Origin: an uncultured Serinicoccus sp.
GTDB taxonomy: Bacteria > Actinomycetota > Actinomycetes > Actinomycetales > Dermatophilaceae
Assembly: GCF_947500995.1 (NCBI RefSeq)
Contig: NZ_CANMUA010000012.1
Coordinates: 1,300-65,299 of the forward strand
DNA length: 64,000 nucleotides
Direction: 5' to 3'
The first letter of the stretch is position 1, and each line of letters begins with the position of its first letter. The position numbers were made by a program, and so were the translations under genes. Below the pieces are notes generated by a model. That model was not told where the DNA came from. It did not search any database and saw only the letters and a program-made list of their open reading frames with translations. Below, piece after piece: positions 1 through 64,000 of this stretch.

Positions 1-358
1 CGAGGACGACCGGTTCGCCGGGTTCGACGCCGCTGTGCTGATGGAGGTCATCGAGCACGTGGACCCCTCGAGGCTAGAGGCTGTAGAGCGGGTTGTGTGG
101 GGCGCCGCCCGGCCCGGGCTTGTCGTGGTGACGACCCCGAACAGCGAGTACAACGTCCTGTACGAAGGGCTTGTGGGGATGCGGCACCCTGACCACCGGT
201 TCGAGTGGACCCGCTCGGAGTTTGCTGAATGGTCCGAGCATGTTGCCACCGCCTACGGCTACACGGTGCAGCGGCGCGGCGTCGGAGAGGTCGACCAGAC
301 ACTTGGCGCGCCCACGCAGATGGCCGTCTTCACCCGGCAGGAGGGCCGAGATGAGTGA
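1..358 (+). CDS. hen1: RNA 3'-terminal ribose 2'-O-methyltransferase Hen1, C-terminal fragment (5' end lies outside the window)
   Basis: Frame 2 is open from base 2. The translation ...FDAAVLMEVIEHVDPSRLEAVERVVWG...TTPNSEYNVLYEGL...MRHPDHRFEWTRSEFAEWSEHVATAYGY matches the conserved C-terminal methyltransferase block of bacterial Hen1 (VIEH.., RH.DHRFEWTR.EF..W). The TGA stop at 356-358 overlaps the next gene's ATG by 8 nt. Confidence 0.85.
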   Translation, partial: EDDRFAGFDAAVLMEVIEHVDPSRLEAVERVVWGAARPGLVVVTTPNSEYNVLYEGLVGMRHPDHRFEWTRSEFAEWSEHVATAYGYTVQRRGVGEVDQTLGAPTQMAVFTRQEGRDE

Positions 359-2873
359 TGACTCGCAGGAACTCTCGATCACCGTGCCGAACATGGGTCT
401 GGTCGTGCTGATCGGCGTGTCAGGCAGTGGAAAGTCGACGTTCGCCCGGACCCACTTCAAGCCGACCGAGGTCCTCTCCAGCGACTTCTGCCGCGGCCTG
501 GTCGCCGACGACGAGAACGACCAGTCAGCCACTCCAGATGCGTTCGACGTGCTGCACTACATCGTCGGCACACGGTTGCGCCGCGGGCTGCTGACCGTGG
601 TCGACGCCACCAATGTGCAACGGGCCGCCCGGGCCTCCTTGGTCGGGCTCGCCAAGAGCCATGACGTTCTCGTGGACGCCATCGTGCTGGACGTGCCTGA
701 GTCCGTCGCGGTCGAGCGCACCACGGCACGGCCGGACCGCGACTTCGGCCGCCACGTCATCGCCCGCCAGCACCGGGACCTGCGGCGGTCCCTGGGGAAG
801 CTCAAGAAGGAAGGGTTCCGGCGGGTCCACGTGCTGGATGACACCGACCAGGTCGACGCGGCGCAGATCGTGCGTGAGCGCCCGTGGAACGACCGCACGG
901 ACGTGCACGGCCCCTTCGACATCGTCGGCGACATCCACGGGTGTGCCTCGGAGCTGCGGACCCTGCTCACCAGGCTGGGCTGGACCATCAGACTGGACGA
1001 CACCGGCGCCGCGGTCGGAGCCTCCCACCCAGAAGGCCGGCAGGCCGTCTTCGTCGGCGATCTGGTCGACCGCGGCCCGGATACTGCTGGCGTGCTACGC
1101 CTGGTGATGGGCATGGTCGCCTCCGGCGACGCCCTCTGCGTGTCCGGCAACCACGAGGCCAAGCTGCTGCGTGCCCTGCGCGGGTCGAAGGTGACCGTCT
1201 CCCACGGCCTGGCCGAATCGCTCGCCCAGCTCGAGCAGGAGCCCGAAGACTTCCGAGCACGGACGCTGAGTTTCCTCGGTGGGCTCATCAGCCACTACGT
1301 CCTCGACGAGGGGAAGCTCGTGGTCGCCCACGCCGGGCTGAAAGAGGCTTACCACGGCCGGTCCTCTGGTCGGGTCCGCGCCTTCGCGCTCTACGGCGAC
1401 ACCACCGGGGAGACCGACGAGTTCGGTCTGCCCGTGCGCTACCCCTGGGCGCAGGAGTACCGCGGCAGAGCCATGGTCGTCTACGGCCACACTCCCGTGC
1501 CGGAGGCGGAGTGGGTGAACAACACCATCTGCCTGGACACCGGCGTCGTCTTCGGCGGCTCGCTCACCGCGCTGCGTTACCCCGAGCGCCAGATCGTGTC
1601 CGTACCGGCCGAGCAGCAGTGGTACGAGCCGGTCCGACCGCTCGCACCCGCGGCCGGTGACCGCGAGCCCACGGCGCTCCGGATCGGCGACGTCGACGGC
1701 ACCCGCTGGCTCGAGACCGTTCACGCCGGCAAGATCAAGATTCCCGCAGAGAACGCCGCCGCCGCCCTAGAGGTGATGAGCCGGTTCGCCGTCGACCCGC
1801 GCTGGCTGATCTACCTGCCCCCCACCATGTCACCGGTCTCCACCTCCACGAGCGAGGAGTTCCTGGAGCACCCCGAGCAAGCGTTCGAGGAGTACGCCCG
1901 CTGGGGCGTCACGCGCGTCGTGTGCGAAGAGAAGCACATGGGCTCACGCGCCATCGCCGTCATGGCGCAGGACGCGCAGGTGGCTGAGCGGCGATTCGGC
2001 GTCAGCGACGGCACCACCGGCGCCCTCTACACCCGCACGGGACGGCCGTTCTTCGCGGACACCACCGAGCTACTCGAACGCCTCCGCCTTTCGGCCGCGC
2101 CGCTGTTCGAGTCGCTGAACACGGACTGGCTCGCTCTCGACTGCGAACTCCTCCCCTGGTCAGCCAAAGCGCTCGACCTCATCAAGACGCAGTACGCATC
2201 CGTCGGGGCGGCCGCCACCCACGCCCTGCCCGAAGCCCTCGATGTCCTTGAGCAAGCCGGAGCACGCGGCCTCGACGTCGAGGCCCTCACGCAACGGTCG
2301 GAGCGCCGCCTGGCCAACGCCACGAGGTTCCGGGAGGCGTATACCGCCTACGTACGGCCGACGCAGGGTCTGGACGGCGTGACGCTTGCTCCCTTCCAGA
2401 TCCTGGCCGCAGAGGGACGCGCCCTGGCCACGACCGAACCCCACGACTGGCACCTCGCCGAGCTGGCCAAGCTGAGCAGCGACCTCATCACCCCGACCCG
2501 CCACCAGTTCGTCGACCTCGCCTCCATCCAGGAGCGTGGAGAGGCGACCCGTTGGTGGAACGACCTGACCGCAGGCGGCGGAGAAGGAATGGTCGTGAAA
2601 CCGGCTCACCTCACTGACGCCTCGGTGCAACCTGGCATCAAGGTCCGAGGCCGCGAGTACCTGCGCATCATCTACGGACCCGACTACACCGACTCGCTCT
2701 CACTCTTGCGCGACCGGAACCTGGGGAAAAAGCGGCAGCTGGCCCGACGCGAGCACGGCCTCGGACTCGAAGCCCTCACCGCTTTCGTCGAACGGGCTCC
2801 ACTCTGGAAGGTGCACCAAGCCGTCTTCAGCGTCCTCGCGCTGGAGTCCGAGCCCGTCGATCCCAGACTGTGA
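351..2873 (+). CDS. pnkp: polynucleotide kinase-phosphatase/ligase Pnkp (RNA repair), 840 aa
   Basis: ATG at 351. Three domains are readable in order: a kinase P-loop (GVSGSGKST); calcineurin-type phosphoesterase motifs (GDIHGC, GDLVDRGPD, GNHE); and a C-terminal ligase-like domain with the lysine motif EEKHMGSRA. The gene is coupled to hen1. Confidence 0.9.
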   Translation: MSDDSQELSITVPNMGLVVLIGVSGSGKSTFARTHFKPTEVLSSDFCRGLVADDENDQSATPDAFDVLHYIVGTRLRRGLLTVVDATNVQRAARASLVGLAKSHDVLVDAIVLDVPESVAVERTTARPDRDFGRHVIARQHRDLRRSLGKLKKEGFRRVHVLDDTDQVDAAQIVRERPWNDRTDVHGPFDIVGDIHGCASELRTLLTRLGWTIRLDDTGAAVGASHPEGRQAVFVGDLVDRGPDTAGVLRLVMGMVASGDALCVSGNHEAKLLRALRGSKVTVSHGLAESLAQLEQEPEDFRARTLSFLGGLISHYVLDEGKLVVAHAGLKEAYHGRSSGRVRAFALYGDTTGETDEFGLPVRYPWAQEYRGRAMVVYGHTPVPEAEWVNNTICLDTGVVFGGSLTALRYPERQIVSVPAEQQWYEPVRPLAPAAGDREPTALRIGDVDGTRWLETVHAGKIKIPAENAAAALEVMSRFAVDPRWLIYLPPTMSPVSTSTSEEFLEHPEQAFEEYARWGVTRVVCEEKHMGSRAIAVMAQDAQVAERRFGVSDGTTGALYTRTGRPFFADTTELLERLRLSAAPLFESLNTDWLALDCELLPWSAKALDLIKTQYASVGAAATHALPEALDVLEQAGARGLDVEALTQRSERRLANATRFREAYTAYVRPTQGLDGVTLAPFQILAAEGRALATTEPHDWHLAELAKLSSDLITPTRHQFVDLASIQERGEATRWWNDLTAGGGEGMVVKPAHLTDASVQPGIKVRGREYLRIIYGPDYTDSLSLLRDRNLGKKRQLARREHGLGLEALTAFVERAPLWKVHQAVFSVLALESEPVDPRL

Positions 2874-3070
2874 GAGACGGCGACCACGAGCTGTAGCGAA
2901 CGGGCGGACCAGATGGGAAGTCGAAGAGCCTGTTGTACCGGACTCCCCCGATGGTCACGCAACAAGGCGGACTGTGCTGCCGCGTGGCGCATGTCCGCAG
3001 CCTGGCGCTGTTGGGCACGGTCGGCAGAACCATCACCCCCCCTTGGCCCACGATGCGAGGGCGGTCCATC

Positions 3071-3283
3071 ATGGACCGGGTGACGGAGCCGGAACGAGCG
3101 AGATGCTTCACGTGCGGTGAGGGCGCTTTCGAGCGCGTCGAGGATGAGTCGGCGCGTGGCGCGGTCCTCGAGGGCGGGTATCACGGGATGGTCGTCCGGC
3201 TCGAGTACCGATGCGCCACGTGCGGCGAGCACACGAGACTGATCCCTCCCGGACGAGACGAACCCTTCCCGACCCGAGGTTAG
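3071..3283 (+). CDS. small zinc-ribbon protein (hypothetical, 70 aa)
   Basis: ATG at 3071 (M47 of ORF 2933..3283). Two CxxC pairs are present (CFTCGEG ... CATCGEH). Third-position GC is moderately high. No family was recognised. Confidence 0.35.
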   Translation: MDRVTEPERARCFTCGEGAFERVEDESARGAVLEGGYHGMVVRLEYRCATCGEHTRLIPPGRDEPFPTRG

Positions 3284-3380
3284 CCTTCGTTCACCGGTCA
3301 CCCGCTCACGCGGCGTCACGACCCCGTGTGGCTGGGAGTTTCCGTCGTCTCGCAGGGTTGTCGCGTGGCACGGCTGGTGT

Positions 3381-3608
3381 ATGCCGATGGCGATGCGGCG
3401 GGAGCCCGATCAGCATGGGTCGATGGGCACCTTCGTCGCGATCCTCGGAGCCGCGGTGCTCGGTCTGCTGATCGTCAGTTCGAGCGGCCCACTGGCGGCA
3501 TTCGTGCTCGGCGGTCTCCTGCTGGTCGCAGGCCCCTTGGCGGATGCGCCAACTGCCACCGCGCAGGAGTCGACTCCACCACCCCGCTCGACGTCGAGGT
3601 CACGGTGA
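3381..3608 (+). CDS. small membrane protein (hypothetical, 75 aa)
   Basis: There are two hydrophobic helices (FVAILGAAVLGLLIV, AAFVLGGLLLVAG) and coding-like third-position GC. No homolog was recognised. Confidence 0.3.
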   Translation: MPMAMRREPDQHGSMGTFVAILGAAVLGLLIVSSSGPLAAFVLGGLLLVAGPLADAPTATAQESTPPPRSTSRSR

Positions 3609-3938
3609 GCCAGGACGAAACCCCGATCAGCGGACCCACCTCCGTTCAAGTACCCACGAAGAACGCAACCGAATGGGCCGTTATGTGATCCCACCGCATA
3701 CGTGGCCACGGTCGAACTGTCCACAGAGCCTTGAGCAGTCCCTGGCGCGCAGAGGCGCGAGCGTCTGAACGTGACGCTGGCCTACTAGGGCCCCGCCGGT
3801 CGACGCAAAGACGGCACAGTCGGGCATGACGAATGCAGGATGGCAGCTCGGCGGGCGAGAAGGCTGACTGTCACGCCGCCTACGAGGGCCTCAACTGTCT
3901 GATGGCACCAGCACAAGTTGGCGGATCCGTAGGCTTGT

Positions 3939-4343
3939 GTGATGCAGGTGCTGATCGTCGACGGGGCCAATGTCGTGGGCAGTCGCCCGGACGGGTGGTG
4001 GCGTGATCGGGCGGGCGCGGCCCGGAGGCTTCATGGTGCTCTCACGGCCGCGGACCTGAGCGGCTGGGACGAGGTCGTGTTGGTCCTCGAGGGTGATGCG
4101 AGGCGAGGCTGGCGTCCCGGCCAGCACGGACGCCTACGAACGGTTCACGCCGCGCAGGCGGGCGACGACGCGATCGTTGAGGAAGTCAAGAACGAGCACG
4201 CCACCGGTAACGGACGCGGAGTCACCGTGGTGACCGCCGACCGGGCGCTGCGCGAACGGGTCCAGGCCGCCGGTGCCAGCGTGAAGGGTCCGCGGTGGCT
4301 TCTCGATCGATCGTCACCGAGCGGCCGGCAGGACGTCTCCTAG
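3939..4343 (+). CDS. NYN/YacP-like (PIN-fold) predicted RNA-binding/RNase protein
   Basis: The N-terminus MQVLIVDGANVVGSRPDGWW and the later VTVVTADRALRERV are typical of YacP/NYN-domain proteins. The start is GTG 3939 or ATG 3942. Confidence 0.6.
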   Translation: MMQVLIVDGANVVGSRPDGWWRDRAGAARRLHGALTAADLSGWDEVVLVLEGDARRGWRPGQHGRLRTVHAAQAGDDAIVEEVKNEHATGNGRGVTVVTADRALRERVQAAGASVKGPRWLLDRSSPSGRQDVS

Positions 4344-4396
4344 GACGTCGCTGGGAGCAGAGGAACCGAAGGCACGCCTCTCGCCAGCGCGGTCCG

Positions 4397-4624
4397 TCAA
4401 GCCGGGTGACGGCCTCGCGTTGCCATGAGATGAGCGACTTCTTCGAGGTCCTCCCGGTGCACGCCGGGAAGGACAAGATGCTCCCCCTGCGTCAGTCGCA
4501 GCCGGACGATCTGGTCATGACGGCTGTGCACCTGCACACCCTCGATCTGAGCCCACGTCACATGCTTCGCTCGAAAGCCGTCGTAGGCGCGGACACCACG
4601 GTGCTCTTGTATGTCGATCGCCAC
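4397..4624 (-). CDS. small hypothetical protein, possibly bacterial PH-domain-like
   Basis: This is a 75-aa ORF with beta-rich periodicity (VTWAQIEGVQVHSRHDQIVRLRLTQGEHLVLPGV). The assignment is weak. Confidence 0.3.
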   Translation of the reverse strand: MAIDIQEHRGVRAYDGFRAKHVTWAQIEGVQVHSRHDQIVRLRLTQGEHLVLPGVHREDLEEVAHLMATRGRHPA

Positions 4625-4705
4625 GCGCCGAAAGAAGACGAACGCCTTGGACAGGAAGACGACTGGAGAACAGCACGAGTCACAGCCGCTCAGGTCCTAC
4701 GGGCG

Positions 4706-6916
4706 TCACGGCACGACCCGCACCGGAGAGACGCGCTGGTCGAAGGTGCCGTCGCCGATCTGGCCGTACGAGTTGTCGCCCCAGCACCGAACCTGTCCCT
4801 CGGTAGTGACCGCGCAGGCGTGCGCATACCCGGTGGCGACCCGGACCGTGGTCCCCCGGCCGAGACCGTCGACCGGACCCGGCGTGGGGCGGGAAGCACC
4901 GCTGCTACCGGTCCCGAGGGTGCCGTCGGAGTTCGCGCCCCAGCACACGGTGGCCGACAGGGAGGACAGCGCGCAGTTGAAGCCCGAGCCGCTGGCGTCG
5001 ACCGCGATCGTGCTGCCCGCGCCCAGGGTGGCGACCTCCACCGGCACCAGCGACCAGTACTGCCCGCCGCCCTCATGGGGATAACCCAGCTCACCCTGGG
5101 CGTTGTCGCCCCAGCACCGGACGGCGCCCCCGGCCGTGACCGCGCAGCCACCGTGGACGCCAACGGAGACCTGGGCCGTGGTGCCGGTCCCCAGACCGCT
5201 GACCTGGCTGGGACGGTTGCGCTCGACCTGGGTGCCGTCCCCGAGCGCGCCGACGACGTTGGCGCCCCAGCACTGGGCAGCACCGTCGGTGCGGGTGGCG
5301 CAGGTGCTGAGGTGGTTGGCGTCGACCTGCCGGGTGGTGCCCGGCCCGAGCCCCGAGACCAGAGAAGGCATGATCGTGGAGCCGCCCTTCTCCATACCGA
5401 TTCCCAGCTGGCTGGAGGAGTTCGAGCCCCAGCACCGCGTGGCCCCGGTGATGGTGACCGCGCACGCATGCTTCCGCCCCGTCGTGAGCTGCACGGTCGT
5501 GCCCGCCCCGAGCCGGGGGATGTCGACCGGCACCGTGGAATGCGACCCGTAGGGGCCCCCGAGCGTCCCGTCGTGATTGGACCCCCAGCACCGCACGGCA
5601 CCGTCGGTCGTCAGGCCGCACCCGAAGGCACCGCCCAGGGCGACGGAACGAGCGCTGCCGGGTCCGAGCCCCGTCACGGACACCGGGGTGGCGCTGTCGG
5701 TCGTGGTGCCGTCCCCGAGGGCGCCCGAGCTGTTGGACCCCCAGCAGCGCACGGCTCCAGCTGCGGTCACCGCGCACGACTGTCCGCCGCTCGCCGCCAC
5801 CTGGGTGCTCACCGGCTCCTGCCCTGGCCGCGCGGCCGCCGAGGCGGCTTGCAGCGTGTCGTCGCACACGGCTGAGGGGCCACCGAGTGCCAGCACGCGG
5901 TCCGGGGTCACCAGGGACAGATACGTAGCGACGCTGGCGGGAAGCGCGCCACAACGCCGGTTGACCAGCAGCACCGGGCCGTCTGTCAGGACGCCAGCGG
6001 CAACCGCGTCGGCCAGCGTGTCGCCGCGGGCGAGGTATACCGTCGACGGCGCCTCAGGGAAGGCGCGACCGGCGATCGTCGCCGCAGTCTCGTAGCGGTT
6101 CCTCCCGTGCACGCGGTCAGGACGCTGGTCGGCGTAGGGCAGCTGCTCCAGGGTGGCGTCGGCGACGACCGTCGAGCCGCCGAGACCGACCGCCGTGTTG
6201 GGCAGAACCCGGGAGAGCTCGATCAAGACGGATCTCGGGAAGGACCCGTCGGGACGGACCAGCAGGACCGGACCGTCGGTCAGCGATCCTGCCGCCACCG
6301 CGTCGGCGTAGGCGGTGCCGCTGGCGATGTAGACAGGCTCTTCGGTGAAGACCGGCTCCTCGGTGTGCGCCGGGTAGGCACGCTCGCTGATGAAGGCCGC
6401 GGTGTCGTAGCGGCCCTCACCCGCTATCCGGTCGGTGCTCCGTCCGGCAGCTGCGGCGCGCAGCGTCTTCTCGCACACGGCACCGACCCCGCCCAGCGCG
6501 ATCACCTGCCGGGGTGCGAGCCGGGAGATCTCCCTCTTCACGGCGCTGGGCACGGCACCGCAGGGGCGGACGAGCAGGATGGGCCCGTCGGTCAGCATGC
6601 CCCCCGCCACCGCGTCCGCGAACTCATCACCCCGGGCGAGGTAGACCACCTCGGCACCCTTCGGGAAGGCGCGCCGGGAGATGGCGGCCGAGGTGGCGTA
6701 ACGGTCCGAACCACCCACCCTGCCGGTGGACGCGGACGCCGCCGCGACATCGGTGACTGCCGCTGACGCAGGACCGGCGATGGAGTGATCGCCCTGGACG
6801 CCTCTCTGGCCCCGGTCCAGCGCCTGCACCGGCGACAACCCCGTCAGCAGGAGAAGCACGAGCGTCACGACGGTCACCCCCCACCTGGCCATCGGCCGTG
6901 TCACCTTCGCCGCCAT
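4706..6916 (-). CDS. secreted cell-wall-binding (3x CWB2) protein with a 7-bladed RCC1-like beta-propeller, 736 aa
   Basis: ATG at 6916 is preceded by GGGGGAGGA. The signal peptide is MAAKVTRPMARWGVTVVTLVLLLLTGLSPVQA. Three CWB2-type repeats are present (DRYATSAAIS..VYLARGDEFADAVAGG.LTDGPILLVRP). Seven RCC1 blades follow, each with (V/A)RCWG.N..G.LG.G. Confidence 0.85.
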   Translation of the reverse strand: MAAKVTRPMARWGVTVVTLVLLLLTGLSPVQALDRGQRGVQGDHSIAGPASAAVTDVAAASASTGRVGGSDRYATSAAISRRAFPKGAEVVYLARGDEFADAVAGGMLTDGPILLVRPCGAVPSAVKREISRLAPRQVIALGGVGAVCEKTLRAAAAGRSTDRIAGEGRYDTAAFISERAYPAHTEEPVFTEEPVYIASGTAYADAVAAGSLTDGPVLLVRPDGSFPRSVLIELSRVLPNTAVGLGGSTVVADATLEQLPYADQRPDRVHGRNRYETAATIAGRAFPEAPSTVYLARGDTLADAVAAGVLTDGPVLLVNRRCGALPASVATYLSLVTPDRVLALGGPSAVCDDTLQAASAAARPGQEPVSTQVAASGGQSCAVTAAGAVRCWGSNSSGALGDGTTTDSATPVSVTGLGPGSARSVALGGAFGCGLTTDGAVRCWGSNHDGTLGGPYGSHSTVPVDIPRLGAGTTVQLTTGRKHACAVTITGATRCWGSNSSSQLGIGMEKGGSTIMPSLVSGLGPGTTRQVDANHLSTCATRTDGAAQCWGANVVGALGDGTQVERNRPSQVSGLGTGTTAQVSVGVHGGCAVTAGGAVRCWGDNAQGELGYPHEGGGQYWSLVPVEVATLGAGSTIAVDASGSGFNCALSSLSATVCWGANSDGTLGTGSSGASRPTPGPVDGLGRGTTVRVATGYAHACAVTTEGQVRCWGDNSYGQIGDGTFDQRVSPVRVVP

Positions 6917-7064
6917 GTCGTCCTCCCCCACCGTTGGGCGTGCTGATCTGTGCTGAAGATAGGGCATACCGCGCATTCCTGCCGGATGCGCACCACCCGC
7001 TGGCCACCAACGGGGGGACCAAACACCTTGGGCAACACACGGATGCTCGCCCCGGGCTCGGGGT

Positions 7065-7988
7065 GTGAGGCATGAACTCGGCCACCAACAACGACAGCCG
7101 GCGAAGATCAGTCCGCTCCTTCGCTGCCCTGTTCGGGCGGGCGGCGCTGCCAGACCGGGGTGTGGCTACGGTGACGCCGTGGAAGTCTTCCGTCCGGCGC
7201 GCCCGACCGGCACGGGCGTGCTCGTGCTGGCCGGCTCGAGTGGCCGCGTCGATACCCAACGCGCCAAGCTCCTGGCGAACCATGGAGCCCTCGCACTCCC
7301 CATGCAGTGGTTCGGGGGACCTGACCAACCACCCGGCCCGTGGCAGGTCCCTGTCGAGACCTTCACCTCAGCCTTGGACCTCCTGGCCGAAGAAGCCGAT
7401 TTCCTCGCGATCGTCGGGGTCTCCTTCGGGGCCGAGGCGGCGCTCGTCACCGCATCCCTCGACCCGCGTGTGGGAGCCGTCGCCGCCTTCGCGCCCTCGC
7501 ACGTGACCTGGCCCGCCTACGACCCAGCGCAGCAACAGTGGGTCTCCCACTGGAGCTGGCAGGGCCGCCCCCTGCCCTTCGTCCCCATCCCAGGACCCTC
7601 CACCCGCACACCGGACCACGGTCCGCCGAGCTACCTGCCGCTGTACCGAGCGTCGATCGAGGCTGCCACCGCCGAAACGCTCGCACAGGCCACCATCCGC
7701 GTCGAGGACATCCCGGACGTGCTGGTGGTCAGCGGCGGCGACGACCAGGTCTGGCCCTCCGCCGACTTCGCCCGCGCCATCACGAGTCGGCGAACGTCGC
7801 ACCGCCTCGACACCTGCCATGTGCACCTGCCCGAGGCTGGGCACCGCACCATCCTTCCAGGGGAGGACGCACCGGTCGGCGGACGACGTATGGCGCGCGG
7901 CGGGACCCCCGATGCCGATCGCACGCTCGGCGCGATGGCCTGGCCCCACCTCCTGACAACCCTTCGACTGCCCAGCCACGCGGCGTAG
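7065..7988 (+). CDS. alpha/beta hydrolase, BAAT/acyl-CoA thioesterase C-terminal-like
   Basis: It has a nucleophile elbow (GVSFGAEAA), then VVSGGDDQVWPS and LPEAGH, consistent with a Ser/Asp/His hydrolase of the BAAT_C/dienelactone hydrolase type. The true start is probably downstream of 7065. Confidence 0.65.
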   Translation: MRHELGHQQRQPAKISPLLRCPVRAGGAARPGCGYGDAVEVFRPARPTGTGVLVLAGSSGRVDTQRAKLLANHGALALPMQWFGGPDQPPGPWQVPVETFTSALDLLAEEADFLAIVGVSFGAEAALVTASLDPRVGAVAAFAPSHVTWPAYDPAQQQWVSHWSWQGRPLPFVPIPGPSTRTPDHGPPSYLPLYRASIEAATAETLAQATIRVEDIPDVLVVSGGDDQVWPSADFARAITSRRTSHRLDTCHVHLPEAGHRTILPGEDAPVGGRRMARGGTPDADRTLGAMAWPHLLTTLRLPSHAA

Positions 7989-8113
7989 GCCACCCATCCG
8001 GGCGAGGGACAGGACCTCGTACACGCGAGCGGGTCGACCGGAGGGACGGTCTGGCGCCCGACCCACCCGCGCCCGCCTTTGGGAATATCGCGGAGGACAT
8101 CCCTCTTGCTCCC

Positions 8114-9367
8114 GTGGTGAGATCAGCCCCCGTCGCCGCGCCCCCCGCCCCTTCCCGGCCCAGCACCGAACCCTCCCCGCTGGGCCGGTTGCTGCTGTTC
8201 GGGGCGCTCGTCGCGATCGGGCCGCTGACGATCGACATGTACCTCGCCGCCTTCCCGGCCGTCGTGGACGACCTGTCCACCACCGAGGCCACGGTCCAGC
8301 TGACGCTGACAGCAACCCTGGTCGGGCTCGCCACCGGCCAGCTGCTCATCGGAGCCTTGTCGGACTCCTTCGGCCGGCGCCGACCGCTGATCGCGTCGCT
8401 GAGCCTCTACGTCGTCGTGTCGGCGGCCATCGCGATCTCCTCCTCCATCGAGGTGCTGCTGCTGCTGCGCTTCGTGCAGGGCTTGACCGGCGCGGCCGGG
8501 ATGGTGCTGTCCCAGGCCATGGTCCGCGACCTCTACAGCGGCTCCCGCATGGCGACCTTCATCTCCCGGCTCTTCCTGGTGGTCGGCGTGGCCCCCATCC
8601 TGGCGCCCACGCTGGGCGCCCAGTTCCTGATCTTCGGCAGCTGGCGGACCATCTTCTGGGCGCTGGGAGCCTTCGGGCTGCTGCTCGCGCTGCTGGCGCT
8701 GGTCTTCGTCAAGGAGACCCTGCCGCCCGAGCGACGCCGTCACTTCGGTCCGCGGACCCTCTGGGCGAGCTACCGGGTGCTGCTCTCGGACCGACGCTAC
8801 GTCGGCCTGGTCCTGACGGCATGCACCGCGATGGGCTGCCTGTTCGCCTACATCTCCAGCGCGACCTTCGTCTTCCAGGGGCTGTACGGGATGAGCACCC
8901 AGCAGTATGCCTTCGTCTTCGCCGCGGGCGCCGGAGCGCTGACCGTCACCAGCCAGATCAACGGGTCCCTGGTGCGCACGGTGCACCCGGCCTCGGTGCT
9001 GCGGGTGGCGCTGCCCTCCATGCTGGGCATCGCCCTGGCCCTGCTCACCGCCGCACTGGTGGACCTGAGCGTGTGGGCCATCGTCGGAGGCATCGTCCTG
9101 CTCATGGGCTCGGTGGGATTCGTCATGCCGAACAGCCCGAGCATCGCGCTGGCCGACCACGGCGAGCGGGCCGGAGCGGCTGCCGCCCTGCTCGGGGCGA
9201 CCAACTTCGTCTTCGGCGCGCTCATCTCACCGGTCACCGGGCTCTTCGGGGTCGACTCGGCGGTGCCGATGGCGGCCATCATGGTCGTCTGCGCCGCGGC
9301 GTCGCTGTTCTTCTACACCGTCCTGGCCCGCCCGCAGGACATCCTGCGGGACATGCCCTGGGAGTGA
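8114..9367 (+). CDS. MFS drug-efflux transporter, Bcr/CflA family, 417 aa
   Basis: LLLFGALVAIGPLTIDMYLAAFPAVVDDL...GQLLIGALSDSFGRRRPL is the Bcr/CflA N-terminal signature, and the protein has 12 hydrophobic segments. GTG 8114 was chosen because the upstream 258 codons of ORF 7340.. are Arg/Pro-rich junk. Confidence 0.85.
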   Translation: MVRSAPVAAPPAPSRPSTEPSPLGRLLLFGALVAIGPLTIDMYLAAFPAVVDDLSTTEATVQLTLTATLVGLATGQLLIGALSDSFGRRRPLIASLSLYVVVSAAIAISSSIEVLLLLRFVQGLTGAAGMVLSQAMVRDLYSGSRMATFISRLFLVVGVAPILAPTLGAQFLIFGSWRTIFWALGAFGLLLALLALVFVKETLPPERRRHFGPRTLWASYRVLLSDRRYVGLVLTACTAMGCLFAYISSATFVFQGLYGMSTQQYAFVFAAGAGALTVTSQINGSLVRTVHPASVLRVALPSMLGIALALLTAALVDLSVWAIVGGIVLLMGSVGFVMPNSPSIALADHGERAGAAAALLGATNFVFGALISPVTGLFGVDSAVPMAAIMVVCAAASLFFYTVLARPQDILRDMPWE

Positions 9368-9511
9368 CCCCCGCCCCATACCCCAGCGCCAGCAGCGCGA
9401 TGGCGGCGCTCTCCATCCGCTGGAACCACACCGGCAAGGTCACGGTCCCAGTATCCATCTCTGGATCTCCGGTCCGATCCGCCGCGGCAGCTGCAGGACG
9501 GTGCGCAGCCG

Positions 9512-10144
9512 TCAGTCTCGAGCGGCCAGGATCTGGACGCCATCACCCGTGAGCTCGCCGGGAGCGGTCGGTCGACCGGACACGGCGAGGAGCAGGGCGA
9601 TGGCAGGGCCGCGGACCTCGGGGCCGTCCCCGATGTGGCGTCCTCCGGGATCGGGGCAGAGACGCAGGCCGCGCACACGCTCTCTGCCCCCACCGAGACC
9701 AGCGCCGGTCCTCGCCATGTACGCCACCGCGGTCGTCACGTGCTCGACCGGATAGGTGCGGTGGATGCCCAGGGGACGACGGATGTCCTCGCCGTGCACG
9801 TAGGCCTCCACCAGCCTCGTCGCCAGAGGTCCCGGCGGGCGGTCCCTGCAGTCTGTGGCCGCTCGGAACGCGTCCAGCGTTTGGGCGGGGTCGGGAGCCT
9901 TGTGCTTCGCCACTCCGTCGTCGTTCGCGCGGTCGAAGTCGAAGCGGGCCAGGACCATCTGACGCGCGAATCCGAGCCGGGTCGTGCGTGCCGAGTCGGT
10001 GAGATGGGCGACGACGTCGTGCACCGACCACCCACGGCACATCGACGGCGTCTGCCACTGGTCCGGGGTGATGCCCTCCAGGTCGGACACCAGCGCGCGC
10101 CGCTCCTCGTGCACGGCCTGCCAGATCACGGTTCGATGATCCAC
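9512..10144 (-). CDS. maleylpyruvate isomerase-family mycothiol-dependent enzyme (DinB fold), 210 aa
   Basis: GTG at 10144 is preceded by GGAGGAGGA. The N-terminal block VIWQAVHEERRALVSDLEGITPDQWQTPSMCRGWSVHDVVAHL is typical of MDMPI_N/TIGR03083-type proteins. Confidence 0.75.
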   Translation of the reverse strand: MDHRTVIWQAVHEERRALVSDLEGITPDQWQTPSMCRGWSVHDVVAHLTDSARTTRLGFARQMVLARFDFDRANDDGVAKHKAPDPAQTLDAFRAATDCRDRPPGPLATRLVEAYVHGEDIRRPLGIHRTYPVEHVTTAVAYMARTGAGLGGGRERVRGLRLCPDPGGRHIGDGPEVRGPAIALLLAVSGRPTAPGELTGDGVQILAARD

Positions 10145-10178
10145 GTCGTCCTCCTCCAGCTCACCTGCACCCTCGCCC

Positions 10179-10703
10179 TCAGTCGTCGATCTGCGCCCTG
10201 CCCTCTCGCTGCAGGGCAGCGAGCCCGGCTCGCATCGCCTGCAGCGACTCCGGAGTGTGCCCGATCCACCCGACCACCTCGCCGACCACGCGCAGCGGCT
10301 CCCTCGAGCGGAAGGACCGGGTCGGATTGCCCGGGAACTTCTGGTCGGTGACGTTGGGATCGTCCTCGACGGCGCCGGTCGGCTCCACGACGTAGATCCG
10401 CCCCGGGCCCGCACCGGCAGACAGCTCGGCACCCCAGGTCGCCGCGTCCAGGGTCTCGGTGAAGTAGATGTAGTTCATGACCCGTCCGGCCTCGAAGTTG
10501 GACTCCCGGCCGGGGGTCAGGACGTCGCCCACCGCCAGGTCCGCCTTGGTGCCGTGCAGGTATACACCCTCCTGGTAGACCTCGAAGGGTACCGGCTCCC
10601 TCGCCTCGTTCACCCCACCCAGGCTAGCCGTCCCTGGAACCGACGGCCCTGCCGCCGACGCAGAAGGCCCCTCGTCTGCGTCTGCGCAGACCAGGGGCCT
10701 CAT
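10179..10703 (-). CDS. arr: NAD+-rifampin ADP-ribosyltransferase
   Basis: YLHGTKADLAVGDVLTPG...HIYF..AATWGAELS...IYVVEPTGAVEDDPNVTDQKFPGNPTRSFRSREPLRVVGEV is near-colinear with mycobacterial Arr. ATG 10703 has GAGGTGAGG upstream. The alternative GTG 10613 would give an Arr-like 144 aa. Confidence 0.85.
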   Translation of the reverse strand: MRPLVCADADEGPSASAAGPSVPGTASLGGVNEAREPVPFEVYQEGVYLHGTKADLAVGDVLTPGRESNFEAGRVMNYIYFTETLDAATWGAELSAGAGPGRIYVVEPTGAVEDDPNVTDQKFPGNPTRSFRSREPLRVVGEVVGWIGHTPESLQAMRAGLAALQREGRAQIDD

Positions 10704-11253
10704 ACCTCACCTCGAACGGGGTGGACGTGGGGGACTCGGTTTGCTCTCGGAGGACGCCGAGCCGTGGCTCGCCGACGACGGCGCGCGATCGCAGCCGTCG
10801 CCCGATGGGAGCGGATCACCGGACGACCCGCTCCCTCCCCCGCGCTCCTGAACGGCACCGGCCCCCGACCGGCGTCACAGTTCGTGCAGTGGCGCATGGG
10901 CCTTGAACCTGGCTGGGTCGCCGACCCCATCCACGGCATGACGCCGAGCCAGCAGATCACTGCGTGAGGCAGCGGGGTTCGACCGTCACAGGCGATCGCC
11001 GCGCTCGACCTCCTGGTCAGATGGAAAGACGCGGGGTCATCGAACGAGCGCTGAGCCAGTTCGCTGGCCGGCCCGCTACAGTTGGGGCTTGGAAACCAAT
11101 GTCTAGTCGGCTCCGAAGGGGTCGAGTCTTCGATCCTCTAGCGAGCCGTGTGCTCGCCTCGCAGGATTTCCGCCAGGCACACGATCCGTGTTGCGGCTCC
11201 TGCGACGACCTTCGCCGGGGGCCTGTCTGGCCCTACGAGACGAAGGGCATTCC

Positions 11254-11658
11254 GTGTCTGTCAATGTCAGCTACGCCGACGAGGCGGCGATCCGCGATCA
11301 CTACCAGCACATGCTGGACTGCTGGGGCGATTCGGTCGCCTACGCCGAGTGCTTCACCCCCGAGGCGGACTACATCATCGCGGACGGGATGATCGAGCAC
11401 GGTTGGAAGGAGATCGTTGACGGCCACAACATCATCTTCTCGGCGTGGGCGCGCAACAGCCGCCTGATCGGCCGCATCGAGAGCATCCGTTTCATCACCG
11501 ATGACGTGGCCCTACTGATCGCCCGCGGGCACATCGAGTACCTGGACAACCGGTCCAGCGACGGCAACAAGCGCACCGTCTACTCCCTGGTCGCCCAGCG
11601 ATTCGAGGGACGCTGGCTGTTCGCCGCGTACCAGAACACCCCGCTGGCCGGGCACTAG
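11254..11658 (+). CDS. SgcJ/EcaC-family (SnoaL/NTF2-like) protein, 134 aa
   Basis: ADEAAIRDHYQHMLDCWGD..FTPEADYI...VALLIARGHIEY...RTVYSLVAQRFEGRWLFAAYQNTP fits the DUF4440/SgcJ NTF2-fold pattern. GTG 11254 is preceded by GAAGGG. Confidence 0.6.
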   Translation: MSVNVSYADEAAIRDHYQHMLDCWGDSVAYAECFTPEADYIIADGMIEHGWKEIVDGHNIIFSAWARNSRLIGRIESIRFITDDVALLIARGHIEYLDNRSSDGNKRTVYSLVAQRFEGRWLFAAYQNTPLAGH

Positions 11659-11920
11659 CCTCGATCCACAAGCCCGCTGTCGGCGCGACCTCGTTCGGGC
11701 CGCCGAAGCCATCTTGGTCCTGCGCTTCGTCGGGGTAGGTCTGCGGTCCGGGTGAACCCCGGTGGGTTCGGCGGCGTCGGCCCGTCACAACCTCTGCGCC
11801 AAGGGGCGCAGCACGCGGCTCGGGGTACAACGCGCTGTTTCTGAGTGCGGGGGACGAAATCGGCCTGGCCCGGCAACGACCATCTTCGAGTCGGGGCCAC
11901 CTGGCCCTGGCGACCCGTCT

Positions 11921-11950
11921 CCGCAGTCGGCACGTGTGTGCCGACTGCGG
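11921..11950. repeat. perfect 13-bp-stem inverted repeat (hairpin) in an ORF-free region
   Basis: The sequence is CCGCAGTCGGCAC gtgt GTGCCGACTGCGG, read directly. No T-tract follows and there is no adjacent gene end. Confidence 0.6.
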
Positions 11951-12214
11951 ACGGCCAACGCCAGCATGGTCTAGGTGCCAGCTCAGTGCGGACCGGCAAC
12001 AACGTCGTCCGCTGACCAGCAGGGCCACCTCCGCGCCCGCCATACCGTCGCACGGCGTTCACCCGCTGGGCGAGACCGGGAGTGGCCAGTTCGAGTGCCC
12101 AGTTCCCGGGTCGGCGGTTGCTCAACACCCCATGGAAGAGCGCTTCCTGCACAGCCTGCGACGAGACGGGGGCCTCGGGGGGGCCTTTTGCAGCTCAGAG
12201 ACTTGCGATGGGAG

Positions 12215-12288
12215 TGGACGTGAAGGGACTCGAACCCCTGACCTCTCGCGTGTGAAGCGAACGCTCTAACCAACTGAGCTACACGTCC
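12215..12288 (-). tRNA. tRNA-Val (anticodon CAC), 74 nt, CCA not encoded
   Basis: The reverse complement folds as a cloverleaf: GGACGTG-TA-GCTC-AGTTGGTTA-GAGC-G-TTCGC-TTCACAC-GCGAG-AGGTC-AGGGG-TTCGAGT-CCCTT-CACGTCC-A. The anticodon loop is TT-CAC-AC. Confidence 0.9.
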
Positions 12289-12308
12289 GGACGTGCCCGC
12301 GGGCACGA

Positions 12309-12326
12309 GGAGGCAGTCTAGCCTCC
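12309..12326 (-). terminator. possible stem-loop terminator between the protease gene and tRNA-Val
   Basis: GGAGGC agtcta GCCTCC is a 6-bp perfect stem. A second palindrome, GTGCCCGCGGGCAC, lies at 12293-12306. There is no U-tract. Confidence 0.25.
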
Positions 12327-12350
12327 CCGTGCCCGAGCGGCGAAATCGCC

Positions 12351-13265
12351 TCAGCTGGTGCTGGCGGCGGTGTAGACCTGCTGCTCGACGCTCCCGAAGT
12401 AGGGGCCGTACATGACGTCCCTCTCCCCCTGGTAGCCGAAGGAGTTCACCGAGTTCAGGACGCCGCCGGTGATCCAGCCGCCGCCGCTGGAGCCGCCGGT
12501 CATGGAGCAGGGCAGCCGGTGGTCCGTGGTGCCGCGGGTGTCCTGCCCGGCGACCCCGGAGCAGCGCCACAGCTCCTCCCCGTCGTAGGGGCTGGCGGCC
12601 GGGTAGCCGAAGGCGTCAAAGGTGAGGCCGTAGCCCTGGTTGAAGGCGATCGGGTAGTCGCCGGTGACGTCGGTGAGGCTCTGGCCCCCCTGCTCGGCCA
12701 TGACGGCGAAGCCCACGTCGTGGTTGAAGTCGCCGCTGTTGACCCACGCCGCGGGCGCCACGAGCGACTCGGCGACCCAGGTGCCGTACGGCCGGGCACC
12801 GTTGTCGTAGGCCGGGACGAAGGCGAAGTTCGTGGCGTAGGAGCCCGGGCCCTCGTTGAGGCAGTGGCCGGCCGTGGTCACCACGTCGCCGTTGGCGCTG
12901 TCCGTCGCGGTTCCCGAGCACACGTAGTTGGCGCCGCCGAGGGTGAAGAAGACCTTGCCGAGCTCGGCCTGCGCAGGCGCCTGCACCGCCTGCGCCGAGC
13001 TCTCCGACCGGCCAGGCTTCCCCTTGCCGTCGGGCTTGGCCATCTCCCGGGGGATGGCGTTCTTCATCCGCTCGGGGGTCCAGTAGGCCCGCACCTCGGC
13101 CTGCGCCGTCGTCGTGGCGGCGGCGGCGTGCCGGGCGACGGCCTTGTCCTGGCCGTCTCCCTCACCGTTGCCGGGTGCGGCTCCCGCACCGGTGGCACCG
13201 ACCATGGACAGGGCCACGGCACCGGTGCCGATGAGGGCCAGGGTGCGCTTTCCAGCAGGACGCAT
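12351..13265 (-). CDS. secreted trypsin-like serine protease (peptidase S1)
   Basis: The signal peptide is MRPAGKRTLALIGTGAVALSMVGATGAGA. The catalytic motifs are TAGHCL (His), NHDVGFAVM (Asp) and GGSSGGGW (Ser). An AAGGAG RBS precedes ATG 13265. Confidence 0.85.
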   Translation of the reverse strand: MRPAGKRTLALIGTGAVALSMVGATGAGAAPGNGEGDGQDKAVARHAAAATTTAQAEVRAYWTPERMKNAIPREMAKPDGKGKPGRSESSAQAVQAPAQAELGKVFFTLGGANYVCSGTATDSANGDVVTTAGHCLNEGPGSYATNFAFVPAYDNGARPYGTWVAESLVAPAAWVNSGDFNHDVGFAVMAEQGGQSLTDVTGDYPIAFNQGYGLTFDAFGYPAASPYDGEELWRCSGVAGQDTRGTTDHRLPCSMTGGSSGGGWITGGVLNSVNSFGYQGERDVMYGPYFGSVEQQVYTAASTS

Positions 13266-13280
13266 ACGTCTACTCCTTGT

Positions 13281-13315
13281 GAGAGGGACGGACGCCGTCG
13301 TTGGCGTCCTCTCTC
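13281..13315 (-). terminator. imperfect hairpin between the aminotransferase stop and the protease RBS
   Basis: GAGAGG(gacg)GACGCC gtcgtt GGCGTCCTCTC lies immediately upstream (on the minus strand) of the protease RBS. It could be a terminator or a 5'-UTR structure. Confidence 0.25.
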
Positions 13316-13378
13316 GAACGTAGCCACGTCGCGCTGCGGATGTAACCGCTTACAGGTCAAGCCTCGGCAAAGTTTGGG

Positions 13379-14314
13379 TCAAGGGTCGAGGGTCCTGGCA
13401 GCCCGCTCCGCGAAGACCTTCAGGGCCCGCTGCGCCACCGGACCGGGCTCCTCCCCCAGCTCACGGGGCGCCAGGCCGGGCACGGCCAGCTCCTCCCCGC
13501 TGGTCAGCAGCACCGGGTCGTGCACGTCCAGCCGGTGCAGGGCGGTGATGTCGCGGATGCTGCTCGACAGCCAGATCTCGTCGGCCTCGGCGAGCACCGA
13601 CAGCGGCAACGGCTCCTCGACCACCTCGACGCCGTCCTCTCGCAGCCACTCGACGACCAGCCCGCGGGTGACCCCGGCCAGCGGCCCGGAGCCGAGGTCC
13701 GGCGTGCGCACGGTGCCGTCGGTCACGACGAAGACGTTCGTGCCGGTCCCCTCGCACAGCATCCCCGCGGTGTTGGCCAGGATCGCCTCCGAGTGCCCGC
13801 GCGCCTTCGCCGCCGCCAGCGCCACGACGTTCTCTGCGTAGGACGTCGACTTCACCCCGGTCAGCGCCCCCCGCTCGTTGCGGACCCACGGCACCACGAG
13901 CGCCGAGGTCGTCGCAGCGATCGGGTCCTGCTCGACCGCGGTGACGACATACGTCGCCGCACCCGGGACCCGGTCGCTGCCGAGCGGGCCGAGGCCGGCG
14001 GTGACGGTGTAGCGCAACCGGCCGAACGGCATACCTCCCTCGGCGACCACCGCGGCGATGCCCTCCTCGACGCGCTCGCGGTCCAGGGGCTCCAGGCCGA
14101 GCGCCGCGAGCGAGCGGTCCATGCGGTCGTGGTGCCGCGTGAGCGCGAAGACCTCCCCGTCGACGACCTTGCAGGTCTCGAACACCCCGTCGCCGACGGT
14201 GATCCCGTGGTCCAGCGCCCGCACCGAGCCCTCCGGCCCGACGAGCGCACCATCGACCCACACCCGCACCGCGGAGAGTCCACCGGCAGCGGTCAGCGAG
14301 CTCGACGTGTCCAT
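13379..14314 (-). CDS. class IV aminotransferase / aminodeoxychorismate lyase-like, 311 aa
   Basis: VWVDGALVGPEGSVRALDHGITVGDGVFET...GVKSTSYAENVVALAAAKARGHSEAIL.NT.G.LCEGTGTNVF.V.DG.V.TP...G.L.GVTR is the fold-type IV PLP enzyme pattern. ATG at 14314 is M75 of ORF 13379..14536. Confidence 0.8.
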   Translation of the reverse strand: MDTSSSLTAAGGLSAVRVWVDGALVGPEGSVRALDHGITVGDGVFETCKVVDGEVFALTRHHDRMDRSLAALGLEPLDRERVEEGIAAVVAEGGMPFGRLRYTVTAGLGPLGSDRVPGAATYVVTAVEQDPIAATTSALVVPWVRNERGALTGVKSTSYAENVVALAAAKARGHSEAILANTAGMLCEGTGTNVFVVTDGTVRTPDLGSGPLAGVTRGLVVEWLREDGVEVVEEPLPLSVLAEADEIWLSSSIRDITALHRLDVHDPVLLTSGEELAVPGLAPRELGEEPGPVAQRALKVFAERAARTLDP

Positions 14315-14330
14315 GGACGCAGCGTAAGGC

Positions 14331-16442
14331 GTGGCTATCGTGGGACCCGTGAGCACCTCCCTGTATGTCGCGTCCGCCGAGCCCCGCTCCGGCAAGTCGG
14401 CGGTGGCGGTCGGGCTCCTCGCCCAGCTGTGCGCCCTCGGCGGCCGGGTCGGTGTCTTCCGTCCCGTCGTGCAGGACCGCGAGCAGGACCCGCTGCTGCA
14501 CCTGCTGCACCCGCTGTCGACGTCGGCGTCGGCCATCGAGGACGCCGTCGGGGTGACCTACGACGACCTGCACCACCAGCACGACGCGGCCATCGGCGAG
14601 ATCGTCGACCGCTTCCACCGGTATGCCGCCGAGCACGAGCGGGTGCTCGTCGTCGGCTCGGACTACACCGGGGTCACCGCGCCCACCGAGTTCTCCACCA
14701 ACGCCGGGATCGCCGCGCACCTCGGCGCGCCCATGCTGCTCATCATCCCTGCCGCCGGCCGCAGCGTCGAGGACACGGCCACCGCGGCCGCCGTCGCCGT
14801 GCAGGAGGCGCTCAGCCGGCACGCCTCCGTGGCGGGCGTCCTCGCCAACCGGGTCGACGACGACCTGGACGAGGTGTCCGCCGCGGTCCGCGACGCGGTG
14901 GCCGAGCAGACCGCCGGCACCGGGAGCGACCCGGCCGTCCTCGCGATGCCCGCCGACCCGCTGCTCGCCGCCCCCACGGTGGGCGACCTCATGGCTGCGA
15001 CCGACGGCATCCTCCGGGCCGGGGACGAGTCGCTGCTCGAGCGCGAGGCCACCGGGCTCATCGTCGCCGGGATGACCATGCCCAACGTCCTGGACCGGCT
15101 GCGCGAGGGCAATGTCCTCATCTGCCCCGGCGACCGCGAGGACGTGCTGCTCGGCGCCATCCTGGCGCACCGTTCCTCGACCTTCCCCTCGCTCGGGGCG
15201 ATCGTCCTCAACGGCGGGCTGCGCCCCAGCGAGCAGGTGTCCCGGCTCGTCGAGGGCCTCGCGGTCGAGCTGCCGATCATCGGCTGCGAGGGCGGGACCA
15301 TGCGCACCGCGATGACCATGCACGACGTCGTCGGCCGCATCACCCCCCGCTCGCAGCGCAAGATCGAGCACGCCCGGTCCCTGGCCCAGCAGCACGTGGA
15401 CATCACCCGGCTGCTGCCCGTCGGCGACGACGTCGACCGACGGTCCGCCGTCGTGACCCCGTTGATGTTCGAGCACGGGATCATGGCCCGCGCCCGCGAG
15501 ACGGGCTCGCACGTCGTGCTGCCCGAGGGCGGGGAGGACCGCATCCTGCGGGCGGCAGACACCGTCCTCGCCCGCGGGGTCGCCCGGCTGACGCTGCTGG
15601 GCGACGAGGCACAGGTGCGCGAGCGGGCCGCGGCCCTGGGCCTGCGCCTGGACGCCGCCGAGGTCGTCGACCCGCTCACCAGTGACTGGCGCGAGGACTT
15701 CGCCCGGACGTATGCCGAGCTGCGGGCGCACAAGGGCGTCACCCTGGAGCAGGCGCAGGACATCGTCACCGACCCGGCCTACTTCGGCACCCTCATGGTC
15801 AAGACCGGGAGGGCCGACGGCATGGTCTCCGGGTCGATCACCACCACCGCGCACACCATCCGGCCGGCGCTGGAGGTGATCCGCACCGCCCCCGGCGTCT
15901 CGGTCGTCAGCTCGGTCTTCTTCATGTGCCTGGCCGACAAGGTCCTGGTCTACGGCGACTGCGCCATCAACCCCGACCCGGACGCCGAGCAGCTCGCCGA
16001 CATCGCCATCTCCTCAGCCGCAACGGCCGCGCAGTTCGGCGTCGAGCCACGGGTGGCGATGCTGTCCTACAGCACCGGCGGGTCGGGCAGCGGCGCCGAC
16101 GTCGACAAGGTGCGTGCGGCTACCGACCTGGTCCGCGAGCGGGAGCCCTCGCTCCTGGTGGAGGGGCCGATCCAGTACGACGCCGCGGTCGACCCCGCCG
16201 TCGCCGCCACCAAGCTCAAGGACTCCCCTGTCGCCGGCCAGGCCACCGTGCTCGTCTTCCCCGACCTCAACACCGGCAACAACACCTACAAGGCGGTGCA
16301 GCGCAGCGCCTCCGCGGTGGCGGTCGGGCCGGTGCTGCAGGGCCTCAACGCCCCCGTCAACGACCTGTCCCGGGGGGCGACGGTCCGCGACATCATCAAC
16401 ACCGTCGCCATCACCGGGATCCAGGCGGGGGCGGACCGATGA
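14331..16442 (+). CDS. pta: phosphate acetyltransferase (long form with N-terminal DRTGG/CobQ-like domain)
   Basis: The 703-aa ORF has an N-terminal LYVASAEPRSGKSAV and a C-terminal PTA_PTB domain (VVLPEGGEDRILRAA...GLNAPVNDLSRGATV). The start is GTG 14331 or GTG 14349. The stop overlaps the ackA ATG (ATGA). Confidence 0.9.
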   Translation: MAIVGPVSTSLYVASAEPRSGKSAVAVGLLAQLCALGGRVGVFRPVVQDREQDPLLHLLHPLSTSASAIEDAVGVTYDDLHHQHDAAIGEIVDRFHRYAAEHERVLVVGSDYTGVTAPTEFSTNAGIAAHLGAPMLLIIPAAGRSVEDTATAAAVAVQEALSRHASVAGVLANRVDDDLDEVSAAVRDAVAEQTAGTGSDPAVLAMPADPLLAAPTVGDLMAATDGILRAGDESLLEREATGLIVAGMTMPNVLDRLREGNVLICPGDREDVLLGAILAHRSSTFPSLGAIVLNGGLRPSEQVSRLVEGLAVELPIIGCEGGTMRTAMTMHDVVGRITPRSQRKIEHARSLAQQHVDITRLLPVGDDVDRRSAVVTPLMFEHGIMARARETGSHVVLPEGGEDRILRAADTVLARGVARLTLLGDEAQVRERAAALGLRLDAAEVVDPLTSDWREDFARTYAELRAHKGVTLEQAQDIVTDPAYFGTLMVKTGRADGMVSGSITTTAHTIRPALEVIRTAPGVSVVSSVFFMCLADKVLVYGDCAINPDPDAEQLADIAISSAATAAQFGVEPRVAMLSYSTGGSGSGADVDKVRAATDLVREREPSLLVEGPIQYDAAVDPAVAATKLKDSPVAGQATVLVFPDLNTGNNTYKAVQRSASAVAVGPVLQGLNAPVNDLSRGATVRDIINTVAITGIQAGADR

Positions 16443-17725
16443 GCGACGAGCAGGCCGGAGGCACCCGGGGCGGCGCTGGGGCGCTCGCCCGGAGTGGCGC
16501 GGGGGACGGCGCCGGGAGCGGCGCTGGGGGCGGCGCCCCGGTCGTGCTCGTCGTCAACGCCGGCTCCTCGTCGGTGAAGTACGAGCTGCTCGACCCGCGC
16601 ACGGGGGCATCGCAGGCCAAGGGGCTGGTGGAGCGCATCGGCCTGAGCGACGGCGTGGCGCGCCACACCGTGGGCGGGACGACCCACGAGCAGGTGCTGG
16701 ACGTGCCCGACCACGCGGCGGCGCTGGAGCTGGCGACCCGCGCCTTCCAGGAGCACGGTCCGACCCTGGCCGACGTCGACCTGCTCGCCGTGGGCCACCG
16801 GGTCGTGCACGGCGGCGCGGAGTTCGCCGACCCGACCCTCATCACCCCGGAGGTGCTCGCCACGATCGACCGTCTGGTGCCGCTCGCGCCGCTGCACAAC
16901 CCCGGCAACCTCGCCGGCATCGCCGCCACCCAGGAGGCCTTCCCCGACGTGCCCCAGGTGGCGGTCTTCGACACGGCCTTCCACCAGGGCATGCCGGAGG
17001 CCGCCGCGACCTACGCGGTGCCGCTGTCGTGGCGCGAGGAGCACCGGGTTCGGCGCTACGGCTTCCACGGCACCTCGCACGCCTACGTCTCCCGGCGGGT
17101 CGCCGAGCTGCTGGGTCGACCGCTGGAGGACGTGCGCAGCATCGTGCTGCACCTGGGCAACGGGGCCAGCGCCGCCGCGATCGACGGCGGCCGCAGCGTC
17201 GACACCTCCATGGGCATGACCCCGCTCGAGGGGCTGGTCATGGGCACGCGCCCGGGCGACCTCGACCCCGGGGTCGCCGGGCACCTGGGCCGGGTGGCCG
17301 GCCTGTCCACGGAGGAGGTCGAGCGCGCGCTCTCCAAGGAGTCCGGGCTGCTCGGGCTCACCGGGTCCGCGGACTTCCGCGGGGTCATGGCGCGGCGGGC
17401 GGACGGGGACCCGGCGGCGGTCCTGGCCTTCGAGGTGGTCGTGCACCGGCTGCTGCGCTACGTCGGGGCCTTCGCCGCCGTGCTCGGCGGGCTCGACGCC
17501 CTCGTCTTCACCGCGGGGGTCGGCGAGAACAACGCCGAGCTCCGCGCGGCCGTCCTGGAGCGGCTCGCCGGATTCGGCGTGCTCCTGGACGCACCCGCCA
17601 ACGCCGCCGCCGACGGCGAGACCCTCATCACCACCGCGCAGAGCCGGGTCGCGGGCTACGTCATACCGACGGCCGAGGAGTGGGAGATCGCCCGCCAGGC
17701 CGCCGCCCTGGTCGCCCGCCCCTGA
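16439..17725 (+). CDS. ackA: acetate kinase, 428 aa
   Basis: ATG 16439 overlaps the pta stop. Motifs seen are VLVVNAGSSSVKYELLD, HRVVHGG, FDTAFH and FHGTSH. There is a Gly/Ala-rich N-terminal extension. Confidence 0.9.
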   Translation: MSDEQAGGTRGGAGALARSGAGDGAGSGAGGGAPVVLVVNAGSSSVKYELLDPRTGASQAKGLVERIGLSDGVARHTVGGTTHEQVLDVPDHAAALELATRAFQEHGPTLADVDLLAVGHRVVHGGAEFADPTLITPEVLATIDRLVPLAPLHNPGNLAGIAATQEAFPDVPQVAVFDTAFHQGMPEAAATYAVPLSWREEHRVRRYGFHGTSHAYVSRRVAELLGRPLEDVRSIVLHLGNGASAAAIDGGRSVDTSMGMTPLEGLVMGTRPGDLDPGVAGHLGRVAGLSTEEVERALSKESGLLGLTGSADFRGVMARRADGDPAAVLAFEVVVHRLLRYVGAFAAVLGGLDALVFTAGVGENNAELRAAVLERLAGFGVLLDAPANAAADGETLITTAQSRVAGYVIPTAEEWEIARQAAALVARP

Positions 17726-17738
17726 CCCCTCCTCCCTC

Positions 17739-17962
17739 CCCCACCGAGCGCCGCGAATGGTTGGCGCCACCACCCACCGAGCGCCCTGAATGGTTGGCAC
17801 ACGCCTGATGACCGCCGTCTGAGACGAGATGGCGTCCTCGCACCATGAGGTGGGCGCCCGGACGACGCAAGAAGCAACCATTCATGACGCCCCGTGGCAC
17901 CAGGGACAACCATTCATGACGCCCGGTGGCACCAGGGACAACCATTCACGACGCCCGGTGGG
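17739..17962. repeat. intergenic repeat cluster: 2 forward and 3 inverted copies of a 27-32 bp unit
   Basis: Forward copies CCCACCGAGCGCC(GC/CT)GAATGGTTGGC lie at 17739-17765 and 17771-17798. Three tandem 32-bp copies CAACCATTCA(T/C)GACGCCC(C/G)GTGGCACCAGGGA lie at 17875-17962. The reverse complement of the latter, GCCACCGGGCGTCATGAATGGTTG, matches the forward unit at about 19 of 24 positions. Confidence 0.75.
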
Positions 17963-17983
17963 TATGCCGCCGGGCCGGGTCGG

Positions 17984-19176
<1,193 letters not shown>

Positions 19177-19180
<4 letters not shown>

Positions 19181-20448
19181 AGTCCCACCCTCTCCAGGTA
19201 GTCGTTGCGCAGCGCACCGCGCGGGTCCAGGCGTGCCGCCAGCTCGAGCATCCGGCCCCGCTGCGGGTAGAGATCCTCCAGGCGCCCCGCCAGGGCGCGC
19301 TCGTCGAAGAGCTTGCCCCAGTGCGGCCTCGCCCCGAGCGGGTCGAGCCCGTCCTCGATCCGGGGCAGGAGCGCCTCGACGGCGGGCTGGACCCGTCGCC
19401 AGGTGACGTGGAAGGCGATGCTGTCCTCCTGCGCGGGGTCGAGCCACTGCCGCCCGCGGGACACGGTGCGCATCTCCGCGCTCAGGGCCAGCTCGGCGAG
19501 CTGGCCCGCCATCCCCCGCAGCAGGTCGAGGGCCGGGCCGACCGACGCGCGCGACAGCAGCCACTCGGACTGCAGCTCCTCGCCGGCCGAGGGGGTGAAC
19601 CCCAGACGGAAGTGCGGCAGCCGGTCCAGCCAGGCCCCGGGCACACCACCCTGCTGCGTGCAGTGCTCGGGCCGCCCGCCCCGGATCATGTGCCGCGGGC
19701 CGTCCGCCGGCCGCAGCCCGAGGCCGTCGACGCCCGGGGCGCCGGACCCGGTCCGGGGCCCGTCCACCCGGTCCTTCACCCAGACCTGGGTCGTCCGGTC
19801 CGGGTCCCGCCAGTCGGTGAAGACCGAGACGCTGGTGCCCAGCCCGGTGACGGCGTCGAGGTCCTCCACCACCTGGTCCCAGGTCAGGCCCTCGTAGACC
19901 GTCTGCGCCACGTCGTAGGTCGGCTCGACCTCCAGCTCGACCACGGTGACGGCGCCGAGCATCCCCAGCGACACCACGGCGCCACCGAAGTCCGCGCCCC
20001 CCCTCTCCAGCCGCACGTGCTCGCCCTCGGTGGTGACCATCTCGACGGCGGCGACGCCCTCGGCCAGCGACGCCGCGCCGTCGCCCGAGCCGTGGGACCC
20101 GGTCGCCACCGCTCCCCCGACGGTGATGTGCGGCAGCGAGGCCATGGCGTGCAGCGCCCACCCCTGCTCCTGGATCCAGGCCCCCACCTCGCCGTAGGTC
20201 AGGCCCGCCCCGGCGCGTACGACACGTCGGTCGCCGTCGAGCTCCAGCTCGGTGGGCAGCCGGCGCAGGCCGACCAGGGTGCCCGTCGTGTCGGCGATCC
20301 GGTTGAACGAGTGCCGCGAGCCGAGGACCCGGACGCGCCGCGCCCCGGCCATGACCTCGGCCAGCTGACCGGTGCTGGTGGGCTCGACCAGCTCCTGGGC
20401 CGAGTAGGCGAGGTTGCCGGCCCAGGTCCGTCCCGGTGCTGGTGCCAT
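19177..20448 (-). CDS. FAD-linked alditol oxidase-like oxidoreductase (AldO / GULO family)
   Basis: The protein is colinear with Streptomyces coelicolor alditol oxidase: WAGN..Y.A.EL..P, VRVLGS.HSFN.IA, MASLPHI.VGG.VATG.HGSG, FTDWR, HFR..FTPS.G.ELQSE, RPHWGK.F. Confidence 0.85.
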
Positions 20449-20457
20449 CCGCTCAGC

Positions 20458-22650
20458 CTACGCCCGGGCCGCGCGCCAGACCTGTCCGTGCTCGGGGTGC
20501 AGGGGCTGCATCGGCAGGCCCACCTCGGCGAGCACCCGGCCGGGCAGCACGACCCCGTCCACCGCCCACGGCACCACCCCGGGGCCCGCGCGCAGCGGCT
20601 CCTGGCCGGGCCGCTCCAGGGTCACCCGGTAGCGCGCGTCCGGGTCGAGGCCGGGCAGCCGCACCCGGTGCGGACCGGTGGTGGCGGGCCGGGCCAGGGC
20701 GGCGATCTGGTAGAGCGCCTCGGACCGGTCCTGCGCCACCGTCCCGTGGACCCAGGTCACCTCGTCGTGGTGGTCGCCGTTGACGACCTCACCGGTATGC
20801 AGCAGCTCGCGGTGGGCGCGGTGGAAGGCCACCCACGCCGCCAGCTCGGCGAGCTCGGCCTCGGTGCAGGTGGCCAGGTCCCACTCGATCCCCAGGTGGC
20901 CCCACAGCGCCGTCCCGGCGCGGAAGTCCAGGTCGTGGCGGCGGCCGGTGGTGTGCGAGCGGCCCGAGGCGATGTGCGTGCCGACGAGCTCGGGTGGCAG
21001 CAGGAGCATGGTGCCGCGCTGGATCTGCTGCCGCTCCAGCGGGTCGATGCAGTCCGAGGCCCACACCCGCACGGTCCGCTCCAGGATCCCCAGGTCGACG
21101 CGACCGCCGCCGGCCGAGCAGGACTCGATCTCCAGGCCGGGGTGGGCGGCCAGCAGCTCGTCCATGAGCCGGTAGACCGCGAGCGTGTGCTCCCGCACCC
21201 CCGGCTCGCCGCCCGGGGTGTGGCCGGCGTCGTTGAGGTAGCGGTTGTGGTCCCACTTGAGGTAGGCGATGTCGTAGCGGTCCAGGAGCGCCCGCAGCTG
21301 GTCGCGCACGTGGGCGTAGGCGCCGTCGTGGCCGAGGTCCAGCACGTGCTGCTGGCGCGACTCCAGACCGCGACGGCCCCCGGCGGAGAAGATCCACTCC
21401 GGGTGCTCCCGCGCCAGGTCGGAGTCCAGGCTCACCATCTCCGGCTCCACCCAGAGGCCGAACTCCATCCCGGCGCCGTGCACGTGCTCGATCAGCGGGT
21501 CCAGCCCGTCCGGCCACACGTCCGGCGAGACCACCCAGTCGCCCAGGCTGCTCGTGTCGTCCCGGCGCCCGCCGAACCACCCGTCGTCGAGCACGAACCG
21601 CTCGGCCCCCACCCGCGCACCCCGGTCCACGAGGTCCTTCAGCCGGTCCAGGTCGTGGTCGAAGTAGGTCGCCTCCCAGTTGTTCAGGGTCACCGGGCGG
21701 GGCCGGTCGGGGTGGTGCGGCCGGCCGCGCAGCCAGGCGTGGAAGCGCCCGGCGACCTCGTCCAGCCCGGTGCCGTGCGCGGCGTACAGCCACGGGGTGG
21801 TCAGCTCCCCGCCCGCGCCCAGGCGCACCTCGCCATGCTCGAGCCGCTCCCCCGACCCCAGGACGCGCGAGCCGTTGAAGAGCCGCTCGGCGTAGGTGGT
21901 CTGGTTGCCGCTCCATCCCAGGTGCACCGCCCAGGCCTGGCCGTGCCCGAAGCCGAAGCCGGGCTCCCCCGCGCACAGCAGATGTACCGCGTCCAGGCCG
22001 GTGCGCCCGGTGCGCACCTCCCGGCTGTGCACGCCGACGGCGAACGGCTGGCGCTGCGGCACCCGCTCCATCGTGTGGCGTCCGGCGAAGTCCAGCAGCT
22101 CCCCGGCCCGCTCCGGCACCGGCAGCGCGACGCGGACGGCACCCACGTCATACGTCTCCTCGCCGGTGTTGGTGAGCGTGGCCCGGGTGCGCAGCAGCCC
22201 GCCCGGGTGCAGCTCGAGCTCGAGGACGACGGCGAGGTATGCCGTGTCGTCCGTCCCGCGGACCCGGACCCGCTGGGTGCCGTCCGCGGCCGAGGAGACC
22301 TCGGCGGGCCCCTCCGTGCGGAAGGCGGGCGACCAGTCCCGTCCCTCGCGCGACCCCTCGACTCCGGGACGGCCGAGCCAGGCCCGCGCGTGCTCGGGCA
22401 GCAGGCTCACCTGGTCGGCGAGGTCGAAGGGGCTGTCACCGCGGGCGACGCGCCCGGCCGTGGTGACCGCCTCCAGGTCCTGCTCGTCCAGGTCGCCGAG
22501 GTCGGCGCCCCAGTGGCGGACCACCGGGAGCAGGTCGTCGGCGAGGTCGAGGACGAGGGAGGTGCCGGCGGCGCGCAGGTGCAGCAACGAGGTCACCGCC
22601 CCACCCCACTGCACCGGGGCCGCCGGTGTCCAGTCGAAGGGTGGACCCAA
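20458..22650 (-). CDS. alpha-galactosidase, glycoside hydrolase family 36
   Basis: GH36 hallmarks are present: FVLDDGWFGGRRDD, IAYLKWDHNR and SCSAGGGRVD. The ORF begins with TTG 22650; GTG 22596 (VTSLLHLRAAG) is an equally plausible start. Confidence 0.9.
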   Translation of the reverse strand: MGPPFDWTPAAPVQWGGAVTSLLHLRAAGTSLVLDLADDLLPVVRHWGADLGDLDEQDLEAVTTAGRVARGDSPFDLADQVSLLPEHARAWLGRPGVEGSREGRDWSPAFRTEGPAEVSSAADGTQRVRVRGTDDTAYLAVVLELELHPGGLLRTRATLTNTGEETYDVGAVRVALPVPERAGELLDFAGRHTMERVPQRQPFAVGVHSREVRTGRTGLDAVHLLCAGEPGFGFGHGQAWAVHLGWSGNQTTYAERLFNGSRVLGSGERLEHGEVRLGAGGELTTPWLYAAHGTGLDEVAGRFHAWLRGRPHHPDRPRPVTLNNWEATYFDHDLDRLKDLVDRGARVGAERFVLDDGWFGGRRDDTSSLGDWVVSPDVWPDGLDPLIEHVHGAGMEFGLWVEPEMVSLDSDLAREHPEWIFSAGGRRGLESRQQHVLDLGHDGAYAHVRDQLRALLDRYDIAYLKWDHNRYLNDAGHTPGGEPGVREHTLAVYRLMDELLAAHPGLEIESCSAGGGRVDLGILERTVRVWASDCIDPLERQQIQRGTMLLLPPELVGTHIASGRSHTTGRRHDLDFRAGTALWGHLGIEWDLATCTEAELAELAAWVAFHRAHRELLHTGEVVNGDHHDEVTWVHGTVAQDRSEALYQIAALARPATTGPHRVRLPGLDPDARYRVTLERPGQEPLRAGPGVVPWAVDGVVLPGRVLAEVGLPMQPLHPEHGQVWRAARA

Positions 22651-22702
22651 CGTTCATGTCTCGTCCACCCGGTCGCAACGTCGCCTCGTTAGCGTCGCTG
22701 CG

Positions 22703-22906
22703 GTGGCCAAGGAGCTGGAGTTCATCAAGGGCGTCGACAAGCTGCACGCGTTCTACACCGAGCACGTGCGGATGCTGGCCCACGCCTACGACCTCAGCGA
22801 CGAGGACGCCGCCCGGATCCTCGACCGCTTCGACTTCAAGAACGTCTCGCGGTCCATCCTGGCGCCGGCGCGGGTGGACCTCTTCGAGGCACCTCCCGAG
22901 CTCTGA
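22703..22906 (+). CDS. small hypothetical protein (67 aa)
   Basis: It runs from GTG 22703 to TGA. The third-position G/C bias is strong (AKELEFIKGVDKLHAFYTEHVRMLAHAYDLSDEDAARILDRF...). It is divergent from the alpha-galactosidase operon. There is no SD and no recognised family. Confidence 0.4.
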   Translation: MAKELEFIKGVDKLHAFYTEHVRMLAHAYDLSDEDAARILDRFDFKNVSRSILAPARVDLFEAPPEL

Positions 22907-22931
22907 GCCGGCCCCCGACCGGCCGACCCCG

Positions 22932-23192
22932 CTAGCTGCCGGGCCGGTCCAGCCGGACCTCGACGACGCTCTCCGTCGGCGCCGTCAGCCGCGCCTGAGC
23001 GCTCGCGTCGTCGCCGTGGACGGCCACGACATACTCCCCGGGGGTCGGCAGGTCCAGCTCGAAGGTGCCGTCCTGGCCGGTGAGCAGGGCGACGTCGGGC
23101 ACCGGGACGGGCCCCGCCTCCAGCGCCACCCGGGCGCCGGGGACGGGGCCGCCGACGGCGTCGAGCACGACGCCACGGATCCGTAGGGTCAT
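22932..23192 (-). CDS. carboxypeptidase-regulatory-like (Ig-like beta-sandwich) domain protein, 86 aa
   Basis: MTLRIRGVVLDAVGGPVPGARVALE......TGQDGTFELDLPTPGEYVVAV fits the CarboxypepD_reg pattern. ATG 23192 lies 8 nt after the stop of the upstream protease gene. Confidence 0.55.
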   Translation of the reverse strand: MTLRIRGVVLDAVGGPVPGARVALEAGPVPVPDVALLTGQDGTFELDLPTPGEYVVAVHGDDASAQARLTAPTESVVEVRLDRPGS

Positions 23193-23200
23193 CCGGCCGG

Positions 23201-24130
23201 TCAGCCCTTCCAGAGCTTGAGGTTGTCGAACACGGGCTTGTTGATGCGCGTGCCGCTGTTGCTCCCGGACCCACCGTAGGCGTGGATCGCCACGGCGTAG
23301 CGGCCACCCTCGTGGAAGACGTAGACCCCGCTGCCGCTCTGGCCGCCGGCCGTGTCCAGGGTGTAGTACACCTTGCGCGCGCTCAGCGCGGCGACGCCGC
23401 TCCAGTGGTACCACTGGGTGCCGGAGGGCTTGTCGCCCGGGTAGCCGGACAGGTTGAGGCTCTTGGCGTTCAGCGTGGCGTCCGACCAGTTGGCGAAGCC
23501 CAGCCAGCCGGTGGCGTTGCCCTTCGGCTCGGTGAGCAGCAGCGCCCCGTAGTCGAACTCGTGGTCCGGGCCGGTGGTCCAGCCGTGGACGCTGCGCAGC
23601 TGGGCACGGGGCACGAGGAAACGGCCGTAGGGCAGGCTCGCGCCGTTGCGCCCGGGCATGACCTCGATGCTGCGCACCCACCCGTGCCGCTGGGTGCCCG
23701 GGGCGTGGATGAACACGCAGTGCCCGGCCGTGATGATGCTGCTCGGGCCGTTGAACCACCCGGTGCCGATCCACTGGGAACCGTCGTTGGCGGTGATGAG
23801 CAGCGAGCAGTGGACGCGCCACGGGTAGCTGCCGGTGGCGGTGATCTGGACCCGGTTGTCCGGGCCCTGGACGGTCTCCGCGTCGATCGGGGGGCCGTAG
23901 GTGGCCTCTCCGACCGGTCGCAGGCCCGACGTGTCAGGGGCCTGCTCCACCGCGTCGAGCGCCTGGGCCATGACGGCCGCGACCGGCTCGATGTCCAGCC
24001 CGGCAGCAGCCTCCTCGGGCGCACCGTCACCGGCCCCCGGGTCCTCGGTGAGCTCCTCGGTGCCGACTTCGTCGACCGGTTCGGCCTCCGGGGCGACCGG
24101 CTCGTGCGGGTTGATGTCGTCGTGTGACAT
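23201..24130 (-). CDS. V8/glutamyl-endopeptidase-like serine protease (S1B), no obvious signal peptide, 309 aa
   Basis: The catalytic motifs are ITAGHCV (His), FDYGALLL (Asp) and DTAGGQSGSGV (Ser). ATG 24130 is preceded by GAGGAGGAGAAG. The first 80 or so residues are acidic and Pro/Ala-rich, with no hydrophobic core. Confidence 0.8.
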   Translation of the reverse strand: MSHDDINPHEPVAPEAEPVDEVGTEELTEDPGAGDGAPEEAAAGLDIEPVAAVMAQALDAVEQAPDTSGLRPVGEATYGPPIDAETVQGPDNRVQITATGSYPWRVHCSLLITANDGSQWIGTGWFNGPSSIITAGHCVFIHAPGTQRHGWVRSIEVMPGRNGASLPYGRFLVPRAQLRSVHGWTTGPDHEFDYGALLLTEPKGNATGWLGFANWSDATLNAKSLNLSGYPGDKPSGTQWYHWSGVAALSARKVYYTLDTAGGQSGSGVYVFHEGGRYAVAIHAYGGSGSNSGTRINKPVFDNLKLWKG

Positions 24131-24253
24131 GGGTTCTTCTCCTCCTCGGGCGCACCGGCCCCTGCGCCGGTGCATGATGAGAGGAGTCGGGTGGGCGCCG
24201 TCAGATACCCGGCGTCGCGGGCGAGGAGGCCCCGCAGGGCCGGGGCTCGCGTC

Positions 24254-25168
24254 TCAGAGGTGTGGCTGCACGAGCTCGACGTAGCGCCGGGCCATCGTCG
24301 CGACGACGTCCGCCCCCGGGGCGGCCCAGACGTCGGCGTGGAAGATCTCCACCTCGACGTCGCCCTGGTAGCCGGCGTCCGCGACCCAGCGGGTGAAGGC
24401 GGGGAAGTCGATGTGGCCGTCGCCCATCATCCCGCGGCTGAGCAGCGCGTCCGCGGGGAACGGCGTGATCCAGTCGCACACCTGGTAGCTGACGATGCGG
24501 CTGCCGGCGCGGGCGACCTGCTGCTCGACCCCGGGCTCCCACCACAGGTGGAAGGTGTCGACCACGACACCCACCGTCTCGGGGTCGAAGTGCTCGGCGA
24601 TGTCGAGGGCCTGGCCCAGCGTGGACACCACGCCCCGGTCGGCGGCGAAGATGGGGTGCATCGGCTCGATGCCGAGCCGCACGCCGTGCTCGGCCGCCAC
24701 GGGCTGCAGCGCGCCGATGGCCTCGGTGGCCCGCGCCCTGGCTCCGGGCAGGTCCTTGTCGCCGTCGGGCAGGCCACCGGGGACGAGCACCAGGGTCGCC
24801 GCACTAAGCGCGGCGGTCTCCCGGACGGCCTCCACGTTGGCCTCGTGGGCGGCGGCGACCGCCTCGGGGTCGGCGCCGGTGAAGAAGCCGCCACGGCAGA
24901 CCGAGGAGACACGCAGACCCGCGTCCCGGACCCAGCGGACGGCCGTCTCCAGACCGACCTCGGCCACCGGCTCGCGCCAGACACCGATCGAGGGCAGCCC
25001 GGCGGCCAGGCACCCGTCGATCGCCTCGCGCAGCGACCAGCCGGCGCAGGTGCGCTGGTTGAGCGAGAGCCGGGCCAGCCGGGGGTCGCCCGGCTCCGGG
25101 GTCGGCACCGAGGCCGGGCGCCCCGACGGCACGTCGAGCGGGACGGTCCCCGCCTGCGCCACGGTCAC
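24254..25168 (-). CDS. sugar phosphate isomerase/epimerase (xylose-isomerase-like TIM barrel), 304 aa
   Basis: LSLNQRT...WSLREAIDGCLAAGLPSIGVW, VRLGIEPMHP, VGVVVDTFHLWWEP and GDGHIDFPAF are typical of the AP_endonuc_2/TIM barrel family. GTG 25168 overlaps the upstream TGA (GTGA). Confidence 0.85.
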   Translation of the reverse strand: MTVAQAGTVPLDVPSGRPASVPTPEPGDPRLARLSLNQRTCAGWSLREAIDGCLAAGLPSIGVWREPVAEVGLETAVRWVRDAGLRVSSVCRGGFFTGADPEAVAAAHEANVEAVRETAALSAATLVLVPGGLPDGDKDLPGARARATEAIGALQPVAAEHGVRLGIEPMHPIFAADRGVVSTLGQALDIAEHFDPETVGVVVDTFHLWWEPGVEQQVARAGSRIVSYQVCDWITPFPADALLSRGMMGDGHIDFPAFTRWVADAGYQGDVEVEIFHADVWAAPGADVVATMARRYVELVQPHL

Positions 25169-26364
25169 GGCGTCAGCCCCGCGCCGGCGAGCCACGTCCG
25201 CATCCGCTGCGCCGCCAGGTCGGGGTCCGGGAACAGCTGCGCCTCGTCGGCCAGCTCGAAGAGGGTGGCCAGGTGCACCGCGCTGCGCGCCGACTGCAGA
25301 CCACCCACCATGACGAAGCCGGGCTGCTGCCCGGTCAGCCAGGAGAGGAAGGCGATGCCGGTCTTGTAGTGGAAGGTGGGACGCTCGAAGATGTGCCGGG
25401 ACAGCGCGAGCGTCGGCGCCATCTCCCGGTCGTAGGTCTCGAGGTCCCCCTCGTCGAGCGCCGCCAGGGCCGCTGAGGCCGCGGGAGCGATGGCGGCGAA
25501 GGCTCCCAGGAGGGCGTCGGAGTGGTGCGTGCCGTCCCCCCTGATGAGCTCGGGGTAGTTGAAGTCGTCCCCGGTGTAGAGGCGAACGCCCTCGGGCAGG
25601 GCCGCCCGCAGCCCGACCTCGTGCTCGGCCGACAGCAACGACACCTTGACCCCGTCGACCACGTCGGCCCGGTCGTGGACCAGGCGCAGGAACGCCTCCG
25701 TGGCCGCGGGCACCTCGCTGCTCCCCCAGTACCCGGACAGGGCGGGGTCGAACATCTCCCCCAGCCAGTGCAGGATCACCGGCTCCTGCGCACGGTCCAG
25801 CACCGGGTCGAGGACGCTGCGGTAGTCCGTCTCGCCCTCGGCGACCGCCGCGAGCTGCCGCGAGGCCATGACGATGACCTGCGAGCCGGTGCCCTGCACG
25901 AAGTCCACCTGCTCCAGGTAGGCGTCGCGCACCGCCCCCAGGGTCGTCGCGTCCGGGGCGTGGTCGGTCCCGGCGCCGCTGGCGATGCGGGCACCCAGCT
26001 CGGCCGCCTGGGCCGCGCTGCGGGTGACCAGCTCCTGCACCGCCGCCCAGTCCAGCCCCATGTTGCGCTGGGCGGTGTCCATGGCCTCGGCGACGCCGAA
26101 GCCGTACCGGAACAGACCCCGGCGGAAGGCGAGGGTCGACTCCCAGTCGACGCGGGCCGGCGCACCCGGGGTGTTGTCCCCGTAGGGGTCGGCCACGACG
26201 TGGGCCGCCGCGAAGGCGACCCGGCTGGTGTACGGCTGCGGGTGCTCCTGCCACTCCCTCGGGGCGTGCAGGGCGACCTCGCGCCAGCGGCCGTCGGCCC
26301 CGGGCAGCGCGACCGTGCCCGACCCGGTCGTGGTGGGCGCCCGCCGCGCGGTGGCCGTGCTCAC
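25165..26364 (-). CDS. DUF993-family protein (DHDPS/aldolase-like barrel), 399 aa
   Basis: RVAFAAAHVVADPYGDNTPGAPARVDWESTLAFRRGLFRYGFGVAEAMDTAQRNMGLDW and VILHWLGEMFDPALSGYWG are as I remember DUF993 proteins that accompany Gfo/Idh/MocA and TIM-barrel genes. GTG 26364 overlaps the upstream TGA. Confidence 0.65.
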   Translation of the reverse strand: MSTATARRAPTTTGSGTVALPGADGRWREVALHAPREWQEHPQPYTSRVAFAAAHVVADPYGDNTPGAPARVDWESTLAFRRGLFRYGFGVAEAMDTAQRNMGLDWAAVQELVTRSAAQAAELGARIASGAGTDHAPDATTLGAVRDAYLEQVDFVQGTGSQVIVMASRQLAAVAEGETDYRSVLDPVLDRAQEPVILHWLGEMFDPALSGYWGSSEVPAATEAFLRLVHDRADVVDGVKVSLLSAEHEVGLRAALPEGVRLYTGDDFNYPELIRGDGTHHSDALLGAFAAIAPAASAALAALDEGDLETYDREMAPTLALSRHIFERPTFHYKTGIAFLSWLTGQQPGFVMVGGLQSARSAVHLATLFELADEAQLFPDPDLAAQRMRTWLAGAGLTP

Positions 26365-27566
26365 GCCACCGGCTCCGTGGCGCGCAGCTCCTCCATCGAC
26401 GCCTGGTCCGCAGGAGGCGTCGCGACCTCGCCCATGTCGACGCTGCGCCGCTCGGACGACGACCGCAGCCCCGCCTCGACCAGCTGGAGCCCGCGCACCC
26501 CCGCGGCGAAGTCGTAGGCGTGCGGCCGGCCGGCGTGCACGTCCATGAGGAACTGCTCCCACTGCGCCCGGAACCCGTTGCCGAACTCGGTGTTGTCGGG
26601 GATCTGGGCCCACTGCGCCCGGAAGTCCTCCTCGGTCGGCAGGTCGGGGTTCCACACGGGCTTCGGGGTGCTGACGGCGGGCTGGATGCGGCAGCCGAAC
26701 AGGCCGGCCACGGCTGAGCCGCGGGTGCCGTCCACCTGGAACTCGACGAGCTCGCCGCGGTCGACGCGCACCGCCCAGGAGGAGTTGACCTGGGCGATGA
26801 CCCCGCCCTCCAGCTCGAAGATCGCGTATGCCGCGTCGTCCGCGGTCGCGGTGTACTCCCGGCCCTGCTCGTCCCACCGGGTCGGGATGTGGGTGACCGC
26901 GCGGGCGGTGACGGACTCCACGGCGCCGAAGAGGTTCTCCAGCACGTAGTTCCAGTGGCAGAACATGTCGAGGACCATCCCGCCGCCGTCCTCGGCGCGG
27001 TAGTTCCAGCTGGGTCGCTGGGCGGGCTGCACGTCGCCCTCGAAGACCCAGTAGCCGAACTCGCCGCGGACCGACAGGATCGTCCCGAAGAAGCCGGAGT
27101 CGATGAGCCGCTTGAGCTTGACGAGGCCGGGCAGGTACAGCTTGTCGTGGACCACGCCGTTGATGACGCCCGAGGCTGCGGCGGCGTCCACCATCTCCTG
27201 ACCGTCCGCGACCGTCTCGGCGATGGGCTTCTCGGTGTAGATGTGCTTGCCCGCGGCGATGGCGCGCAGGATGGCGCCCTTGCGCTCGCTGGTGACCTGG
27301 GCGTCGAAGTAGACGGTGGCGCTCTCGTCGGCGAGCGCCGCGTCGAGGTCGGTCGTCCAGTCCTGGACGTCGTGCTGGCGGGCCAGCTCCTGCAGCTTCT
27401 CGGCGTTGCGTCCGACGAGGACCGGCTCGACCTGGATGCGGTCGCCGGAGGGCAGCTCCACCCCTCCGGCGTCCCGGATGGCCAGGATCGAGCGGACGAG
27501 GTGCTGCCGGTAGCCCATCCGGCCGGTCACGCCGTTCATGATGATGCGGGTGGTGTGGGTGGCCAT
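26361..27566 (-). CDS. Gfo/Idh/MocA-family NAD(P)-dependent oxidoreductase
   Basis: The N-terminal Rossmann motif is IIMNGVTGRMG, followed by GKHIYTEKP and a C-terminal alpha/beta dimerisation domain. ATG 27566 has an AAAGGA RBS. Confidence 0.9.
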   Translation of the reverse strand: MATHTTRIIMNGVTGRMGYRQHLVRSILAIRDAGGVELPSGDRIQVEPVLVGRNAEKLQELARQHDVQDWTTDLDAALADESATVYFDAQVTSERKGAILRAIAAGKHIYTEKPIAETVADGQEMVDAAAASGVINGVVHDKLYLPGLVKLKRLIDSGFFGTILSVRGEFGYWVFEGDVQPAQRPSWNYRAEDGGGMVLDMFCHWNYVLENLFGAVESVTARAVTHIPTRWDEQGREYTATADDAAYAIFELEGGVIAQVNSSWAVRVDRGELVEFQVDGTRGSAVAGLFGCRIQPAVSTPKPVWNPDLPTEEDFRAQWAQIPDNTEFGNGFRAQWEQFLMDVHAGRPHAYDFAAGVRGLQLVEAGLRSSSERRSVDMGEVATPPADQASMEELRATEPVA

Positions 27567-27570
27567 GGTG

Positions 27571-28383
27571 TCAGGTCCTTTCGGGGGCGGGGCTGCTCAG
27601 CTCGGGTGAGCGCGCGCCGGAGGGGTTGGGGTCCTCGGCGGGGTCGGCGCTGCGGGCGCCGCCTCCCCCGAGGTAGAGCTCGGCGAGCTGCGGGTCCTCC
27701 AGCAGCTCGGGGGCGGGGCCGGTGATGTGCACCCGGCCGAGGTCGAGGACGCAGCCGATGTCGGCGGTCTCCAGCGCGCGCCGCGCGTTCTGCTCGACGA
27801 GGAGCACCGCGATCCCGGCCTCCCGCATCCGCACGACCTGCTCGAAGACGACGGAGGTCGTCTTGGGGTCCAGGCCCATGCTCGGCTCGTCGAGGAGCAC
27901 GACCTTGGGGCTGACCATGAGCGAGCGGGCGAACTCGACCTGCTTCTGCTGGCCGCCGGACAGCGCGCCGGCCAGGGCCGCCCACCGGTCGGCGACGACG
28001 GGGAAGAGATTCTTGACGAACTCGATGCGCTCCTGCACCTGGGCCTTGTCCTTGACGGTGTAAGCCCCCAGCGAGACGTTCTCGGCCACCGTCATCTCCT
28101 TGAAGACGCTGTGCCCCTGGAGCACGTGCGAGAGCCCGTGCCGGATCATCGACTGCGGACCGGCCCCGGTGACCTCCTCGCCGTCGACGACGATGGAGCC
28201 CGAGCGCGGCGCCAGCATGCCGCTGGCGACCTTGAGCACGGTGGACTTGCCGGCACCGTTGGGGCCGACGAGGCAGACGACCGAACCGGCCGGCACCTTG
28301 ACCGTCAGCCCGCGCAGCACCAGGGCCGCTCGGCCGTAGCCGGCCTCGATGTCGTTGAGCTCGAGAAGGTGGTCAGACGCCAA
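27571..28383 (-). CDS. ABC transporter ATP-binding protein, LivF-like
   Basis: It has Walker A (GPNGAGKST), the signature LSGGQQ and Walker B (LLDEPS). TTG 28383 is preceded by GGAGG and overlaps the livG-like stop by 11 nt. Confidence 0.9.
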   Translation of the reverse strand: MASDHLLELNDIEAGYGRAALVLRGLTVKVPAGSVVCLVGPNGAGKSTVLKVASGMLAPRSGSIVVDGEEVTGAGPQSMIRHGLSHVLQGHSVFKEMTVAENVSLGAYTVKDKAQVQERIEFVKNLFPVVADRWAALAGALSGGQQKQVEFARSLMVSPKVVLLDEPSMGLDPKTTSVVFEQVVRMREAGIAVLLVEQNARRALETADIGCVLDLGRVHITGPAPELLEDPQLAELYLGGGGARSADPAEDPNPSGARSPELSSPAPERT

Positions 28384-29125
28384 GGTAGGCCTCCAGCACT
28401 CGGGGGTCCTGCTGGACCTCGGACGGCGTGCCCTCCGCGATGGGGGCACCTCGGTCGAACACGACGATGTGGTCGGACAGACTCATCACCATGTCCATGT
28501 TGTGCTCGACGATGATGAAGGTCCGCCCCTCGGCGTTGAGCTCCTTCACCAGGGTGCCGATCCGCCCGATGAGGGCGGGGTTGACCCCGCCCGCCGGCTC
28601 GTCGAGCAGGATGGTGTCGGGCTCGCCCATGAGCACGCCGGCGAGCTCGAGCAGCTTCTGCTGGCCGTAGGAGATGTCCTGGGCCAACGAGCCCTCCAGG
28701 TGGTCGATGCCGACCCGGCGCAGCAGCTCGCGAGCCCGCTCCACCTGGCGGCGGTTCTGGCTCGACCCGACCAGCTGTCCGAGCCCTGTGGGACGGACGG
28801 CGACGAGGAGGTTCTCCAGCACCGTCATCCGGGGGAAGGTGCGGCACAGCTGGAAGCTGCGTCCGATGCCGGCGGCGCAGATGCGGTGCGGCGCCCGCCT
28901 GGTGATGTCCTGGCCCCGGAACCGCACCGTGCCGGAGTCCGGCGCGATCATGCCGGTGACGATGTTGAAGAAGGTCGACTTCCCGGACCCGTTGGGGCCG
29001 ATGAGGGCGTTGACCTTGCCCTCGTGGAAGGTGACCGTGGCGCCGTTCACGGCCTGCACGCCGCCGAACGCCTTGGACAGGCCCTCGGTCTGCAGGCTGG
29101 GGCGCACGTCCTGCTGTACGCTCAT
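28373..29125 (-). CDS. ABC transporter ATP-binding protein, LivG-like
   Basis: It has Walker A (GPNGSGKST), the signature SYGQQK and Walker B (ILLDEPAGG). The ATG overlaps the permease stop (ATGA). Confidence 0.9.
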   Translation of the reverse strand: MSVQQDVRPSLQTEGLSKAFGGVQAVNGATVTFHEGKVNALIGPNGSGKSTFFNIVTGMIAPDSGTVRFRGQDITRRAPHRICAAGIGRSFQLCRTFPRMTVLENLLVAVRPTGLGQLVGSSQNRRQVERARELLRRVGIDHLEGSLAQDISYGQQKLLELAGVLMGEPDTILLDEPAGGVNPALIGRIGTLVKELNAEGRTFIIVEHNMDMVMSLSDHIVVFDRGAPIAEGTPSEVQQDPRVLEAYLGV

Positions 29126-30315
29126 GATCGTCCCTTCCCGGTCGTCGCGTGGCGAGGGTCCTCGACCGGCTCGCGCTCGGAGGTGGCCTCGGTCTGGGCC
29201 CGACGCTCGGCGTCGATCGCCCGGTTGCGCTCGAGCAGCTGGGCGGCGCTCTCCTCACGGATCGAGGTGGCCGCCGGGCGCAGGCGGTGCACTAGCCCGA
29301 GCACCTCGGGCACCACCCCCTCCGGCATGAAGAGGACCACGACGGCCAGCAGCAGGCCCAGCGCCACGAGGTGGAACTGGCTGTCGCCGTACTGCGCCTT
29401 GAAGACCTCCATCGCGTAGCCGACGACCACCGCACCCACCACGGGGCCCACCAGCGAGCGGATACCCCCGAAGAGGGACATGAGCACCATGTAGGAGCCG
29501 GTGAGGATGGAGAACTGGAAGACCGGGTCCAGGTTGCCGAACCAGAGCGCGTAGAGGCCGCCGGCCAGGCTGGTGAAGAACGCGGAGATGACGAAGACGA
29601 CCAGCTTGTAGCGGAACGTCGGCACCCCGAGGGCCTCGGCCTTGTCCTCGTCCTCGCGGATGGCCTTGAGCCCGGCCCCGAACTGCGAGCGGTCGATGAG
29701 CCACCACACCACCAGGGCGATGCCGATGAGGACGAGGAAGAGGAAGTAGAACCTGGTGTGCTGCTCGGGCCGCAGCACCGAGCTGTCGAACGGCCGAGGC
29801 ACGCGCAGGCCCTCCGACCCGCCGGTCACCGAGGCCCAGCTCTGGAACACCAGGAGCAGGATGAGGACGAGCGCGATGGAGACGATGACGAAGGAGGCGC
29901 CGCGGACCCGCAACGAGGCGATGCCGATCGGGACCGCCAGCAGCGCCACGACGACCGCTCCCAGCACCAGCGCGACCCAGGGGTTGATCCCGGTGTGCGT
30001 GGTGAGCAGCGCCACGGCATACCCACCCAGACCCGAGTAGGAGGCGTGGCCGAGGGAGATGTAGCCGGTGAACCCGCCGACGAAGTTCCAGCCGACGGCG
30101 AACGCGGCGTAGCTGGCGATGACGACGGCCACCGAGAGGATGAAGGCGTCCGGCGCGAGCCAGGGCACCATGAGCGCGAGCACGATCGCCACGACTCCCA
30201 GACCGGCCTTGGCCAGGCCCAGCCGCCGGTCGAAACGCTCACCGGCGCTGTCGTCCGGGCGCCCGGTGTCCGGTGCCGTGGGGGTCGGGGTGGCGAGGTC
30301 AGAAGCGTTGGGCAA
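29122..30315 (-). CDS. branched-chain-amino-acid-type (HAAT) ABC permease, LivM-like
   Basis: It is a multi-TM protein with FVGGFTGYISLGHASYSGLGGYA, typical of LivM. The TTG start is uncertain. Confidence 0.85.
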   Translation of the reverse strand: MPNASDLATPTPTAPDTGRPDDSAGERFDRRLGLAKAGLGVVAIVLALMVPWLAPDAFILSVAVVIASYAAFAVGWNFVGGFTGYISLGHASYSGLGGYAVALLTTHTGINPWVALVLGAVVVALLAVPIGIASLRVRGASFVIVSIALVLILLLVFQSWASVTGGSEGLRVPRPFDSSVLRPEQHTRFYFLFLVLIGIALVVWWLIDRSQFGAGLKAIREDEDKAEALGVPTFRYKLVVFVISAFFTSLAGGLYALWFGNLDPVFQFSILTGSYMVLMSLFGGIRSLVGPVVGAVVVGYAMEVFKAQYGDSQFHLVALGLLLAVVVLFMPEGVVPEVLGLVHRLRPAATSIREESAAQLLERNRAIDAERRAQTEATSEREPVEDPRHATTGKGRS

Positions 30316-31180
30316 GGCGACCTCCGAAGAATCCCTGCGGACGGACCATCAGGGTGATGAACAGGGCGAGGTAGAACACGGTCTGGGCCCAGGTGGTGCC
30401 CAGCGGGATCTGCAGCAGGCTCTGGCTGAGCCCGAGGACCAGCGCGGCGATGGCGGCGCCCGGGATGCTCCCGAGCCCTCCGACGACGATGATCGCCATG
30501 AGCGGGCCGATCCAGTGCCAGTGCAGCGAGGGGTAGATCGTGGAGTCGAGCGCCAGGGCGGTCCCGCCGATCGCCGCGGTGGCGAGCCCGAGGCCGAAGC
30601 CGTAGCCGGCGACCTTCTCGGTGTCGATGCCCAGCAGCGCGGCGGCCTCCTTGTGCTGGATGGTCGCCCGCAGTGCCTGGCCGAAGCTGGTGGCCTTCAT
30701 GAGCAGGTAGAGCGCCAGCAGGCTGACCGCCGCGAGCCCGAACGCCACCAGCTTGACCACGGCGATGTTGGCCCCGAAGACCTCGAGGCTGGCGGTCGAG
30801 TAGCTGAGGCTGATCCGCCGCTGCGTCCCGGTCCAGACGAAGCCGAGCATGCCCTCGATGATGAGGGCGATGGCGAAGGTCAGCAGGACCGACATCATCG
30901 TCAGGGTGGCGGGCTTGAGCCGGGACAGCAGGAAGCGCTGCATGACCACGCCCAGGAGGAAGAACAGCGGCACGGTGGCGATGAGCGAGAACAACGGGTC
31001 GATGCCGGTGGCGCGGTGGAACGCCCAGGCCAGGTACGCCGCCAGGATGAGGAACGCGGAGTGGGCGATCATCACCACGCGCATCACCCCGAAGTAGAGC
31101 GTCAGGCCGGCGGCGAGCAGGGCGTAGAGGCCCCCGAGCAGGATGCCGAGGATCACCGCCTGGGTGATGAGGGCCGTCAC
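30299..31180 (-). CDS. HAAT-family ABC permease, LivH-like
   Basis: MTALITQAVILGILLGGLYALLAAGLTLYFGVMRVV.IAH is the LivH N-terminal signature. GTG 31180 is preceded by GAAGGGAA. Confidence 0.85.
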   Translation of the reverse strand: MTALITQAVILGILLGGLYALLAAGLTLYFGVMRVVMIAHSAFLILAAYLAWAFHRATGIDPLFSLIATVPLFFLLGVVMQRFLLSRLKPATLTMMSVLLTFAIALIIEGMLGFVWTGTQRRISLSYSTASLEVFGANIAVVKLVAFGLAAVSLLALYLLMKATSFGQALRATIQHKEAAALLGIDTEKVAGYGFGLGLATAAIGGTALALDSTIYPSLHWHWIGPLMAIIVVGGLGSIPGAAIAALVLGLSQSLLQIPLGTTWAQTVFYLALFITLMVRPQGFFGGRLAQRF

Positions 31181-31232
31181 GAGAGGTTCCCTTCTGAGCG
31201 GTCGTGGGCGGGGGGCCGGAGGAGGGCGGGGG

Positions 31233-32543
31233 TCACCAGTCCTGCTTGGGGTAGGACAGCTCGGCGTCGCTGGCGTCCTCGGGCAGGACGATGACGATCT
31301 CGTCGTCCTGCCACTGCTGGATGAGGTGGGCGGCCTGCGGGCGACCCTCGGCGTCCCAGGACAGCGGGCCCACCACGGTGTCCACGGTGTTCTCGCGCAG
31401 CCAGTCGATCATCGACTGCTGGCACTCCGGGCTGGGGTCGGCGCAGTCGTTGGCCTCGGCCGCGGCCGCGACCACCTGCATGGTGGTCCAGGCGTTGGCC
31501 TCGTCCTCGTTGGGCGGGTTGCCGTGCTGCTCGGTGTAGAAGTCCACGAACTCGGCGTTCGAGGGGTAGTCCGCGTCCGGGGTGTAGCCGGTGGGCGACA
31601 GGATGCCGTCGGTCTGCCCGATGGCCTCCGGGAACTCCGGGTTGGTGGGCGCGGTGGAGAAGGCCGCCAGGCGGGGCTGGTAGTCCAGCTGCTGCAGGGC
31701 AACGATGAGGTTCACCGCGTCCTGGTACTGCGTGCCGCCGACGAGGATGTCCGCGCCGGTGTTGGCGATCTTGTTGGCGATGCTGGAGAAGTCGGTGGTG
31801 TTGGGCGGGTAGACCTCGTCCGCGACGGTTTCAATGCCGCCCTCCTCCAGCTTCTCCTTCAGCCCGTAGGCCGTGCCCTGGGCGAAGGGGTCGTCCATGG
31901 AGGCGTAGGCGGCCGTGGTGGGCCGCTCCCCCTCGGGCATCGCCAGGATGTGCTCGGCCAGGTAGTTGTAGTGGTCGTTCGCGATGGCGGGGGCGGCGTA
32001 GAAGAGGTTGTCGAAACCCTGGGTGAAGACCTCCTCGGCGGCACCGGCCGGCTCGACGAAGAGGAAGCCGTAGTCCTGCGCCACCTGCGCCGCCGGCACC
32101 ACCAGCCGGGTGGAGAACGGGCCGACGACGATGTCCACCTGGTCCTGGTTGATGAGCTTCTCGTAGTCGGAGGCGACCCGGTCGGCGTTGGACTGGTCGT
32201 CGTAGATGATGAGCTCGACGTCACGACCCAGGAGGCCGCCGTTGGCGTTGGTGTACTCCGCCCAGGCCTCGTAGCCGCGCTGGACGCCCTTCCCGGGCTC
32301 GGAGAAGTCACCGGTGAGCGGGAGCGAGATGCCGATGGTGACCGGGCCCTCGTCCCCCTCCTCCCCCTCTCCCTCGGCGGAGGAACCACCGCCACCACCG
32401 AGGCCGCAGGCGCTGAGCGTGAGGGCTCCGGCGGCGGCCACGGCCAGGGCGGCGCGTCGGCGGCCCGGCCGGCTGACCCTGGTCGAGGTCCCCCCGGCCT
32501 GGTCGACGGACATCAGGACGGATCGGCGGGTGCTGTGCTTCAT
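31233..32543 (-). CDS. ABC substrate-binding lipoprotein, LivK/periplasmic-binding-protein type I
   Basis: It has the lipobox LTLSAC, a Gly/Glu-rich linker and then PVTIGISLPLTGDFSEPGKGVQRGYEAW, typical of Leu/Ile/Val-binding-protein-like SBPs. An AAAGGAG RBS precedes ATG 32543. Confidence 0.85.
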   Translation of the reverse strand: MKHSTRRSVLMSVDQAGGTSTRVSRPGRRRAALAVAAAGALTLSACGLGGGGGSSAEGEGEEGDEGPVTIGISLPLTGDFSEPGKGVQRGYEAWAEYTNANGGLLGRDVELIIYDDQSNADRVASDYEKLINQDQVDIVVGPFSTRLVVPAAQVAQDYGFLFVEPAGAAEEVFTQGFDNLFYAAPAIANDHYNYLAEHILAMPEGERPTTAAYASMDDPFAQGTAYGLKEKLEEGGIETVADEVYPPNTTDFSSIANKIANTGADILVGGTQYQDAVNLIVALQQLDYQPRLAAFSTAPTNPEFPEAIGQTDGILSPTGYTPDADYPSNAEFVDFYTEQHGNPPNEDEANAWTTMQVVAAAAEANDCADPSPECQQSMIDWLRENTVDTVVGPLSWDAEGRPQAAHLIQQWQDDEIVIVLPEDASDAELSYPKQDW

Positions 32544-32584
32544 CTGGCGCTCCTTTGCGGCCCACGGGGGAAGGTCAACCGATT

Positions 32585-32610
32585 ACGCAAACGTTTGCAC
32601 AAACGATTGC
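32585..32610. promoter_or_regulatory. tandem LacI-family operator-like palindromes in the divergent promoter region
   Basis: ACGCAAACGTTTGCAC contains a perfect 12-bp palindrome with a central CG (GCAAACGTTTGC, 32587-32598). It is followed directly by the imperfect CAAACGATTG (32600-32609). Confidence 0.5.
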
Positions 32611-32718
32611 GTTGTACGATAACGTGCGTCCTGGGCGTTGGCAAGGAGGTACCGGTGCGGGTCTTGACCGCGCACCGGGCCCGCGGACCACCAGGCGCAC
32701 CACGAGGACGAGGAGTCG

Positions 32719-33753
32719 ATGATGACCGGAGCGGCGGCACCACGGTTGGTGGACATCGCGCAGTCAGCGGGTGTCTCGGTGGCCACGGCCTCCCGTGCGC
32801 TGAGCGGCAGGCAGGGCGTCAGCACCGCCGTCGCCGAGCGGGTCAAGGAGATCGCCGAGTCCCTGGGCTACATCGGCAACGTCCACGCCCGGTCGCTCGC
32901 GGGAGGCACGAGCTCCAGCGTCGGTCTGGTCGTCCACGAGGTGGCCGACCCCTACTTCTCCGAGATCGCCAGCGGCGTCATGCGGGTGGCCGGCCAGCGG
33001 GGGCTGTCGGTCCAGATGTGCCACAGCGGACGGGACCCGCAGATCGAGCTGCGGCAGCTGCGGACCCTCATCGCCAACCGGGTCGGGGTCATCGTCGTGG
33101 CGGGGTCGGGCTACCTCGACCCCGAGGCGGAGCGCAGCATCCACCGCGAGCTCACCCGGTTCACCCAGGCGGGCGGCCGCGTGGTGGCGATCGGCCGCCA
33201 CCAGCACGCCACCGACGCCGTGCTCCCGGCCAACACCGACGGGGCGCAGGCCGTCACCCGCCACCTCCTGGCGCTCGGCCACCGCCGCGTCGCCGTCGTC
33301 ACCGGCTCGCTGGGGCTCACCACCGTCGCGGACCGTCTCACCGGCGTGCAGCGGGCGCTCGCCGAGGCGGGCATCGCCCGCGAGGACGTGCCCGTCGTCG
33401 AGGCCCCCTTCACCCGCGACGGGGGCAAGACGGCCACCCTGGAGGTGCTCCAGGAGCACCCTGGCAGCACCGCCGTGCTCGCGCTCAACGACGACATGGC
33501 CATCGGTGCGCTGTCCGTGCTGCGGTCCCGGTCGTTGCGGGTGCCGGACGACATGTCGGTGACCGGCTTCGACGACGTCCCGGTGGCCGCCGACCTCTCC
33601 CCCTCGCTGACCACCGTCCGGCTGCCCATGCAGCAGATGGGGGAGAAGGCGCTGGAGCTCGCGCTGCGCCCGGCCACCAAGCGGCCCCGCCGGGTCGTCA
33701 TGCCGGCCACCCTGGTGGAGCGGGACTCCAGCGGGCCGCCGCGCCGCTCCTGA
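32719..33753 (+). CDS. LacI-family transcriptional regulator
   Basis: The N-terminal HTH is LVDIAQSAGVSVATASRALSG. The C-terminal sugar-binding fold shows VVVAGSG, ALNDDMAIGA and SVTGFDD. Confidence 0.9.
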   Translation: MMTGAAAPRLVDIAQSAGVSVATASRALSGRQGVSTAVAERVKEIAESLGYIGNVHARSLAGGTSSSVGLVVHEVADPYFSEIASGVMRVAGQRGLSVQMCHSGRDPQIELRQLRTLIANRVGVIVVAGSGYLDPEAERSIHRELTRFTQAGGRVVAIGRHQHATDAVLPANTDGAQAVTRHLLALGHRRVAVVTGSLGLTTVADRLTGVQRALAEAGIAREDVPVVEAPFTRDGGKTATLEVLQEHPGSTAVLALNDDMAIGALSVLRSRSLRVPDDMSVTGFDDVPVAADLSPSLTTVRLPMQQMGEKALELALRPATKRPRRVVMPATLVERDSSGPPRRS

Positions 33754-33807
33754 GCCGTCCGGGCGGCAGCACGGGACGGCGCGAGACCGCCCGGAGTGCC
33801 GTCCTGA

Positions 33808-34692
33808 CTAGCGGGCGTGCCCCTCGGACAGCCGCCGGCCGCGCTCCTCGCGCACCAGCTCCCACGTCCGGACGATCCGTGGCGCGGTCATGATGACCAG
33901 GCCACCGACCATGTTGAGCAGGGTGACCCACCAGAACCACCCGAACCACTGGCCCACCGAGATGTCGGCACCGGCCTCCATGGCGCCGAAGATGAGGACC
34001 GAAGAGAGCGCCCCGTGGTGCATCTGCAGACCGACCACGAGAAGCCCGCCGATGAGCGAGATGACGGCCGTCATGACGTCGGAGCTGGTGCCCTGGTTCA
34101 TCCGGGTCATGAGGGTGATGGTGCTCCCGGCGAGCAGCGCCAGGGCGATCGTCTCCATGGTGAACCCGGCGGTCACATAGGCGACGGCTGAGCTGACGAG
34201 GTCCTCGTGGAACTGGGGGAAGGCATACACCACCAGCCACATGAACAGCCATCCCCCGGCCAGGTTCGTCACCAGGGTGACCGACCACAGCCGGACCAGC
34301 TGGGCGAAGGTGCCATGGCCGGCGAGGACGGCGTTGACCGGGAGCATGAAGTCCTCGGTGAACAGCTCGGAGTGCGCCAGCCGCAGCGCGAGCAGGCCGA
34401 TGCCGAAAGCCAGACCGGAGAGCAGCGTGCTACCGGTGGCGTGCATGACCGCGAGCATCGCCATGATGCCCAGCCCGACGTCGATCCCGCCGAAGAGGCC
34501 GGTCACCACCAGTCCGCGGTTGGTGCGCTTGAGCCGCTCCTCGCCCTCGGAGACGGTGGCGTTGAACTCCTCGTGCAGCTCCTCCTCGAGCCGGCGCTCC
34601 ACTCCCCCGACCTCGACGGTCTCGTACTCGTTGCCCTGGCCGCCGGCCTCCGGCTCGGTGCTCTGGTCGAGGTCGCCGTCCTGCGAGCTCAT
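33808..34692 (-). CDS. formate/nitrite transporter (FNT) family channel, YfdC-like, 294 aa
   Basis: It has six hydrophobic segments and LRLAHSELFTEDFMLPV, typical of FNT proteins. ATG 34692 is M48 of ORF 33808..34833. The cytoplasmic N-terminus of about 45 aa is acidic. Confidence 0.8.
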   Translation of the reverse strand: MSSQDGDLDQSTEPEAGGQGNEYETVEVGGVERRLEEELHEEFNATVSEGEERLKRTNRGLVVTGLFGGIDVGLGIMAMLAVMHATGSTLLSGLAFGIGLLALRLAHSELFTEDFMLPVNAVLAGHGTFAQLVRLWSVTLVTNLAGGWLFMWLVVYAFPQFHEDLVSSAVAYVTAGFTMETIALALLAGSTITLMTRMNQGTSSDVMTAVISLIGGLLVVGLQMHHGALSSVLIFGAMEAGADISVGQWFGWFWWVTLLNMVGGLVIMTAPRIVRTWELVREERGRRLSEGHAR

Positions 34693-34866
34693 CGGGTGCG
34701 GTCCTGGGCAGCTGGATCGGTCATCCCCCCATCCTGCCTGCTCGACGGGACCTCCCGATCCACCCCGAGCGGGGACCGCCGGTGGCGCACGCGCGGGAGG
34801 CCCCCCCGGTGGTGGTGGGCGGAGCACCACCACCGGGGGGCCTCGTCAGGACGGGTCAGGCGCGAC

Positions 34867-37800
34867 TCAGGAGCAGCTCACCGCCTCATGGTCGACCTCG
34901 TAGCGCTCGTAGTGGCCCACGCCGTCGTAGAACGCGTAGCCCGCCACGGTGACGGTCCCGGCCTCGATGGAGCCCTCACCGGAGCGGAACACGTGGTAGA
35001 CGGCCTTGCCGTCCTTGACGTTGGTCCACTTCTTGTCGCCGAAGGCGGTCGTCGCCCGGATGTCCACCCGGTGACCGTCCTCGTTGACGACGTGCACCGC
35101 GACCACGGCGGTCCTGTTGGAGCACTGGGCGTTGGTCGAGATCCGCAGGTCCACCTCGTCGGTGGGGGCTGCCGGAGCCACCAGCGTCAGCGCCGCGGTG
35201 TCCGACACGTTCCCGTGGCCCTTGGACCGGACCGACACCTTGATCGTGTAGTCGCCGGGCGCGAACCCGGAGACGTCGAACGAGGTGGCGAAGGTGCCGT
35301 CGGTGACCGGGACCTCCCGACCGACGACCTTGCGGCCCTCGGCGTTCTGGAGCTCGGCATACACGGCCTCCACGTCCTTGCGCCACCCGGTGCTGCCCGG
35401 GGTCGCCTCACCCGTCACCTCGACGGGCTCGTCGGTCGAGACCTCACCACCACCACCGGTGATGGTGACGCTGGGCTGCACCACGGGGACCTCGGCACTG
35501 TCACCGGTGACGGTGACGCCGCGGATGCGACCCACGTTGTCGAACGAGCCGAAGCCGACCCGGCCGGAGTCGAAGGTGTCGTCCGTGGCGGTGAGCAGCG
35601 GACGCTCCAGCCCGTCGAGGTAGACGGCCACCCTGCCGGTGTCGGCGCAGTGCACCAGGCGGACGTCGTGCCAGGCGTCGTCGGTGACCGCGGGCGGGGC
35701 ACCGATGGTGCCGTCCCACTGGTCGTCGATCCGCTCCCGGTCGGCGCCGTCGACCTTGAAGATGCCGTTGTGCGCGTAGATGGTGTTGTCCTGCGACAGG
35801 TGCGCGTAGTAGTACTCCGTGTCCGACCGGTAGCCGAAGACGAGGATCACGTCCCTGTTGTTGACCGACACCGGCTCGTCGAGCCGCACCTGCGCGTCCA
35901 TCACCACCGAGCCCAGCTCGGGGCCCTCCGTGAGCACGGCGTACTCGAACGGCCGGCGGATGCCGTCGTCCGGGTTGGTGCCGGCCTCGGCCAGCACCAC
36001 CGCGTCACCGGGGAACTCCCACTTCTCGGGGGTCCGGGGCGCCCAGTTCGAGGCGTCCATGACATCGGTGACGACCGTGTCACCCGGGGTGCAACCCGGG
36101 TCGAACACCGGCTGCTCCTCCGGCACCTCGAACAGCGCGTACTGCGCCGCCATCTGCTCGGCGCTGGGCACGGTGTCGAGGAACATCAGGTCGTCCATCC
36201 GGCAGTCGCAGGGGTTCCGCTCCTGGGTGTCCTGGGGGAAGCTCCCACCGATCTTGATCCCCGCGGGGTTCGTGTCGGAGGTGGCGCCCGAGCCCCAGCG
36301 GTTGGACGCGGTGTAGTCGCCCTCGAGCGGCTCGCCGTTCATATAGAGCGCCATCTCGCCCTCGACGAAGTCGAAGGTGGCCGCCAGGTGCACCCACTCG
36401 CCCTGCTCCAGGATCTCGTCCCAGGGCAGGTCCGCCGCATAGGTCCACGAGCTCGCCCCGTCGACCCGGCGGCCGAGGGCCACGAGCTTCTGCTCGCCGC
36501 CCACGTCGATGACCTCCAGCAGCGCGCGCACGCCGTGCCCGTCGGAGTCGCCCGACAGGACGCCGGCCAGGCCGATCGCGTTGTAGCGGTCGTCCGGGTC
36601 GCTGGTGTTGGAGTTCGGTGCCGGCAGCTCACCCGTGGGCTTGAACCACCCCATGACCGAGGTCTGCTCGGCCCCGGCGAACCGGGACAGGCTCTGCACG
36701 CCGTCGGCGTCGTAGATCCCGGCCTTCCAGTCGTCGTCGGAGGCCTGGTCCGGGCTCAGCTGCTGCGTCTGCAGCGCCTCGCCGGCACCCGGGTATGCCG
36801 CGTCGGCCACCCGCATCTCCACCCCGCCGTTGACGAGGTCGATGTCGGTCCCGGACGGGCCCTGGTCGGCCTCCTTCGTGGCGTCGCCCGCGACCGGGTG
36901 GGCGAAGTCGTAGCGGGCCACGACGTCGGCGGCGATGCCCTCCAGGACGTAGGGCGAGGACAGGACGTCCTCGCGGGCGCCGGTCACCTCCCAGACCTTG
37001 CCGTCGGCCTTGGACACGAGGTAGAGCTCGCCGTCCGCGTCCGAGCCGAAGCGCAGGTCCACCCGGCTGTCACCGACGAGCTCGGCGAAGGTCGTCTCCT
37101 CACCGTCGGCGAAGACCTTGAGCTGCTCGATGTCGGCGAGGTCCTCGAGGTCGCCGTCGTTGCGGTTCATCTCGTCGGCCTCGGTGGAGAGCACCCAGCC
37201 CCGGACCAGGTCCGTGAAGAGGTACTTGCCCTGCAGCTCCTCGATCTCACCGCGGTAGACGAAGCCGCCGTTGAGCGCCACCCCCGCGTCACCGGTCTGC
37301 CCAGGGTCGCGGTTGTGGTCGTAGGCCGCGACCGGGTAGGTGAAGTCGAACTGCTCGGCGTCGTCCTCGGGCAGCGGGAAGATCTGCCGGTTCTGCGCCA
37401 CGAAGGGTCCTTCGCGGTCGGACCAGCCGAAGTTGTCGCCCGGCTCCACGGCATACACCGACTCGACCTGCCACTCGCCGATGTGCCCGAGGTACATCGT
37501 GTTCTCGCCCTCGGGGTCCCAGCTGATGCGGTGCGGGTCGCGCAGGCCCACGGCGTAGATCTCGCCGAGGGCTCCCTCGGTGTCCACGAACGGGTTGTCG
37601 GCGGGTATGCCGTACTGCCCGTTGCTGCTGTCGTCGCCCATCGGGTCGATCCGGAAGATCTTGCCGTGCGGCGTCGCCAGGTCCTGCGGGTTGTCGTTGC
37701 CGACGCCGTTGCCGCCGTCCCCGGAGAGGATGTAGAGCATCCCGTAGTCGGGGTCGCCGGGGCTCACGGTCGGGTTGAAGGCGATCTGCTGCAGGGTGTG

Positions 37801-39126
37801 CACGCGGCCCGCGAACGGCACCCGCATCAGCTCGCGGCTCGTGCCGGAGAAGACCTCGGCCGCGGGGTCGTCGGCGGTCCACTCGGTGACCACGCTGTGG
37901 TAGCCGGTGCCCCCGAAGGCGGGGAAGTCCGGCTCGTCCTCGGTGAGCGCGCTGCCCGCCTCGGTGTGCACGGTGTAGAAGATGCCGTTCTCGGCATACT
38001 CCGGGTGGTGCTCGACGAAACCGAAGCCGGTGCCGAGCCCCGCGTGGTTGTGGAAGTTGTCCACGAACTGGTCGCGGACGTTGAGGTAGGGGGTGTAGTT
38101 CCCCGTCTCCTTGTCCACCATGTAGAGCATCTCGTTCATGTCCGGGATCGCCAGCCGGCCGGAGCCGTCCGGCACCTCGTCCAGGTGGGTGATGCGGTTG
38201 TGCCGGATGAGCCGCTGGTCGCTGGCCGCCGGGGTGGTCGAGGACTCCGGGAGCTGGACGAGCTCCTCCACCTCGATGCCGAGGACGGAGGGCTCGGGGT
38301 CGGGCAGCGGGTTCAGCAGCGGCTGCTCGGGGACCTCCCCGGCCTCGCAGTCGGCGGGGTTGCCGCTCGGGATGGCGAGGTTCTCCCCCGCGGTGTCGAT
38401 GCCCACGTCGTCGAGGTAGAGGTCACCCGGGCTGCGCGAGCCGTTGATCCAGAAGAAGCGGTCCAGGGCCCCGGAGACCGGTGCGCGGAAGTCGAACTGC
38501 TCCTCGGCGCCGTCGGGCAGGCGGGTCTGCTCCTCGTAGGGGCCGCCCTGGCTGTAGACGGCGACCTCGTCGGCGTCGTTGTCGGCGACGATCCACACGC
38601 ACTGCCAGGAGTCCTTGCCCCAGATGCCGACGGACTCGAACGCCCCTCCGTCGCGGGCGCGCAGGATGTCGTCGTTCTGGTTGTTCACGTAGGCCCGGCT
38701 GTCGGTGTAGGTGCCGGGCACGTCGACGTCGGTGATCCCGAAGGAGGTGTCGACCGTCTCCGTGCGCAGGAACCGGAAGAACAGCGTGCCGGTGTCACCC
38801 TCCTCGATGGGCGGGATCTCCCGGTAGGTCTTCTCGCCGGGTCCGTTGAGCCGGCCGACGAAGTTGTTCTGGTTGAGCGGGTCCTGCACCACCGAGGCGG
38901 CCGCCGAACCCACCCAGCCGTCCTGGCCGTCGAGCGGGCCGGGGGTGTAGGTCTCGAAGTCGAGCAGGGCGGTGAAGTCCGCCGCCTGCTGGTCCGTCCC
39001 GCCGGCCTCCTGCGTGGCCGGCTGGACCGCCAGGGCGGCAGGTGCGAGGCCGGTGACACCGACCGTCGTCGCGAGCGTGAGGGCTGTCCATCTCCGGGAC
39101 CGGAGTGGTCGGAGCCGTGACGTCAT
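34867..39126 (-). CDS. 1419-aa secreted multidomain protein: jelly-roll domain, PQQ-dependent sugar dehydrogenase-like beta-propeller, LamG-like domain, DUF1080-like domain, Ig-like repeats
   Basis: The signal peptide is RRWTALTLATTVGVTGLAPAALA. SGDH-propeller motifs are present: HPEYAENGIFYTVH, MLYILSGDGGNG, HGKIFRIDP, ADNPF, EIYAVGLRDPHRISWD and GDNFGWSDREG. The LamG-like part shows WVHLAATFD....MALYMNGEPL. The C-terminal jelly-roll ends in GRVGFGSFDNVGRIRGVTVTG. A GAGGAGAG RBS precedes ATG 39126. Confidence 0.9.
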   Translation of the reverse strand: MTSRLRPLRSRRWTALTLATTVGVTGLAPAALAVQPATQEAGGTDQQAADFTALLDFETYTPGPLDGQDGWVGSAAASVVQDPLNQNNFVGRLNGPGEKTYREIPPIEEGDTGTLFFRFLRTETVDTSFGITDVDVPGTYTDSRAYVNNQNDDILRARDGGAFESVGIWGKDSWQCVWIVADNDADEVAVYSQGGPYEEQTRLPDGAEEQFDFRAPVSGALDRFFWINGSRSPGDLYLDDVGIDTAGENLAIPSGNPADCEAGEVPEQPLLNPLPDPEPSVLGIEVEELVQLPESSTTPAASDQRLIRHNRITHLDEVPDGSGRLAIPDMNEMLYMVDKETGNYTPYLNVRDQFVDNFHNHAGLGTGFGFVEHHPEYAENGIFYTVHTEAGSALTEDEPDFPAFGGTGYHSVVTEWTADDPAAEVFSGTSRELMRVPFAGRVHTLQQIAFNPTVSPGDPDYGMLYILSGDGGNGVGNDNPQDLATPHGKIFRIDPMGDDSSNGQYGIPADNPFVDTEGALGEIYAVGLRDPHRISWDPEGENTMYLGHIGEWQVESVYAVEPGDNFGWSDREGPFVAQNRQIFPLPEDDAEQFDFTYPVAAYDHNRDPGQTGDAGVALNGGFVYRGEIEELQGKYLFTDLVRGWVLSTEADEMNRNDGDLEDLADIEQLKVFADGEETTFAELVGDSRVDLRFGSDADGELYLVSKADGKVWEVTGAREDVLSSPYVLEGIAADVVARYDFAHPVAGDATKEADQGPSGTDIDLVNGGVEMRVADAAYPGAGEALQTQQLSPDQASDDDWKAGIYDADGVQSLSRFAGAEQTSVMGWFKPTGELPAPNSNTSDPDDRYNAIGLAGVLSGDSDGHGVRALLEVIDVGGEQKLVALGRRVDGASSWTYAADLPWDEILEQGEWVHLAATFDFVEGEMALYMNGEPLEGDYTASNRWGSGATSDTNPAGIKIGGSFPQDTQERNPCDCRMDDLMFLDTVPSAEQMAAQYALFEVPEEQPVFDPGCTPGDTVVTDVMDASNWAPRTPEKWEFPGDAVVLAEAGTNPDDGIRRPFEYAVLTEGPELGSVVMDAQVRLDEPVSVNNRDVILVFGYRSDTEYYYAHLSQDNTIYAHNGIFKVDGADRERIDDQWDGTIGAPPAVTDDAWHDVRLVHCADTGRVAVYLDGLERPLLTATDDTFDSGRVGFGSFDNVGRIRGVTVTGDSAEVPVVQPSVTITGGGGEVSTDEPVEVTGEATPGSTGWRKDVEAVYAELQNAEGRKVVGREVPVTDGTFATSFDVSGFAPGDYTIKVSVRSKGHGNVSDTAALTLVAPAAPTDEVDLRISTNAQCSNRTAVVAVHVVNEDGHRVDIRATTAFGDKKWTNVKDGKAVYHVFRSGEGSIEAGTVTVAGYAFYDGVGHYERYEVDHEAVSCS

Positions 39127-39142
39127 TGTCTCTCCTCAAGGT

Positions 39143-39158
39143 GCGTAAACGTTTGCGT
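39143..39158. promoter_or_regulatory. LacI-type operator-like palindrome upstream of the 1419-aa protein gene
   Basis: The bottom strand reads ACGCAAACGTTTACGC, which is 14 of 16 identical to the 32585-32600 site. It is centred about 24 nt upstream of ATG 39126. Confidence 0.45.
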
Positions 39159-39251
39159 TGCCGTGCCCTGACAGGTATAGGTCACCGCGACGGGGCCGTA
39201 CAAGGGTTTGCGTGAATTTACGTCCGGAGGCCCGTCAGGCCCTCGCGCCGG

Positions 39252-40427
39252 TCACCTCGCGGCGATCGTGCCTCGCCCGCCGCCGGTCAGGAGCAGGACG
39301 CCGAGGAGTGCACCGGCCCCGAGCACCGCGAACGCGCCGCGCAGTCCCAGGCCCTGGGCCAGCAGACCGAGGACCACCGGGCCGGCGCCCAGCCCGAGGT
39401 CCACGAGCACCCCGAAGGTCGCTCCCACCGCCCCGGGCCGGTCGGCCGGCATCCGCTCGGTCAGCATCCGGAAGAAGGCCGGGGTCAGCAGGACGGCACC
39501 GAGCGCGAGCACCACGGTCCCGACGCCGAAGGCCGGGGCACCTCGGGCCGCACCCAGGAGCAGGAGGCCGGCACCGGTGAGGCCGAGCGCGGCCGCGGAC
39601 AGGCGCGTGGCGGCCCACCGGTCGGTGAGCCTGGCGAGCAGCAGACGGCCGACGACGACCACACCGCCGTAGACGGCCAAGGGCCACGCGGCACCGTCGA
39701 GACCCACGTCGCGAGCGCGCAGCGCCGCGAAGGCGAGGAAACCGGCCGAGCCGGCCACGCCCCCTGCGAACGCCAACCCCGGCAGACGCACGGAGCGTGG
39801 GAACAGGGCCGTCGAGCCCGCCGGAGCCGCGTCTGCCGGTCGGCTGGGCAGGGCACTGCCGATGACGGCGGCGAGCAGGCCGATCCCGGCGACGCCGAGC
39901 CACGCGGCCCGGTACCCGCCCAGCCCCAGCAGCCCCTCACCGATGGCCGGCCCCACCGCCACGCCCACGAACAGCGAGAGCGAGCTGTAGCTCAGCGCCT
40001 CCCCCCGGCGCGTCGAGGGCGTGATGTCGAGCAGTGCCGCCATGCCGGCGACGAAGACCACCGCCTCGGCCACCCCGGTGAGCACCCGCAGCGCCAGCAG
40101 GCCGGCCAGGGAGCCGACCAGCGTGTGGGCCAGCAGCACCGCGGCCAGGAGCAGGGCCCCCGCGACGAAGGGTCGACGGGGGCCCCAGCGGTCGACCACG
40201 CGTCCTGCCGCCGGCCGGAGCACGAGGGCGGTGATGCTGAAGGCCGCGACGGTGAGGCCCACGGCGAGAGGCCCCGCGTCCAGCCGGTCGGCGGCGTAGA
40301 GCGGGACGAGGGGGATGAGCGCCCCGATGCCGATGAAGTAGGCGAGCTCGGCGAGGACGAGTGCGACGAAGGCCCCCGTCAGGAGACGACCACCTGACGG
40401 CGCACCCTCTGGCGGCGCCGCAGCCAT
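39252..40427 (-). CDS. MFS transporter
   Basis: The 391-aa ORF has about 12 hydrophobic segments and an MFS-like loop (GRVVDRWGPRRP). Confidence 0.8.
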   Translation of the reverse strand: MAAAPPEGAPSGGRLLTGAFVALVLAELAYFIGIGALIPLVPLYAADRLDAGPLAVGLTVAAFSITALVLRPAAGRVVDRWGPRRPFVAGALLLAAVLLAHTLVGSLAGLLALRVLTGVAEAVVFVAGMAALLDITPSTRRGEALSYSSLSLFVGVAVGPAIGEGLLGLGGYRAAWLGVAGIGLLAAVIGSALPSRPADAAPAGSTALFPRSVRLPGLAFAGGVAGSAGFLAFAALRARDVGLDGAAWPLAVYGGVVVVGRLLLARLTDRWAATRLSAAALGLTGAGLLLLGAARGAPAFGVGTVVLALGAVLLTPAFFRMLTERMPADRPGAVGATFGVLVDLGLGAGPVVLGLLAQGLGLRGAFAVLGAGALLGVLLLTGGGRGTIAAR

Positions 40428-40530
40428 CCGCAGAATCTAGCAGCGGCACGGCGGGGTGCGAGGGCGCGCAGAGTGGTCGGCTCTGCCGGCGGCGGGGCGC
40501 CGCTGCGGCCTGGGTAGGGTCGCTCGGGTG

Positions 40531-41220
40531 ATGACCGCACGCCGCCTCGTGGAGGACGCCCGGACGCTGCTCGTCGACTTCGACGGCCCGCTCGCCCGCC
40601 TGTTCCCCGGTGCGTCGTGGGCCGAGCTGGGCGAGCGGGTGCGGGCGGAGGCGCACCGGCTCGGTGGAGCGGAGCTGGCTCAGCGGCTGGAGGGCGAGGC
40701 CGACCACGTGCAGTGCCTGCGCCTGGTCGACGAGCAGTCCCCCCGGCTGCTCGCCCCCCTGGAGGAGCTGGTCACCGAGCTCGAGCTCGACGCCGCCTCC
40801 CGGGTGTCCCCCCGACCCGGGGCGCTGGCCCTCATCGACCGGACCCTCGAGCGCGGCGCCTCCTTCGCCATCGTCACCAACAACACCCCCGAGGTGGTGT
40901 CGCGTGTGCTGGACCGTGCCCGACCGGGCACGAGCGGCCGGCTGCACGTGGTCGGACGCTCCGCCGGCCACGTCCGCGACCTCAAGCCGGAGCCGGACCT
41001 GCTGCTGCGGGCGATGCGCCTCCTCGGCGCCCGCCCCGAGGAGTCGGTCTTCCTCGGGGACTCGGTGACCGACGTGCAGGCCGGGCAGGCGTCCGGCGTG
41101 CCCGTGGTCGGCGTGGCCGAGGAGGAGAGCCGTCGTCAGGAGCTCCTGGCCGCGGGCGCGGTGGGAGCCGTGGCCGGGGTGGACGCCCTGCTCCCCGCGC
41201 GGCAGCCGCGCCGACCCTAG
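40531..41220 (+). CDS. HAD-superfamily hydrolase, 229 aa
   Basis: Motif I is LLVDFDGPL, followed by FAIVTNN and motif IV FLGDSVTDVQAG. The start is ATG 40531 or GTG 40528. Confidence 0.75.
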   Translation: MTARRLVEDARTLLVDFDGPLARLFPGASWAELGERVRAEAHRLGGAELAQRLEGEADHVQCLRLVDEQSPRLLAPLEELVTELELDAASRVSPRPGALALIDRTLERGASFAIVTNNTPEVVSRVLDRARPGTSGRLHVVGRSAGHVRDLKPEPDLLLRAMRLLGARPEESVFLGDSVTDVQAGQASGVPVVGVAEEESRRQELLAAGAVGAVAGVDALLPARQPRRP

Positions 41221-41819
41221 CCCGGCGCCACCGCGACCACCACCACCAGCACGAGCGCCGCCACCGGGATGAGCGCGGTCTGCACCCTGTCGACCAGCAG
41301 CAGCGTGCGGGCGACCGCGGGCCGCAGCCGCGACAGGGCGACGTCCCTCGCGGCGGTCGTCGCCCGCAGCCAGCGCAGCCCGATGGCGACCGAGACGATG
41401 TGCGGCACGCCCGAGCTCATCCGTCGACGCGCGTGGTGCAGGTCGGCACGGGCGACGGGCAGGGCCGCCACCACGCCCAGCGCGGTGGAGGCCACCCGCA
41501 GACCGAGGGCCAGGACCACCCCCACGAACGGGCTCAGCAGGGCGGCGACGATCTCCGGCACCGTGGCGAGGTGCAGCTGGGAGACGTCCTGGGTCGTGCC
41601 GGTCCACACCACCCACGCCACGCCCAGGATGAGGCAGGGGATCCAGAGCCGACGGACCATGCGCACCACGAGCAGCGCCCACGCGTCCGAGACACCGCCC
41701 ACGGCCCGGCCCGCGAGGGACTCGACCTCGTCCGTGACGGCCGTCGGCGCCGGCTCTCGCCGGCTCCGGCCCTCGGGGTTCCGACGGACCCAGCCAGTCA
41801 CCTGTCTCACCTCCGTCAC
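41217..41819 (-). CDS. hypothetical membrane protein (200 aa)
   Basis: Third-position GC is very high. At least four hydrophobic segments are present (e.g. LWIPCLILGVAWVVW, IVAALLSPFVGVVLALGL, LIPVAALVLVVVVAV). It starts with GTG, and its stop overlaps the HAD stop (CTAG). Confidence 0.5.
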   Translation of the reverse strand: MTEVRQVTGWVRRNPEGRSRREPAPTAVTDEVESLAGRAVGGVSDAWALLVVRMVRRLWIPCLILGVAWVVWTGTTQDVSQLHLATVPEIVAALLSPFVGVVLALGLRVASTALGVVAALPVARADLHHARRRMSSGVPHIVSVAIGLRWLRATTAARDVALSRLRPAVARTLLLVDRVQTALIPVAALVLVVVVAVAPG

Positions 41820-41876
41820 CTGTCGTCAACACCCTGCTCCCCCCTCCGCAGGAGAAGATCGCCGGTCACGACCATA

Positions 41877-43292
41877 ATGTGGAGGATGGGTGAGCAGGCG
41901 AGGACCGCACCGCGGCGGGTCGAACGGGTGGCCGACACCCGGCTCCCGACCGACCACGCGACCTTCCGGATGACGGCATACCGCGACGACACGGGGATGG
42001 ACCACGTCGTCCTCAGCCTCGGCGTGAGCGACGACGACGGCCCCGACCTCCCGCCGCCCCTCGTGCGGGTGCACTCCGAGTGCCTCACCGGGGACGCCCT
42101 CGGGTCCCGCCGCTGCGACTGCGGCGAGCAGCTCCAGCAGGCGCTGCACCTCCTCGCCCGAACCGGCCGGGGCGCCGTCGTCTACGCCCGCGGGCACGAG
42201 GGCCGGGCGATCGGCCTCGGCGAGAAGCTGCGGGCCTACGCCCTCCAGGACCGGGGGGTCGACACCGTCGACGCCAACCTCGCCCTCGGGCACCCCGCGG
42301 ACGCCCGCACCTACGACCACTGCGCCGCGATGCTGCTCGACCTCGGGATGCGACGCGTCCGGCTGCTGTCGTCCAACCCGGCCAAGGAGCTGGCGCTCAG
42401 CGCTCTCGGGATCGAGGTCGTGGAGCGGGTGCCGCTCGTCGTCCCGGACCGCGAGGAGAACGCCTTCTACCTGGCCACCAAGCGGACGCGGATGGGGCAC
42501 GACGAGGCGGACCAGGACGAGTGGGAGCAGGACGAGTGGGAGCAGCTGCTCGCCGGGCGGATCCCGGCGTCCGGTGAGCTCGGACACCGCTACGGCGACC
42601 TCAACCGGGCCGACGGCCCCCTCGTCCTGGCCCAGCTCGGCCAGAGCCTCGACGGCTTCATCGCCAGCCGCACCGGCGACGCCGCGTTCGTCACCGGCGA
42701 GCAGGACCGGGAGCACCTCCACCGGCTGCGCGCCCTCGTGGACGCGGTCGTCGTGGGCGCGGCCACCGTGGCCTGCGACGACCCCCGCCTCACGGTCCGA
42801 GCGGTGCGCGGGTCGAACCCCGTCCGCGTCGTGCTGGACCCGCGCGGCGTGACCCCGGCCGACGCCTCGGTGCTCACCGACGGCGCGGCGCCGACGCTGT
42901 GGGTCCTCGGGGGCGACACCCCCCTCGGCCCGGTGGGTGAGCACGTCGAGGTGCTCCGCTGGCCCGACGACGGGCCGATGGAGCCCCGAGCCGTGCTCGA
43001 CCTGCTCGCCTCGCGCGGTCTCCACCGGGTGCTCGTCGAGGGTGGTGGGCGGCTGGTGTCGGCCTTCGTCCGGGCCGGAACCGTGGACCGGCTCTACCTC
43101 ACCACCGCACCCGTGCTCATCGGGGACGGCGTACCGGGGCTGCGCGTCGCCGGCGAGGACCTGCTCTCGGACGCCCTGCGCCCGCCCGCGCGCCGCTACC
43201 AGCTCGGCGACGACATGGTCACCGAGCTGGAGCTGCGGCGCCGGGGCGCCGTGCCCTCGGCGCTGGCCGCCGACGTCCCGGACGCCAGCTGA
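41877..43292 (+). CDS. fusion protein: GTP cyclohydrolase II (RibA-like) + RibD C-terminal-type pyrimidine reductase domain, 471 aa
   Basis: The N-terminal half is colinear with E. coli RibA: VHSECLTGDALGSRRCDCGEQL (Zn cysteines), GAVVYARGHEGRAIGL and LRAYALQDRGVDTVDAN. An acidic linker (DEADQDEWEQDEWEQ) follows. The C-terminal half shows the RibD_C pattern: LAQLGQSLDGFIA, DAVVVGAATVACDDPRLTVR and VLVEGGGRL. Confidence 0.85.
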   Translation: MWRMGEQARTAPRRVERVADTRLPTDHATFRMTAYRDDTGMDHVVLSLGVSDDDGPDLPPPLVRVHSECLTGDALGSRRCDCGEQLQQALHLLARTGRGAVVYARGHEGRAIGLGEKLRAYALQDRGVDTVDANLALGHPADARTYDHCAAMLLDLGMRRVRLLSSNPAKELALSALGIEVVERVPLVVPDREENAFYLATKRTRMGHDEADQDEWEQDEWEQLLAGRIPASGELGHRYGDLNRADGPLVLAQLGQSLDGFIASRTGDAAFVTGEQDREHLHRLRALVDAVVVGAATVACDDPRLTVRAVRGSNPVRVVLDPRGVTPADASVLTDGAAPTLWVLGGDTPLGPVGEHVEVLRWPDDGPMEPRAVLDLLASRGLHRVLVEGGGRLVSAFVRAGTVDRLYLTTAPVLIGDGVPGLRVAGEDLLSDALRPPARRYQLGDDMVTELELRRRGAVPSALAADVPDAS

Positions 43293-44011
43293 TGTCGGCG
43301 CAGGCGCCCGCCACGCGGCTCCGCGGCGGCGGGGTGGTCGGCTCGGCCGTCGTCCTCCTCCCCCTGGCCCTGTGCGTGGGCCTGGTCACCCGGGTGGGGC
43401 CCGGTGTCGGTGTGGGGGTGCTCGCGGTGGCCGCCGGCCTGGTGGTGCCGGTCGTGGCCACCGGGGCGCTGGTGCGGCGTCGTCCCGCGGCGGTGAGCCC
43501 GCCGGACGTGGTCACCCTCGCCCGGGTCGCGCTGACGGGTGTGGTCGGGACCGCGACCGTGCTCGTCCTCGCCGGCCAGCTGCCGGCCCGCACCTGGGCC
43601 GTCGCCCTGGTCGTCGGCGCCGCGCTGCTGCTGGACGCGGTCGACGGGTGGCTCGCCCGCGCGACCGGGACCGCGAGCGCGGCCGGGGCTCGGCTGGACA
43701 TGGAGTCCGACGCGGCCCTGCTCCTCGTGCTGTCGGTGCTGGCGGCCGTGACGCTGGGCTGGTGGGTCGTGGCGATCGGCGCCATGCGCTACCTCTTCGT
43801 GCTCGCCTCCTGGGTGCGGCCGGCCCTGCGGGGAGAGCTGACCCCGAGCCTGGCGCGACGGACCGTCGCGGCCGTCCAGGGCATCGCCCTGTGGGTCGCC
43901 CTCGTGCCGCTCGTGCCCGCCCCCTTCGCCGCAGCGGGCACCGCCGTCGCCCTGGCAGCGCTCACGGCCTCGTTCGCGCACGACGTCGTCGACCTCGAGG
44001 CGCGCGGGTGA
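43292..44011 (+). CDS. CDP-alcohol phosphatidyltransferase family protein
   Basis: The complete family motif D-x2-D-G-x2-A-R-x8-G-x3-D-x3-D is read as DAVDGWLARATGTASAAGARLDMESD. It is a polytopic membrane protein. The ATG shares one base with the upstream TGA (TGATG). Confidence 0.85.
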   Translation: MSAQAPATRLRGGGVVGSAVVLLPLALCVGLVTRVGPGVGVGVLAVAAGLVVPVVATGALVRRRPAAVSPPDVVTLARVALTGVVGTATVLVLAGQLPARTWAVALVVGAALLLDAVDGWLARATGTASAAGARLDMESDAALLLVLSVLAAVTLGWWVVAIGAMRYLFVLASWVRPALRGELTPSLARRTVAAVQGIALWVALVPLVPAPFAAAGTAVALAALTASFAHDVVDLEARG

Positions 44012-45033
44012 GCGGCGGAGCCGGGACGGCCCTGGCCTACTGGGCCACCGCGCCGGGTCGGGGCGAGCTGCGCCGGGAGCAGCTGCCGGAGCCGGGCCCG
44101 GACGAGGCCCTCGTGCGGGCGTCGTTCAGCGGCATCAGCCGCGGCACCGAGCTGCTCGTGCGCCGCGGCGGCGTGCCCGACTCGCAGGTCGACCGGATGC
44201 GGGCGCCCTTCCAGGAAGGAGGCTTCCCCTTCCCGGTGAAGTACGGCTACCTCTCCGTCGGGGTGGTCGAGCGCGGCCCGCGCGCGTGGGTCGGGGTGCG
44301 GGTGTTCTGCCTGCACCCGCACCAGGACCGGTATGTCGTGCCCGTGTCGGCCCTCACCCGGGTCCCGGACGACGTGCCCTCGTCCCGCGCGGTCCTCGCC
44401 GGCCCGACCGAGACGGCGCTCAACGCCCTCTGGGACGCCCCGCCCTGCGTGGGCGACCGCGTGGCCGTCGTGGGCGCCGGGCTCATCGGCGGAGCCCTCG
44501 CCCTGCTCCTGCGCCGCTTCCCGCTGAGCCGTCTCCAGGTGGTGGAGGCCGACGCCACCCGGCGCCGGGAGCTGGTCGACGCGGGCCTGGACGCGGTGCC
44601 GCCGGAGGAGGCGCTGGACGACTGCGACCTGGTCTTCCACGCCTCGGCCAGCGAGCCGGGCCTCGCGCTGGCGCTCGCCCTCGCCGGGGACGACGCCGAC
44701 GTGGTCGAGCTGTCGTGGTTCGGCTCCCCCGCACCGCAGGTGCCGCTCGGCGAGGACTTCCACTCCCGCCGGCTGCGGCTGGTCGCCAGCCAGGTCTCGA
44801 GGGTCGGTGACGCCCGCCGCCACCGGCGGGACCCGGCGGCCCGGCTCGCCACGGCCCTCGACCTGCTGTCCGACCCCGCGTTCGAGACCCTCCTCGCCGG
44901 GGTCAGACCCTTCCCGGCCATGCCCGCAGCGCTCGAGGAGCTGGAGCACGACGACGACCTCTCCGGGTGCGTCGTCCTGTCCTACCCCGACGCGCAGGAC
45001 CCCGAGACCGACGCCCCCGCCCGACACCCCTGA
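44008..45033 (+). CDS. medium-chain (MDR, zinc-type fold) dehydrogenase-like protein, BchC-like, 341 aa
   Basis: It shows GISRGTELLV, PVKYGYLSVGVV and the Rossmann motif VAVVGAGLIGGALA. I did not see the classic Cys/His zinc ligands. GTG 44008 overlaps the upstream TGA (GTGA). Confidence 0.7.
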   Translation: MSGGAGTALAYWATAPGRGELRREQLPEPGPDEALVRASFSGISRGTELLVRRGGVPDSQVDRMRAPFQEGGFPFPVKYGYLSVGVVERGPRAWVGVRVFCLHPHQDRYVVPVSALTRVPDDVPSSRAVLAGPTETALNALWDAPPCVGDRVAVVGAGLIGGALALLLRRFPLSRLQVVEADATRRRELVDAGLDAVPPEEALDDCDLVFHASASEPGLALALALAGDDADVVELSWFGSPAPQVPLGEDFHSRRLRLVASQVSRVGDARRHRRDPAARLATALDLLSDPAFETLLAGVRPFPAMPAALEELEHDDDLSGCVVLSYPDAQDPETDAPARHP

Positions 45034-45048
45034 CCCACGAGGAGCACG

Positions 45049-45429
45049 ATGTTCGGACTGACCGTCAGCGACCACGTCATGATCGCCCACAGCCTGCCCG
45101 ACCCGTTCTTCGGGCCGGCCCAGGGGCTGCACGGCGCCACCCTGGTCGTCGAGGCCACCTGGCGCCGACGCGAGCTGGACGAGCACGGGGTGGTGGTGGA
45201 CATCGGCGAGGCGGGCGGCCACCTCGCCGCGGTGCTCGACCCGCTGCGCTACCAGAACCTCGACGAGCACCCCGCGTTCGCCGGCCGGCTCAGCACGACC
45301 GAGGCCGTCGCGGCCCACGTCGCGCACGCGCTGGCCGACCGCGCCGACCCCGCCATCGACGGCATCGGGGTCGTCGTGCGCGAGCATCCGCAGGCCTGGG
45401 TGACGTATGACCTCGACCTCCGCTCGTGA
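45049..45429 (+). CDS. 6-pyruvoyl-tetrahydropterin synthase/QueD-like (T-fold) protein
   Basis: The 126-aa protein has the pattern VSDHVMIAHSL....GLHGATLVVEATW, as in PTPS/QueD (fsAaH.L ... lHGH.y.v.v). The HGH is replaced by HGA. Confidence 0.7.
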   Translation: MFGLTVSDHVMIAHSLPDPFFGPAQGLHGATLVVEATWRRRELDEHGVVVDIGEAGGHLAAVLDPLRYQNLDEHPAFAGRLSTTEAVAAHVAHALADRADPAIDGIGVVVREHPQAWVTYDLDLRS

Positions 45430-46477
45430 GCGGGGTCCGTCGCGGGCGCTGATCCTGCCCGGAGACCTCGCCGGGCCCAGCGGGGGCAACCACTACAACG
45501 ACCGGGTCGTCCGCGAGCTCGACGCCCGAGGGCTCGCGGTGGCGGTCGAGCGACTGCCCGGGGCGTGGCCCCGACCGGCCGAGCCTGACCGGTCGGCGCT
45601 GCGCGAGGCGCTGGGACGGTATACCGACGTGGTGGTCGACGGGATCATCGGGTCGGCCGCACCCGAGGAGCTCGCGTGGGCCCGTGCGCACGGCGTCCGG
45701 GTCGCGGTGCTGGTGCACCTGCCGCTGCCCGCCGAGGGCGGCACGAGCGCCCCGGAGCGCCGACTTCTGGAGGAGACGGAGCGGGCCGCGCTGCACGCCG
45801 CGGACACGGTGGTGGCGACCAGCGACTGGGCCCGGGACGACCTGCTGCGCCGCTACGGGCTCGCCGGGGTGCGCTCCGTGCCTCCCGGCGTGGACCTGGC
45901 GCCGCCGGCGGCCGGGAGCACTCCCCCGCACCTGCTCCTCCTCGGCGCGGTCACCGCCCGCAAGAACCCGCTCGTCCTGCTCGACGCGCTGCGGACGCTG
46001 ATGGACCGCCCCTGGACCGCCTCCCTCGTCGGGCCTCCGGGCCCGGACGAGGGCTACGTCGCGACGGTACGGGAGCGCTCGGCCGAGCTCGAGGGCCGCG
46101 TCCGGGCGCTGGGCCCGTGCCGCGGCGAGGACCTCGAGGAGATCTGGGGCGCCACCGACCTCCTGACCCTGCCCTCCCGCGCCGAGACCTACGGGATGGT
46201 GGTGACCGAGGCGCTGGCGCACGGCATACCGGCGCTGGTCCCTGCGCGGACGGGGGCCGTCGAGGCGCTGCACGGGTCGGGCGAGCGCGACGGTCTGCCC
46301 CCGGCCGGAGCCACGGTCGACGGAGCCGACCCGCAGGCCTGGTCCACGGCCCTGGCCCGGTGGCTCGACGACGAGGGCCTGAGGCGCGCCTGGCGGGCGG
46401 GCGCGTCGGCCCACCGGGATAGACTCCGTGGGTGGGCCACGACCGCGACGGACTTCACCCGGGCTCTGCGGTGGTAG
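45407..46477 (+). CDS. glycosyltransferase, GT4 family (GT-B fold)
   Basis: SGGNHYNDRVVREL resembles the GT4 N-terminal loop. The E-x7-E motif is read as ETYGMVVTEALAHGIPALV. It overlaps the PTPS-like gene by 23 nt. Confidence 0.85.
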   Translation: MTSTSARERGPSRALILPGDLAGPSGGNHYNDRVVRELDARGLAVAVERLPGAWPRPAEPDRSALREALGRYTDVVVDGIIGSAAPEELAWARAHGVRVAVLVHLPLPAEGGTSAPERRLLEETERAALHAADTVVATSDWARDDLLRRYGLAGVRSVPPGVDLAPPAAGSTPPHLLLLGAVTARKNPLVLLDALRTLMDRPWTASLVGPPGPDEGYVATVRERSAELEGRVRALGPCRGEDLEEIWGATDLLTLPSRAETYGMVVTEALAHGIPALVPARTGAVEALHGSGERDGLPPAGATVDGADPQAWSTALARWLDDEGLRRAWRAGASAHRDRLRGWATTATDFTRALRW

Positions 46478-47328
46478 CCCGTCCCGTCCCGGCCGACTGG
46501 CTGGCGCTGCGACGCCGCGCCGACCACCGCGCCCGCGAGGACGCCCTCGACCTGCTGGAGCTGCTGACCCACCACCTGCGCGCCCGCGGGGTCGACGAGC
46601 TCGTGGTGGTCGACGTGGGGGCCGGCACCGGTTCCAACCAGGCCTGGCTCGCACCGCGCCTGCCCGGACACCAGCGGTGGGTCCTGGTCGACCACGACGC
46701 CGACCTGCTCGAGCACGAGACCTCGACCGGGGCCGACGACCGCATCACGACCGAGCGCGCCGTCGCGACCGTGGAGGACCTGCCCTCCCTGGTCCCGCAG
46801 GACGGCACGGCCCTGCTCGCGTGCGCAGCCCTGCTCGACCTGCTGTCCGCGGCAGAGATCGAGACGCTCGCCCACGTGGTCGCACCGGACGCGGCGCCCG
46901 GAGCGGCTGCACTGCTGAGCCTCACCGTCACGGGCGAGGTCGTGCTCACGCCGGGCCACCCCGCCGACGCGGTCGTCACGACCGCCTTCGACGCGCACCA
47001 GCGGAGGGAGGGTCGGCCCGGGCCGGACGCCGCGGAGGTGATGGCCCGCGCCCTGCGCCGTCGCGGCGCCCGCGTGGAGTTGCGGGCGACGGACTGGCTC
47101 CTGGGCACCGAGAACGAGCCGCTCCTGCGCCGGTATCTCCACGACCGCGCCGCGGTGGCGGTGGAGCACGACCCCGGGCTCGCTCCCGTGGTGCAGGGGT
47201 GGCTCGAGGAGCGGTCGCTCCAGCTCGAGGCCGGCTCGCTCCGGGCGCGCGTCGGCCACCTCGACCTGCTGAGCCTGCCGCCCGAGCCCGTCGACGAGGG
47301 CGCCGGGGCGGCGCCGCGGAGCCGGTGA
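46432..47328 (+). CDS. class I SAM-dependent methyltransferase
   Basis: Motif I is VVVDVGAGTGSN, followed by a LLDLLS post-I region. The start is ATG 46432 or GTG 46471; both overlap the GT4 gene end. Confidence 0.75.
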   Translation: MGHDRDGLHPGSAVVARPVPADWLALRRRADHRAREDALDLLELLTHHLRARGVDELVVVDVGAGTGSNQAWLAPRLPGHQRWVLVDHDADLLEHETSTGADDRITTERAVATVEDLPSLVPQDGTALLACAALLDLLSAAEIETLAHVVAPDAAPGAAALLSLTVTGEVVLTPGHPADAVVTTAFDAHQRREGRPGPDAAEVMARALRRRGARVELRATDWLLGTENEPLLRRYLHDRAAVAVEHDPGLAPVVQGWLEERSLQLEAGSLRARVGHLDLLSLPPEPVDEGAGAAPRSR

Positions 47329-48254
47329 GCGACACCCTGGTCGCCAGCCGGCCACGGCCCCGGCGCGTCCGCCTCGTGGTCGGTGCGACGCTGCAGGTCG
47401 GGCTCACCCTGGGCCTGCTCGGCCTCGTCGTCACGCAGTGGGGGCTCAGCCCCTTCACCTCCGCGGCCCGTGCCCTGCCCTGGTGGGCGGTCGTGGCCGG
47501 CCTCGGCCTGGGGGCGGCCGGCGTGGTGCTCCAGGCGCTGCGCTGGCGGCTCGTCGCCCGGCACCTCCAGATCTCCCTCCCCGTGGGTCCGGCCGTCGCC
47601 CGCTGCTGGCAGGCCGCCTTCCTCAACAGCGTGCTGCCCGGAGGAGTCGCCGGCGACGCGCTCCGGGCGGCCGACGACAGCAGCGACGCCGAGGCGCCGG
47701 ACGCCCGGCGCGCGCTGGCCAGCGGTTTCGCCGCCGTCGCCGCCGAGCGCCTGGTGGGGACCACGGTGGTGCTGGTCGCGGCGGCGGTGGCCCTGCTGGG
47801 CCCGGTCCCGCTGGTCGGGGTCGCCTGCCTGGCCGGCGGCGTCGTCACCGCGGCCGTGGCCTGGAGGTGGCTGCGGGTGCTGCCGCTGCGGGACCTCGCC
47901 CTCGTCCTGCTGCTGTCGGTCGCCGGGTGGGCCGCCTTCGTCGGGATGTTCGTGCTGGCCGTCGTCGTCGTGGCACCCGACGTGGAGGTGTCCCTGGCAC
48001 CGGGGCTCGCCACCGTGTCCGTCGCGGCGATGTCGGTCCCCGTCACGGTCGGCGGGTGGGGGACGCGTGAGGCCGCCGCGGGGTGGATCTTCATGGTGCG
48101 GGGGCTCGACATGGGCACCGGGGTCACCGTCTCCATCGGCTACGGGATCCTCGCGCTGCTCTCCACGCTCCCCGGTGCCGCGATCCTGGCCGTGCGCGTC
48201 GTGCCCCGGTGGCGCGAAGCCGGTCGGGCCCGCCATCGACGGCGCGAGGGGTGA
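47325..48254 (+). CDS. lysylphosphatidylglycerol-synthase-TM-type (UPF0104, flippase-like) membrane protein, 309 aa
   Basis: It has about eight hydrophobic segments, and LRWRLVARHLQISLP....FLNSVLPGGVAGDALRA is typical of the MprF flippase-like/UPF0104 family. There is no aminoacyl-transferase domain. GTG 47325 overlaps the upstream TGA. Confidence 0.7.
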   Translation: MSDTLVASRPRPRRVRLVVGATLQVGLTLGLLGLVVTQWGLSPFTSAARALPWWAVVAGLGLGAAGVVLQALRWRLVARHLQISLPVGPAVARCWQAAFLNSVLPGGVAGDALRAADDSSDAEAPDARRALASGFAAVAAERLVGTTVVLVAAAVALLGPVPLVGVACLAGGVVTAAVAWRWLRVLPLRDLALVLLLSVAGWAAFVGMFVLAVVVVAPDVEVSLAPGLATVSVAAMSVPVTVGGWGTREAAAGWIFMVRGLDMGTGVTVSIGYGILALLSTLPGAAILAVRVVPRWREAGRARHRRREG

Positions 48255-48399
48255 TGCGGCGCGGTGTGCGTCGGCCTGCAGGTGCCGGCGCCGTCCGGTC
48301 TCCCCGGACCGTCGTCCCCTACCCTGGAGGTCGTGACGACGACACTCTGGTGGCGGTCGATGCCCCGGGCGCGCCCCCGCCGGGGAGGGATGCGCTGAG

Positions 48400-49662
48400 A
48401 TGACGAGGCACCCGGTCCGCACCGTCGACGCCCTCGTCGCCGCAGGTTCCTGGGGCCTCAGCGTGACGGTGCTGCTCTGCCTCCCGCTCCTCGCTGCGGG
48501 CGAGCCGGCCTCCGCCGACTCGCTCCCGGCGGTGGCAGGCGCGGCCTGGTGGGCGGGACTCGCACTCGTGTCGGTCCAGGCGCTCGTCCTGCTGTGGCGG
48601 CGACGGGCCCCCCGGTCCGTCCTGGTGCTCGTCGCCGCCGGCGCCCCGGCGGCGGCGCTCGCGGGAATGGACGCGGGCACCGGGGTCACCTCCGTGGCGG
48701 TCATCGTCGCGGCGTTCGCCGCCGTCCTGCTCATGGGGGTGGTCCGGGCGCTGCCGGCAGCCGCTGCCGCGGCGTTCCTCGTGGGCTCGGCCCAGGCGTT
48801 CGTGTCCTGGAGCGAGGCCGGCGCCGTCCTCGCGGTCCTGGGCTCGTCGGTGGTGCAGGGGGTCGGGACGGTGGGCCTCCCCCTGGCCACCGCCGTGTTC
48901 GTCCGGGCCCGCCGCGACGTCGTCACCGCCCGAGCGGAGCAGGCCCAGGCCGTCGTCCGCGAGCACGACGCCCTGGTGCAGGTCGCCGTCGCACGGGAAC
49001 GGACGGCGACCGCTCGTGAGCTGCACGACATCGCCGCACACCATCTCTCCGGGATCACCGTCATGACCGGTGCCCTGGGCCGCCAGATCGACACCGATCC
49101 GGAGGGCGCGAAGCGGGCCGTCGAGCAGGTGCGGCACCAGAGCAAGGCCATGCTGCGCGACCTCCGCAGCCTCGTGACCCTGCTGCGGGAGGACGGCGGT
49201 CCGACGGGCGCCACCGCCCCGGAGACCCTCTCCTCCCTCCCGGCCCTCGTCGAGGACGCGCGGCGAGCCGGCACCGACGTCGAGCTCACCGTGCTCGGAC
49301 CCGGGCCCGGCGACGTCCTCGACGGCCGGTCGGGTCCGCTCGCTCAGTTCGGCGCCTACCGGACCGTGCAGGAGGCGCTGGCCAACGCCGCCCGGCACGC
49401 CCCCGGCGCGCGGTGCGAGGTCGTCCTCGACACCCGGGACGCACGGACGACCCGCGTCCGCGTGGTCAACCACCCGGCTCCGGCTGACGCTCCGACATCG
49501 CCGGGCACGGGCTACGGTCTCGTGGGTATGCGGGAGCGTGCCAGCCTCACGGGTGCCCACCTCTCCTACGGCCCCACCGAGGACGGTGGGTGGTGCGTCG
49601 ACCTGTCCCTTCCCGGTGCGCAGGCCGGCACCGACCACCCGGACCCGGGGCACGGAGGATGA
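48400..49662 (+). CDS. sensor histidine kinase (HisKA_3 / NarX-DesK type)
   Basis: An N-terminal block of hydrophobic segments is followed by the H-box RELHDIAAHHLSGI and the HATPase motifs EALANAARHA and GYGLVGMRERA. Confidence 0.85.
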   Translation: MTRHPVRTVDALVAAGSWGLSVTVLLCLPLLAAGEPASADSLPAVAGAAWWAGLALVSVQALVLLWRRRAPRSVLVLVAAGAPAAALAGMDAGTGVTSVAVIVAAFAAVLLMGVVRALPAAAAAAFLVGSAQAFVSWSEAGAVLAVLGSSVVQGVGTVGLPLATAVFVRARRDVVTARAEQAQAVVREHDALVQVAVARERTATARELHDIAAHHLSGITVMTGALGRQIDTDPEGAKRAVEQVRHQSKAMLRDLRSLVTLLREDGGPTGATAPETLSSLPALVEDARRAGTDVELTVLGPGPGDVLDGRSGPLAQFGAYRTVQEALANAARHAPGARCEVVLDTRDARTTRVRVVNHPAPADAPTSPGTGYGLVGMRERASLTGAHLSYGPTEDGGWCVDLSLPGAQAGTDHPDPGHGG

Positions 49663-50378
49663 TCCGCATCCTCGTGGCCGACGACGAGCCCCTGGTGCGG
49701 GCCGGTCTCTCGGCGCTGCTCTCCTCCGAGCCGGACATCGACGTCGTCGCAGCCGTGGCCGACGGCGTCGAGGCGGTGGAGCGGGCGCGGACCGAGCATC
49801 CGGACGTCGTGTGCCTCGACATCCGGATGCCCCGTCTCGACGGCGTCGCCGCCACCCGGGAGCTCGCCGGACCCGACGCCTCGCCCCCCATCCCCGTCCT
49901 CATCCTCACGACCTTCGACACCGACGAGCACCTCTTCGGGGCACTCGACGCGGGCGCCTCCGGCTTCCTCCTCAAGGACGCGGAGCCGGACGAGGTCATC
50001 GCGGCCGTCCGCTCGGTCGCCGCCGGGCACGGCACCATCGCCGACGGTCTGACCCGCCGCGTCATCGGCGAGCTGAGTGGACGCCGACGCACCCTCCCCG
50101 TCACCGCGGCGCGGGCCAGCGACGTCCTCACCCCCCGTGAGACCGACATCCTCCTGCTGCTGGCCGAGGGCCTGTCCAACGAGGACATCGCTCGCACCCT
50201 CGTCCTGGAGATCTCCACCGTGAAGTCCCACCTCGCCCGGATGATGCCCAAGCTCGGTGTCACCTCGCGCCTCCAGGCGGTGGTCTGGGCCTACCAGACC
50301 GGGCTCGTCACCGTGGGCGGCACCCCGGACCGGCCGGCCCTCCATCCAAAGGATGAACCCCCGCGGTTCCATCCTTAG
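49659..50378 (+). CDS. response regulator, NarL/LuxR family, 239 aa
   Basis: MIRILVADDEPLVRAGL...DVVCLDIRMPRLDG is the receiver domain. The C-terminal LuxR HTH reads LTPRETDILLLLAEGLSNEDIARTLVLEISTVKSHL. ATG 49659 overlaps the kinase TGA (ATGA). Confidence 0.9.
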   Translation: MIRILVADDEPLVRAGLSALLSSEPDIDVVAAVADGVEAVERARTEHPDVVCLDIRMPRLDGVAATRELAGPDASPPIPVLILTTFDTDEHLFGALDAGASGFLLKDAEPDEVIAAVRSVAAGHGTIADGLTRRVIGELSGRRRTLPVTAARASDVLTPRETDILLLLAEGLSNEDIARTLVLEISTVKSHLARMMPKLGVTSRLQAVVWAYQTGLVTVGGTPDRPALHPKDEPPRFHP

Positions 50379-50413
50379 CGGCTCGTCCCGCCCTCCCCCG
50401 CTCCCTACCGTCG

Positions 50414-51205
50414 ATGGTGACCGATCCCCCTCGACCAGGAGCCATCACCGCCATGCCCACCCTTCCGTACGACGTCACCACCTCCACAGCGCTTCGTCTC
50501 GTCGACGTGCACAAGACCTATCCGGGCGGCGCCAGACCCGTGGCTGCCCTGCGCGGGGTCACCCTCGACCTCGCGTCGGGCACCATGACCTCCGTCGTGG
50601 GCCAGTCCGGGTCAGGCAAGTCCACCCTCCTCCACGTCGCCGCCGGCCTCGACGTGCCGACCTCCGGACGGGTCGTCATCGGCGGCCACGACACCACCGG
50701 CCTCTCCGCCGACGACCTCACCCGGTACCGCCGGGAGCACATCGGGTTCGTGTTCCAGTCCTACAACCTCATCCCCCACCTGAGCGTGCTGAACAACATC
50801 GGTCTCCCCCTCGTCCTCGCCGGCCGGGAGGCCGACCCGGACTGGATCGGCCAGCTCGTCGACGCCCTGGGGCTCGCCGACCTCGTGGGGCGGCGCCCTG
50901 GTGAGCTGTCCGGTGGACAGGCACAACGGGTGGCCATCGCCCGGGCCCTCGTGGCCCGTCCCGCCGTCGTGTTCGCCGACGAGCCCACCGGCGCCCTGGA
51001 CTCCCGCACCGGGGCCCACGTCCTCGGCCTGCTCGCTGCCACCGCGCGCCGGTTCGACCAGACGGTCGTCATCGTCACCCACGACGCCCAGGTCGCGGCG
51101 ACCGCGGACCGGGTGCTGTACCTCGCCGACGGCCTGGTCGTCCACGACGAGACCGGCGCCAGTGCCGAGCAGGTCACCTCCCGCCTCCTCGCGATCGGCC
51201 GGTGA
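50414..51205 (+). CDS. ABC transporter ATP-binding protein (MacB/LolD-like)
   Basis: It has Walker A (GQSGSGKSTLL), the signature LSGGQAQRVAIARAL and Walker B (VFADEPTGALD). The alternative start is ATG 50453. Confidence 0.9.
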   Translation: MVTDPPRPGAITAMPTLPYDVTTSTALRLVDVHKTYPGGARPVAALRGVTLDLASGTMTSVVGQSGSGKSTLLHVAAGLDVPTSGRVVIGGHDTTGLSADDLTRYRREHIGFVFQSYNLIPHLSVLNNIGLPLVLAGREADPDWIGQLVDALGLADLVGRRPGELSGGQAQRVAIARALVARPAVVFADEPTGALDSRTGAHVLGLLAATARRFDQTVVIVTHDAQVAATADRVLYLADGLVVHDETGASAEQVTSRLLAIGR

Positions 51206-53121
51206 GCGCCATGTGGACCCTCGCCAGGGCCGGCGCCCGCGCGCATCGCGGCGGGCTCATCGGCACCGCTCTCGCCCTCGGACTCGCCGCCACCCTGCTC
51301 ACGCTCACGGGCGTCCTCCTCGAGACCGGCGTCCGCGCCGGCACGGGCGACCCGCTGTCGCCCGGGGCGCTCGCCGGAGCCCAGCTCACCATCCTCGCCT
51401 CCTCCTTCGCGGGAACCGCGCTCGTCGTGGTCCTCGTCGTCGTGGCCACGACCGTGTCCCTGGCCCTGCGCCAGCGCCGACCGGAGTTCGCCCTCCTGCG
51501 TGCCGTCGGGGCGACCCGCGCACAGGTGCGGGGCATCATCGCCAGGGAGACCCTCCAGGTCGGCCTGCTGGCCGTGCCCCTCGGAGCCCTGCCCGGGCTG
51601 GCGCTCGCCCAGGCTCTGACTCCTGTCCTCGTGGACGCCGGGCTGCTGGTGCCGGGTTCGCGGCCGGCTCTCTCGCCGCTGCCGGTCCTCGGCGCCGTGG
51701 TGGTGCTCCTGCCCACCGCACTGGCCGCGGGATGGCTGGCGGCGCGCGAGACCCTCCGCCAGACCGCGACCTCCGCCGTCCGCGACTCCGCCGTCGAGGA
51801 GGGCCCGCTCGGAACGGGACGTCGGATCGCTGCGATCGGCACCGCGGCACTCGGGCTGGCCACGGCCTTCACGCCCCTCGTCCTCCCCGGGGTGATCGGC
51901 AGCGCGGTGGCGGCCTCGTCGGCCCTCCTCCTCCTCGGCGCCGCCGCCCTCGCCGGCCCGGCTCTCGTGGCCTGGTCCGTCGACGCCCTGACGCCCCTGC
52001 TGGGAGGCCACCGGCATCCACCGACGCAGCTGGCCATGGACAACCTGCGGGGCTTCTCGCGACGGCTCGCAGCGGTCGTCGTGCCGCTCGCCCTCGTCAT
52101 GTCGACGGGCGTCATCCAGACGAGCACGGACACCGCCGTGGAGCGGGCCGCCCACCGTCAGCTCGCCGCCTCGCTCGGCGGAGACCTGGTCGTCGGCGCA
52201 GGGTCGCCGCTGCCCGCGGGCACCGCCGAGCGCGTCGCCGCGATGTCGGGCGTCCACGAGACCACGGCGCTGTCCAGCACCCCGGCCCAGGTCCGGACCG
52301 ACGACGAGGACCTCGCCGGACTGGCCTGGGAGACGGTGACCATGCGCGTGGTCTCCCCGGACGCGCCCGCCTCCTTGCTGGACCCCGGGGTGTCCGACGG
52401 GTCGCTGGTGTCGCTCTCCGCCCCGAACACGATCGCGGTCAGCTCCGACGCCGCGCTCGAGACCGGCGCCCGCGTCGGCGAGGACCTGCAGGTGCGCCTT
52501 CCCGACGGTGAGCACACGTTCCGGGTCGTCGCGGTCTTCGACCGGGGGCTGGGCCTGGGCCCGTACCTCATCGGTGGGTCCACCGCCCGGGACCACGGCG
52601 CACCGGAGCAACCGACGACCCTCCTCGTCGGCGGACCGTCGGGCGGGCCGACCAGCACCGAGCGCCTCGCCGCCGAGATCGAGGCCCTGGACCTGCCGGT
52701 GGCGACCACCGAGGACGTCGTCGCGACGTCGACCGCGCCAGGGACGGCTCAGCAACGCCTGGGGACGTGGCTGCTGCTCATGCTGCTGGCGTTCGTGGCG
52801 CTCGGGGCGGCCAACACCCTGGTGCTCACGACGGCCGGCCGTCGCCGTGAGCTGGCCCTGCTCCACCGCACGGGTGCGACCCCTCGGCAGCTCGTGGCCA
52901 TGGTGCTCCTCGAGTCCCTCGCCACGGGGACCGCGGCCTGGCTCATCGGCGCCGTGACGGTCCTGCCGGGAGTCCTGGGAGTCAGCATCGGCCTGCTGGG
53001 TGCGACCGCTCCCGTCGTCCATCCCGTCACCGTGGCTGCGCTCAGCTGCACCGTCATCGCCCTCCCCCTGCTCGCGTCGGTGCCAACAGGCGTGCGGGTC
53101 GTCCGAGGCGTCACGGGGTGA
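51202..53121 (+). CDS. ABC transporter permease, FtsX-like (two FtsX modules)
   Basis: The 639-aa protein has two blocks of FtsX-type helices separated by a large extracytoplasmic region. GTG 51202 overlaps the ATPase TGA (GTGA). Confidence 0.85.
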   Translation: MSAMWTLARAGARAHRGGLIGTALALGLAATLLTLTGVLLETGVRAGTGDPLSPGALAGAQLTILASSFAGTALVVVLVVVATTVSLALRQRRPEFALLRAVGATRAQVRGIIARETLQVGLLAVPLGALPGLALAQALTPVLVDAGLLVPGSRPALSPLPVLGAVVVLLPTALAAGWLAARETLRQTATSAVRDSAVEEGPLGTGRRIAAIGTAALGLATAFTPLVLPGVIGSAVAASSALLLLGAAALAGPALVAWSVDALTPLLGGHRHPPTQLAMDNLRGFSRRLAAVVVPLALVMSTGVIQTSTDTAVERAAHRQLAASLGGDLVVGAGSPLPAGTAERVAAMSGVHETTALSSTPAQVRTDDEDLAGLAWETVTMRVVSPDAPASLLDPGVSDGSLVSLSAPNTIAVSSDAALETGARVGEDLQVRLPDGEHTFRVVAVFDRGLGLGPYLIGGSTARDHGAPEQPTTLLVGGPSGGPTSTERLAAEIEALDLPVATTEDVVATSTAPGTAQQRLGTWLLLMLLAFVALGAANTLVLTTAGRRRELALLHRTGATPRQLVAMVLLESLATGTAAWLIGAVTVLPGVLGVSIGLLGATAPVVHPVTVAALSCTVIALPLLASVPTGVRVVRGVTG

Positions 53122-53197
53122 GCGGGTGCGTCCCCCACGGGTGGCGCGGCGGGTGCCGCGGTCTGCCACGGTCGCAGGACGAGCAGGGAGAGGCCCC

Positions 53198-54883
53198 TCA
53201 GGCGTCGATGACCACCGGCACCACCAACGGGTTGCGACGGTGCGTGCGGAACGCCCACCGCGAGACGGCCCGCGCGATCCGCTGCTCGAGCTCGTGGACG
53301 TCCCCGATCCCCTGGGAGGCGGCCTCGGCGAGCGCCTTCTCGATCGCGGGGACCGAGGCGCCGAACATGCGCTCGTCGGTGCCCAGACCGCGTGCCAGGA
53401 AGTCCGGCGCCTCGGTGAGCCTGCCCGTGTCGGCGTCGACGAGGGCGACGACGGTCACGGTGCCCTGCTGGCTGAGGGTGAGCCGGTCGCGCAGCTCGTC
53501 CTCGGTGACGTCGCCGACGTTGCCCGCCGAGACGTAGACGTAGCCGGCGCGGACCTTGCCGCTGACGGTGGCCCGCCCCTGGACCAGGTCCACGACCATG
53601 CCGTCGTCGACGACGACGACGTGGTCCGGGTCCATCCCGGTGGCGATGGCCAGGTCGGCGTTGGCGCGCAGGTGTCGCCACTCACCGTGGACCGGCATGA
53701 CGTTGCGCGGCCGGATGATGTTGTAGCAGTAGACGAGCTCGCCGGCGCTGGCGTGGCCGGAGACGTGCACCTTGGCGTTGCCCTGGTGGACGACCTTCGC
53801 GCCCCAGCGGGTCAGGCCGTTGATGATGCGGGAGACGGCGTTCTCGTTGCCGGGGATCAGCGAGCTGGCCAGCAGCACGGTGTCGCCCTCGCCGATACGG
53901 ATCTGGTGGTCGCGGTTGGCCATCCGCGACAGCGCGGCCATCGGCTCGCCCTGGGAGCCGGTGGAGACGAGCGTGACCTTCTCGGGCGGGAGGTTGTCGA
54001 GCTCCTTGACGTCCACGACCAGCCCGCGCGGCACCTCGAGGTATCCCAGGTCCTGGGCGATCTTCATGTTGCGCACCATCGAGCGGCCGACGAAGGCGAC
54101 CTTGCGCCGGTGTGCCGCGGCGGCGTCGATGACCTGCTGGATGCGGTGGACGTGGCTGGCGAAGCTGGAGACCACGATCCGCCCCGGCGCCGTGCGGAAC
54201 ACGGTGTCGATGGCCGGGGACAGGTCCTTCTCCGCGGTGGTGAAGCCGGGCACCTCGGCGTTGGTGGAGTCGACCATGAACAGGTCCACGCCCTCCTCGC
54301 CCAGACGGGCGAAGGCGCGCAGGTCGGTGATGCGGTCGTCCAGGGGGAACTGGTCCATCTTGAAGTCCCCGGTATGCAGCACCGACCCGGCCGCGGTGCG
54401 GACCATGACGGCCAGCCCGTCGGGGATGGAGTGGTTGACCGCGACGAACTCGCAGTCGAAAGGACCCAGGCTGAGCCGGTCACCCTCGGCGACCTGGGTG
54501 GTCCGGGGCTTGATCCGGTGCTCCTTGAGCTTGGCGCTCACGAAGGCCAGGGTGAGGCGCGAGCCGACGACGGGGATGTCCCCCCGCTCCTTGAGCAGGT
54601 AGGGCACCCCTCCGATGTGGTCCTCGTGACCATGGGTGAGGACGACGCCGACGACGTCCTGCCACCGGTCCTGGAGGAAGGTGAAGTCGGGCAGGATCAC
54701 GTCGACACCGGGCTGGTGCTCCTCGGGGAAGAGCACGCCGCAGTCGATGATCAGCAGCTTGCCGCGGTGCTCCAGCACGGCCATGTTGCGGCCGACCTCG
54801 CCCAGGCCGCCGAGCGCCACCACCCTCAGGCCGTTGCGGGGCAGGGAGGGCGGGGCGCCCAGCTCGGGGTGCGGATGGCTCAA
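53198..54883 (-). CDS. rnj: ribonuclease J, 561 aa
   Basis: LRVVALGGLGEVGRNM, the metallo-beta-lactamase motif HGHEDHIGG, a beta-CASP region and a C-terminal domain are all colinear with RNase J. TTG 54883 (LSHPHPELG) is preceded by GAGGAG. The 156 codons further upstream in ORF 53198..55351 look non-coding. Confidence 0.9.
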   Translation of the reverse strand: MSHPHPELGAPPSLPRNGLRVVALGGLGEVGRNMAVLEHRGKLLIIDCGVLFPEEHQPGVDVILPDFTFLQDRWQDVVGVVLTHGHEDHIGGVPYLLKERGDIPVVGSRLTLAFVSAKLKEHRIKPRTTQVAEGDRLSLGPFDCEFVAVNHSIPDGLAVMVRTAAGSVLHTGDFKMDQFPLDDRITDLRAFARLGEEGVDLFMVDSTNAEVPGFTTAEKDLSPAIDTVFRTAPGRIVVSSFASHVHRIQQVIDAAAAHRRKVAFVGRSMVRNMKIAQDLGYLEVPRGLVVDVKELDNLPPEKVTLVSTGSQGEPMAALSRMANRDHQIRIGEGDTVLLASSLIPGNENAVSRIINGLTRWGAKVVHQGNAKVHVSGHASAGELVYCYNIIRPRNVMPVHGEWRHLRANADLAIATGMDPDHVVVVDDGMVVDLVQGRATVSGKVRAGYVYVSAGNVGDVTEDELRDRLTLSQQGTVTVVALVDADTGRLTEAPDFLARGLGTDERMFGASVPAIEKALAEAASQGIGDVHELEQRIARAVSRWAFRTHRRNPLVVPVVIDA

Positions 54884-55065
54884 CGGATCTCCTCGGTTCG
54901 GTGCGGCGGACGGGGCCGTGGGACGGCCTCGCGCTTGGTGCCGACGCGTCGATGGGCGCGCCGGGAACACCAAAGCCCCCGACCGGCATACCTGCTGGTC
55001 AGGGGCTAGTTGGTGGACGATACTGGGATCGAATAAGTTCCACCGCCAAACCCCGATACTGATGT

Positions 55066-55174
55066 TGACCTGCGGAAAGGGGCTCTGACCTGCGTGTTCG
55101 GAGAACAGTATCGCATGACGTGGGAGGACATAAATCGACACCGATGTACTCTGATCCTGCACGTATCCTGCACG
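55066..55174 (+). promoter_or_regulatory. two pairs of short direct repeats upstream of the integrase gene
   Basis: TGACCTGCG occurs at 55066-55074 and 55086-55094 (20-bp period). ATCCTGCACG occurs at 55154-55163 and 55165-55174 (11-bp period), and the last copy ends 11 nt before ATG 55186. Confidence 0.3.
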
Positions 55175-55185
55175 AGAGGAAGCAC

Positions 55186-56310
55186 ATGCCTGGTCGCAAG
55201 AAGCGCGGCTTCGGCCAGTTGCGCCGTCTCCCCAGTAAGCGATGGCAAGCGTTCTACACGGGGCCAGACTGCAAGTTGCACTACGCCCCCACCACCTTCG
55301 AGACCGCTGAAGACGCCGAGGCATGGCTGGCCGCCGAGCGTCGATTGACAACGGGCGATGAGTGGTCGTCGCCCAAGGAGCGCGTGAGCCTCCGACACCA
55401 GCGCGAGGCCACCACCCTCGCAGCCTACGTCGAGAGATGGCTGAGGCATCGCGAGCTCAAGCCACGCACCCGCGAGCACTATACGCAGCTCTTGGAGCGG
55501 CAGATCCTCCCAGCCCTTGGCGCCCTTCCACTTCCGGCGATCACGCGCGAAGTGGTCGGCGACTGGTATGCAGACCTCGATCCCCAGAGACCGACGATTC
55601 GTGCACACGCCTACGGCCTGCTTCGCACCATCATGGGCACCGCGGTGCTGGACGAGAAGATCGCGGCAAACCCCGTGCACATCCGGGGTGCCGGGAACGC
55701 CAAGCGCGCCACCAAGACCGAGCCTGCAACCCTCGAACAGCTCGCCAGTCTGGTGGGCGCTATGCCGGAGCGATACAAGGTCATGACCTTGCTCGCCGCG
55801 TGGTGCGGACTGAGATTCGGGGAGCTGACGGAACTGCGCCGCAAGGACGTCGACCTGACGAGCGGCGTTGTCAAGGTGCGCCGTGCCGTCACCCGCGTTG
55901 GTGGGAACTTTGTCGTTGGCACTCCAAAGTCTCAGGCAGGCATCCGGGACGTGGCGATCCCCCCGCACCTGCTGCCCGCTGTGCGTGAGCACTTTGCCGC
56001 GAACGTGACGGGCCAGGACGGCCTGCTGTTTCCGGCTGCTGGGGACCCTTCCAAACACTTGGCCCCCGCCTCGCTCTACACGGTGTTCTACCGGGCGCGC
56101 GAGGTCGCCGGCAGGCCTGATCTCCGCTGGCATGACCTGCGCCACACCGGCGCAGTGCTCGCTGCTCAAACGGGCGCGACGCTGGCCGAACTCATGGGCA
56201 GGCTAGGGCACTCCACCCCGGCAGCTGCAATGCGTTACCAGCACGCCGCACAGGGCCGGGACGCTCAGATAGCAGCGGCTCTATCATCCATGGCCAAGGG
56301 AATCACCTGA
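55186..56310 (+). CDS. int: tyrosine-type site-specific integrase, 374 aa
   Basis: The N-terminus MPGRKKRGFGQLRRLPSKRWQAFYTGPD is typical of actinobacterial element integrases. Catalytic residues appear in GLRFGEL (Arg), HDLRHTGAV (His-x-x-Arg) and AAMRYQH (Tyr). A GAGAGGAAG RBS is present. Confidence 0.9.
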   Translation: MPGRKKRGFGQLRRLPSKRWQAFYTGPDCKLHYAPTTFETAEDAEAWLAAERRLTTGDEWSSPKERVSLRHQREATTLAAYVERWLRHRELKPRTREHYTQLLERQILPALGALPLPAITREVVGDWYADLDPQRPTIRAHAYGLLRTIMGTAVLDEKIAANPVHIRGAGNAKRATKTEPATLEQLASLVGAMPERYKVMTLLAAWCGLRFGELTELRRKDVDLTSGVVKVRRAVTRVGGNFVVGTPKSQAGIRDVAIPPHLLPAVREHFAANVTGQDGLLFPAAGDPSKHLAPASLYTVFYRAREVAGRPDLRWHDLRHTGAVLAAQTGATLAELMGRLGHSTPAAAMRYQHAAQGRDAQIAAALSSMAKGIT

Positions 56311-56660
56311 GGTGTGCGAGCGACTCCGCCGCCTTCGATTGGTGCACATCGTTCCCTGCAGCTCCTCACAGCACCAAAAGTTCACTGTCACATACCCGTG
56401 CAGCAGTCCCACTCCCGCCAGCGCCTCGAGTGTCAGGGCCTCTCGCCACACCGACTGCTCACGACGCCGGCGAGCCGACCCGGGTCACCACCAGCAGCAG
56501 CGTCCCCGCCGCGGCTAGTCCCCCGAGCACCGCCCCCCACGTCGACGAGCAAGAGCCAGCTACTCACTATCGGTTACGCCTCTCCCCTCGGACTGATGAC
56601 CCCTGCATCTATTGACTATCGTGGGTGATGGTCAGGGTCGCTGGGGCTCCAGCCGCTGAG

Positions 56661-59600
56661 TCAGCCGTCCATTTGGTCGCCGCGTAACCGGTCTAGCGCC
56701 TCGCGCACCGCCTTGGTTAAGGGGTGCTCCGTGCCCATGACTCGGGTTGCATCCTTCAGCAGCTGCTCGAACTGGGTGATCGCGTCTTTCACCCGCCCGT
56801 CCCCAGTGAGCCAGGACGCGAGGTTGTACCGGGTGGTCAAGGTGTCCGGGGCATCCGGCCCGAGCACCCGCGTACGGTCCTGCAGCAGCTGCTCGAACTG
56901 GGTGATCGCGTCTTTCACCTGCCCGTTCTCACCGAGCCAAGACGCGAGGTTGCCCCGGGCGGTCAAGGTGTCCGGGGCATCCGGCCCGAGCACGCGGAGG
57001 AAGTCCTCCAGCAGCTGCTCGAACTGGGTGATCGCGTCTTTCACCTGCCCGTTCTCACCGAGCCAGGACGCGAGGTTGCCCCGGGTGGTCAAGGTGTCCG
57101 GGGCATCCGGCCCGAGCACCTGCATACGGTCCTGCAGCAGCTGCTCGAACTGGGTGATCGCGTCTTTCACCTGCCCGTCCTCACCGAGCCAGGACGCGAG
57201 GTTGCTCCGGGCGGTCAAGGTGTCCGGGGCATTAGGACCGAGCACCCGCATACGGTCCTCCAGCAGCTGCTCGAACTGGGTGATCGCGTCTTTCACCCGC
57301 CCGTCTTCACCGAGCACGGTCGCGAGATTGTTCCGGGTGGTCAAGGTGGCCGGGGCATCCGGCCCGAGCACCCGGCTGCGGTCCTGCAGCAGCTGCTCGA
57401 GCTGGGTGATCGCGTCTTTCACCTGCCCGTCCCGACCGAGCATGAACGCGAGGTTGTTCCGGGTGATCAAGGTGTCCGGGGCATCCGGCCCAAGCACCCG
57501 GATGAAGTCCTCCAGCAGCTGCTCGAACTGGGTGATCGCGTCTTTCACCCGCCCGTCCCGACCGAGCACGGCCGCGAGGTTGTTCCGGGTGGTCAAGGTG
57601 GCCGGGGCATCCGGCCCGAGCACCCGCATACGGTCCTGCAGCAGCTGCTCGAACTGGGTGATCGCGTCCTTCACCTGCCCGTCCCGACCGAGCCAGGACG
57701 CGAGGTTGTTCCGGGTGGTCAAGGTGTCCGGGGCATCCGGCCCAAGCACCCGGATGAAGTCCTCCAGCAGCTGCTCAAACTGGCTGATCGCGTCCTTCAC
57801 CCGCCCGTCCTCACCGAGCCAGGACGCGAGGTTGCTCCGGGTGGTCAAGGTGTCCGGCGCATCCGGCCCGAGCATGCGCATGTGGTCCGTCAGGAGTTGC
57901 TCGAACTCGGTGATCGCGTCTTTCACCCGCCCGTCCTCACCAAGCCAGGTGCCGACAGCGTGTCGGGTCTCGAGGGGAGCATCGCAAAGACGTGGGAAGA
58001 ACTCTAGGGCAAGCGTGATGGCTTCCCGGTAGCGGTACTGTGCAGCTAGCTGCACGCCAAGTGTCAAGGCCGCGACCTGAACGGCATCGGAGATGGTTCC
58101 GTCTGGTGGGGTCAGATCGAGGAGCCACTGCGCCAAAGCCAAGTTGTGCACCGATGGTGGCATTGCCGAGTTGTCGTCGGCTCGCTCGGTGATGGCCTCG
58201 GTGAGGACGTGTCGGGTGGCGTCGCGAAGTCGAACGATCTCGTCCTGTCCGAGCCCGAGCTCGTCGTCGGTGATGGACTCGTGGACTGGGGCGAGCAGCA
58301 TGTGCTCCCGGACCCAATGGACGTCGTTCTCGTTCAAGCACCAGGACAAGGGCGTCACGGCGTGCTGCAACGAGTTGACGAGCTCGTGTTCCCCGACGCC
58401 GGCCAGCTCGGCTGCCGCCGCCACCGTCGACGGGTCGTAGGTGGGAATCGCACCGTCGGCGTCGCTGTGCAGCGTTGCCTCGACCCGGCTGGCGATCGCC
58501 CTAATGAGGGCGCTCCTGACGGGGGCTGGGAGCTCGTTCCACCGCATGCGCATGACGTCTTGTACTGAGGCCGGTAGCTGGTCGAGCTCGCCAGGGCCGA
58601 GTTCGATTCGTCCCTTGGCCCTGCCGATACGTCGCTTTACTTGTTTCGAGGTGAGCCACAGCTTGATGAAGTGCGGGTTTGGCATCCGCGCTGCCAGTAA
58701 CGCCGCCGTTTCACGGTTGGTCCGCGGCGCCTGCTCCAGGACCAACTGGACCAGGTCAGACTCGTCCAACGGTGCCACGGGCACCACCTCTAGATGACTG
58801 GCGGCGGTCGCGTTGGCGACCCACCGGCTGTACTCGCAGTTGTGGGCGCCTTCGGGCCAGGCCGTGCCAATCACCAGGACCGGCTGCTTGGACGTTGGCC
58901 GCCCCAGCGCATCGAGCAACTCAGCGAGGTCGGGGCCCATTCGGTGAAGATCCTCGATGACGACGACCTGAGGCAGACCAGGGTGCGACAGCTCCCGGAT
59001 GGTGGCAGCCAGCTCCTGCGCCGCAGACGTACGAGCCTGACCGACTTTCAAGCCCATGTCCGTGGTCTGCGCCAGTTCGGCCCGCTTCTCCAGGTGCTGA
59101 CGTGCCTGTCCTATTCCGCGGGCGGAGTACTTCACCACCAGGTTGGCTCCGGGGACAAGGCCGGCGACGTCAGCCAGGAGGTCGATGCCCTCCCCGGCCA
59201 CGTCGGTGCTCAAGGCGCGGATAACCTGCTTCGCCCGGTCACCCAAACGTTCGAACGCGCCCGTCGCCTCGAGCTTGGCCTGGGCAATGCCCGGGACGTG
59301 CGCTTTCAGCTGTGGGTACGATGCCGCTACGACGTCCATGTTCGCGCCGGTCTGCAACCGCTCACACCCGAAGCTCCACCACCCAAACGCCGGCAGCGCA
59401 CCACCGGCGCGCACGAACTCCTCCGGTTCCGGGCCAAGAACCTTGCGGCCCGGCATCGGATCCGCACCGCCGGCACCGGCCACCCTTGTCAGCGCTGGCA
59501 GTTCGGGCCAATACCCAGGGTCCGGCTGCCTATCCCGAAGCGTGCCGTACACCTCTTGGACGATCCTCGACTTCCCCACCCCCGACTCCCCGGTCAGCAC

Positions 59601-59696
59601 CACCACCCGAGGCCGGGCGGTACCACCACGCGATACCTCATCAGCCAGGGAGACAAGGTCTCTCACGACCTGCCGGTGCGCACCGAAGAACATCAT
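56661..59696 (-). CDS. STAND-type P-loop NTPase (AAA_16-like) with C-terminal TPR array, no N-terminal effector domain, 1011 aa
   Basis: Walker A (LTGESGVGKS) starts about 35 residues from the N-terminus. Walker B is QVVVIEDLH. A helical middle region follows, and then ten 42-aa TPR-like repeats (TTRNNLASWLGEDGRVKDAITQFEQLLEDRMRVLGPDAPDTL). Confidence 0.85.
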   Translation of the reverse strand: MMFFGAHRQVVRDLVSLADEVSRGGTARPRVVVLTGESGVGKSRIVQEVYGTLRDRQPDPGYWPELPALTRVAGAGGADPMPGRKVLGPEPEEFVRAGGALPAFGWWSFGCERLQTGANMDVVAASYPQLKAHVPGIAQAKLEATGAFERLGDRAKQVIRALSTDVAGEGIDLLADVAGLVPGANLVVKYSARGIGQARQHLEKRAELAQTTDMGLKVGQARTSAAQELAATIRELSHPGLPQVVVIEDLHRMGPDLAELLDALGRPTSKQPVLVIGTAWPEGAHNCEYSRWVANATAASHLEVVPVAPLDESDLVQLVLEQAPRTNRETAALLAARMPNPHFIKLWLTSKQVKRRIGRAKGRIELGPGELDQLPASVQDVMRMRWNELPAPVRSALIRAIASRVEATLHSDADGAIPTYDPSTVAAAAELAGVGEHELVNSLQHAVTPLSWCLNENDVHWVREHMLLAPVHESITDDELGLGQDEIVRLRDATRHVLTEAITERADDNSAMPPSVHNLALAQWLLDLTPPDGTISDAVQVAALTLGVQLAAQYRYREAITLALEFFPRLCDAPLETRHAVGTWLGEDGRVKDAITEFEQLLTDHMRMLGPDAPDTLTTRSNLASWLGEDGRVKDAISQFEQLLEDFIRVLGPDAPDTLTTRNNLASWLGRDGQVKDAITQFEQLLQDRMRVLGPDAPATLTTRNNLAAVLGRDGRVKDAITQFEQLLEDFIRVLGPDAPDTLITRNNLAFMLGRDGQVKDAITQLEQLLQDRSRVLGPDAPATLTTRNNLATVLGEDGRVKDAITQFEQLLEDRMRVLGPNAPDTLTARSNLASWLGEDGQVKDAITQFEQLLQDRMQVLGPDAPDTLTTRGNLASWLGENGQVKDAITQFEQLLEDFLRVLGPDAPDTLTARGNLASWLGENGQVKDAITQFEQLLQDRTRVLGPDAPDTLTTRYNLASWLTGDGRVKDAITQFEQLLKDATRVMGTEHPLTKAVREALDRLRGDQMDG
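56712..57971 (-). repeat. 10 tandem, near-identical 126-bp coding repeats (TPR units) inside the STAND gene
   Basis: The block CTGCTCGAACTGGGTGATCGCGTCTTTCACC(C/T)GCCCGT recurs every 126 bp on the plus strand. It corresponds to residues 576-995 of the protein. Confidence 0.9.
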
Positions 59697-60398
59697 CAGA
59701 GCATGTCAGAGGAGGCCCCTCGCCGCTGACCGGATGATTAGCGAAGATCCGTCATCGGCGCGTCGCACGAGCGTTCATAGCAGCCAGCCACCACACAGGA
59801 GCAAGGGTCTGCTGTGGCCGGGCCACGGTGCGTGCTCGGGTCGACGCGTGGGGGCTGTCCTAGCCTCCTGGAGGCTCCTCGTGCTCGGGACCAGCCCGCT
59901 GGCCTGGAACGCTGCTGCAGAGGCACGTCCGACGTCGCTCGAGTGCTGCCGCGCTGTCCCGTGAAAGGCGGGGCAGTGGGATGGGGCGGTTCAGCATGAA
60001 TCTCTCGGGGCCATGACGAGCGAACTGTCAGCAGCAGAACTGGTTGGGGTCCTTTTCCTGAGCAAGGTGTCTCATGACGGCGCGTTGTGCGGCTCGGGCG
60101 CCAACAGTCATACGTCAAGGGGTGCGGGTGACCTGTTCAACGGCGCCCTCGTCCAGGTCCGTGAACACGATCGACCAGTGTTTAACGCGTTTCACGCTCT
60201 GGGAGTCGGGGTCTCGCAGGTAGCGCACAGTACGGAACCGGTGCTGATCAATTCACAGGCGCTTGACGTCCCGGCGGTCTCGGCGGTGTCCAGGTCCACG
60301 GTGGTGAGCATCCGCATCACCGTGTGTCTAGTTTTCAAGCGCCGCCGACACCGTGGGACAGGACGGGTCTCCCATGCCAGGTCCGGCAGGTACCCGCA

Positions 60399-61808
60399 TC
60401 ACGGAGCGGTGCGGGAGACAGGACCAGCGGGCGGGGTGCAGTTGGTTGTTCCCTGTCCGTACCGCGCCTGCTCACGCACGAGGCGGAGCCGTCCGGGATC
60501 CGGACGTGGGCCGATCCGCTCGATCACTGAACTAGCACAGTAGTTCGGTCTGCCGGCGATGGTGCTCACGGCTTGGTCGAGTTGCCGGGCGGCCCGAAGC
60601 GGGCCTTCGGCCTCCAAGGCGGTCGACTGCATCAGTACCCTGGGCAGCGGCACCGGTCGCCTCAACTGCACGCTGCGCGGCGACACTGGCGTGGAGCGGG
60701 GGTCCGGCACGCGTCCTTGTTCGATCATCGTGGCGATCATTCTTGAGGCGCCTCGCGCGTCGACCACAAGGCCCGGGTTGCGGGTCGCGGTGACGAATGC
60801 GTCGGCGATGCCTACTGCACTGAGGTGGTACTGGCGCAGCGCGGCTAGGGCTGCTCCCATGTCGGTTCGTGCGGTGATGACTTCGGGTGTGGCCGGTCCG
60901 AGGCGGTCTTTGGTCAGTTCTCCGAAGGAGGTCCGCAGATCGACGCTGGCGTGCTGCAGCGCCCCCGCTCGCCCTTGCACGGGGTGTGTCAGGACGTCCC
61001 AGGTGCTGGCAAGAGAGAGCCAAGAGTTTCCGGCGTGCTCCAGTGCCGGGTCCAGCTGGGTGCGGTGCTCCCGGGCGTCGATGTGGCCTGCGTCCGCGGC
61101 AATGCGCCAGAGGGCGCGGGCATAGGTGGTCGTGACGTGCATGGTGGCTGCCACGTCCCGTAGGTCGCGTGCCGTTGGTTCACTGGTAAGTACGCGGTGG
61201 GCATGGATGTCGAACGCGCTGACGTTGCTGCCGAGGCGGTCCGGGTCCGACCAGTCGCGGTGCGTCTCGGTGAGCGCCTCCGGGTAGGAGCTCTCGTGGT
61301 AGCCGAGCGCAAGGCTGGTCGGGATCTCCATTCGCCGTCGGAAGTCCTCGTCCACGGGTGAATGTCGCCTCAACCCGACCGTGGTGGCGTGCCCGGTCAG
61401 GTAGACGACGTGTGTCACCTGCACCCTGGTGGCGAACGCATCCCGAAGGTGGTCGGGGGTCGGGAGCTTCCGCACGTTGGAGTTCTCGATGGCCTCGGCC
61501 GCCCGCACCATCAGGGACCCGATGGCCTCGAGGTCACGATCGGGCTCGAGTCGTTGGCCGGTACGCCTGGCGTGCAGGGCACGCGCGTCACGGCCTAGTG
61601 CCTGAACATGCGCCTGTATCTGGTCGAGCACCCCGACCTGGGGCTCGGCTGACCCAGCCTGGGGAATGGCGCGCCAGAGCCGGCAAGAGTTCCCGACGAG
61701 GGTGTTCCAGGACCGGACCATCGGTAACCCGTCACGATCAGGAGCGTCGTAGAGAAGGGACCGGGCTCGGAGCTCGGCTTCCTGCAGGAGTTCACCGACA
61801 CTAGGCAC
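60399..61808 (-). CDS. hypothetical protein (469 aa), no recognised domain
   Basis: It is a long ORF with coding-like third-position bias. GTG 61808 overlaps the upstream gene's TAG by 8 nt. The last 50 or so residues are low-complexity and may be read-through. Confidence 0.55.
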   Translation of the reverse strand: MPSVGELLQEAELRARSLLYDAPDRDGLPMVRSWNTLVGNSCRLWRAIPQAGSAEPQVGVLDQIQAHVQALGRDARALHARRTGQRLEPDRDLEAIGSLMVRAAEAIENSNVRKLPTPDHLRDAFATRVQVTHVVYLTGHATTVGLRRHSPVDEDFRRRMEIPTSLALGYHESSYPEALTETHRDWSDPDRLGSNVSAFDIHAHRVLTSEPTARDLRDVAATMHVTTTYARALWRIAADAGHIDAREHRTQLDPALEHAGNSWLSLASTWDVLTHPVQGRAGALQHASVDLRTSFGELTKDRLGPATPEVITARTDMGAALAALRQYHLSAVGIADAFVTATRNPGLVVDARGASRMIATMIEQGRVPDPRSTPVSPRSVQLRRPVPLPRVLMQSTALEAEGPLRAARQLDQAVSTIAGRPNYCASSVIERIGPRPDPGRLRLVREQARYGQGTTNCTPPAGPVSRTAP

Positions 61809-62172
61809 GGCAGCGGTCCCGGATGGTGTCGTTCAGGGCCGCCACCAGCGCCGTCGTCCCAGGCGAGAACTCATGGATCGGCCGCTGCCGGGTGGCAAGC
61901 TCTGCCTGCCGTATCAGCTCCCGAGGGTCCTCACCGGTAGGGTCACCGTGCTGGTCTGCTCCCAGGTCGATGCCGTCAGGCAGCAGAGACAGGGCCAGCC
62001 CGTTCAGCCAGCCGGCCTCGAGTGAAAGCTCGGCCATGACCAACCCGGCCGGGTCCGTCCCTGGTGCCACCTGCGCGAGGGCCTCTCGCTCAGCCTTGCG
62101 AAGCAGGTTGGTGGCCCGGATGAGGGCCTCCAGGGCGGCCGGTGTCGTCAGGTCTGGTCCGCGGGTCTTCAT
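61801..62172 (-). CDS. hypothetical protein (123 aa)
   Basis: ATG 62172 is preceded by GAAGGA. The protein is predicted to be helical. It is translationally coupled to the 469-aa ORF. Confidence 0.5.
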   Translation of the reverse strand: MKTRGPDLTTPAALEALIRATNLLRKAEREALAQVAPGTDPAGLVMAELSLEAGWLNGLALSLLPDGIDLGADQHGDPTGEDPRELIRQAELATRQRPIHEFSPGTTALVAALNDTIRDRCRA

Positions 62173-62414
62173 CGCTCGTCCTTCGGGGTGATAGGTGGTG
62201 CTTCAAGGTGTTGCGCCCCATCACCGCAGTTCGGCGCCCCGGGTGGGAGCTGTTCTGCCAATCTGTGGATAGCTCCTCGGGTATGTCAGGGCCGTGCGCA
62301 ACAGTGGTCTCACCATCCGCAAGCCGGGCAGCGGCCGCCTCTGGCATCACCGATGCCGGATTCGCGTCATCGCAACTAGTGCTCGACTGGCACGGTGAAA
62401 GCAGGTGCGTGACG

Positions 62415-63284
62415 ATGAGCATCATCCGAGCCCGGGTCCTCCGTCGTGGCGCCCTGGCCTTGCCGCTCACTGTCAGTGCCGTGCTCTTGCTGGTCCTCGT
62501 GTCTCTCCCTGCGCCTTGGGGCACCGCGGTGCTGACCGGGGTTTTCCTGGTCGCGTTCTGGGGCCTGACCGGAGTGGGGGAAGTGGCCGTGGTGCGCGCC
62601 CTGACGTTCGCCAGCCGAACCAAGCTGCACCAGCGGTACACCCTGGCCGGGGTCGCTCGCGTGCTTCAGGACTGCGGAGTGGATCCGGTACAGCTGTTGG
62701 TGGCCCGATGGGGAGGGGTGTGCGCCCGCGCGTACGGCCGGCGGACCGTGGTCGTCGGCCGGTCTTTGGTCGAGGAGGTGGCTCGCGGACGGCTCCCCTG
62801 CGCCGACGCCGCTGCGCTCATCGCGCACGAGGTGGGGGTCCAGCGCGTTGGGCTAACACGCACCGACGCCGCCCTCGGGGTGATCCTGCTGCCGTGGGAG
62901 TTGGTGGCCGGCGCCATGATCGGTCTCTGGCGGGCCCTGGGGGCCACCCTTGCGCCGTGGGTCCGCTGGGCCAGCCTCGCGATCGCCTTCGGGATCCAGA
63001 TCTGGCTCGCGGCCACAGCCGATGCGCGACACCTCGCTCCTGCGCTGTTGCTCGGAGCCATCTTCGCCACGTGCGGGCTCAGCCAGGCCTGGTCCCGGGC
63101 CCGCGCCGACCTTGGTGACACCTACCTCACCCAGCACGGGCTGGGAGCCATCTACGCCACCATCCTGTGGCGCAGCTTCCCGGACGACCGCTCCCGCGAC
63201 CGAGCAGTCCGGTTGCTGCACCCGCCGGCACCCCAGCCTTCTGGTTCCAGCCCCGTACAGGCCACCATGCGATCCGGGCTCTGA
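62415..63284 (+). CDS. polytopic membrane protein with a degenerate M48/M56-peptidase-like segment (HEVGV instead of HExxH), 289 aa
   Basis: ATG 62415 is M92 of ORF 62142... Two N-terminal TM helices are followed by a soluble loop ending AAALIAHEVGVQRVG, and then more TM helices. The layout resembles M48-type proteases but lacks the second His. Confidence 0.55.
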   Translation: MSIIRARVLRRGALALPLTVSAVLLLVLVSLPAPWGTAVLTGVFLVAFWGLTGVGEVAVVRALTFASRTKLHQRYTLAGVARVLQDCGVDPVQLLVARWGGVCARAYGRRTVVVGRSLVEEVARGRLPCADAAALIAHEVGVQRVGLTRTDAALGVILLPWELVAGAMIGLWRALGATLAPWVRWASLAIAFGIQIWLAATADARHLAPALLLGAIFATCGLSQAWSRARADLGDTYLTQHGLGAIYATILWRSFPDDRSRDRAVRLLHPPAPQPSGSSPVQATMRSGL

Positions 63285-63296
63285 AACCTCCTCGGA

Positions 63297-63788
63297 TCAG
63301 GGAACGGCCCACAGATGCTGACACCCAGGCCCCGCGCCTGGTGTTGCGTGCTCGAGCAGCCCTTGCAGGTCTGCGGCAGCGGCCGCAGCCGCCTTCAGGA
63401 ACCGGCGAGTCATCACGGCCGACAGCTGCGCGGTGGCGTGCAGGTCGTCTTGCCGGCACAGCGCGGTCGCGACGGGAGAGACGGTGTGACCCGCCGCGTC
63501 AAGCAAGGACGCCACAGCTGCTGCCGCCAACCGTGTCTCGTTCCACGCAGGCGTCGTCGGCACGTCCTCCAGCACACCGCGGGCCAGGTACGCCGCGTCG
63601 GCAAGGGTGCGCCGCAGGTCTACCGCTTGATCTATCACCACCAACGTCGGACTCTGCGTGGCGGCCACCTCAGCCCACCCGTCCACATCACTCAACCGCG
63701 CCGCCACCAACTGGATCACCTCCCGCACCCTGCCGAGGGCCGTCATTGGCTTTGGCGGGATGCGACCGGGCACAGCCGAAGTGCTCAC
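63297..63788 (-). CDS. hypothetical protein (163 aa)
   Basis: GTG 63788 overlaps the TGA of the upstream partial ORF (GTGA). The composition is helical and Ala-rich. No family was recognised. Confidence 0.45.
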   Translation of the reverse strand: MSTSAVPGRIPPKPMTALGRVREVIQLVAARLSDVDGWAEVAATQSPTLVVIDQAVDLRRTLADAAYLARGVLEDVPTTPAWNETRLAAAAVASLLDAAGHTVSPVATALCRQDDLHATAQLSAVMTRRFLKAAAAAAADLQGLLEHATPGAGPGCQHLWAVP

Positions 63789-64000
63789 CGGGCCACTCCG
63801 GTCGTCCGGGCAAGCGCGGGCTCAGCGATCCTCCTTGCAGCCTCCATCCTTGCCCGAGCCGCGGATGCGACACCGTCGGCATGCCGGCCGATCCGCTGAG
63901 TGCCCTCGGCCACCACATCCAGCCGGTCACCAGCCTCGTGGGTGAAAACCGTCGCCCCCCTCAGAGACTGGCGCCAGGCCTCGGCCGTCGTCTCGACCTC
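63785..64000 (-). CDS. hypothetical protein, C-terminal fragment (start beyond the window end)
   Basis: The frame is open from base 64000 down to TGA 63785-63787 (...EAWRQSLRGATVFTHEAGDRLDVVAEGTQRIGRHADGVASAARARMEAARRIAEPALARTTGVAR). It is not in the ORF track because no start lies in the window. Confidence 0.4.
   Translation of the reverse strand, partial: EVETTAEAWRQSLRGATVFTHEAGDRLDVVAEGTQRIGRHADGVASAARARMEAARRIAEPALARTTGVAR

What the first reader, a model, noticed from the sequence alone, without database searches (positions are those of the whole stretch)
41877..48254. Seven-gene translationally coupled operon linking a GTP cyclohydrolase II-reductase fusion to a phospholipid head-group, glycosylation, methylation and flippase module (candidate undescribed pathway)
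Seven co-directional genes are packed with start/stop overlaps: TGATG at 43290-43294, GTGA at 44008-44011 and 47325-47328, a 23-nt overlap at 45407-45429, and an overlap at 46432/46471-46477. Only one gap exists, 15 nt at 45034-45048. In order, the genes are a RibA-RibD_C fusion, a CDP-alcohol phosphatidyltransferase, a zinc-less MDR dehydrogenase, a PTPS/QueD-like T-fold protein, a GT4 glycosyltransferase, a SAM methyltransferase and an MprF/UPF0104 flippase-like membrane protein. The operon contains no deaminase, DHBP synthase, lumazine synthase or riboflavin synthase, so it does not read as a rib operon. It also has no GTP cyclohydrolase I, so it does not read as a standard pterin or queuosine operon. 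Purine-ring-opening chemistry sits next to a lipid head-group transferase, a sugar transferase, a methyltransferase and a flippase-like protein. That combination suggests a membrane-anchored, glycosylated, ribityl- or ribosyl-aminopyrimidine or pteridine-type head group that is moved to the outer leaflet. I know of no characterised pathway with this gene set.
Basis: partly seen in the sequence, partly recalled or inferred. Interest (0 to 1): 0.82.

Follow-up and report, generated by a model that had tools for sequence, protein, structure and literature searches.

The report
Orphan GTP-derived glycolipid-type operon
This is a real, tightly packed seven-gene operon found in hundreds of bacterial species that appears to divert the first riboflavin intermediate made from GTP into an unknown sugar-bearing, probably membrane-anchored compound, and nobody has yet identified the product.

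Summary
Seven + strand genes (41877-48254) all show coding composition (GC3 0.92-0.96), and every junction and domain call was verified. The window is Serinicoccus, close to S. marinus.

The operon is not a rib operon. It has no deaminase, ribB, ribH or ribE and no FMN riboswitch.

It belongs to a widespread cluster built around a PTPS-IV T-fold protein. That protein is the orthologue family of S. coelicolor SCO6650 (PDB 3D7J, "uncharacterized").
- At least 581 species-level genomes carry the marker.
- In 82 loci, dehydrogenase-PTPS-IV-GT4 is nearly invariant.
- All eight domains are linked in 16 loci, from Actinomycetota to Roseovarius.
- GT4-GCHII, HAD-GCHII-RibD_C and CDP-OH-transferase/LtaS-like fusions tie the parts together.

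A new result concerns the cluster-linked cyclohydrolases. Those with the Tyr "deformylation" residue never need a creatininase-family neighbour. Those with Met/His/Leu always have one (14/14). Every variant therefore converges on the diaminopyrimidine DARPP, which the RibD_C domain then reduces.

Most likely this is a dedicated GTP-derived polyol-phosphate pathway ending in a glycosylated, methylated phosphatidyl conjugate. The product is not known. The literature had already noticed the core but assigned it no function.

The parts
41877..43292 (+). Gene 1: GTP cyclohydrolase II (residues ~15-210) fused to a RibD_C-type pyrimidine reductase (~248-450). It has no deaminase and no DHBP-synthase domain.
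   Evidence: Pfam PF00925 1.3e-59 and PF01872 5e-38. TIGR00505 ribA scores 219.5 bits, above its 205.85 cut-off. The zinc motif HSECLTGDALGSRRCDCG and Tyr121 (E. coli RibA Tyr105) are present. The reductase half hits DARPP reductases 6P8C (1.1e-25) and 2AZN (6.3e-22) ahead of bacterial RibD. It is 98% identical to the S. marinus protein.
43292..44011 (+). Gene 2: CDP-alcohol phosphatidyltransferase, a polytopic membrane protein.
   Evidence: PF01066 5.3e-13. The catalytic motif DAVDGWLAR-x8-G-x3-D-x3-D lies at residues 115-140 and is kept in 44 of 44 cluster homologues. The weak best NCBIfam neighbours are archaetidylinositol-phosphate, PIP, PS and PGP synthases, all far below cut-off. Hydrophobic segments span the protein.
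44008..45033 (+). Gene 3: NAD(P)-dependent MDR-fold dehydrogenase lacking the catalytic-zinc cysteine. It is one of the three core genes of the cluster.
   Evidence: AF2 model pLDDT 87.5. Foldseek best hits are RspB 4ILK, DHPS dehydrogenase 8WWD, threonine, sorbitol and xylitol dehydrogenases, TM 0.70-0.76. Ser44 aligns with the sorbitol dehydrogenase Cys44 zinc ligand. S44, Y81 and the GxGxxG motif are at least 95% conserved. A homologue sits next to PTPS-IV in 81 of 82 loci.
45049..45429 (+). Gene 4: PTPS-IV subfamily T-fold protein. It is the marker gene of the cluster.
   Evidence: PF01242 9.3e-22. E 8.7e-29 to PDB 3D7J 'Uncharacterized protein SCO6650'. It carries the FGPAQ signature and reads AQGLHGA where PTPS-I has CxxxHGH. 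H14, FGPAQ, H28, D51, N70, D72, E85 and E112 are at least 95% conserved in 82 loci. The signature definitions come from PMC5445326.
45407..46477 (+). Gene 5: GT4 (GT-B, retaining) glycosyltransferase. It is a core gene.
   Evidence: PF00534 7.3e-18, PF13692 and PF13439. The closest solved relatives are MshA 3C4Q (1.5e-15) and PimB' 3OKA (2e-5). A homologue follows PTPS-IV in 73 of 82 loci. It is fused to GCHII in Planctomycetota locus L045.
46432..47328 (+). Gene 6: class I SAM-dependent methyltransferase. Its start is probably the GTG at 46471.
   Evidence: PF13649 2.3e-06, 28.6 bits against a cut-off of 27. It has a VVDVGAGTG SAM motif. Homologues occur in 46 of 82 loci, and their alignments begin near residue 21. 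Other loci carry different methyltransferase families in this position.
47325..48254 (+). Gene 7: MprF-type flippase-like membrane protein (LPG_synthase_TM / UPF0104) without a synthase domain.
   Evidence: PF03706 2.4e-21. TIGR00374 'flippase-like domain' scores 29.9 bits, below its 43.2 cut-off. Bifunctional MprF scores 14.5 against 600. It has multiple hydrophobic segments. Homologues occur in 33 of 82 loci.
40456..41220 (+). Possible accessory gene: a HAD-family phosphatase upstream, separated from gene 1 by the divergent gene 41217-41819.
   Evidence: PF00702 and PF13419. A HAD gene lies directly beside the GCHII-RibD_C fusion in L001, L005 and L012. It is fused to GCHII-RibD_C as one protein in P0024 and P0077. 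Amycolatopsis loci carry an Inositol_P-family phosphatase instead. Membership in this window is inferred, not shown.

Best explanation
The operon encodes a dedicated branch off the first step of riboflavin synthesis. This branch does not make riboflavin.

Step 1 (well supported). The N-terminal half of gene 1 opens GTP to 2,5-diamino-6-(5-phosphoribosylamino)pyrimidin-4(3H)-one (DARPP).

Step 2 (supported by homology and by absence of a deaminase). The fused RibD_C half reduces DARPP directly, as in the archaeal and fungal order of steps. This gives the ribityl compound, which still carries its 2-amino group, and commits it away from the bacterial riboflavin route.

Step 3 (inferred). The invariant core of zinc-less polyol-type dehydrogenase, PTPS-IV T-fold protein and GT4 transferase remodels and glycosylates this polyol phosphate.
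- My preferred chemistry is oxidation of the ribityl 2'-hydroxyl. Reductase plus dehydrogenase then equal a stepwise Amadori rearrangement.
- The 5-amino group can then close a dihydropterin ring in the pterin-binding T-fold pocket.
- An unclosed ribityl-diaminopyrimidine is equally allowed by the data.

Step 4 (inferred from domain families and fusions).
- The methyltransferase decorates the product.
- The CDP-alcohol transferase joins it by a phosphodiester to diacylglycerol from housekeeping CDP-DAG. This parallels PGP and PIP synthases acting on polyol phosphates.
- A HAD or IMPase-type phosphatase removes the leftover phosphate.
- The MprF-like protein moves the lipid to the outer leaflet.
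- In many other genomes an LtaS/EptA-like membrane enzyme, often fused to the transferase, may pass the phospho-head group on to an envelope acceptor. That gene is not in this window.
For: Reality and identity of the genes.

Co-conservation:
- The PTPS-IV marker was found in at least 581 species-level genomes.
- In 82 loci, homologues of the window proteins occur as follows: DH 81, GT4 73, RibD_C 49, MT 46, GCHII 44, CDP-OH transferase 44, flippase-like 33.
- All eight domains are present in 16 loci and at least six in 45 loci.
- These loci include Micrococcales, Propionibacteriales, Micromonospora, Lentzea, Amycolatopsis, Streptomyces, Thermoleophilia, Gaiellales and the alphaproteobacterium Roseovarius, with varied gene order.
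- The flanking histidine kinase, MFS transporter and orf200 are essentially never conserved (at most 1 of 82 loci). Response-regulator-family hits occur in 10 of 82 loci but at scattered positions.

Fusion proteins: GT4-GCHII, HAD-GCHII-RibD_C, and CDP-OH transferase with a multi-TM sulfatase-fold protein.

Convergence on DARPP:
- 29 cluster-linked GCHII with Tyr at the E. coli Tyr105 position have no creatininase-family neighbour.
- All 14 with Met, His or Leu have one adjacent.
- None with a non-Tyr residue lacks one.
- Gene 1 has Tyr121.
- From my own knowledge of Spoonamore et al. 2006 and Grochowski et al. 2009: the Met variant SCO6655 stops at the formylated product, and archaeal ArfB, a creatininase-family enzyme, removes that formyl group. 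The review PMC13151069 confirms only that one S. coelicolor copy has a non-flavin function.

Reductase type: the best solved relatives are DARPP reductases.

Not riboflavin: no deaminase, ribB, ribH or ribE, and no FMN riboswitch.

Polyol-phosphate logic:
- The closest characterised relatives of the GT4 (MshA) and of the transferase (PIP, AIP and PGP synthases) both act on polyol phosphates.
- The dehydrogenase model resembles sorbitol, xylitol, threonine and DHPS dehydrogenases.
- Phosphatases recur in the clusters.

Donor: no cytidylyltransferase is conserved in the clusters, so the CDP donor is probably the housekeeping CDP-DAG.

Precedents: GCHII product to a pterin via an Amadori step in Chlamydia (PMC4161248), and GCHII product to a pyrimidine glucoside, vicine, in faba bean (bioRxiv 10.1101/2020.02.26.966523).
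Against: - No product, intermediate or enzyme activity has been measured for any gene of this operon. Steps 3 and 4 rest on family-level homology.
- 19 of 82 loci (Pseudarthrobacter, Sinomonas, Paenarthrobacter and others) show only DH-PTPS-IV-GT4 within 10 kb. Their species were not among the best 120 homologues of an Arthrobacter fusion protein. The core may therefore work on another substrate or make a soluble product.
- The RibD_C half scores below the curated cut-offs of both the archaeal reductase and ribD_Cterm models. RibD_C proteins share the DHFR fold, so a different reduction is possible.
- Zinc-less MDRs are often ene- or quinone-reductases rather than alcohol dehydrogenases.
- CDP-alcohol transferases can also use non-lipid CDP donors.
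- The LtaS-like partner is absent from the window.
- A published but undocumented remark links PTPS-IV to F420.
Confidence: 0.5

Rival explanations
1. The end product is a soluble glycoside of a pterin or pyrimidine, comparable to cyanobacterial pteridine glycosides or plant vicine. It would be made by GCHII, reductase, dehydrogenase, PTPS-IV, GT4 and methyltransferase. The two membrane proteins would serve export or an unrelated lipid task.
For: - DH-PTPS-IV-GT4 is the only near-invariant block. The CDP-OH transferase (44 of 82) and the flippase-like protein (33 of 82) are often unlinked.
- The Georgenia alba locus has the fusion gene plus the core but no membrane genes within 10 kb.
- The closest GT4 relative, MshA, glycosylates a soluble polyol phosphate.
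- Vicine shows that a GCHII product can end as a glucoside.
Against: - In the window the membrane genes are translationally coupled inside the operon, with gene 2 sitting between genes 1 and 3.
- The full set, including both membrane genes, recurs in distant taxa with shuffled order.
- All 44 transferase homologues keep the catalytic motif.
- A third membrane enzyme, LtaS/EptA-like, joins in 33 loci and is fused to the transferase.
Confidence: 0.2
2. The phospholipid is only a carrier. As with phosphatidylglycerol for LtaS or phosphatidylethanolamine for EptA, the phospho-head group is flipped and then transferred to a cell-envelope polymer. The final product would then be a decoration of wall or lipoglycan.
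For: - 33 of 82 loci carry a multi-TM protein with a C-terminal sulfatase/alkaline-phosphatase-fold domain. This is the architecture of LtaS, EptA and OpgB.
- In L026, L037, L065 and L073 it is fused to the CDP-OH transferase.
- Some loci add an Acyl_transf_3 membrane acyltransferase and ECF sigma factors, which are typical of envelope functions.
Against: - No such gene lies in the 64-kb window.
- The family has no PDB or NCBIfam relative at sequence level, so its activity is unknown.
- A sulfatase-fold domain could equally be a phosphatase or phosphodiesterase.
Confidence: 0.15
3. Gene 1 simply supplies riboflavin or the F420 precursor by an archaeal-type route (cyclohydrolase, then reductase, with PTPS-IV as the missing deaminase-like step). 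The lipid and sugar genes would be neighbours by accident.
For: - Gene 1 passes the ribA equivalog-domain cut-off and keeps the Tyr residue for the canonical product.
- The reduce-before-deaminate order matches the archaeal route.
- I could not check for a second rib gene set in this genome.
Against: - There is no deaminase, DHBP synthase, lumazine synthase or riboflavin synthase, and no F420 gene among the conserved neighbours.
- There is no FMN riboswitch.
- GT4-GCHII and HAD-GCHII-RibD_C fusions, and cross-phylum linkage to GT4 and membrane genes, are not expected for a cofactor supply line.
- The cluster occurs in Bacteroidota and Planctomycetota MAGs.
- The review PMC13151069 says the S. 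coelicolor paralogue has a function unrelated to flavin synthesis.
Confidence: 0.07
4. It is a strain-level secondary-metabolite cluster, for example a toxoflavin- or pteridine-type antibiotic.
For: Toxoflavin-type pathways also begin with a GCHII and a RibD-like enzyme plus methyltransferases (my own knowledge, not tested here).
Against: - It is conserved in at least 581 species-level genomes of several phyla, with orthologues 45-70% identical.
- It has none of the toxoflavin-specific partners, no resistance or efflux gene, and no regulator conserved with it.
- The composition is the same as, or more GC-rich than, the flanks, with no sign of recent transfer.
Confidence: 0.05

Closest known systems
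Streptomyces coelicolor SCO6650/SCO6655-type cluster (PTPS-IV cluster)
   Same: Gene 4 matches SCO6650 (PDB 3D7J) at 8.7e-29 and shares the FGPAQ signature. Streptomyces loci whose PTPS is 81% identical to SCO6650 carry the same set: CDP-OH transferase, DH, PTPS-IV, GT4, MT, flippase-like, RibD_C and GCHII.
   Different: In Streptomyces the cyclohydrolase and reductase are separate genes. The cyclohydrolase has Met at the Tyr position, and a creatininase-family gene is added. In the window a single Tyr-type GCHII-RibD_C fusion does the job and HAD is the associated phosphatase. The function of the Streptomyces cluster is itself unknown.
Archaeal and fungal early riboflavin steps (GTP cyclohydrolase, ArfB deformylase, DARPP reductase ArfC/Rib7)
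   Same: A GTP-opening enzyme, optional creatininase-family deformylase and reduction before deamination. The reductase half is closest to DARPP reductases 6P8C and 2AZN.
   Different: No deaminase, DHBP synthase, lumazine synthase or riboflavin synthase follows. The reductase scores below the curated archaeal equivalog cut-off, 108 against 186 bits. The downstream genes are sugar and lipid enzymes.
Phosphatidylinositol / PIM and phosphatidylglycerol head-group pathways (PIP synthase or PgsA, then phosphatase, then GT4 PimA/PimB')
   Same: A CDP-alcohol transferase with an intact catalytic motif, a phosphatase, a GT4 transferase related to MshA and PimB', and a need to flip the lipid.
   Different: All scores to PIP, PGP and PS synthase models are far below cut-off (27 bits or less against 107-180). 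The alcohol would come from GTP ring opening rather than from inositol or glycerol. A T-fold protein and an MDR dehydrogenase have no counterpart in those pathways.
GTP cyclohydrolase I / PTPS pterin pathways and cyanobacterial pteridine glycosides
   Same: A T-fold PTPS-family protein with the conserved pterin-anchoring glutamate (E112), a glycosyltransferase and a methyltransferase. The Chlamydia RibA + TrpF bypass shows a GCHII product can become a pterin.
   Different: There is no GTP cyclohydrolase I. PTPS-IV lacks the catalytic Cys and one zinc His of PTPS-I and PTPS-II (AQGLHGA instead of CxxxHGH). No pterin product has been shown.
MprF and LtaS / EptA head-group handling systems
   Same: Gene 7 has the MprF flippase-type membrane domain. 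Related loci add an LtaS/EptA-like multi-TM sulfatase-fold protein.
   Different: Gene 7 has no aminoacyl-PG synthase domain, scoring 14.5 bits against a 600 cut-off for MprF. The sulfatase-fold partner is not in the window and has no sequence-level match to any solved LtaS, EptA or other PDB chain.

Membership tests
GTP cyclohydrolase II (RibA) | Score above the curated family cut-off, with the zinc-binding Cys triad in the HSECLTGD...C-x-C motif. | tested here: met
   TIGR00505 scores 219.5 against 205.85 and NF001591 scores 219 against 148. HSECLTGDALGSRRCDCG aligns to E. coli RibA.
GTP cyclohydrolase II (RibA) | Tyr at the E. coli Tyr105 position, needed for release of formate to give DARPP (the role of this residue is from my own knowledge of Spoonamore 2006). 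| tested here: met
   KLRAYALQD aligns with E. coli KIRAYALQD, giving Tyr121 in gene 1. Tyr-type clusters lack the creatininase partner.
Bifunctional RibD (deaminase-reductase) | An N-terminal CMP/dCMP-type zinc deaminase domain. | tested here: not met
   Only PF00925 and PF01872 are found in gene 1. The alignment to eubact_ribD covers model positions 135-341 only.
Archaeal DARPP reductase (TIGR01508 equivalog) | Score above the curated cut-off. | tested here: not met
   108.1 bits against 186.45. ribD_Cterm scores 124.4 against 150.15. The closest solved structures are nevertheless DARPP reductases.
Canonical bacterial rib operon | Linked ribB, ribH and ribE genes and an FMN riboswitch. | tested here: not met
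   None are among the operon or the annotated neighbours. There is no Rfam FMN hit in the window or in 7 related loci.
CDP-alcohol phosphatidyltransferase | The motif D-x2-D-G-x2-A-R-x8-G-x3-D-x3-D in a polytopic membrane protein. | tested here: met
   DAVDGWLARATGTASAAGARLDMESD at residues 115-140, kept in 44 of 44 homologues. PF01066 scores 50.1 bits against 22.
PIP / PGP / PS synthase (specific equivalogs) | Score above the curated cut-offs. | tested here: not met
   The best scores are 27.2 against 180, 24.1 against 107, 20.3 against 170 and 19 against 109.
PTPS-I (QueD) / PTPS-II (6-pyruvoyl-tetrahydropterin synthase) | The CxxxHGH or CxxxxxHGH motif, meaning a catalytic Cys and the second and third zinc His (motifs from PMC5445326 and PMC5041015). 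| tested here: not met
   Gene 4 reads A24-Q-G-L-H28-G-A30. Ala24 and Ala30 are at least 95% conserved in 82 loci.
PTPS-IV subfamily (SCO6650-like) | The FGPAQ signature, close similarity to SCO6650, and PF00925 and PF01872 in the neighbourhood. | tested here: met
   FGPAQ lies at residues 21-25. E 8.7e-29 to 3D7J. The neighbourhood criterion comes from PMC5445326 and is met in the window and in 44-49 of 82 loci.
Zinc-dependent MDR alcohol / polyol dehydrogenase | MDR fold with a Rossmann GxGxxG motif. | tested here: met
   AF2 pLDDT 87.5 and Foldseek TM 0.70-0.76 to MDR dehydrogenases. G156, G158 and G161 are conserved.
Zinc-dependent MDR alcohol / polyol dehydrogenase | The catalytic zinc ligands (Cys44, His69, Glu70 of sorbitol dehydrogenase). 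| tested here: not met
   Cys44 aligns with the invariant Ser44. There is no ADH_N Pfam hit. The His/Glu positions were not aligned residue by residue; Y81-L82 is conserved where GHE is expected (my reading).
GT4 glycosyltransferase | Glycos_transf_1 C-terminal and GT4 N-terminal domains above cut-off. | tested here: met
   PF00534 scores 65.1 against 26.4 and PF13439 scores 43.9 against 28.5.
MshA (mycothiol) | Equivalog score above cut-off. | tested here: not met
   69.8 bits against 462.5.
MprF | A flippase membrane domain plus a C-terminal aminoacyl-PG synthase domain. | tested here: not met
   Only PF03706 is present in a 309-residue protein. NF033480 scores 14.5 against 600.
Seven-gene operon as a conserved unit | Co-occurrence of the same gene families next to the marker in unrelated genomes. 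| tested here: met
   16 of 82 loci have all eight domains and 45 of 82 have at least six. The flanking kinase, transporter and orf200 are essentially never conserved (at most 1 of 82), and response-regulator-family hits (10 of 82) lie at scattered positions.
Second, canonical rib gene set elsewhere in this genome | ribD, ribE, ribBA and ribH present outside the window. | not testable with these tools

The most novel reading that the evidence does not exclude
The operon makes a previously unknown class of membrane phospholipid, or a lipid-carried envelope decoration, whose head group derives from the opened purine ring of GTP. That head group would be a glycosylated, methylated 2,5-diamino-6-ribitylaminopyrimidinone or the dihydropterin formed from it. 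Formation would follow a GTP-cyclohydrolase-I-independent route in which a reductase and a zinc-less dehydrogenase together replace the Amadori step, and a catalytically stripped PTPS-IV T-fold closes or handles the ring. The lipid would then be flipped outward and, in many phyla, its head group passed on by an LtaS/EptA-like enzyme.
Probability: 0.3. Interest if true: 0.9.

Novelty: new variant of a known kind. Interest (0 to 1): 0.7.

Why it matters
If the model holds, three things follow.
- A riboflavin-pathway intermediate would feed an unknown glycoconjugate or lipid in hundreds of soil and marine bacterial species. These include Streptomyces, Micromonospora, Amycolatopsis and Arthrobacter.
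- A function would be assigned to the PTPS-IV family. Its crystal structure has sat in the PDB as "uncharacterized" since 2008.
- It would explain why S. coelicolor keeps a cyclohydrolase II paralogue that stops at the formylated product.

It would also define a new head-group chemistry for the CDP-alcohol transferase, flippase and LtaS-like logic of envelope building.

Ribityl-aminopyrimidines and pterins are fluorescent and redox-active. Some are ligands of the MR1/MAIT system, so a surface-exposed form would interest immunologists as well as lipid biochemists.

The Tyr-versus-creatininase rule found here gives a simple, testable handle on the first steps.

Tried and rejected
- **An eighth coupled gene upstream.** The + strand ORF 41269-41877 ends in TAATG on the gene 1 start. 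I rejected it because its GC1/2/3 (0.56/0.76/0.89) and its Arg/Thr/Ser-rich translation mark it as the shadow of the - strand gene 41217-41819.
- **Downstream genes as part of the system.** The histidine kinase, LuxR regulator and ABC/FtsX genes are not co-conserved in 82 loci.
- **An LtaS-like or creatininase gene in the window.** None was found by tblastn.
- **Promoter and terminator consensus scans.** No hits; these scans are uninformative at this GC content.
- **Literature.** Ten searches found no product assignment. The three key older papers (Spoonamore 2006 and 2008, Phillips 2012) are not held in the library. What I say about them is from memory and is marked as such.
- **First ORF clustering of the loci.** It was polluted by antisense shadow ORFs, so I redid it with a GC3-GC2 score.
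- **A GC1-weighted gene caller for the window.** It mis-called strands and I discarded it.
- **Whether core-only Arthrobacter-group species carry the fusion gene elsewhere.** They were not among the best 120 homologues. This is a weak negative only.
- **Sequence search of the sulfatase-fold partner against PDB and NCBIfam.** No hits.
- **Long proteins with an N-terminal PTPS-IV part and no second Pfam domain.** These are probably frameshifted gene calls, and I did not use them as fusion evidence.

Full report
**1. The observation**

The window is high-GC (0.66-0.78). It comes from Serinicoccus, order Micrococcales: gene 1 is 98% identical to the S. marinus protein.

The seven + strand ORFs at 41877-48254 have GC3 of 0.92-0.96 with GC2 near 0.5. 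This is the coding pattern of this genome.

- TGATG at 43290-43294.
- GTGA at 44008-44011 and at 47325-47328.
- A 23-nt overlap at 45407-45429.
- GTG at 46432, or GTGGTAG at 46471-46477.
- A single 15-nt gap that holds a GAGGAG ribosome-binding site.

Homologue alignments suggest gene 6 starts at 46471.

The operon starts at gene 1. A + strand ORF ending in TAATG on the gene 1 start is only the shadow of a divergent membrane-protein gene at 41217-41819.

Pfam and NCBIfam confirm all seven domain calls.

**2. What the parts are**

- **Gene 1** is a bona fide GTP cyclohydrolase II. It scores above the ribA equivalog-domain cut-off and keeps the zinc motif and the tyrosine equivalent to E. coli Tyr105. 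It is fused to a RibD_C reductase with no deaminase domain. The reductase half is closest to solved reductases of the undeaminated substrate (6P8C, M. jannaschii 2AZN), ahead of bacterial RibD. It still scores below the curated equivalog cut-offs.
- **Gene 2** has the complete CDP-alcohol transferase motif.
- **Gene 3** folds as an MDR dehydrogenase (pLDDT 87.5). It is closest to RspB, DHPS, threonine, sorbitol and xylitol dehydrogenases. Ser replaces the catalytic-zinc Cys.
- **Gene 4** matches only one solved structure, 3D7J "Uncharacterized protein SCO6650" (8.7e-29). It carries the FGPAQ signature that the literature uses for the PTPS-IV subfamily. It lacks the Cys and one His of the CxxxHGH motif.
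- **Gene 5** is a GT4 enzyme nearest to MshA and PimB'.
- **Gene 6** is a marginal but real class I methyltransferase.
- **Gene 7** is the flippase-type membrane domain of MprF without any synthase domain.

**3. Neighbourhood survey**

It returned 581 confirmed matches, and 80 loci were fetched. Two more loci came from homologues of gene 1.

tblastn of the window proteins against these 82 loci gave the following counts:

| Window protein | Loci with a homologue |
|---|---|
| DH (gene 3) | 81 |
| GT4 (gene 5) | 73 |
| RibD_C (gene 1, C-terminal half) | 49 |
| MT (gene 6) | 46 |
| GCHII (gene 1, N-terminal half) | 44 |
| CDP-OH transferase (gene 2) | 44 |
| Flippase-like (gene 7) | 33 |
| HAD | 4 |
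| Flanking histidine kinase, MFS, orf200 | at most 1 each |
| Flanking response regulator | 10 (family-level hits at scattered positions) |

Sixteen loci have all eight domains and 45 have at least six. They span Micrococcales, Propionibacteriales, Micromonosporales, Pseudonocardiales, Streptomycetales, Thermoleophilia, Gaiellales and Alphaproteobacteria (Roseovarius, Geminicoccaceae). Partial sets occur in Myxococcales, Bacteroidota and Planctomycetota MAGs.

Gene order varies. In Ammonicoccus the genes are divergent, and in Lentzea the dehydrogenase is moved. The linkage is therefore selected, not inherited synteny.

The DH > PTPS-IV > GT4 block is the constant core.

A Streptomyces locus whose PTPS is 81% identical to SCO6650 carries the whole set. 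The window operon is thus a variant of the S. coelicolor SCO6650/SCO6655-type cluster.

**4. Fusions**

- GT4-GCHII is a single protein in a Planctomycetota MAG.
- HAD-GCHII-RibD_C triple fusions occur in metagenomes.
- RibD_C-GCHII occurs in the opposite order in Roseovarius.
- The CDP-OH transferase is fused to a multi-TM sulfatase-fold protein in several lineages.

These tie the purine-opening step to the glycosyltransferase and to a phosphatase. They also tie the head-group transferase to a further membrane enzyme.

**5. A rule for the first steps**

I read the residue aligned with gene 1 Tyr121 in every cluster-linked cyclohydrolase. I then looked for a creatininase-family gene in the same locus.

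| Residue at the Tyr121 position | Creatininase-family gene | Loci |
|---|---|---|
| Tyr | none | 29 |
| Tyr | one, 10 kb away, 31% identical (probably unrelated) | 1 |
| Met, His or Leu | adjacent | 14 |
| Met, His or Leu | none | 0 |

From my own knowledge, S. coelicolor SCO6655 has Met at this position and stops at the formylated product (Spoonamore et al. 2006). The archaeal enzyme that removes that formyl group, ArfB, is a creatininase-family protein (Grochowski et al. 2009). The cluster protein does hit the ArfB model weakly (2.9e-10).

The simplest reading is that all variants deliver the same deformylated intermediate, DARPP. They do so either in one step, as the window's Tyr type does, or in two.

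RibD_C is linked even more often than GCHII; 13 loci have RibD_C alone. This fits a committing reduction of DARPP drawn from the housekeeping enzyme.

**6. Not riboflavin**

- No deaminase, ribB, ribH or ribE occurs in the operon, in the annotated parts of the window or among conserved neighbours.
- Rfam finds no FMN riboswitch in the window or in seven related loci.
- A 2026 review states that the third S. coelicolor RibA-like protein has a function unrelated to flavin synthesis (PMC13151069).
- I could not check for a second rib gene set in Serinicoccus.

**7. Mechanism: what is shown and what is inferred**

Shown by sequence:
- Intact catalytic motifs in genes 1 and 2.
- Loss of the PTPS and MDR metal ligands in genes 4 and 3.
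- The linkage, the fusions and the Tyr/creatininase rule.

Inferred:

(a) GTP is converted to DARPP and then to the 2,5-diamino-6-ribitylamino compound.

(b) The dehydrogenase, which resembles enzymes that oxidise a secondary hydroxyl of polyols, oxidises the ribityl chain.
- If it acts at C2', the product is the same keto-amine that GTP cyclohydrolase I reaches by Amadori rearrangement.
- That compound would close to a dihydroneopterin-phosphate-like pterin. PTPS-IV keeps the pterin-anchoring Glu112.
- Chlamydia shows that a RibA product can be turned into a pterin (PMC4161248).

(c) GT4 glycosylates the product. Its closest relative, MshA, uses a polyol phosphate. The methyltransferase decorates it.

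(d) The CDP-alcohol transferase links the alcohol to phosphatidate.
- No cytidylyltransferase is conserved with the cluster, which points to housekeeping CDP-DAG as donor.
- A HAD or Inositol_P-family phosphatase removes the remaining phosphate, as in PG and PI synthesis.

(e) The MprF-like protein flips the lipid.

(f) Where present, the LtaS/EptA-like protein may transfer the head group outward.

I put about 0.8 on (a), 0.6 on a glycosylated derivative, 0.45 on the phosphatidyl linkage and about 0.3 on the pterin ring closure.

**8. Rivals**

- **A soluble glycoside, like vicine or pteridine glycosides.** This is favoured by the 19 core-only loci, and by Georgenia alba, which keeps the fusion gene and the core but no membrane genes.
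- **A lipid carrier for an envelope decoration.** This is favoured by the sulfatase-fold partner, which the window lacks.
- **Riboflavin or F420 precursor supply.** A review remarks, citing unpublished work, that PTPS-IV is involved in F420 synthesis (PMC5041015). The sugar and lipid genes, the fusions and the occurrence in Bacteroidota and Planctomycetota speak against it.
- **An antibiotic-type cluster.** The breadth of conservation speaks against it.

**9. Known or new**

The core has been noticed before:
- The SCO6650 structure.
- The PTPS-IV subfamily and its PF00925/PF01872 neighbourhood (PMC5445326).
- The odd SCO6655 cyclohydrolase.

No function is assigned in NCBIfam release 20; no equivalog model reaches its cut-off for genes 2-7. 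No paper in the searched library assigns one.

What appears new here:
- The full eight- to ten-function definition of the cluster, including the lipid module.
- The LtaS-like partner and the phosphatase.
- The fusions.
- The Tyr/creatininase rule.
- The recognition that the window carries a compact, fully coupled, fused variant.

I rate it a new variant of a known kind: a polyol-phosphate head-group and glycolipid logic with an unprecedented GTP-derived alcohol. There is a real chance (about 0.3) that the product is a categorically new lipid or envelope component.

**10. Verdict**

The finding is real and conserved, and it is not explained by any characterised pathway. Interest 0.7.

Noticed in passing
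82 related loci (L001-L082); window 42237-42239 (Tyr121 codon of gene 1): There is strict covariation between the residue at the E. coli RibA Tyr105 position of cluster-linked GCHII and an adjacent creatininase-family gene. Tyr goes with none (29 loci); Met, His or Leu always has one (14 of 14). His and Leu variants (Lentzea, Amycolatopsis, a Streptomyces MAG) have not, to my knowledge, been described.
   Followed up: yes
L026:6562-8919, L033:6457-8487, L037:15728-19039, L045:4178-5944, L065:5599-7992, L073:12137-14560: A multi-TM protein with a C-terminal sulfatase/alkaline-phosphatase-fold domain (LtaS/EptA-like architecture) accompanies the cluster in 33 of 82 loci and is often fused to the CDP-alcohol transferase. 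It has no PDB or NCBIfam match and is absent from the window.
   Followed up: partly
window 41217-41819 (-) and 41269-41877 (+): The divergent 200-residue membrane protein upstream of gene 1 has no Pfam or NCBIfam match and is not conserved next to the cluster elsewhere. Its antisense shadow ORF ends in a TAATG overlap with the gene 1 start and could be mistaken for an eighth coupled gene.
   Followed up: yes
window 48400-53121 (+): Directly downstream lie a HisKA_3 histidine kinase, a LuxR-type response regulator, an ABC ATPase and an FtsX-type permease. This looks like an envelope-stress or peptide-resistance module. It is not co-conserved with the cluster in other genomes.
   Followed up: partly
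P0178 (S. marinus, contig of 3,420,275 bases) versus window 44008-45033: In the reference S. marinus genome the gene 3 orthologue is on record as only 194 residues (99% identical, 57% coverage), while the window encodes the full 341 residues. This may be a gene-call difference or a frameshift in that assembly.
   Followed up: no
P0383 (855 aa), P0339 (488 aa), P0441 (824 aa): Some metagenomic proteins contain three tandem PTPS-IV domains in one chain, a covalently linked T-fold trimer. P0383 and P0441 have several hundred extra residues with no Pfam match.
   Followed up: partly
window 171-2873 (+): A 900-residue polynucleotide kinase-phosphatase-ligase (AAA_33 + Metallophos + PNKP_ligase, 1.1e-159), the bacterial Pnkp RNA-repair enzyme. 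I did not check whether a Hen1 partner follows it.
   Followed up: no
window 34867-39126 (-): A 1419-residue protein with a glucose/sorbosone dehydrogenase beta-propeller domain and a Laminin_G_3 lectin-like domain, probably secreted. Most of its length has no domain match.
   Followed up: no
window 56661-59696 (-): A 1011-residue protein with an N-terminal AAA_16 ATPase domain and about nine TPR_12/TPR_10 repeats (a STAND/NB-ARC-TPR-like architecture). It lies in a stretch whose GC content (0.66-0.67) is about 10 points below that of the operon region.
   Followed up: no
L068, L072, L080 (Amycolatopsis) around 14300-15500; L037:14600-15721; L037:8334-8939, L058:14845-15393: Lineage-specific additions to the cluster: an Inositol_P-family phosphatase in Amycolatopsis, an Acyl_transf_3 membrane acyltransferase in Solirubrobacterales, and ECF sigma factors next to several clusters.
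   Followed up: partly

Follow-up and report, generated by a model that had tools for sequence, protein, structure and literature searches.

The AAA_16 STAND proteins of the MalT/LAL type, among them PH0952 (PDB 6mfv) and E. coli MalT (8bob), carry a nucleotide-binding domain, a helical domain, a winged-helix domain and a helical-repeat sensor, in that order. The antiviral STAND proteins (Avs1-5, or AVAST, and Avs7-21; Lee et al. 2026, PMC13581612) likewise join a STAND NTPase to a large TPR-like C-terminal sensor, and in the Avs families tested the effector domain is required for cell death (PMC13581612). The NLRs of fungi and filamentous bacteria (Dyrka et al. 2014, PMC4986451; Dyrka et al. 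2020, bioRxiv 10.1101/2020.01.06.895854) combine an NB-ARC or NACHT module with an effector, which either sits at their own N-terminus or is encoded by an adjacent gene and paired with a short amyloid motif; in the fungal proteins, TPR arrays that are homogenized, focally variable and polymorphic in repeat number have been documented (PMC4986451). Lee et al. distinguish 589 STAND clades. Because defense and non-defense clades are interspersed in the STAND phylogeny (PMC13581612), the architecture of the NTPase described here leaves its function unsettled when taken alone.

This NTPase, a protein of 1011 aa, is encoded in a 64-kb window (the whole stretch of DNA that was analyzed). As in the MalT/LAL type, it passes the AAA_16 cut-off, its domain order is the same and its Walker B, hhhhED-x-H, resembles the DDxH of that group; 6mfv and 8bob are its best whole-architecture Foldseek matches. 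In contrast to that type, it lacks the C-terminal LuxR-type HTH, has about 50 extra residues, with invariant Trp/Pro motifs, after the Walker A helix and before strand 2, and has a Walker A-Walker B gap of about 207 residues. With the Avs proteins it shares horizontal mobility and the presence of some relatives in defense islands; however, no PADLOC AVAST model matches it, it has no N-terminal effector, and its sensor is a regular 42-aa TPR solenoid whereas Avs sensors are irregular, family-specific folds. The 42-aa unit is that of the Dyrka NLRs, but the NTPase module is AAA_16, and there is neither an N-terminal extension nor a conserved adjacent gene. An amyloid-signaling NLR of the BASS/HET-s type was rejected on the AF2 model and the neighbor comparison, since residues 5-22 form a confident AF2 helix inside the AAA_16 match and no neighbor is conserved. 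The best NCBIfam match, at 275.5 bits through the TPR_10/12 region, is the TPR protein of the FxSxx-COOH system (NF040586). Membership was rejected: the cut-off is 300 bits, and the alignment of residues 536-813 to profile positions 424-710 spans TPRs only. No radical-SAM or FxSxx-COOH precursor gene lies near the NTPase.

Protein architecture

The gene and its parts are as follows.

56661-59696, minus strand: complete gene of 1011 aa for an AAA_16-type STAND NTPase with a TPR array (ORF, translation, Pfam, AF2)
58272-59696, minus strand: NOD module, residues 1-475, made up of nucleotide-binding, helical and winged-helix-like domains (AF2, Foldseek)
59568-59591, minus strand: Walker A, GESGVGKS, residues 36-43 (sequence)
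59385-59528, minus strand: Trp/Pro-rich insert, residues 57-104, which separates the Walker A helix from strand 2 (alignment, AF2)
58944-58967, minus strand: Walker B, VVVIEDLH, residues 244-251 (sequence, family alignments)
57975-58271, minus strand: helical spacer from the NOD module to the TPR array, residues 476-574 (AF2)
56664-57974, minus strand: TPR array of ten 42-aa kinesin-light-chain-type units, the last degenerate (Tandem Repeats Finder, Foldseek)

The reading frame opens with ATG (ORF list and translation), and its codon-position GC is coding-like (GC3 0.83, GC2 0.45). The gene call of the source annotation is 931 aa long and begins at M81, which cuts off the P-loop; because residues 1-80, including Walker A, are kept in homologs, the true start lies upstream of M81. 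A promoter and terminator scan around the gene gave nothing informative. Pfam reports AAA_16 (39.1 bits against a cut-off of 32.6), TPR_12 (E 3e-105, 10 stretches) and TPR_10 (E 3e-76, nine stretches), with further matches to TPR-S and AAA_22 and a faint one to nSTAND5, whereas NACHT and NB-ARC gave no match at E<=0.01. The protein is a divergent AAA_16 (MalT-type) STAND NTPase. Its NTPase module begins at about residue 5-30, and no nuclease, protease, TIR or HTH family was found in it with Pfam, NCBIfam, PHROGs or PADLOC. Neither Pfam nor the AF2 layout places a LuxR-type HTH at the C-terminus, where the chain ends about 25 residues past the last TPR helix; an OmpR-type winged HTH with BTAD has no Pfam match and no space N-terminal of the P-loop. 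The PHROGs matches are repeat-driven only, the family N-terminal profile, searched against PDB sequences, found P-loop-level matches only (E>=0.03), and PADLOC, run on the NTPase and eight neighbors, returned only two chance-level matches to unrelated models (E 0.003-0.007).

An earlier note on this DNA had described a 1011-aa ORF with GESGVGKS at about residue 36, VVVIEDLH, ten TPR-like C-terminal repeats and no effector or DNA-binding domain. All of this holds: the motifs lie where the list above puts them, the repeats are seen as the ten TPR_12 stretches and as 9.5 copies by Tandem Repeats Finder, and the absence of such domains, seen in the protein with the four libraries named above, extends family-wide (best 150 representatives, 40 longest members). 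Of the profile searches proposed in that note, AAA_16 scored above its cut-off, and NACHT, NB-ARC and the PADLOC Avs models did not match. A cryptic HTH, which the note had named as counter-evidence to its reading, was not detected with Pfam and the other family libraries. The structure prediction that it also proposed was run at full length.

The resulting AF2 model, from 79 sequences (pLDDT 89.9, pTM 0.83), was used in place of an earlier seven-sequence run (pLDDT 63.7, weak Foldseek matches). Its predicted order of elements, NBD-HD-WHD-spacer-TPR, is that expected of STAND proteins. Within the NOD module, strands are placed at residues 31-35, 105-110, 243-248, 273-279 and 302-306, followed by helical bundles and then a hairpin at 453-462; the spacer holds helices at 484-505, 516-527, 537-552 and 556-566. 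Foldseek retrieves the STAND-TPR protein 6mfv (E 1.9e-9, 872 columns) as well as MalT 8bob and Cdc6/ORC, all with modest TM-scores (0.28-0.45). Searches with the full-length model are dominated by the TPRs of kinesin light chain, OGT and APC, which makes them informative on the repeat type only; the TPR domains of KLC1/2 match the array at 27-32% identity.

Among 79 family members, G39 and K42 of Walker A are invariant, and E248, D249 and H251 of Walker B are at least 90% conserved; in two smaller family alignments E248 and D249 are invariant, and in one of these, of seven members, so is H251. The motif GTAWPEG follows strand 4, and its W280 (at least 90% conserved) may stand at the position that the sensor-1 Arg usually takes in the AAA_16 and NB-ARC consensus. 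W524 in the spacer is also conserved in the 79-member alignment. The insert carries the motifs YWP, RKxxGP and PxFxW. Across the 79 members its W63, P102 and W106 are invariant, conservation is 90% or more at Y62, P64, R84, K85, P89 and F104, and the insert is conserved to the same degree as the Walker motifs. It is mostly non-helical in the AF2 model, with pLDDT mostly at 84-95, about 53 at residues 71-80 and below 50 at 75-77. The insert is a conserved, family-specific feature.

The TPR array is internally homogenized and focally variable. Tandem Repeats Finder detects 9.5 copies of a 126-bp period, with 89% matches, at 56752-57949, and the units are 84-95% identical at the DNA level. Differences concentrate at unit positions 2, 3, 6, 9, 22, 24, 25 and 40: these eight of 42 codons hold 72% of the non-synonymous differences, and the pooled dN/dS among units is 0.82. 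At a two-unit (84-aa) shift, the internal protein identity is 86% over a 168-aa window. Close relatives differ in repeat number, with three units followed by an unrelated tail (two relatives), eight units, or ten to eleven. The array thus belongs with the highly internally conserved repeats that Dyrka et al. delimit for NLRs by more than 85% identity over at least 100 aa and repeat-number polymorphism.

Host element and family context

The gene lies beside the following features.

55011-55033, minus strand: tRNA 3'-end-like fragment, TTCGATCCCAGTATCGTCCACCA (sequence; unique in the window)
55186-56310, plus strand: tyrosine integrase, 374 aa from the ATG at 55186 (Pfam Phage_integrase and SAM-like domain)
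60399-62172, minus strand: overlapping ORFs of 123 aa and 469 aa, mobile-element backbone genes
62142-63788, both strands: membrane-protein ORF of 380 aa (plus) and ORF of 163 aa (minus), part of the same conserved module as the 123-aa/469-aa pair

The integrase matches phrog_1 (E 2e-60) and is 41% identical to mycobacteriophage integrases over 99% of its length. At about 54.5 kb, the GC content drops from about 0.76 to about 0.66, and it does not recover before the window ends; the drop begins at about the tRNA-like fragment. This fragment is probably an att remnant at the integrase-side border, judging by its sequence; ARAGORN and Rfam make no tRNA call there, and there is no second copy within the 64-kb window. 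The adjoining integrase and the locally lower GC (66% against 76% in the flank) agree with the earlier note. Its "integrase-bounded island" is right for one side; the other border is not visible in the window, which contains only one.

The 123-aa and 469-aa ORFs have no family match in Pfam, PADLOC, NCBIfam or PHROGs; homologs of the ORFs at 60399-62172 are found at 89%, 77%, 71% and 28% identity. The pair of small and large ORFs recurs at four loci (L055-L058) without a STAND gene. It is accompanied in L055 by SSB, ParB_N, DUF4192 and DUF932 and followed in L058 by an IS110; the gene order of L057 (164-aa, 285-aa, 125-aa, 465-aa) is the same as that of the module here, and the 380-aa ORF aligns with a divergently oriented 288-aa gene present in L055 and L056 (31% identity over 220 aa, E 0.001). 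In the cargo slot of a related element, an IS takes the place of the NTPase. The NTPase gene is cargo in a variable slot, between integrase and backbone genes, of an integrated mobile element. About 700 bp without a credible gene separate the start of the NTPase from the 123-aa/469-aa ORFs; within this gap lies a 126-aa ORF (59738-60118) that we do not accept as a gene, with an Arg/Pro-rich product that has no family matches.

The NTPase is a member of a family that comprises at least 424 clusters at 50% identity (E<=1e-30), and all of its genome matches are in Actinomycetota, across which its distribution is sporadic and single-gene. Among the best 150 representatives, nearly all have an NTPase module that starts at about residue 1-30. 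AAA_16 is matched by 39 of the 40 longest members, P0138 covering profile positions 7-167 of 167, and no effector or HTH family is among the 25 commonest families in these 40 proteins. No member was found in IMG/VR viral contigs, PLSDB plasmids or phage genomes. From sequence, this looks like an uncharacterized actinobacterial family resembling NLR-type sensors, with no built-in or linked killing domain. Family accessions include WP_367889949.1 and WP_101630579.1. Public annotation labels such proteins only "tetratricopeptide repeat protein", and the internal-Met starts of some automated gene calls drop the P-loop and hide the NTPase.

All-vs-all BLAST of the neighbors at 22 loci revealed no conserved partner gene. 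At most family loci the NTPase gene lies between housekeeping genes (e.g. those for PFK, PheT, RsfS and SelB), and integrase or element genes are absent within 10 kb of most homologs. A known defense or toxin gene occurs within 5 kb at five of 18 loci, namely Wadjet and Mrr in L001, HEPN in L003, DarT in L011 and PglW in L012 and L014, as counted from Pfam and PADLOC matches, not DefenseFinder, with toxin-antitoxin-type genes included. Tested against the published null of 0.0153 (PMC13581612), this count has a binomial P of 6e-6; with a 5% null, P is 1.5e-3. The association of the family with defense islands is partial: the earlier note had taken homologs found consistently as housekeeping regulators, with no mobile-element or defense-island association, as an argument against its claim, and most loci do lie among housekeeping genes, yet these five are near a defense or toxin gene.

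Discussion

We favor, tentatively, the reading that the NTPase works inside the cell as an NLR-like sensor in conflicts with phages or other mobile elements. The "Avs/NLR-like" label of the earlier note fares unevenly: its Avs half fails, with no AVAST, NACHT or NB-ARC match, whereas the five defense-linked loci and the homogenized array lend a conflict role some support. The protein is a stand-alone STAND switch built of the AAA_16 (MalT-like) module, the helical spacer and the ten-unit TPR array. A foreign or altered protein may bind in the TPR groove, which would release autoinhibition, and the nucleotide-bound NTPase module would then oligomerize. Ligand sensing, oligomerization and the defense role are inferred. 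Our preferred guess is that the output would run through the oligomer itself, which may sequester its bound target or, by way of the conserved Trp/Pro-rich insert in the nucleotide-binding domain, recruit an unlinked host factor; it is improbable that the output comes from a neighboring gene. The lack of an effector, which leaves any harm to phage or cell hypothetical, the lack of a PADLOC match, the absence of members in the viral, plasmid and phage collections searched and the mostly housekeeping neighbors all count against a defense role.

The protein might instead be a housekeeping or accessory signal switch of the MalT/LAL kind, having lost or never had a DNA-binding domain, whose TPRs sense a small molecule or cell protein and which controls an unlinked partner through protein-protein contact and plays no part in immunity. 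Its NTPase is indeed of the AAA_16/MalT type, not NACHT, NB-ARC or Avs, metabolic and translation genes surround most family loci, and the STAND phylogeny has many non-immune clades, intermixed with the immune ones (PMC13581612). Against this stand the enrichment of defense genes nearby, the sporadic, single-gene distribution across Actinomycetota, the position of the gene here as cargo on a low-GC, integrase-borne element, and a homogenized, focally variable array with repeat-number polymorphism, which would be unusual in a protein that senses a fixed metabolite. Since regulators are mostly found together with their targets, a neighborhood that is not conserved at all also counts against such a switch, which we consider rather unlikely.

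That the NTPase serves the mobile element itself rather than the host, by excluding competitors, controlling excision or transfer, or acting in an addiction-like manner, is distinctly improbable. It does occupy the cargo slot by the integrase, where the related element has an IS, and the backbone resembles genes of conjugative or integrative elements; nevertheless, most homologs lack integrase and element genes within 10 kb, and searches of plasmids, phages and viral contigs yielded no family member. This explanation also overlaps with the defense reading, the exclusion of rivals being a form of defense. The earlier note had nominated the neighbors at 60399-62172 as effectors acting in trans, so that the NTPase would be the sensor of a multi-gene system with the 469-aa and/or 123-aa ORF as its effector. 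These ORFs are upstream, on the same strand and unannotatable, but the comparative data contradict such a role and make it extremely improbable: together with the membrane-protein and 163-aa ORFs they form a mobile-element module that recurs in L055-L058 with no STAND gene, beside SSB, ParB, DUF4192 and DUF932 or beside an IS110. The survey that the note had suggested found no homolog of them beside homologous NTPases, at any of the other family loci compared (L001-L022), and the stretch before the NTPase start holds no credible gene.

The family, a sizeable actinobacterial one, keeps a switch and, on the favored reading, a fast-evolving sensor, with no effector in cis and no conserved neighbor. 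To our knowledge, all antiviral STAND proteins examined by experiment rely on a fused or neighboring effector to kill or arrest the cell, and we know of no description of effector-free sensing as a signaling logic for prokaryotic STAND defense proteins. It is improbable, though conceivable, that the family forms a distinct class of bacterial NLR-like immune sensor without an enzymatic effector, in which either the insert would serve as a new module for output or recruitment, or the oligomer would neutralize its phage target by sequestering it. If the family defends, it would reveal how an NLR works with no executioner of its own, or which unlinked host factor it recruits. If it does not, it would be a useful negative example for defense-gene calling, in which an NTPase-plus-TPR layout, a mobile-element site and repeat homogenization are together insufficient for a defense call.

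The STAND gene and its true start

The STAND gene is an intact 1011-aa ORF (56661..59696, minus strand), and its codon-position GC (GC3 0.83, GC2 0.45) marks it as a real gene for this high-GC genome. The source database begins the protein at Met81 (931 aa), a call that removes residues 1-80 (window 59456-59696) and with them the P-loop; since these residues, Walker A included, are kept in homologues, the longer frame read in the earlier note is the right one. Walker A (GESGVGKS) occupies residues 36-43 and Walker B (VVVIEDLH) residues 244-251. Four relatives (P0002, P0016, P0044, P0147) likewise start only around profile position 82-121. The NTPase of this family appears to be hidden by automated gene calls.

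The ~700 bp 5' of the gene (59697-60398) contain no credible gene, and no sigma-70-like promoter was found there. A 126-aa ORF in this interval was rejected (Arg/Pro-rich product, no matches). A hairpin with a 10-bp stem lies at 60297-60324, upstream of the NTPase.

Protein architecture

In Pfam, the 1011-aa protein matches TPR_12 (E 3e-105, ten stretches), TPR_10 (E 3e-76), AAA_16 (39.1 bits; cut-off 32.6), AAA_22, TPR-S and, faintly, nSTAND_NTPase5. The AlphaFold2 model, computed from an alignment of 79 family members (pLDDT 89.9, pTM 0.83), predicts the following parts.

Predicted parts of the STAND protein (AlphaFold2)
Residues 31-35, 105-110, 243-248, 273-279, 302-306: P-loop core, five strands
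Residues 312-359: helical domain
Residues 378-475: winged-helix-like region with hairpin
Residues 484-566: helical spacer
Residues 575-1010: regular TPR solenoid

On whole architecture, Foldseek ranks the archaeal STAND-TPR protein 6mfv first (E 1.9e-9, 872 columns); with only the N-terminal model it retrieves MalT (8bob), Cdc6/ORC, clamp loaders and RdrA, all at low TM-scores, and for the TPRs it finds kinesin light chain (27-32% identity). Unusual is a stretch of ~50 residues that separates the Walker A helix from strand 2. Across the 79 members its motifs (Y62-W63-P64, R84-K85-x-x-G-P89 and P102-x-F104-x-W106) are either invariant or conserved to at least 90%, the level of the Walker motifs, and the stretch is modelled with scant secondary structure at a pLDDT mostly of 84-95, falling to ~53 at residues 71-80. 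Strand 4 is followed by a GTAWPEG motif, of which W280 is at least 90% conserved and invariant in the seven closest relatives; its place may correspond to the one usually taken by Arg in AAA_16 and NB-ARC proteins.

An actinobacterial family

Searching the word index with residues 1-560 returned seven proteins only. Profile A2, built from these, was run against 1.84 billion cluster representatives and matched 424 clusters at E<=1e-30, or 804 when the limit was E<=1e-10. The match begins at protein residue 1-30 in nearly all of the best 150 representatives, and the whole family thus lacks an N-terminal domain. When the 40 longest or most extended members were scanned, AAA_16 was matched in 39, the remaining matches being to TPR families, and the 25 commonest Pfam matches of these members include no effector or HTH family. 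The 15 clear loci in species-representative genomes are all from Actinomycetota, including Serinicoccus, Actinomyces, Rothia, Schaalia, Nakamurella, Corynebacterium, Mycetocola, Mycolicibacterium, Ancrocorticia, Leucobacter and Terrabacter. The NCBI label of the relatives is only 'tetratricopeptide repeat protein', and the family is not captured by PADLOC 2.0.

The repeat array

Tandem Repeats Finder detects a 126-bp period at 56752-57949 (9.5 copies, 89% matches). Read in register, the array consists of ten 42-aa units, the tenth degenerate, and the internal units share 84-95% DNA and 74-90% protein identity. The units differ with a pooled dN/dS of 0.82, and 8 of the 42 codons (positions 2, 3, 6, 9, 22, 24, 25 and 40) account for 72% of the non-synonymous differences, whereas synonymous differences are scattered along the whole unit. 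Judging from the helix boundaries of the model, positions 34, 38, 2 and 6 (spacing i, i+4, i+11, i+15) would lie on the same side of each unit's first helix. It is this helix that lines the concave groove of TPR proteins.

In 12/124 family representatives, the sequence shifted by one or two units is still at least 70% identical to itself over 168 residues. Close relatives of the Pseudoglutamicibacter type, most of them from one 90%-identity cluster, have three units plus an unrelated tail, eight units, or ten to eleven units. The tail after three units in P0159 and P0161 (Pseudoglutamicibacter albus; WP_101630579.1, WP_219401410.1), …AIPYTSKPSPTMNGS, looks like a frameshift truncation, a relative at >90% identity having ten to eleven units. 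This pattern is the one documented for fungal NLR TPR arrays, which have 42-aa units, >85% internal identity, repeat-number polymorphism and variable concave-face sites (PMC4986451).

Island border and element backbone

GC content, ~0.76 upstream, drops to ~0.66 at roughly 54.5 kb and remains low through the window end. The chromosomal flank ends with RNase J, and the integrase that follows is convergent with the STAND gene.

53198-55351, minus strand: RNase J, listed as a 717-aa ORF overlapping the integrase start
55186-56310, plus strand: full-length integrase (phrog_1, E 2e-60; 41% identity to mycobacteriophage integrases)

The 175-residue N-terminal extension of the listed RNase J has no match and is probably spurious, the real start being a TTG at ~54884 after GAGGAG, which gives the usual RNase J length of ~560 aa. 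Inside the 300-bp gap after RNase J, TTCGATCCCAGTATCGTCCACCA (55011-55033, minus strand) reads as a tRNA 3' end (T-loop, acceptor 3' strand, CCA) and probably represents an att remnant marking the border on the integrase side; neither ARAGORN nor Rfam calls a full tRNA at this position. The same gap contains two direct copies and one inverted copy of the octamer CAGTATCG.

Four ORFs lie upstream of the ~700-bp gap, and none has a family match in Pfam, NCBIfam, PADLOC or PHROGs: first one of 469 aa that overlaps the next, of 123 aa, then a divergent one for a 380-aa membrane protein, and last one of 163 aa. Homologues of the 469-aa ORF were found at 89%, 77%, 71% and 28% identity. In two loci without a STAND gene (L055, L056), the 28% homologue is preceded by an overlapping 121-aa gene and adjoined by a divergent homologue of the 380-aa ORF, with SSB, ParB_N, DUF4192 and DUF932 genes near. 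A third locus (L057) repeats the window order (164-aa, 285-aa, 125-aa, 465-aa), and a fourth (L058) has an IS110 element after the 465-aa gene, at the place of the window's STAND gene. A four-gene ORFan module (~163 aa, 285-380-aa membrane, ~123 aa, ~469 aa) is kept in order and orientation between the window (60399-63788) and L055-L058. As it recurs there without the STAND gene, these ORFs are assigned to a mobile-element backbone, which, lying beside SSB, ParB_N, DUF4192 and DUF932 in L055, looks like that of an uncharacterised actinobacterial integrative/conjugative element. As cargo, the STAND gene fills a variable slot between backbone and integrase.

No partner gene is conserved beside the STAND gene. 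The window neighbours gave nothing significant by tblastn against the first seven homologue loci, and in all-versus-all BLASTP of the predicted ORFs of 22 loci the STAND gene itself formed the one multi-locus cluster; the sole other cluster of more than two loci covers four, the window not among them. The closest homologue (Serinicoccus kebangsaanensis, L008 13411-14778, 67-68% identity) has no neighbour in common with the window; a DUF222 protein comes after it, and ahead of it, on the opposite strand, are two unannotatable ORFs (687 aa, 144 aa).

Genomic context and proposed function

Some relatives obviously lie in defence islands. Locus L001 holds Mrr, AAA_21, DUF3800 and a complete Wadjet system (JetABCD) beginning 306 bp away; L003 combines a HEPN gene with an OLD-TOPRIM ATPase pair, DpnI and PIN; L004 has YoeB/YefM and a SUKH immunity protein; and L011, DarT at 0.8 kb. 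PglW-type kinase genes (PADLOC E = 0) lie 2.1 kb off in Nakamurella (L012, 14768-17281) and 0.7 kb off in Mycetocola (L014, 1465-9290), where a 1187-aa neighbour is probably PglX. The MADS components mad3, mad6 and mad8 are also among the PADLOC matches to neighbours in L014 and L012.

Many other relatives lie between housekeeping genes (PFK, PheT, RsfS, SelB, transporters). The main rival reading, a non-immune regulatory switch working by protein contact, is rather unlikely. A known defence or toxin gene occurs within 5 kb in 5/18 loci, a crude count from Pfam and PADLOC rather than DefenseFinder matches, toxin-antitoxin-type genes included (binomial P = 6e-6 versus the published background of 0.0153 (PMC13581612); 1.5e-3 versus a generous 5%). 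The homologues are not consistently of a housekeeping kind and no cryptic HTH domain was found, and the proposal of the earlier note thus survives its own two refuting conditions. No family member turned up among IMG/VR viral contigs, PLSDB plasmids or phage genomes; a function in service of the mobile element, which overlaps with defence, is improbable. The trans effector that the same note had placed at 60399-62172 is contradicted, the ORFs there being backbone genes that recur without the STAND gene and no partner being conserved in the 22 loci, and we consider it hardly credible.

The protein is a stand-alone, horizontally mobile STAND switch that belongs to the AAA_16/MalT kind and has a fast-evolving putative TPR sensor, and its best, still tentative, reading is that of a putative NLR-like conflict sensor. 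Nothing in cis or nearby accounts for the output step; we favour output by the oligomer itself, which would either sequester its target or recruit an unlinked host factor via the conserved insert. STAND NTPases with a TPR sensor are a known kind, and the 589 STAND clades of Lee et al. 2026 (PMC13581612) may already include this family. New here is a family that is effector-less throughout and carries a distinctive conserved insert.
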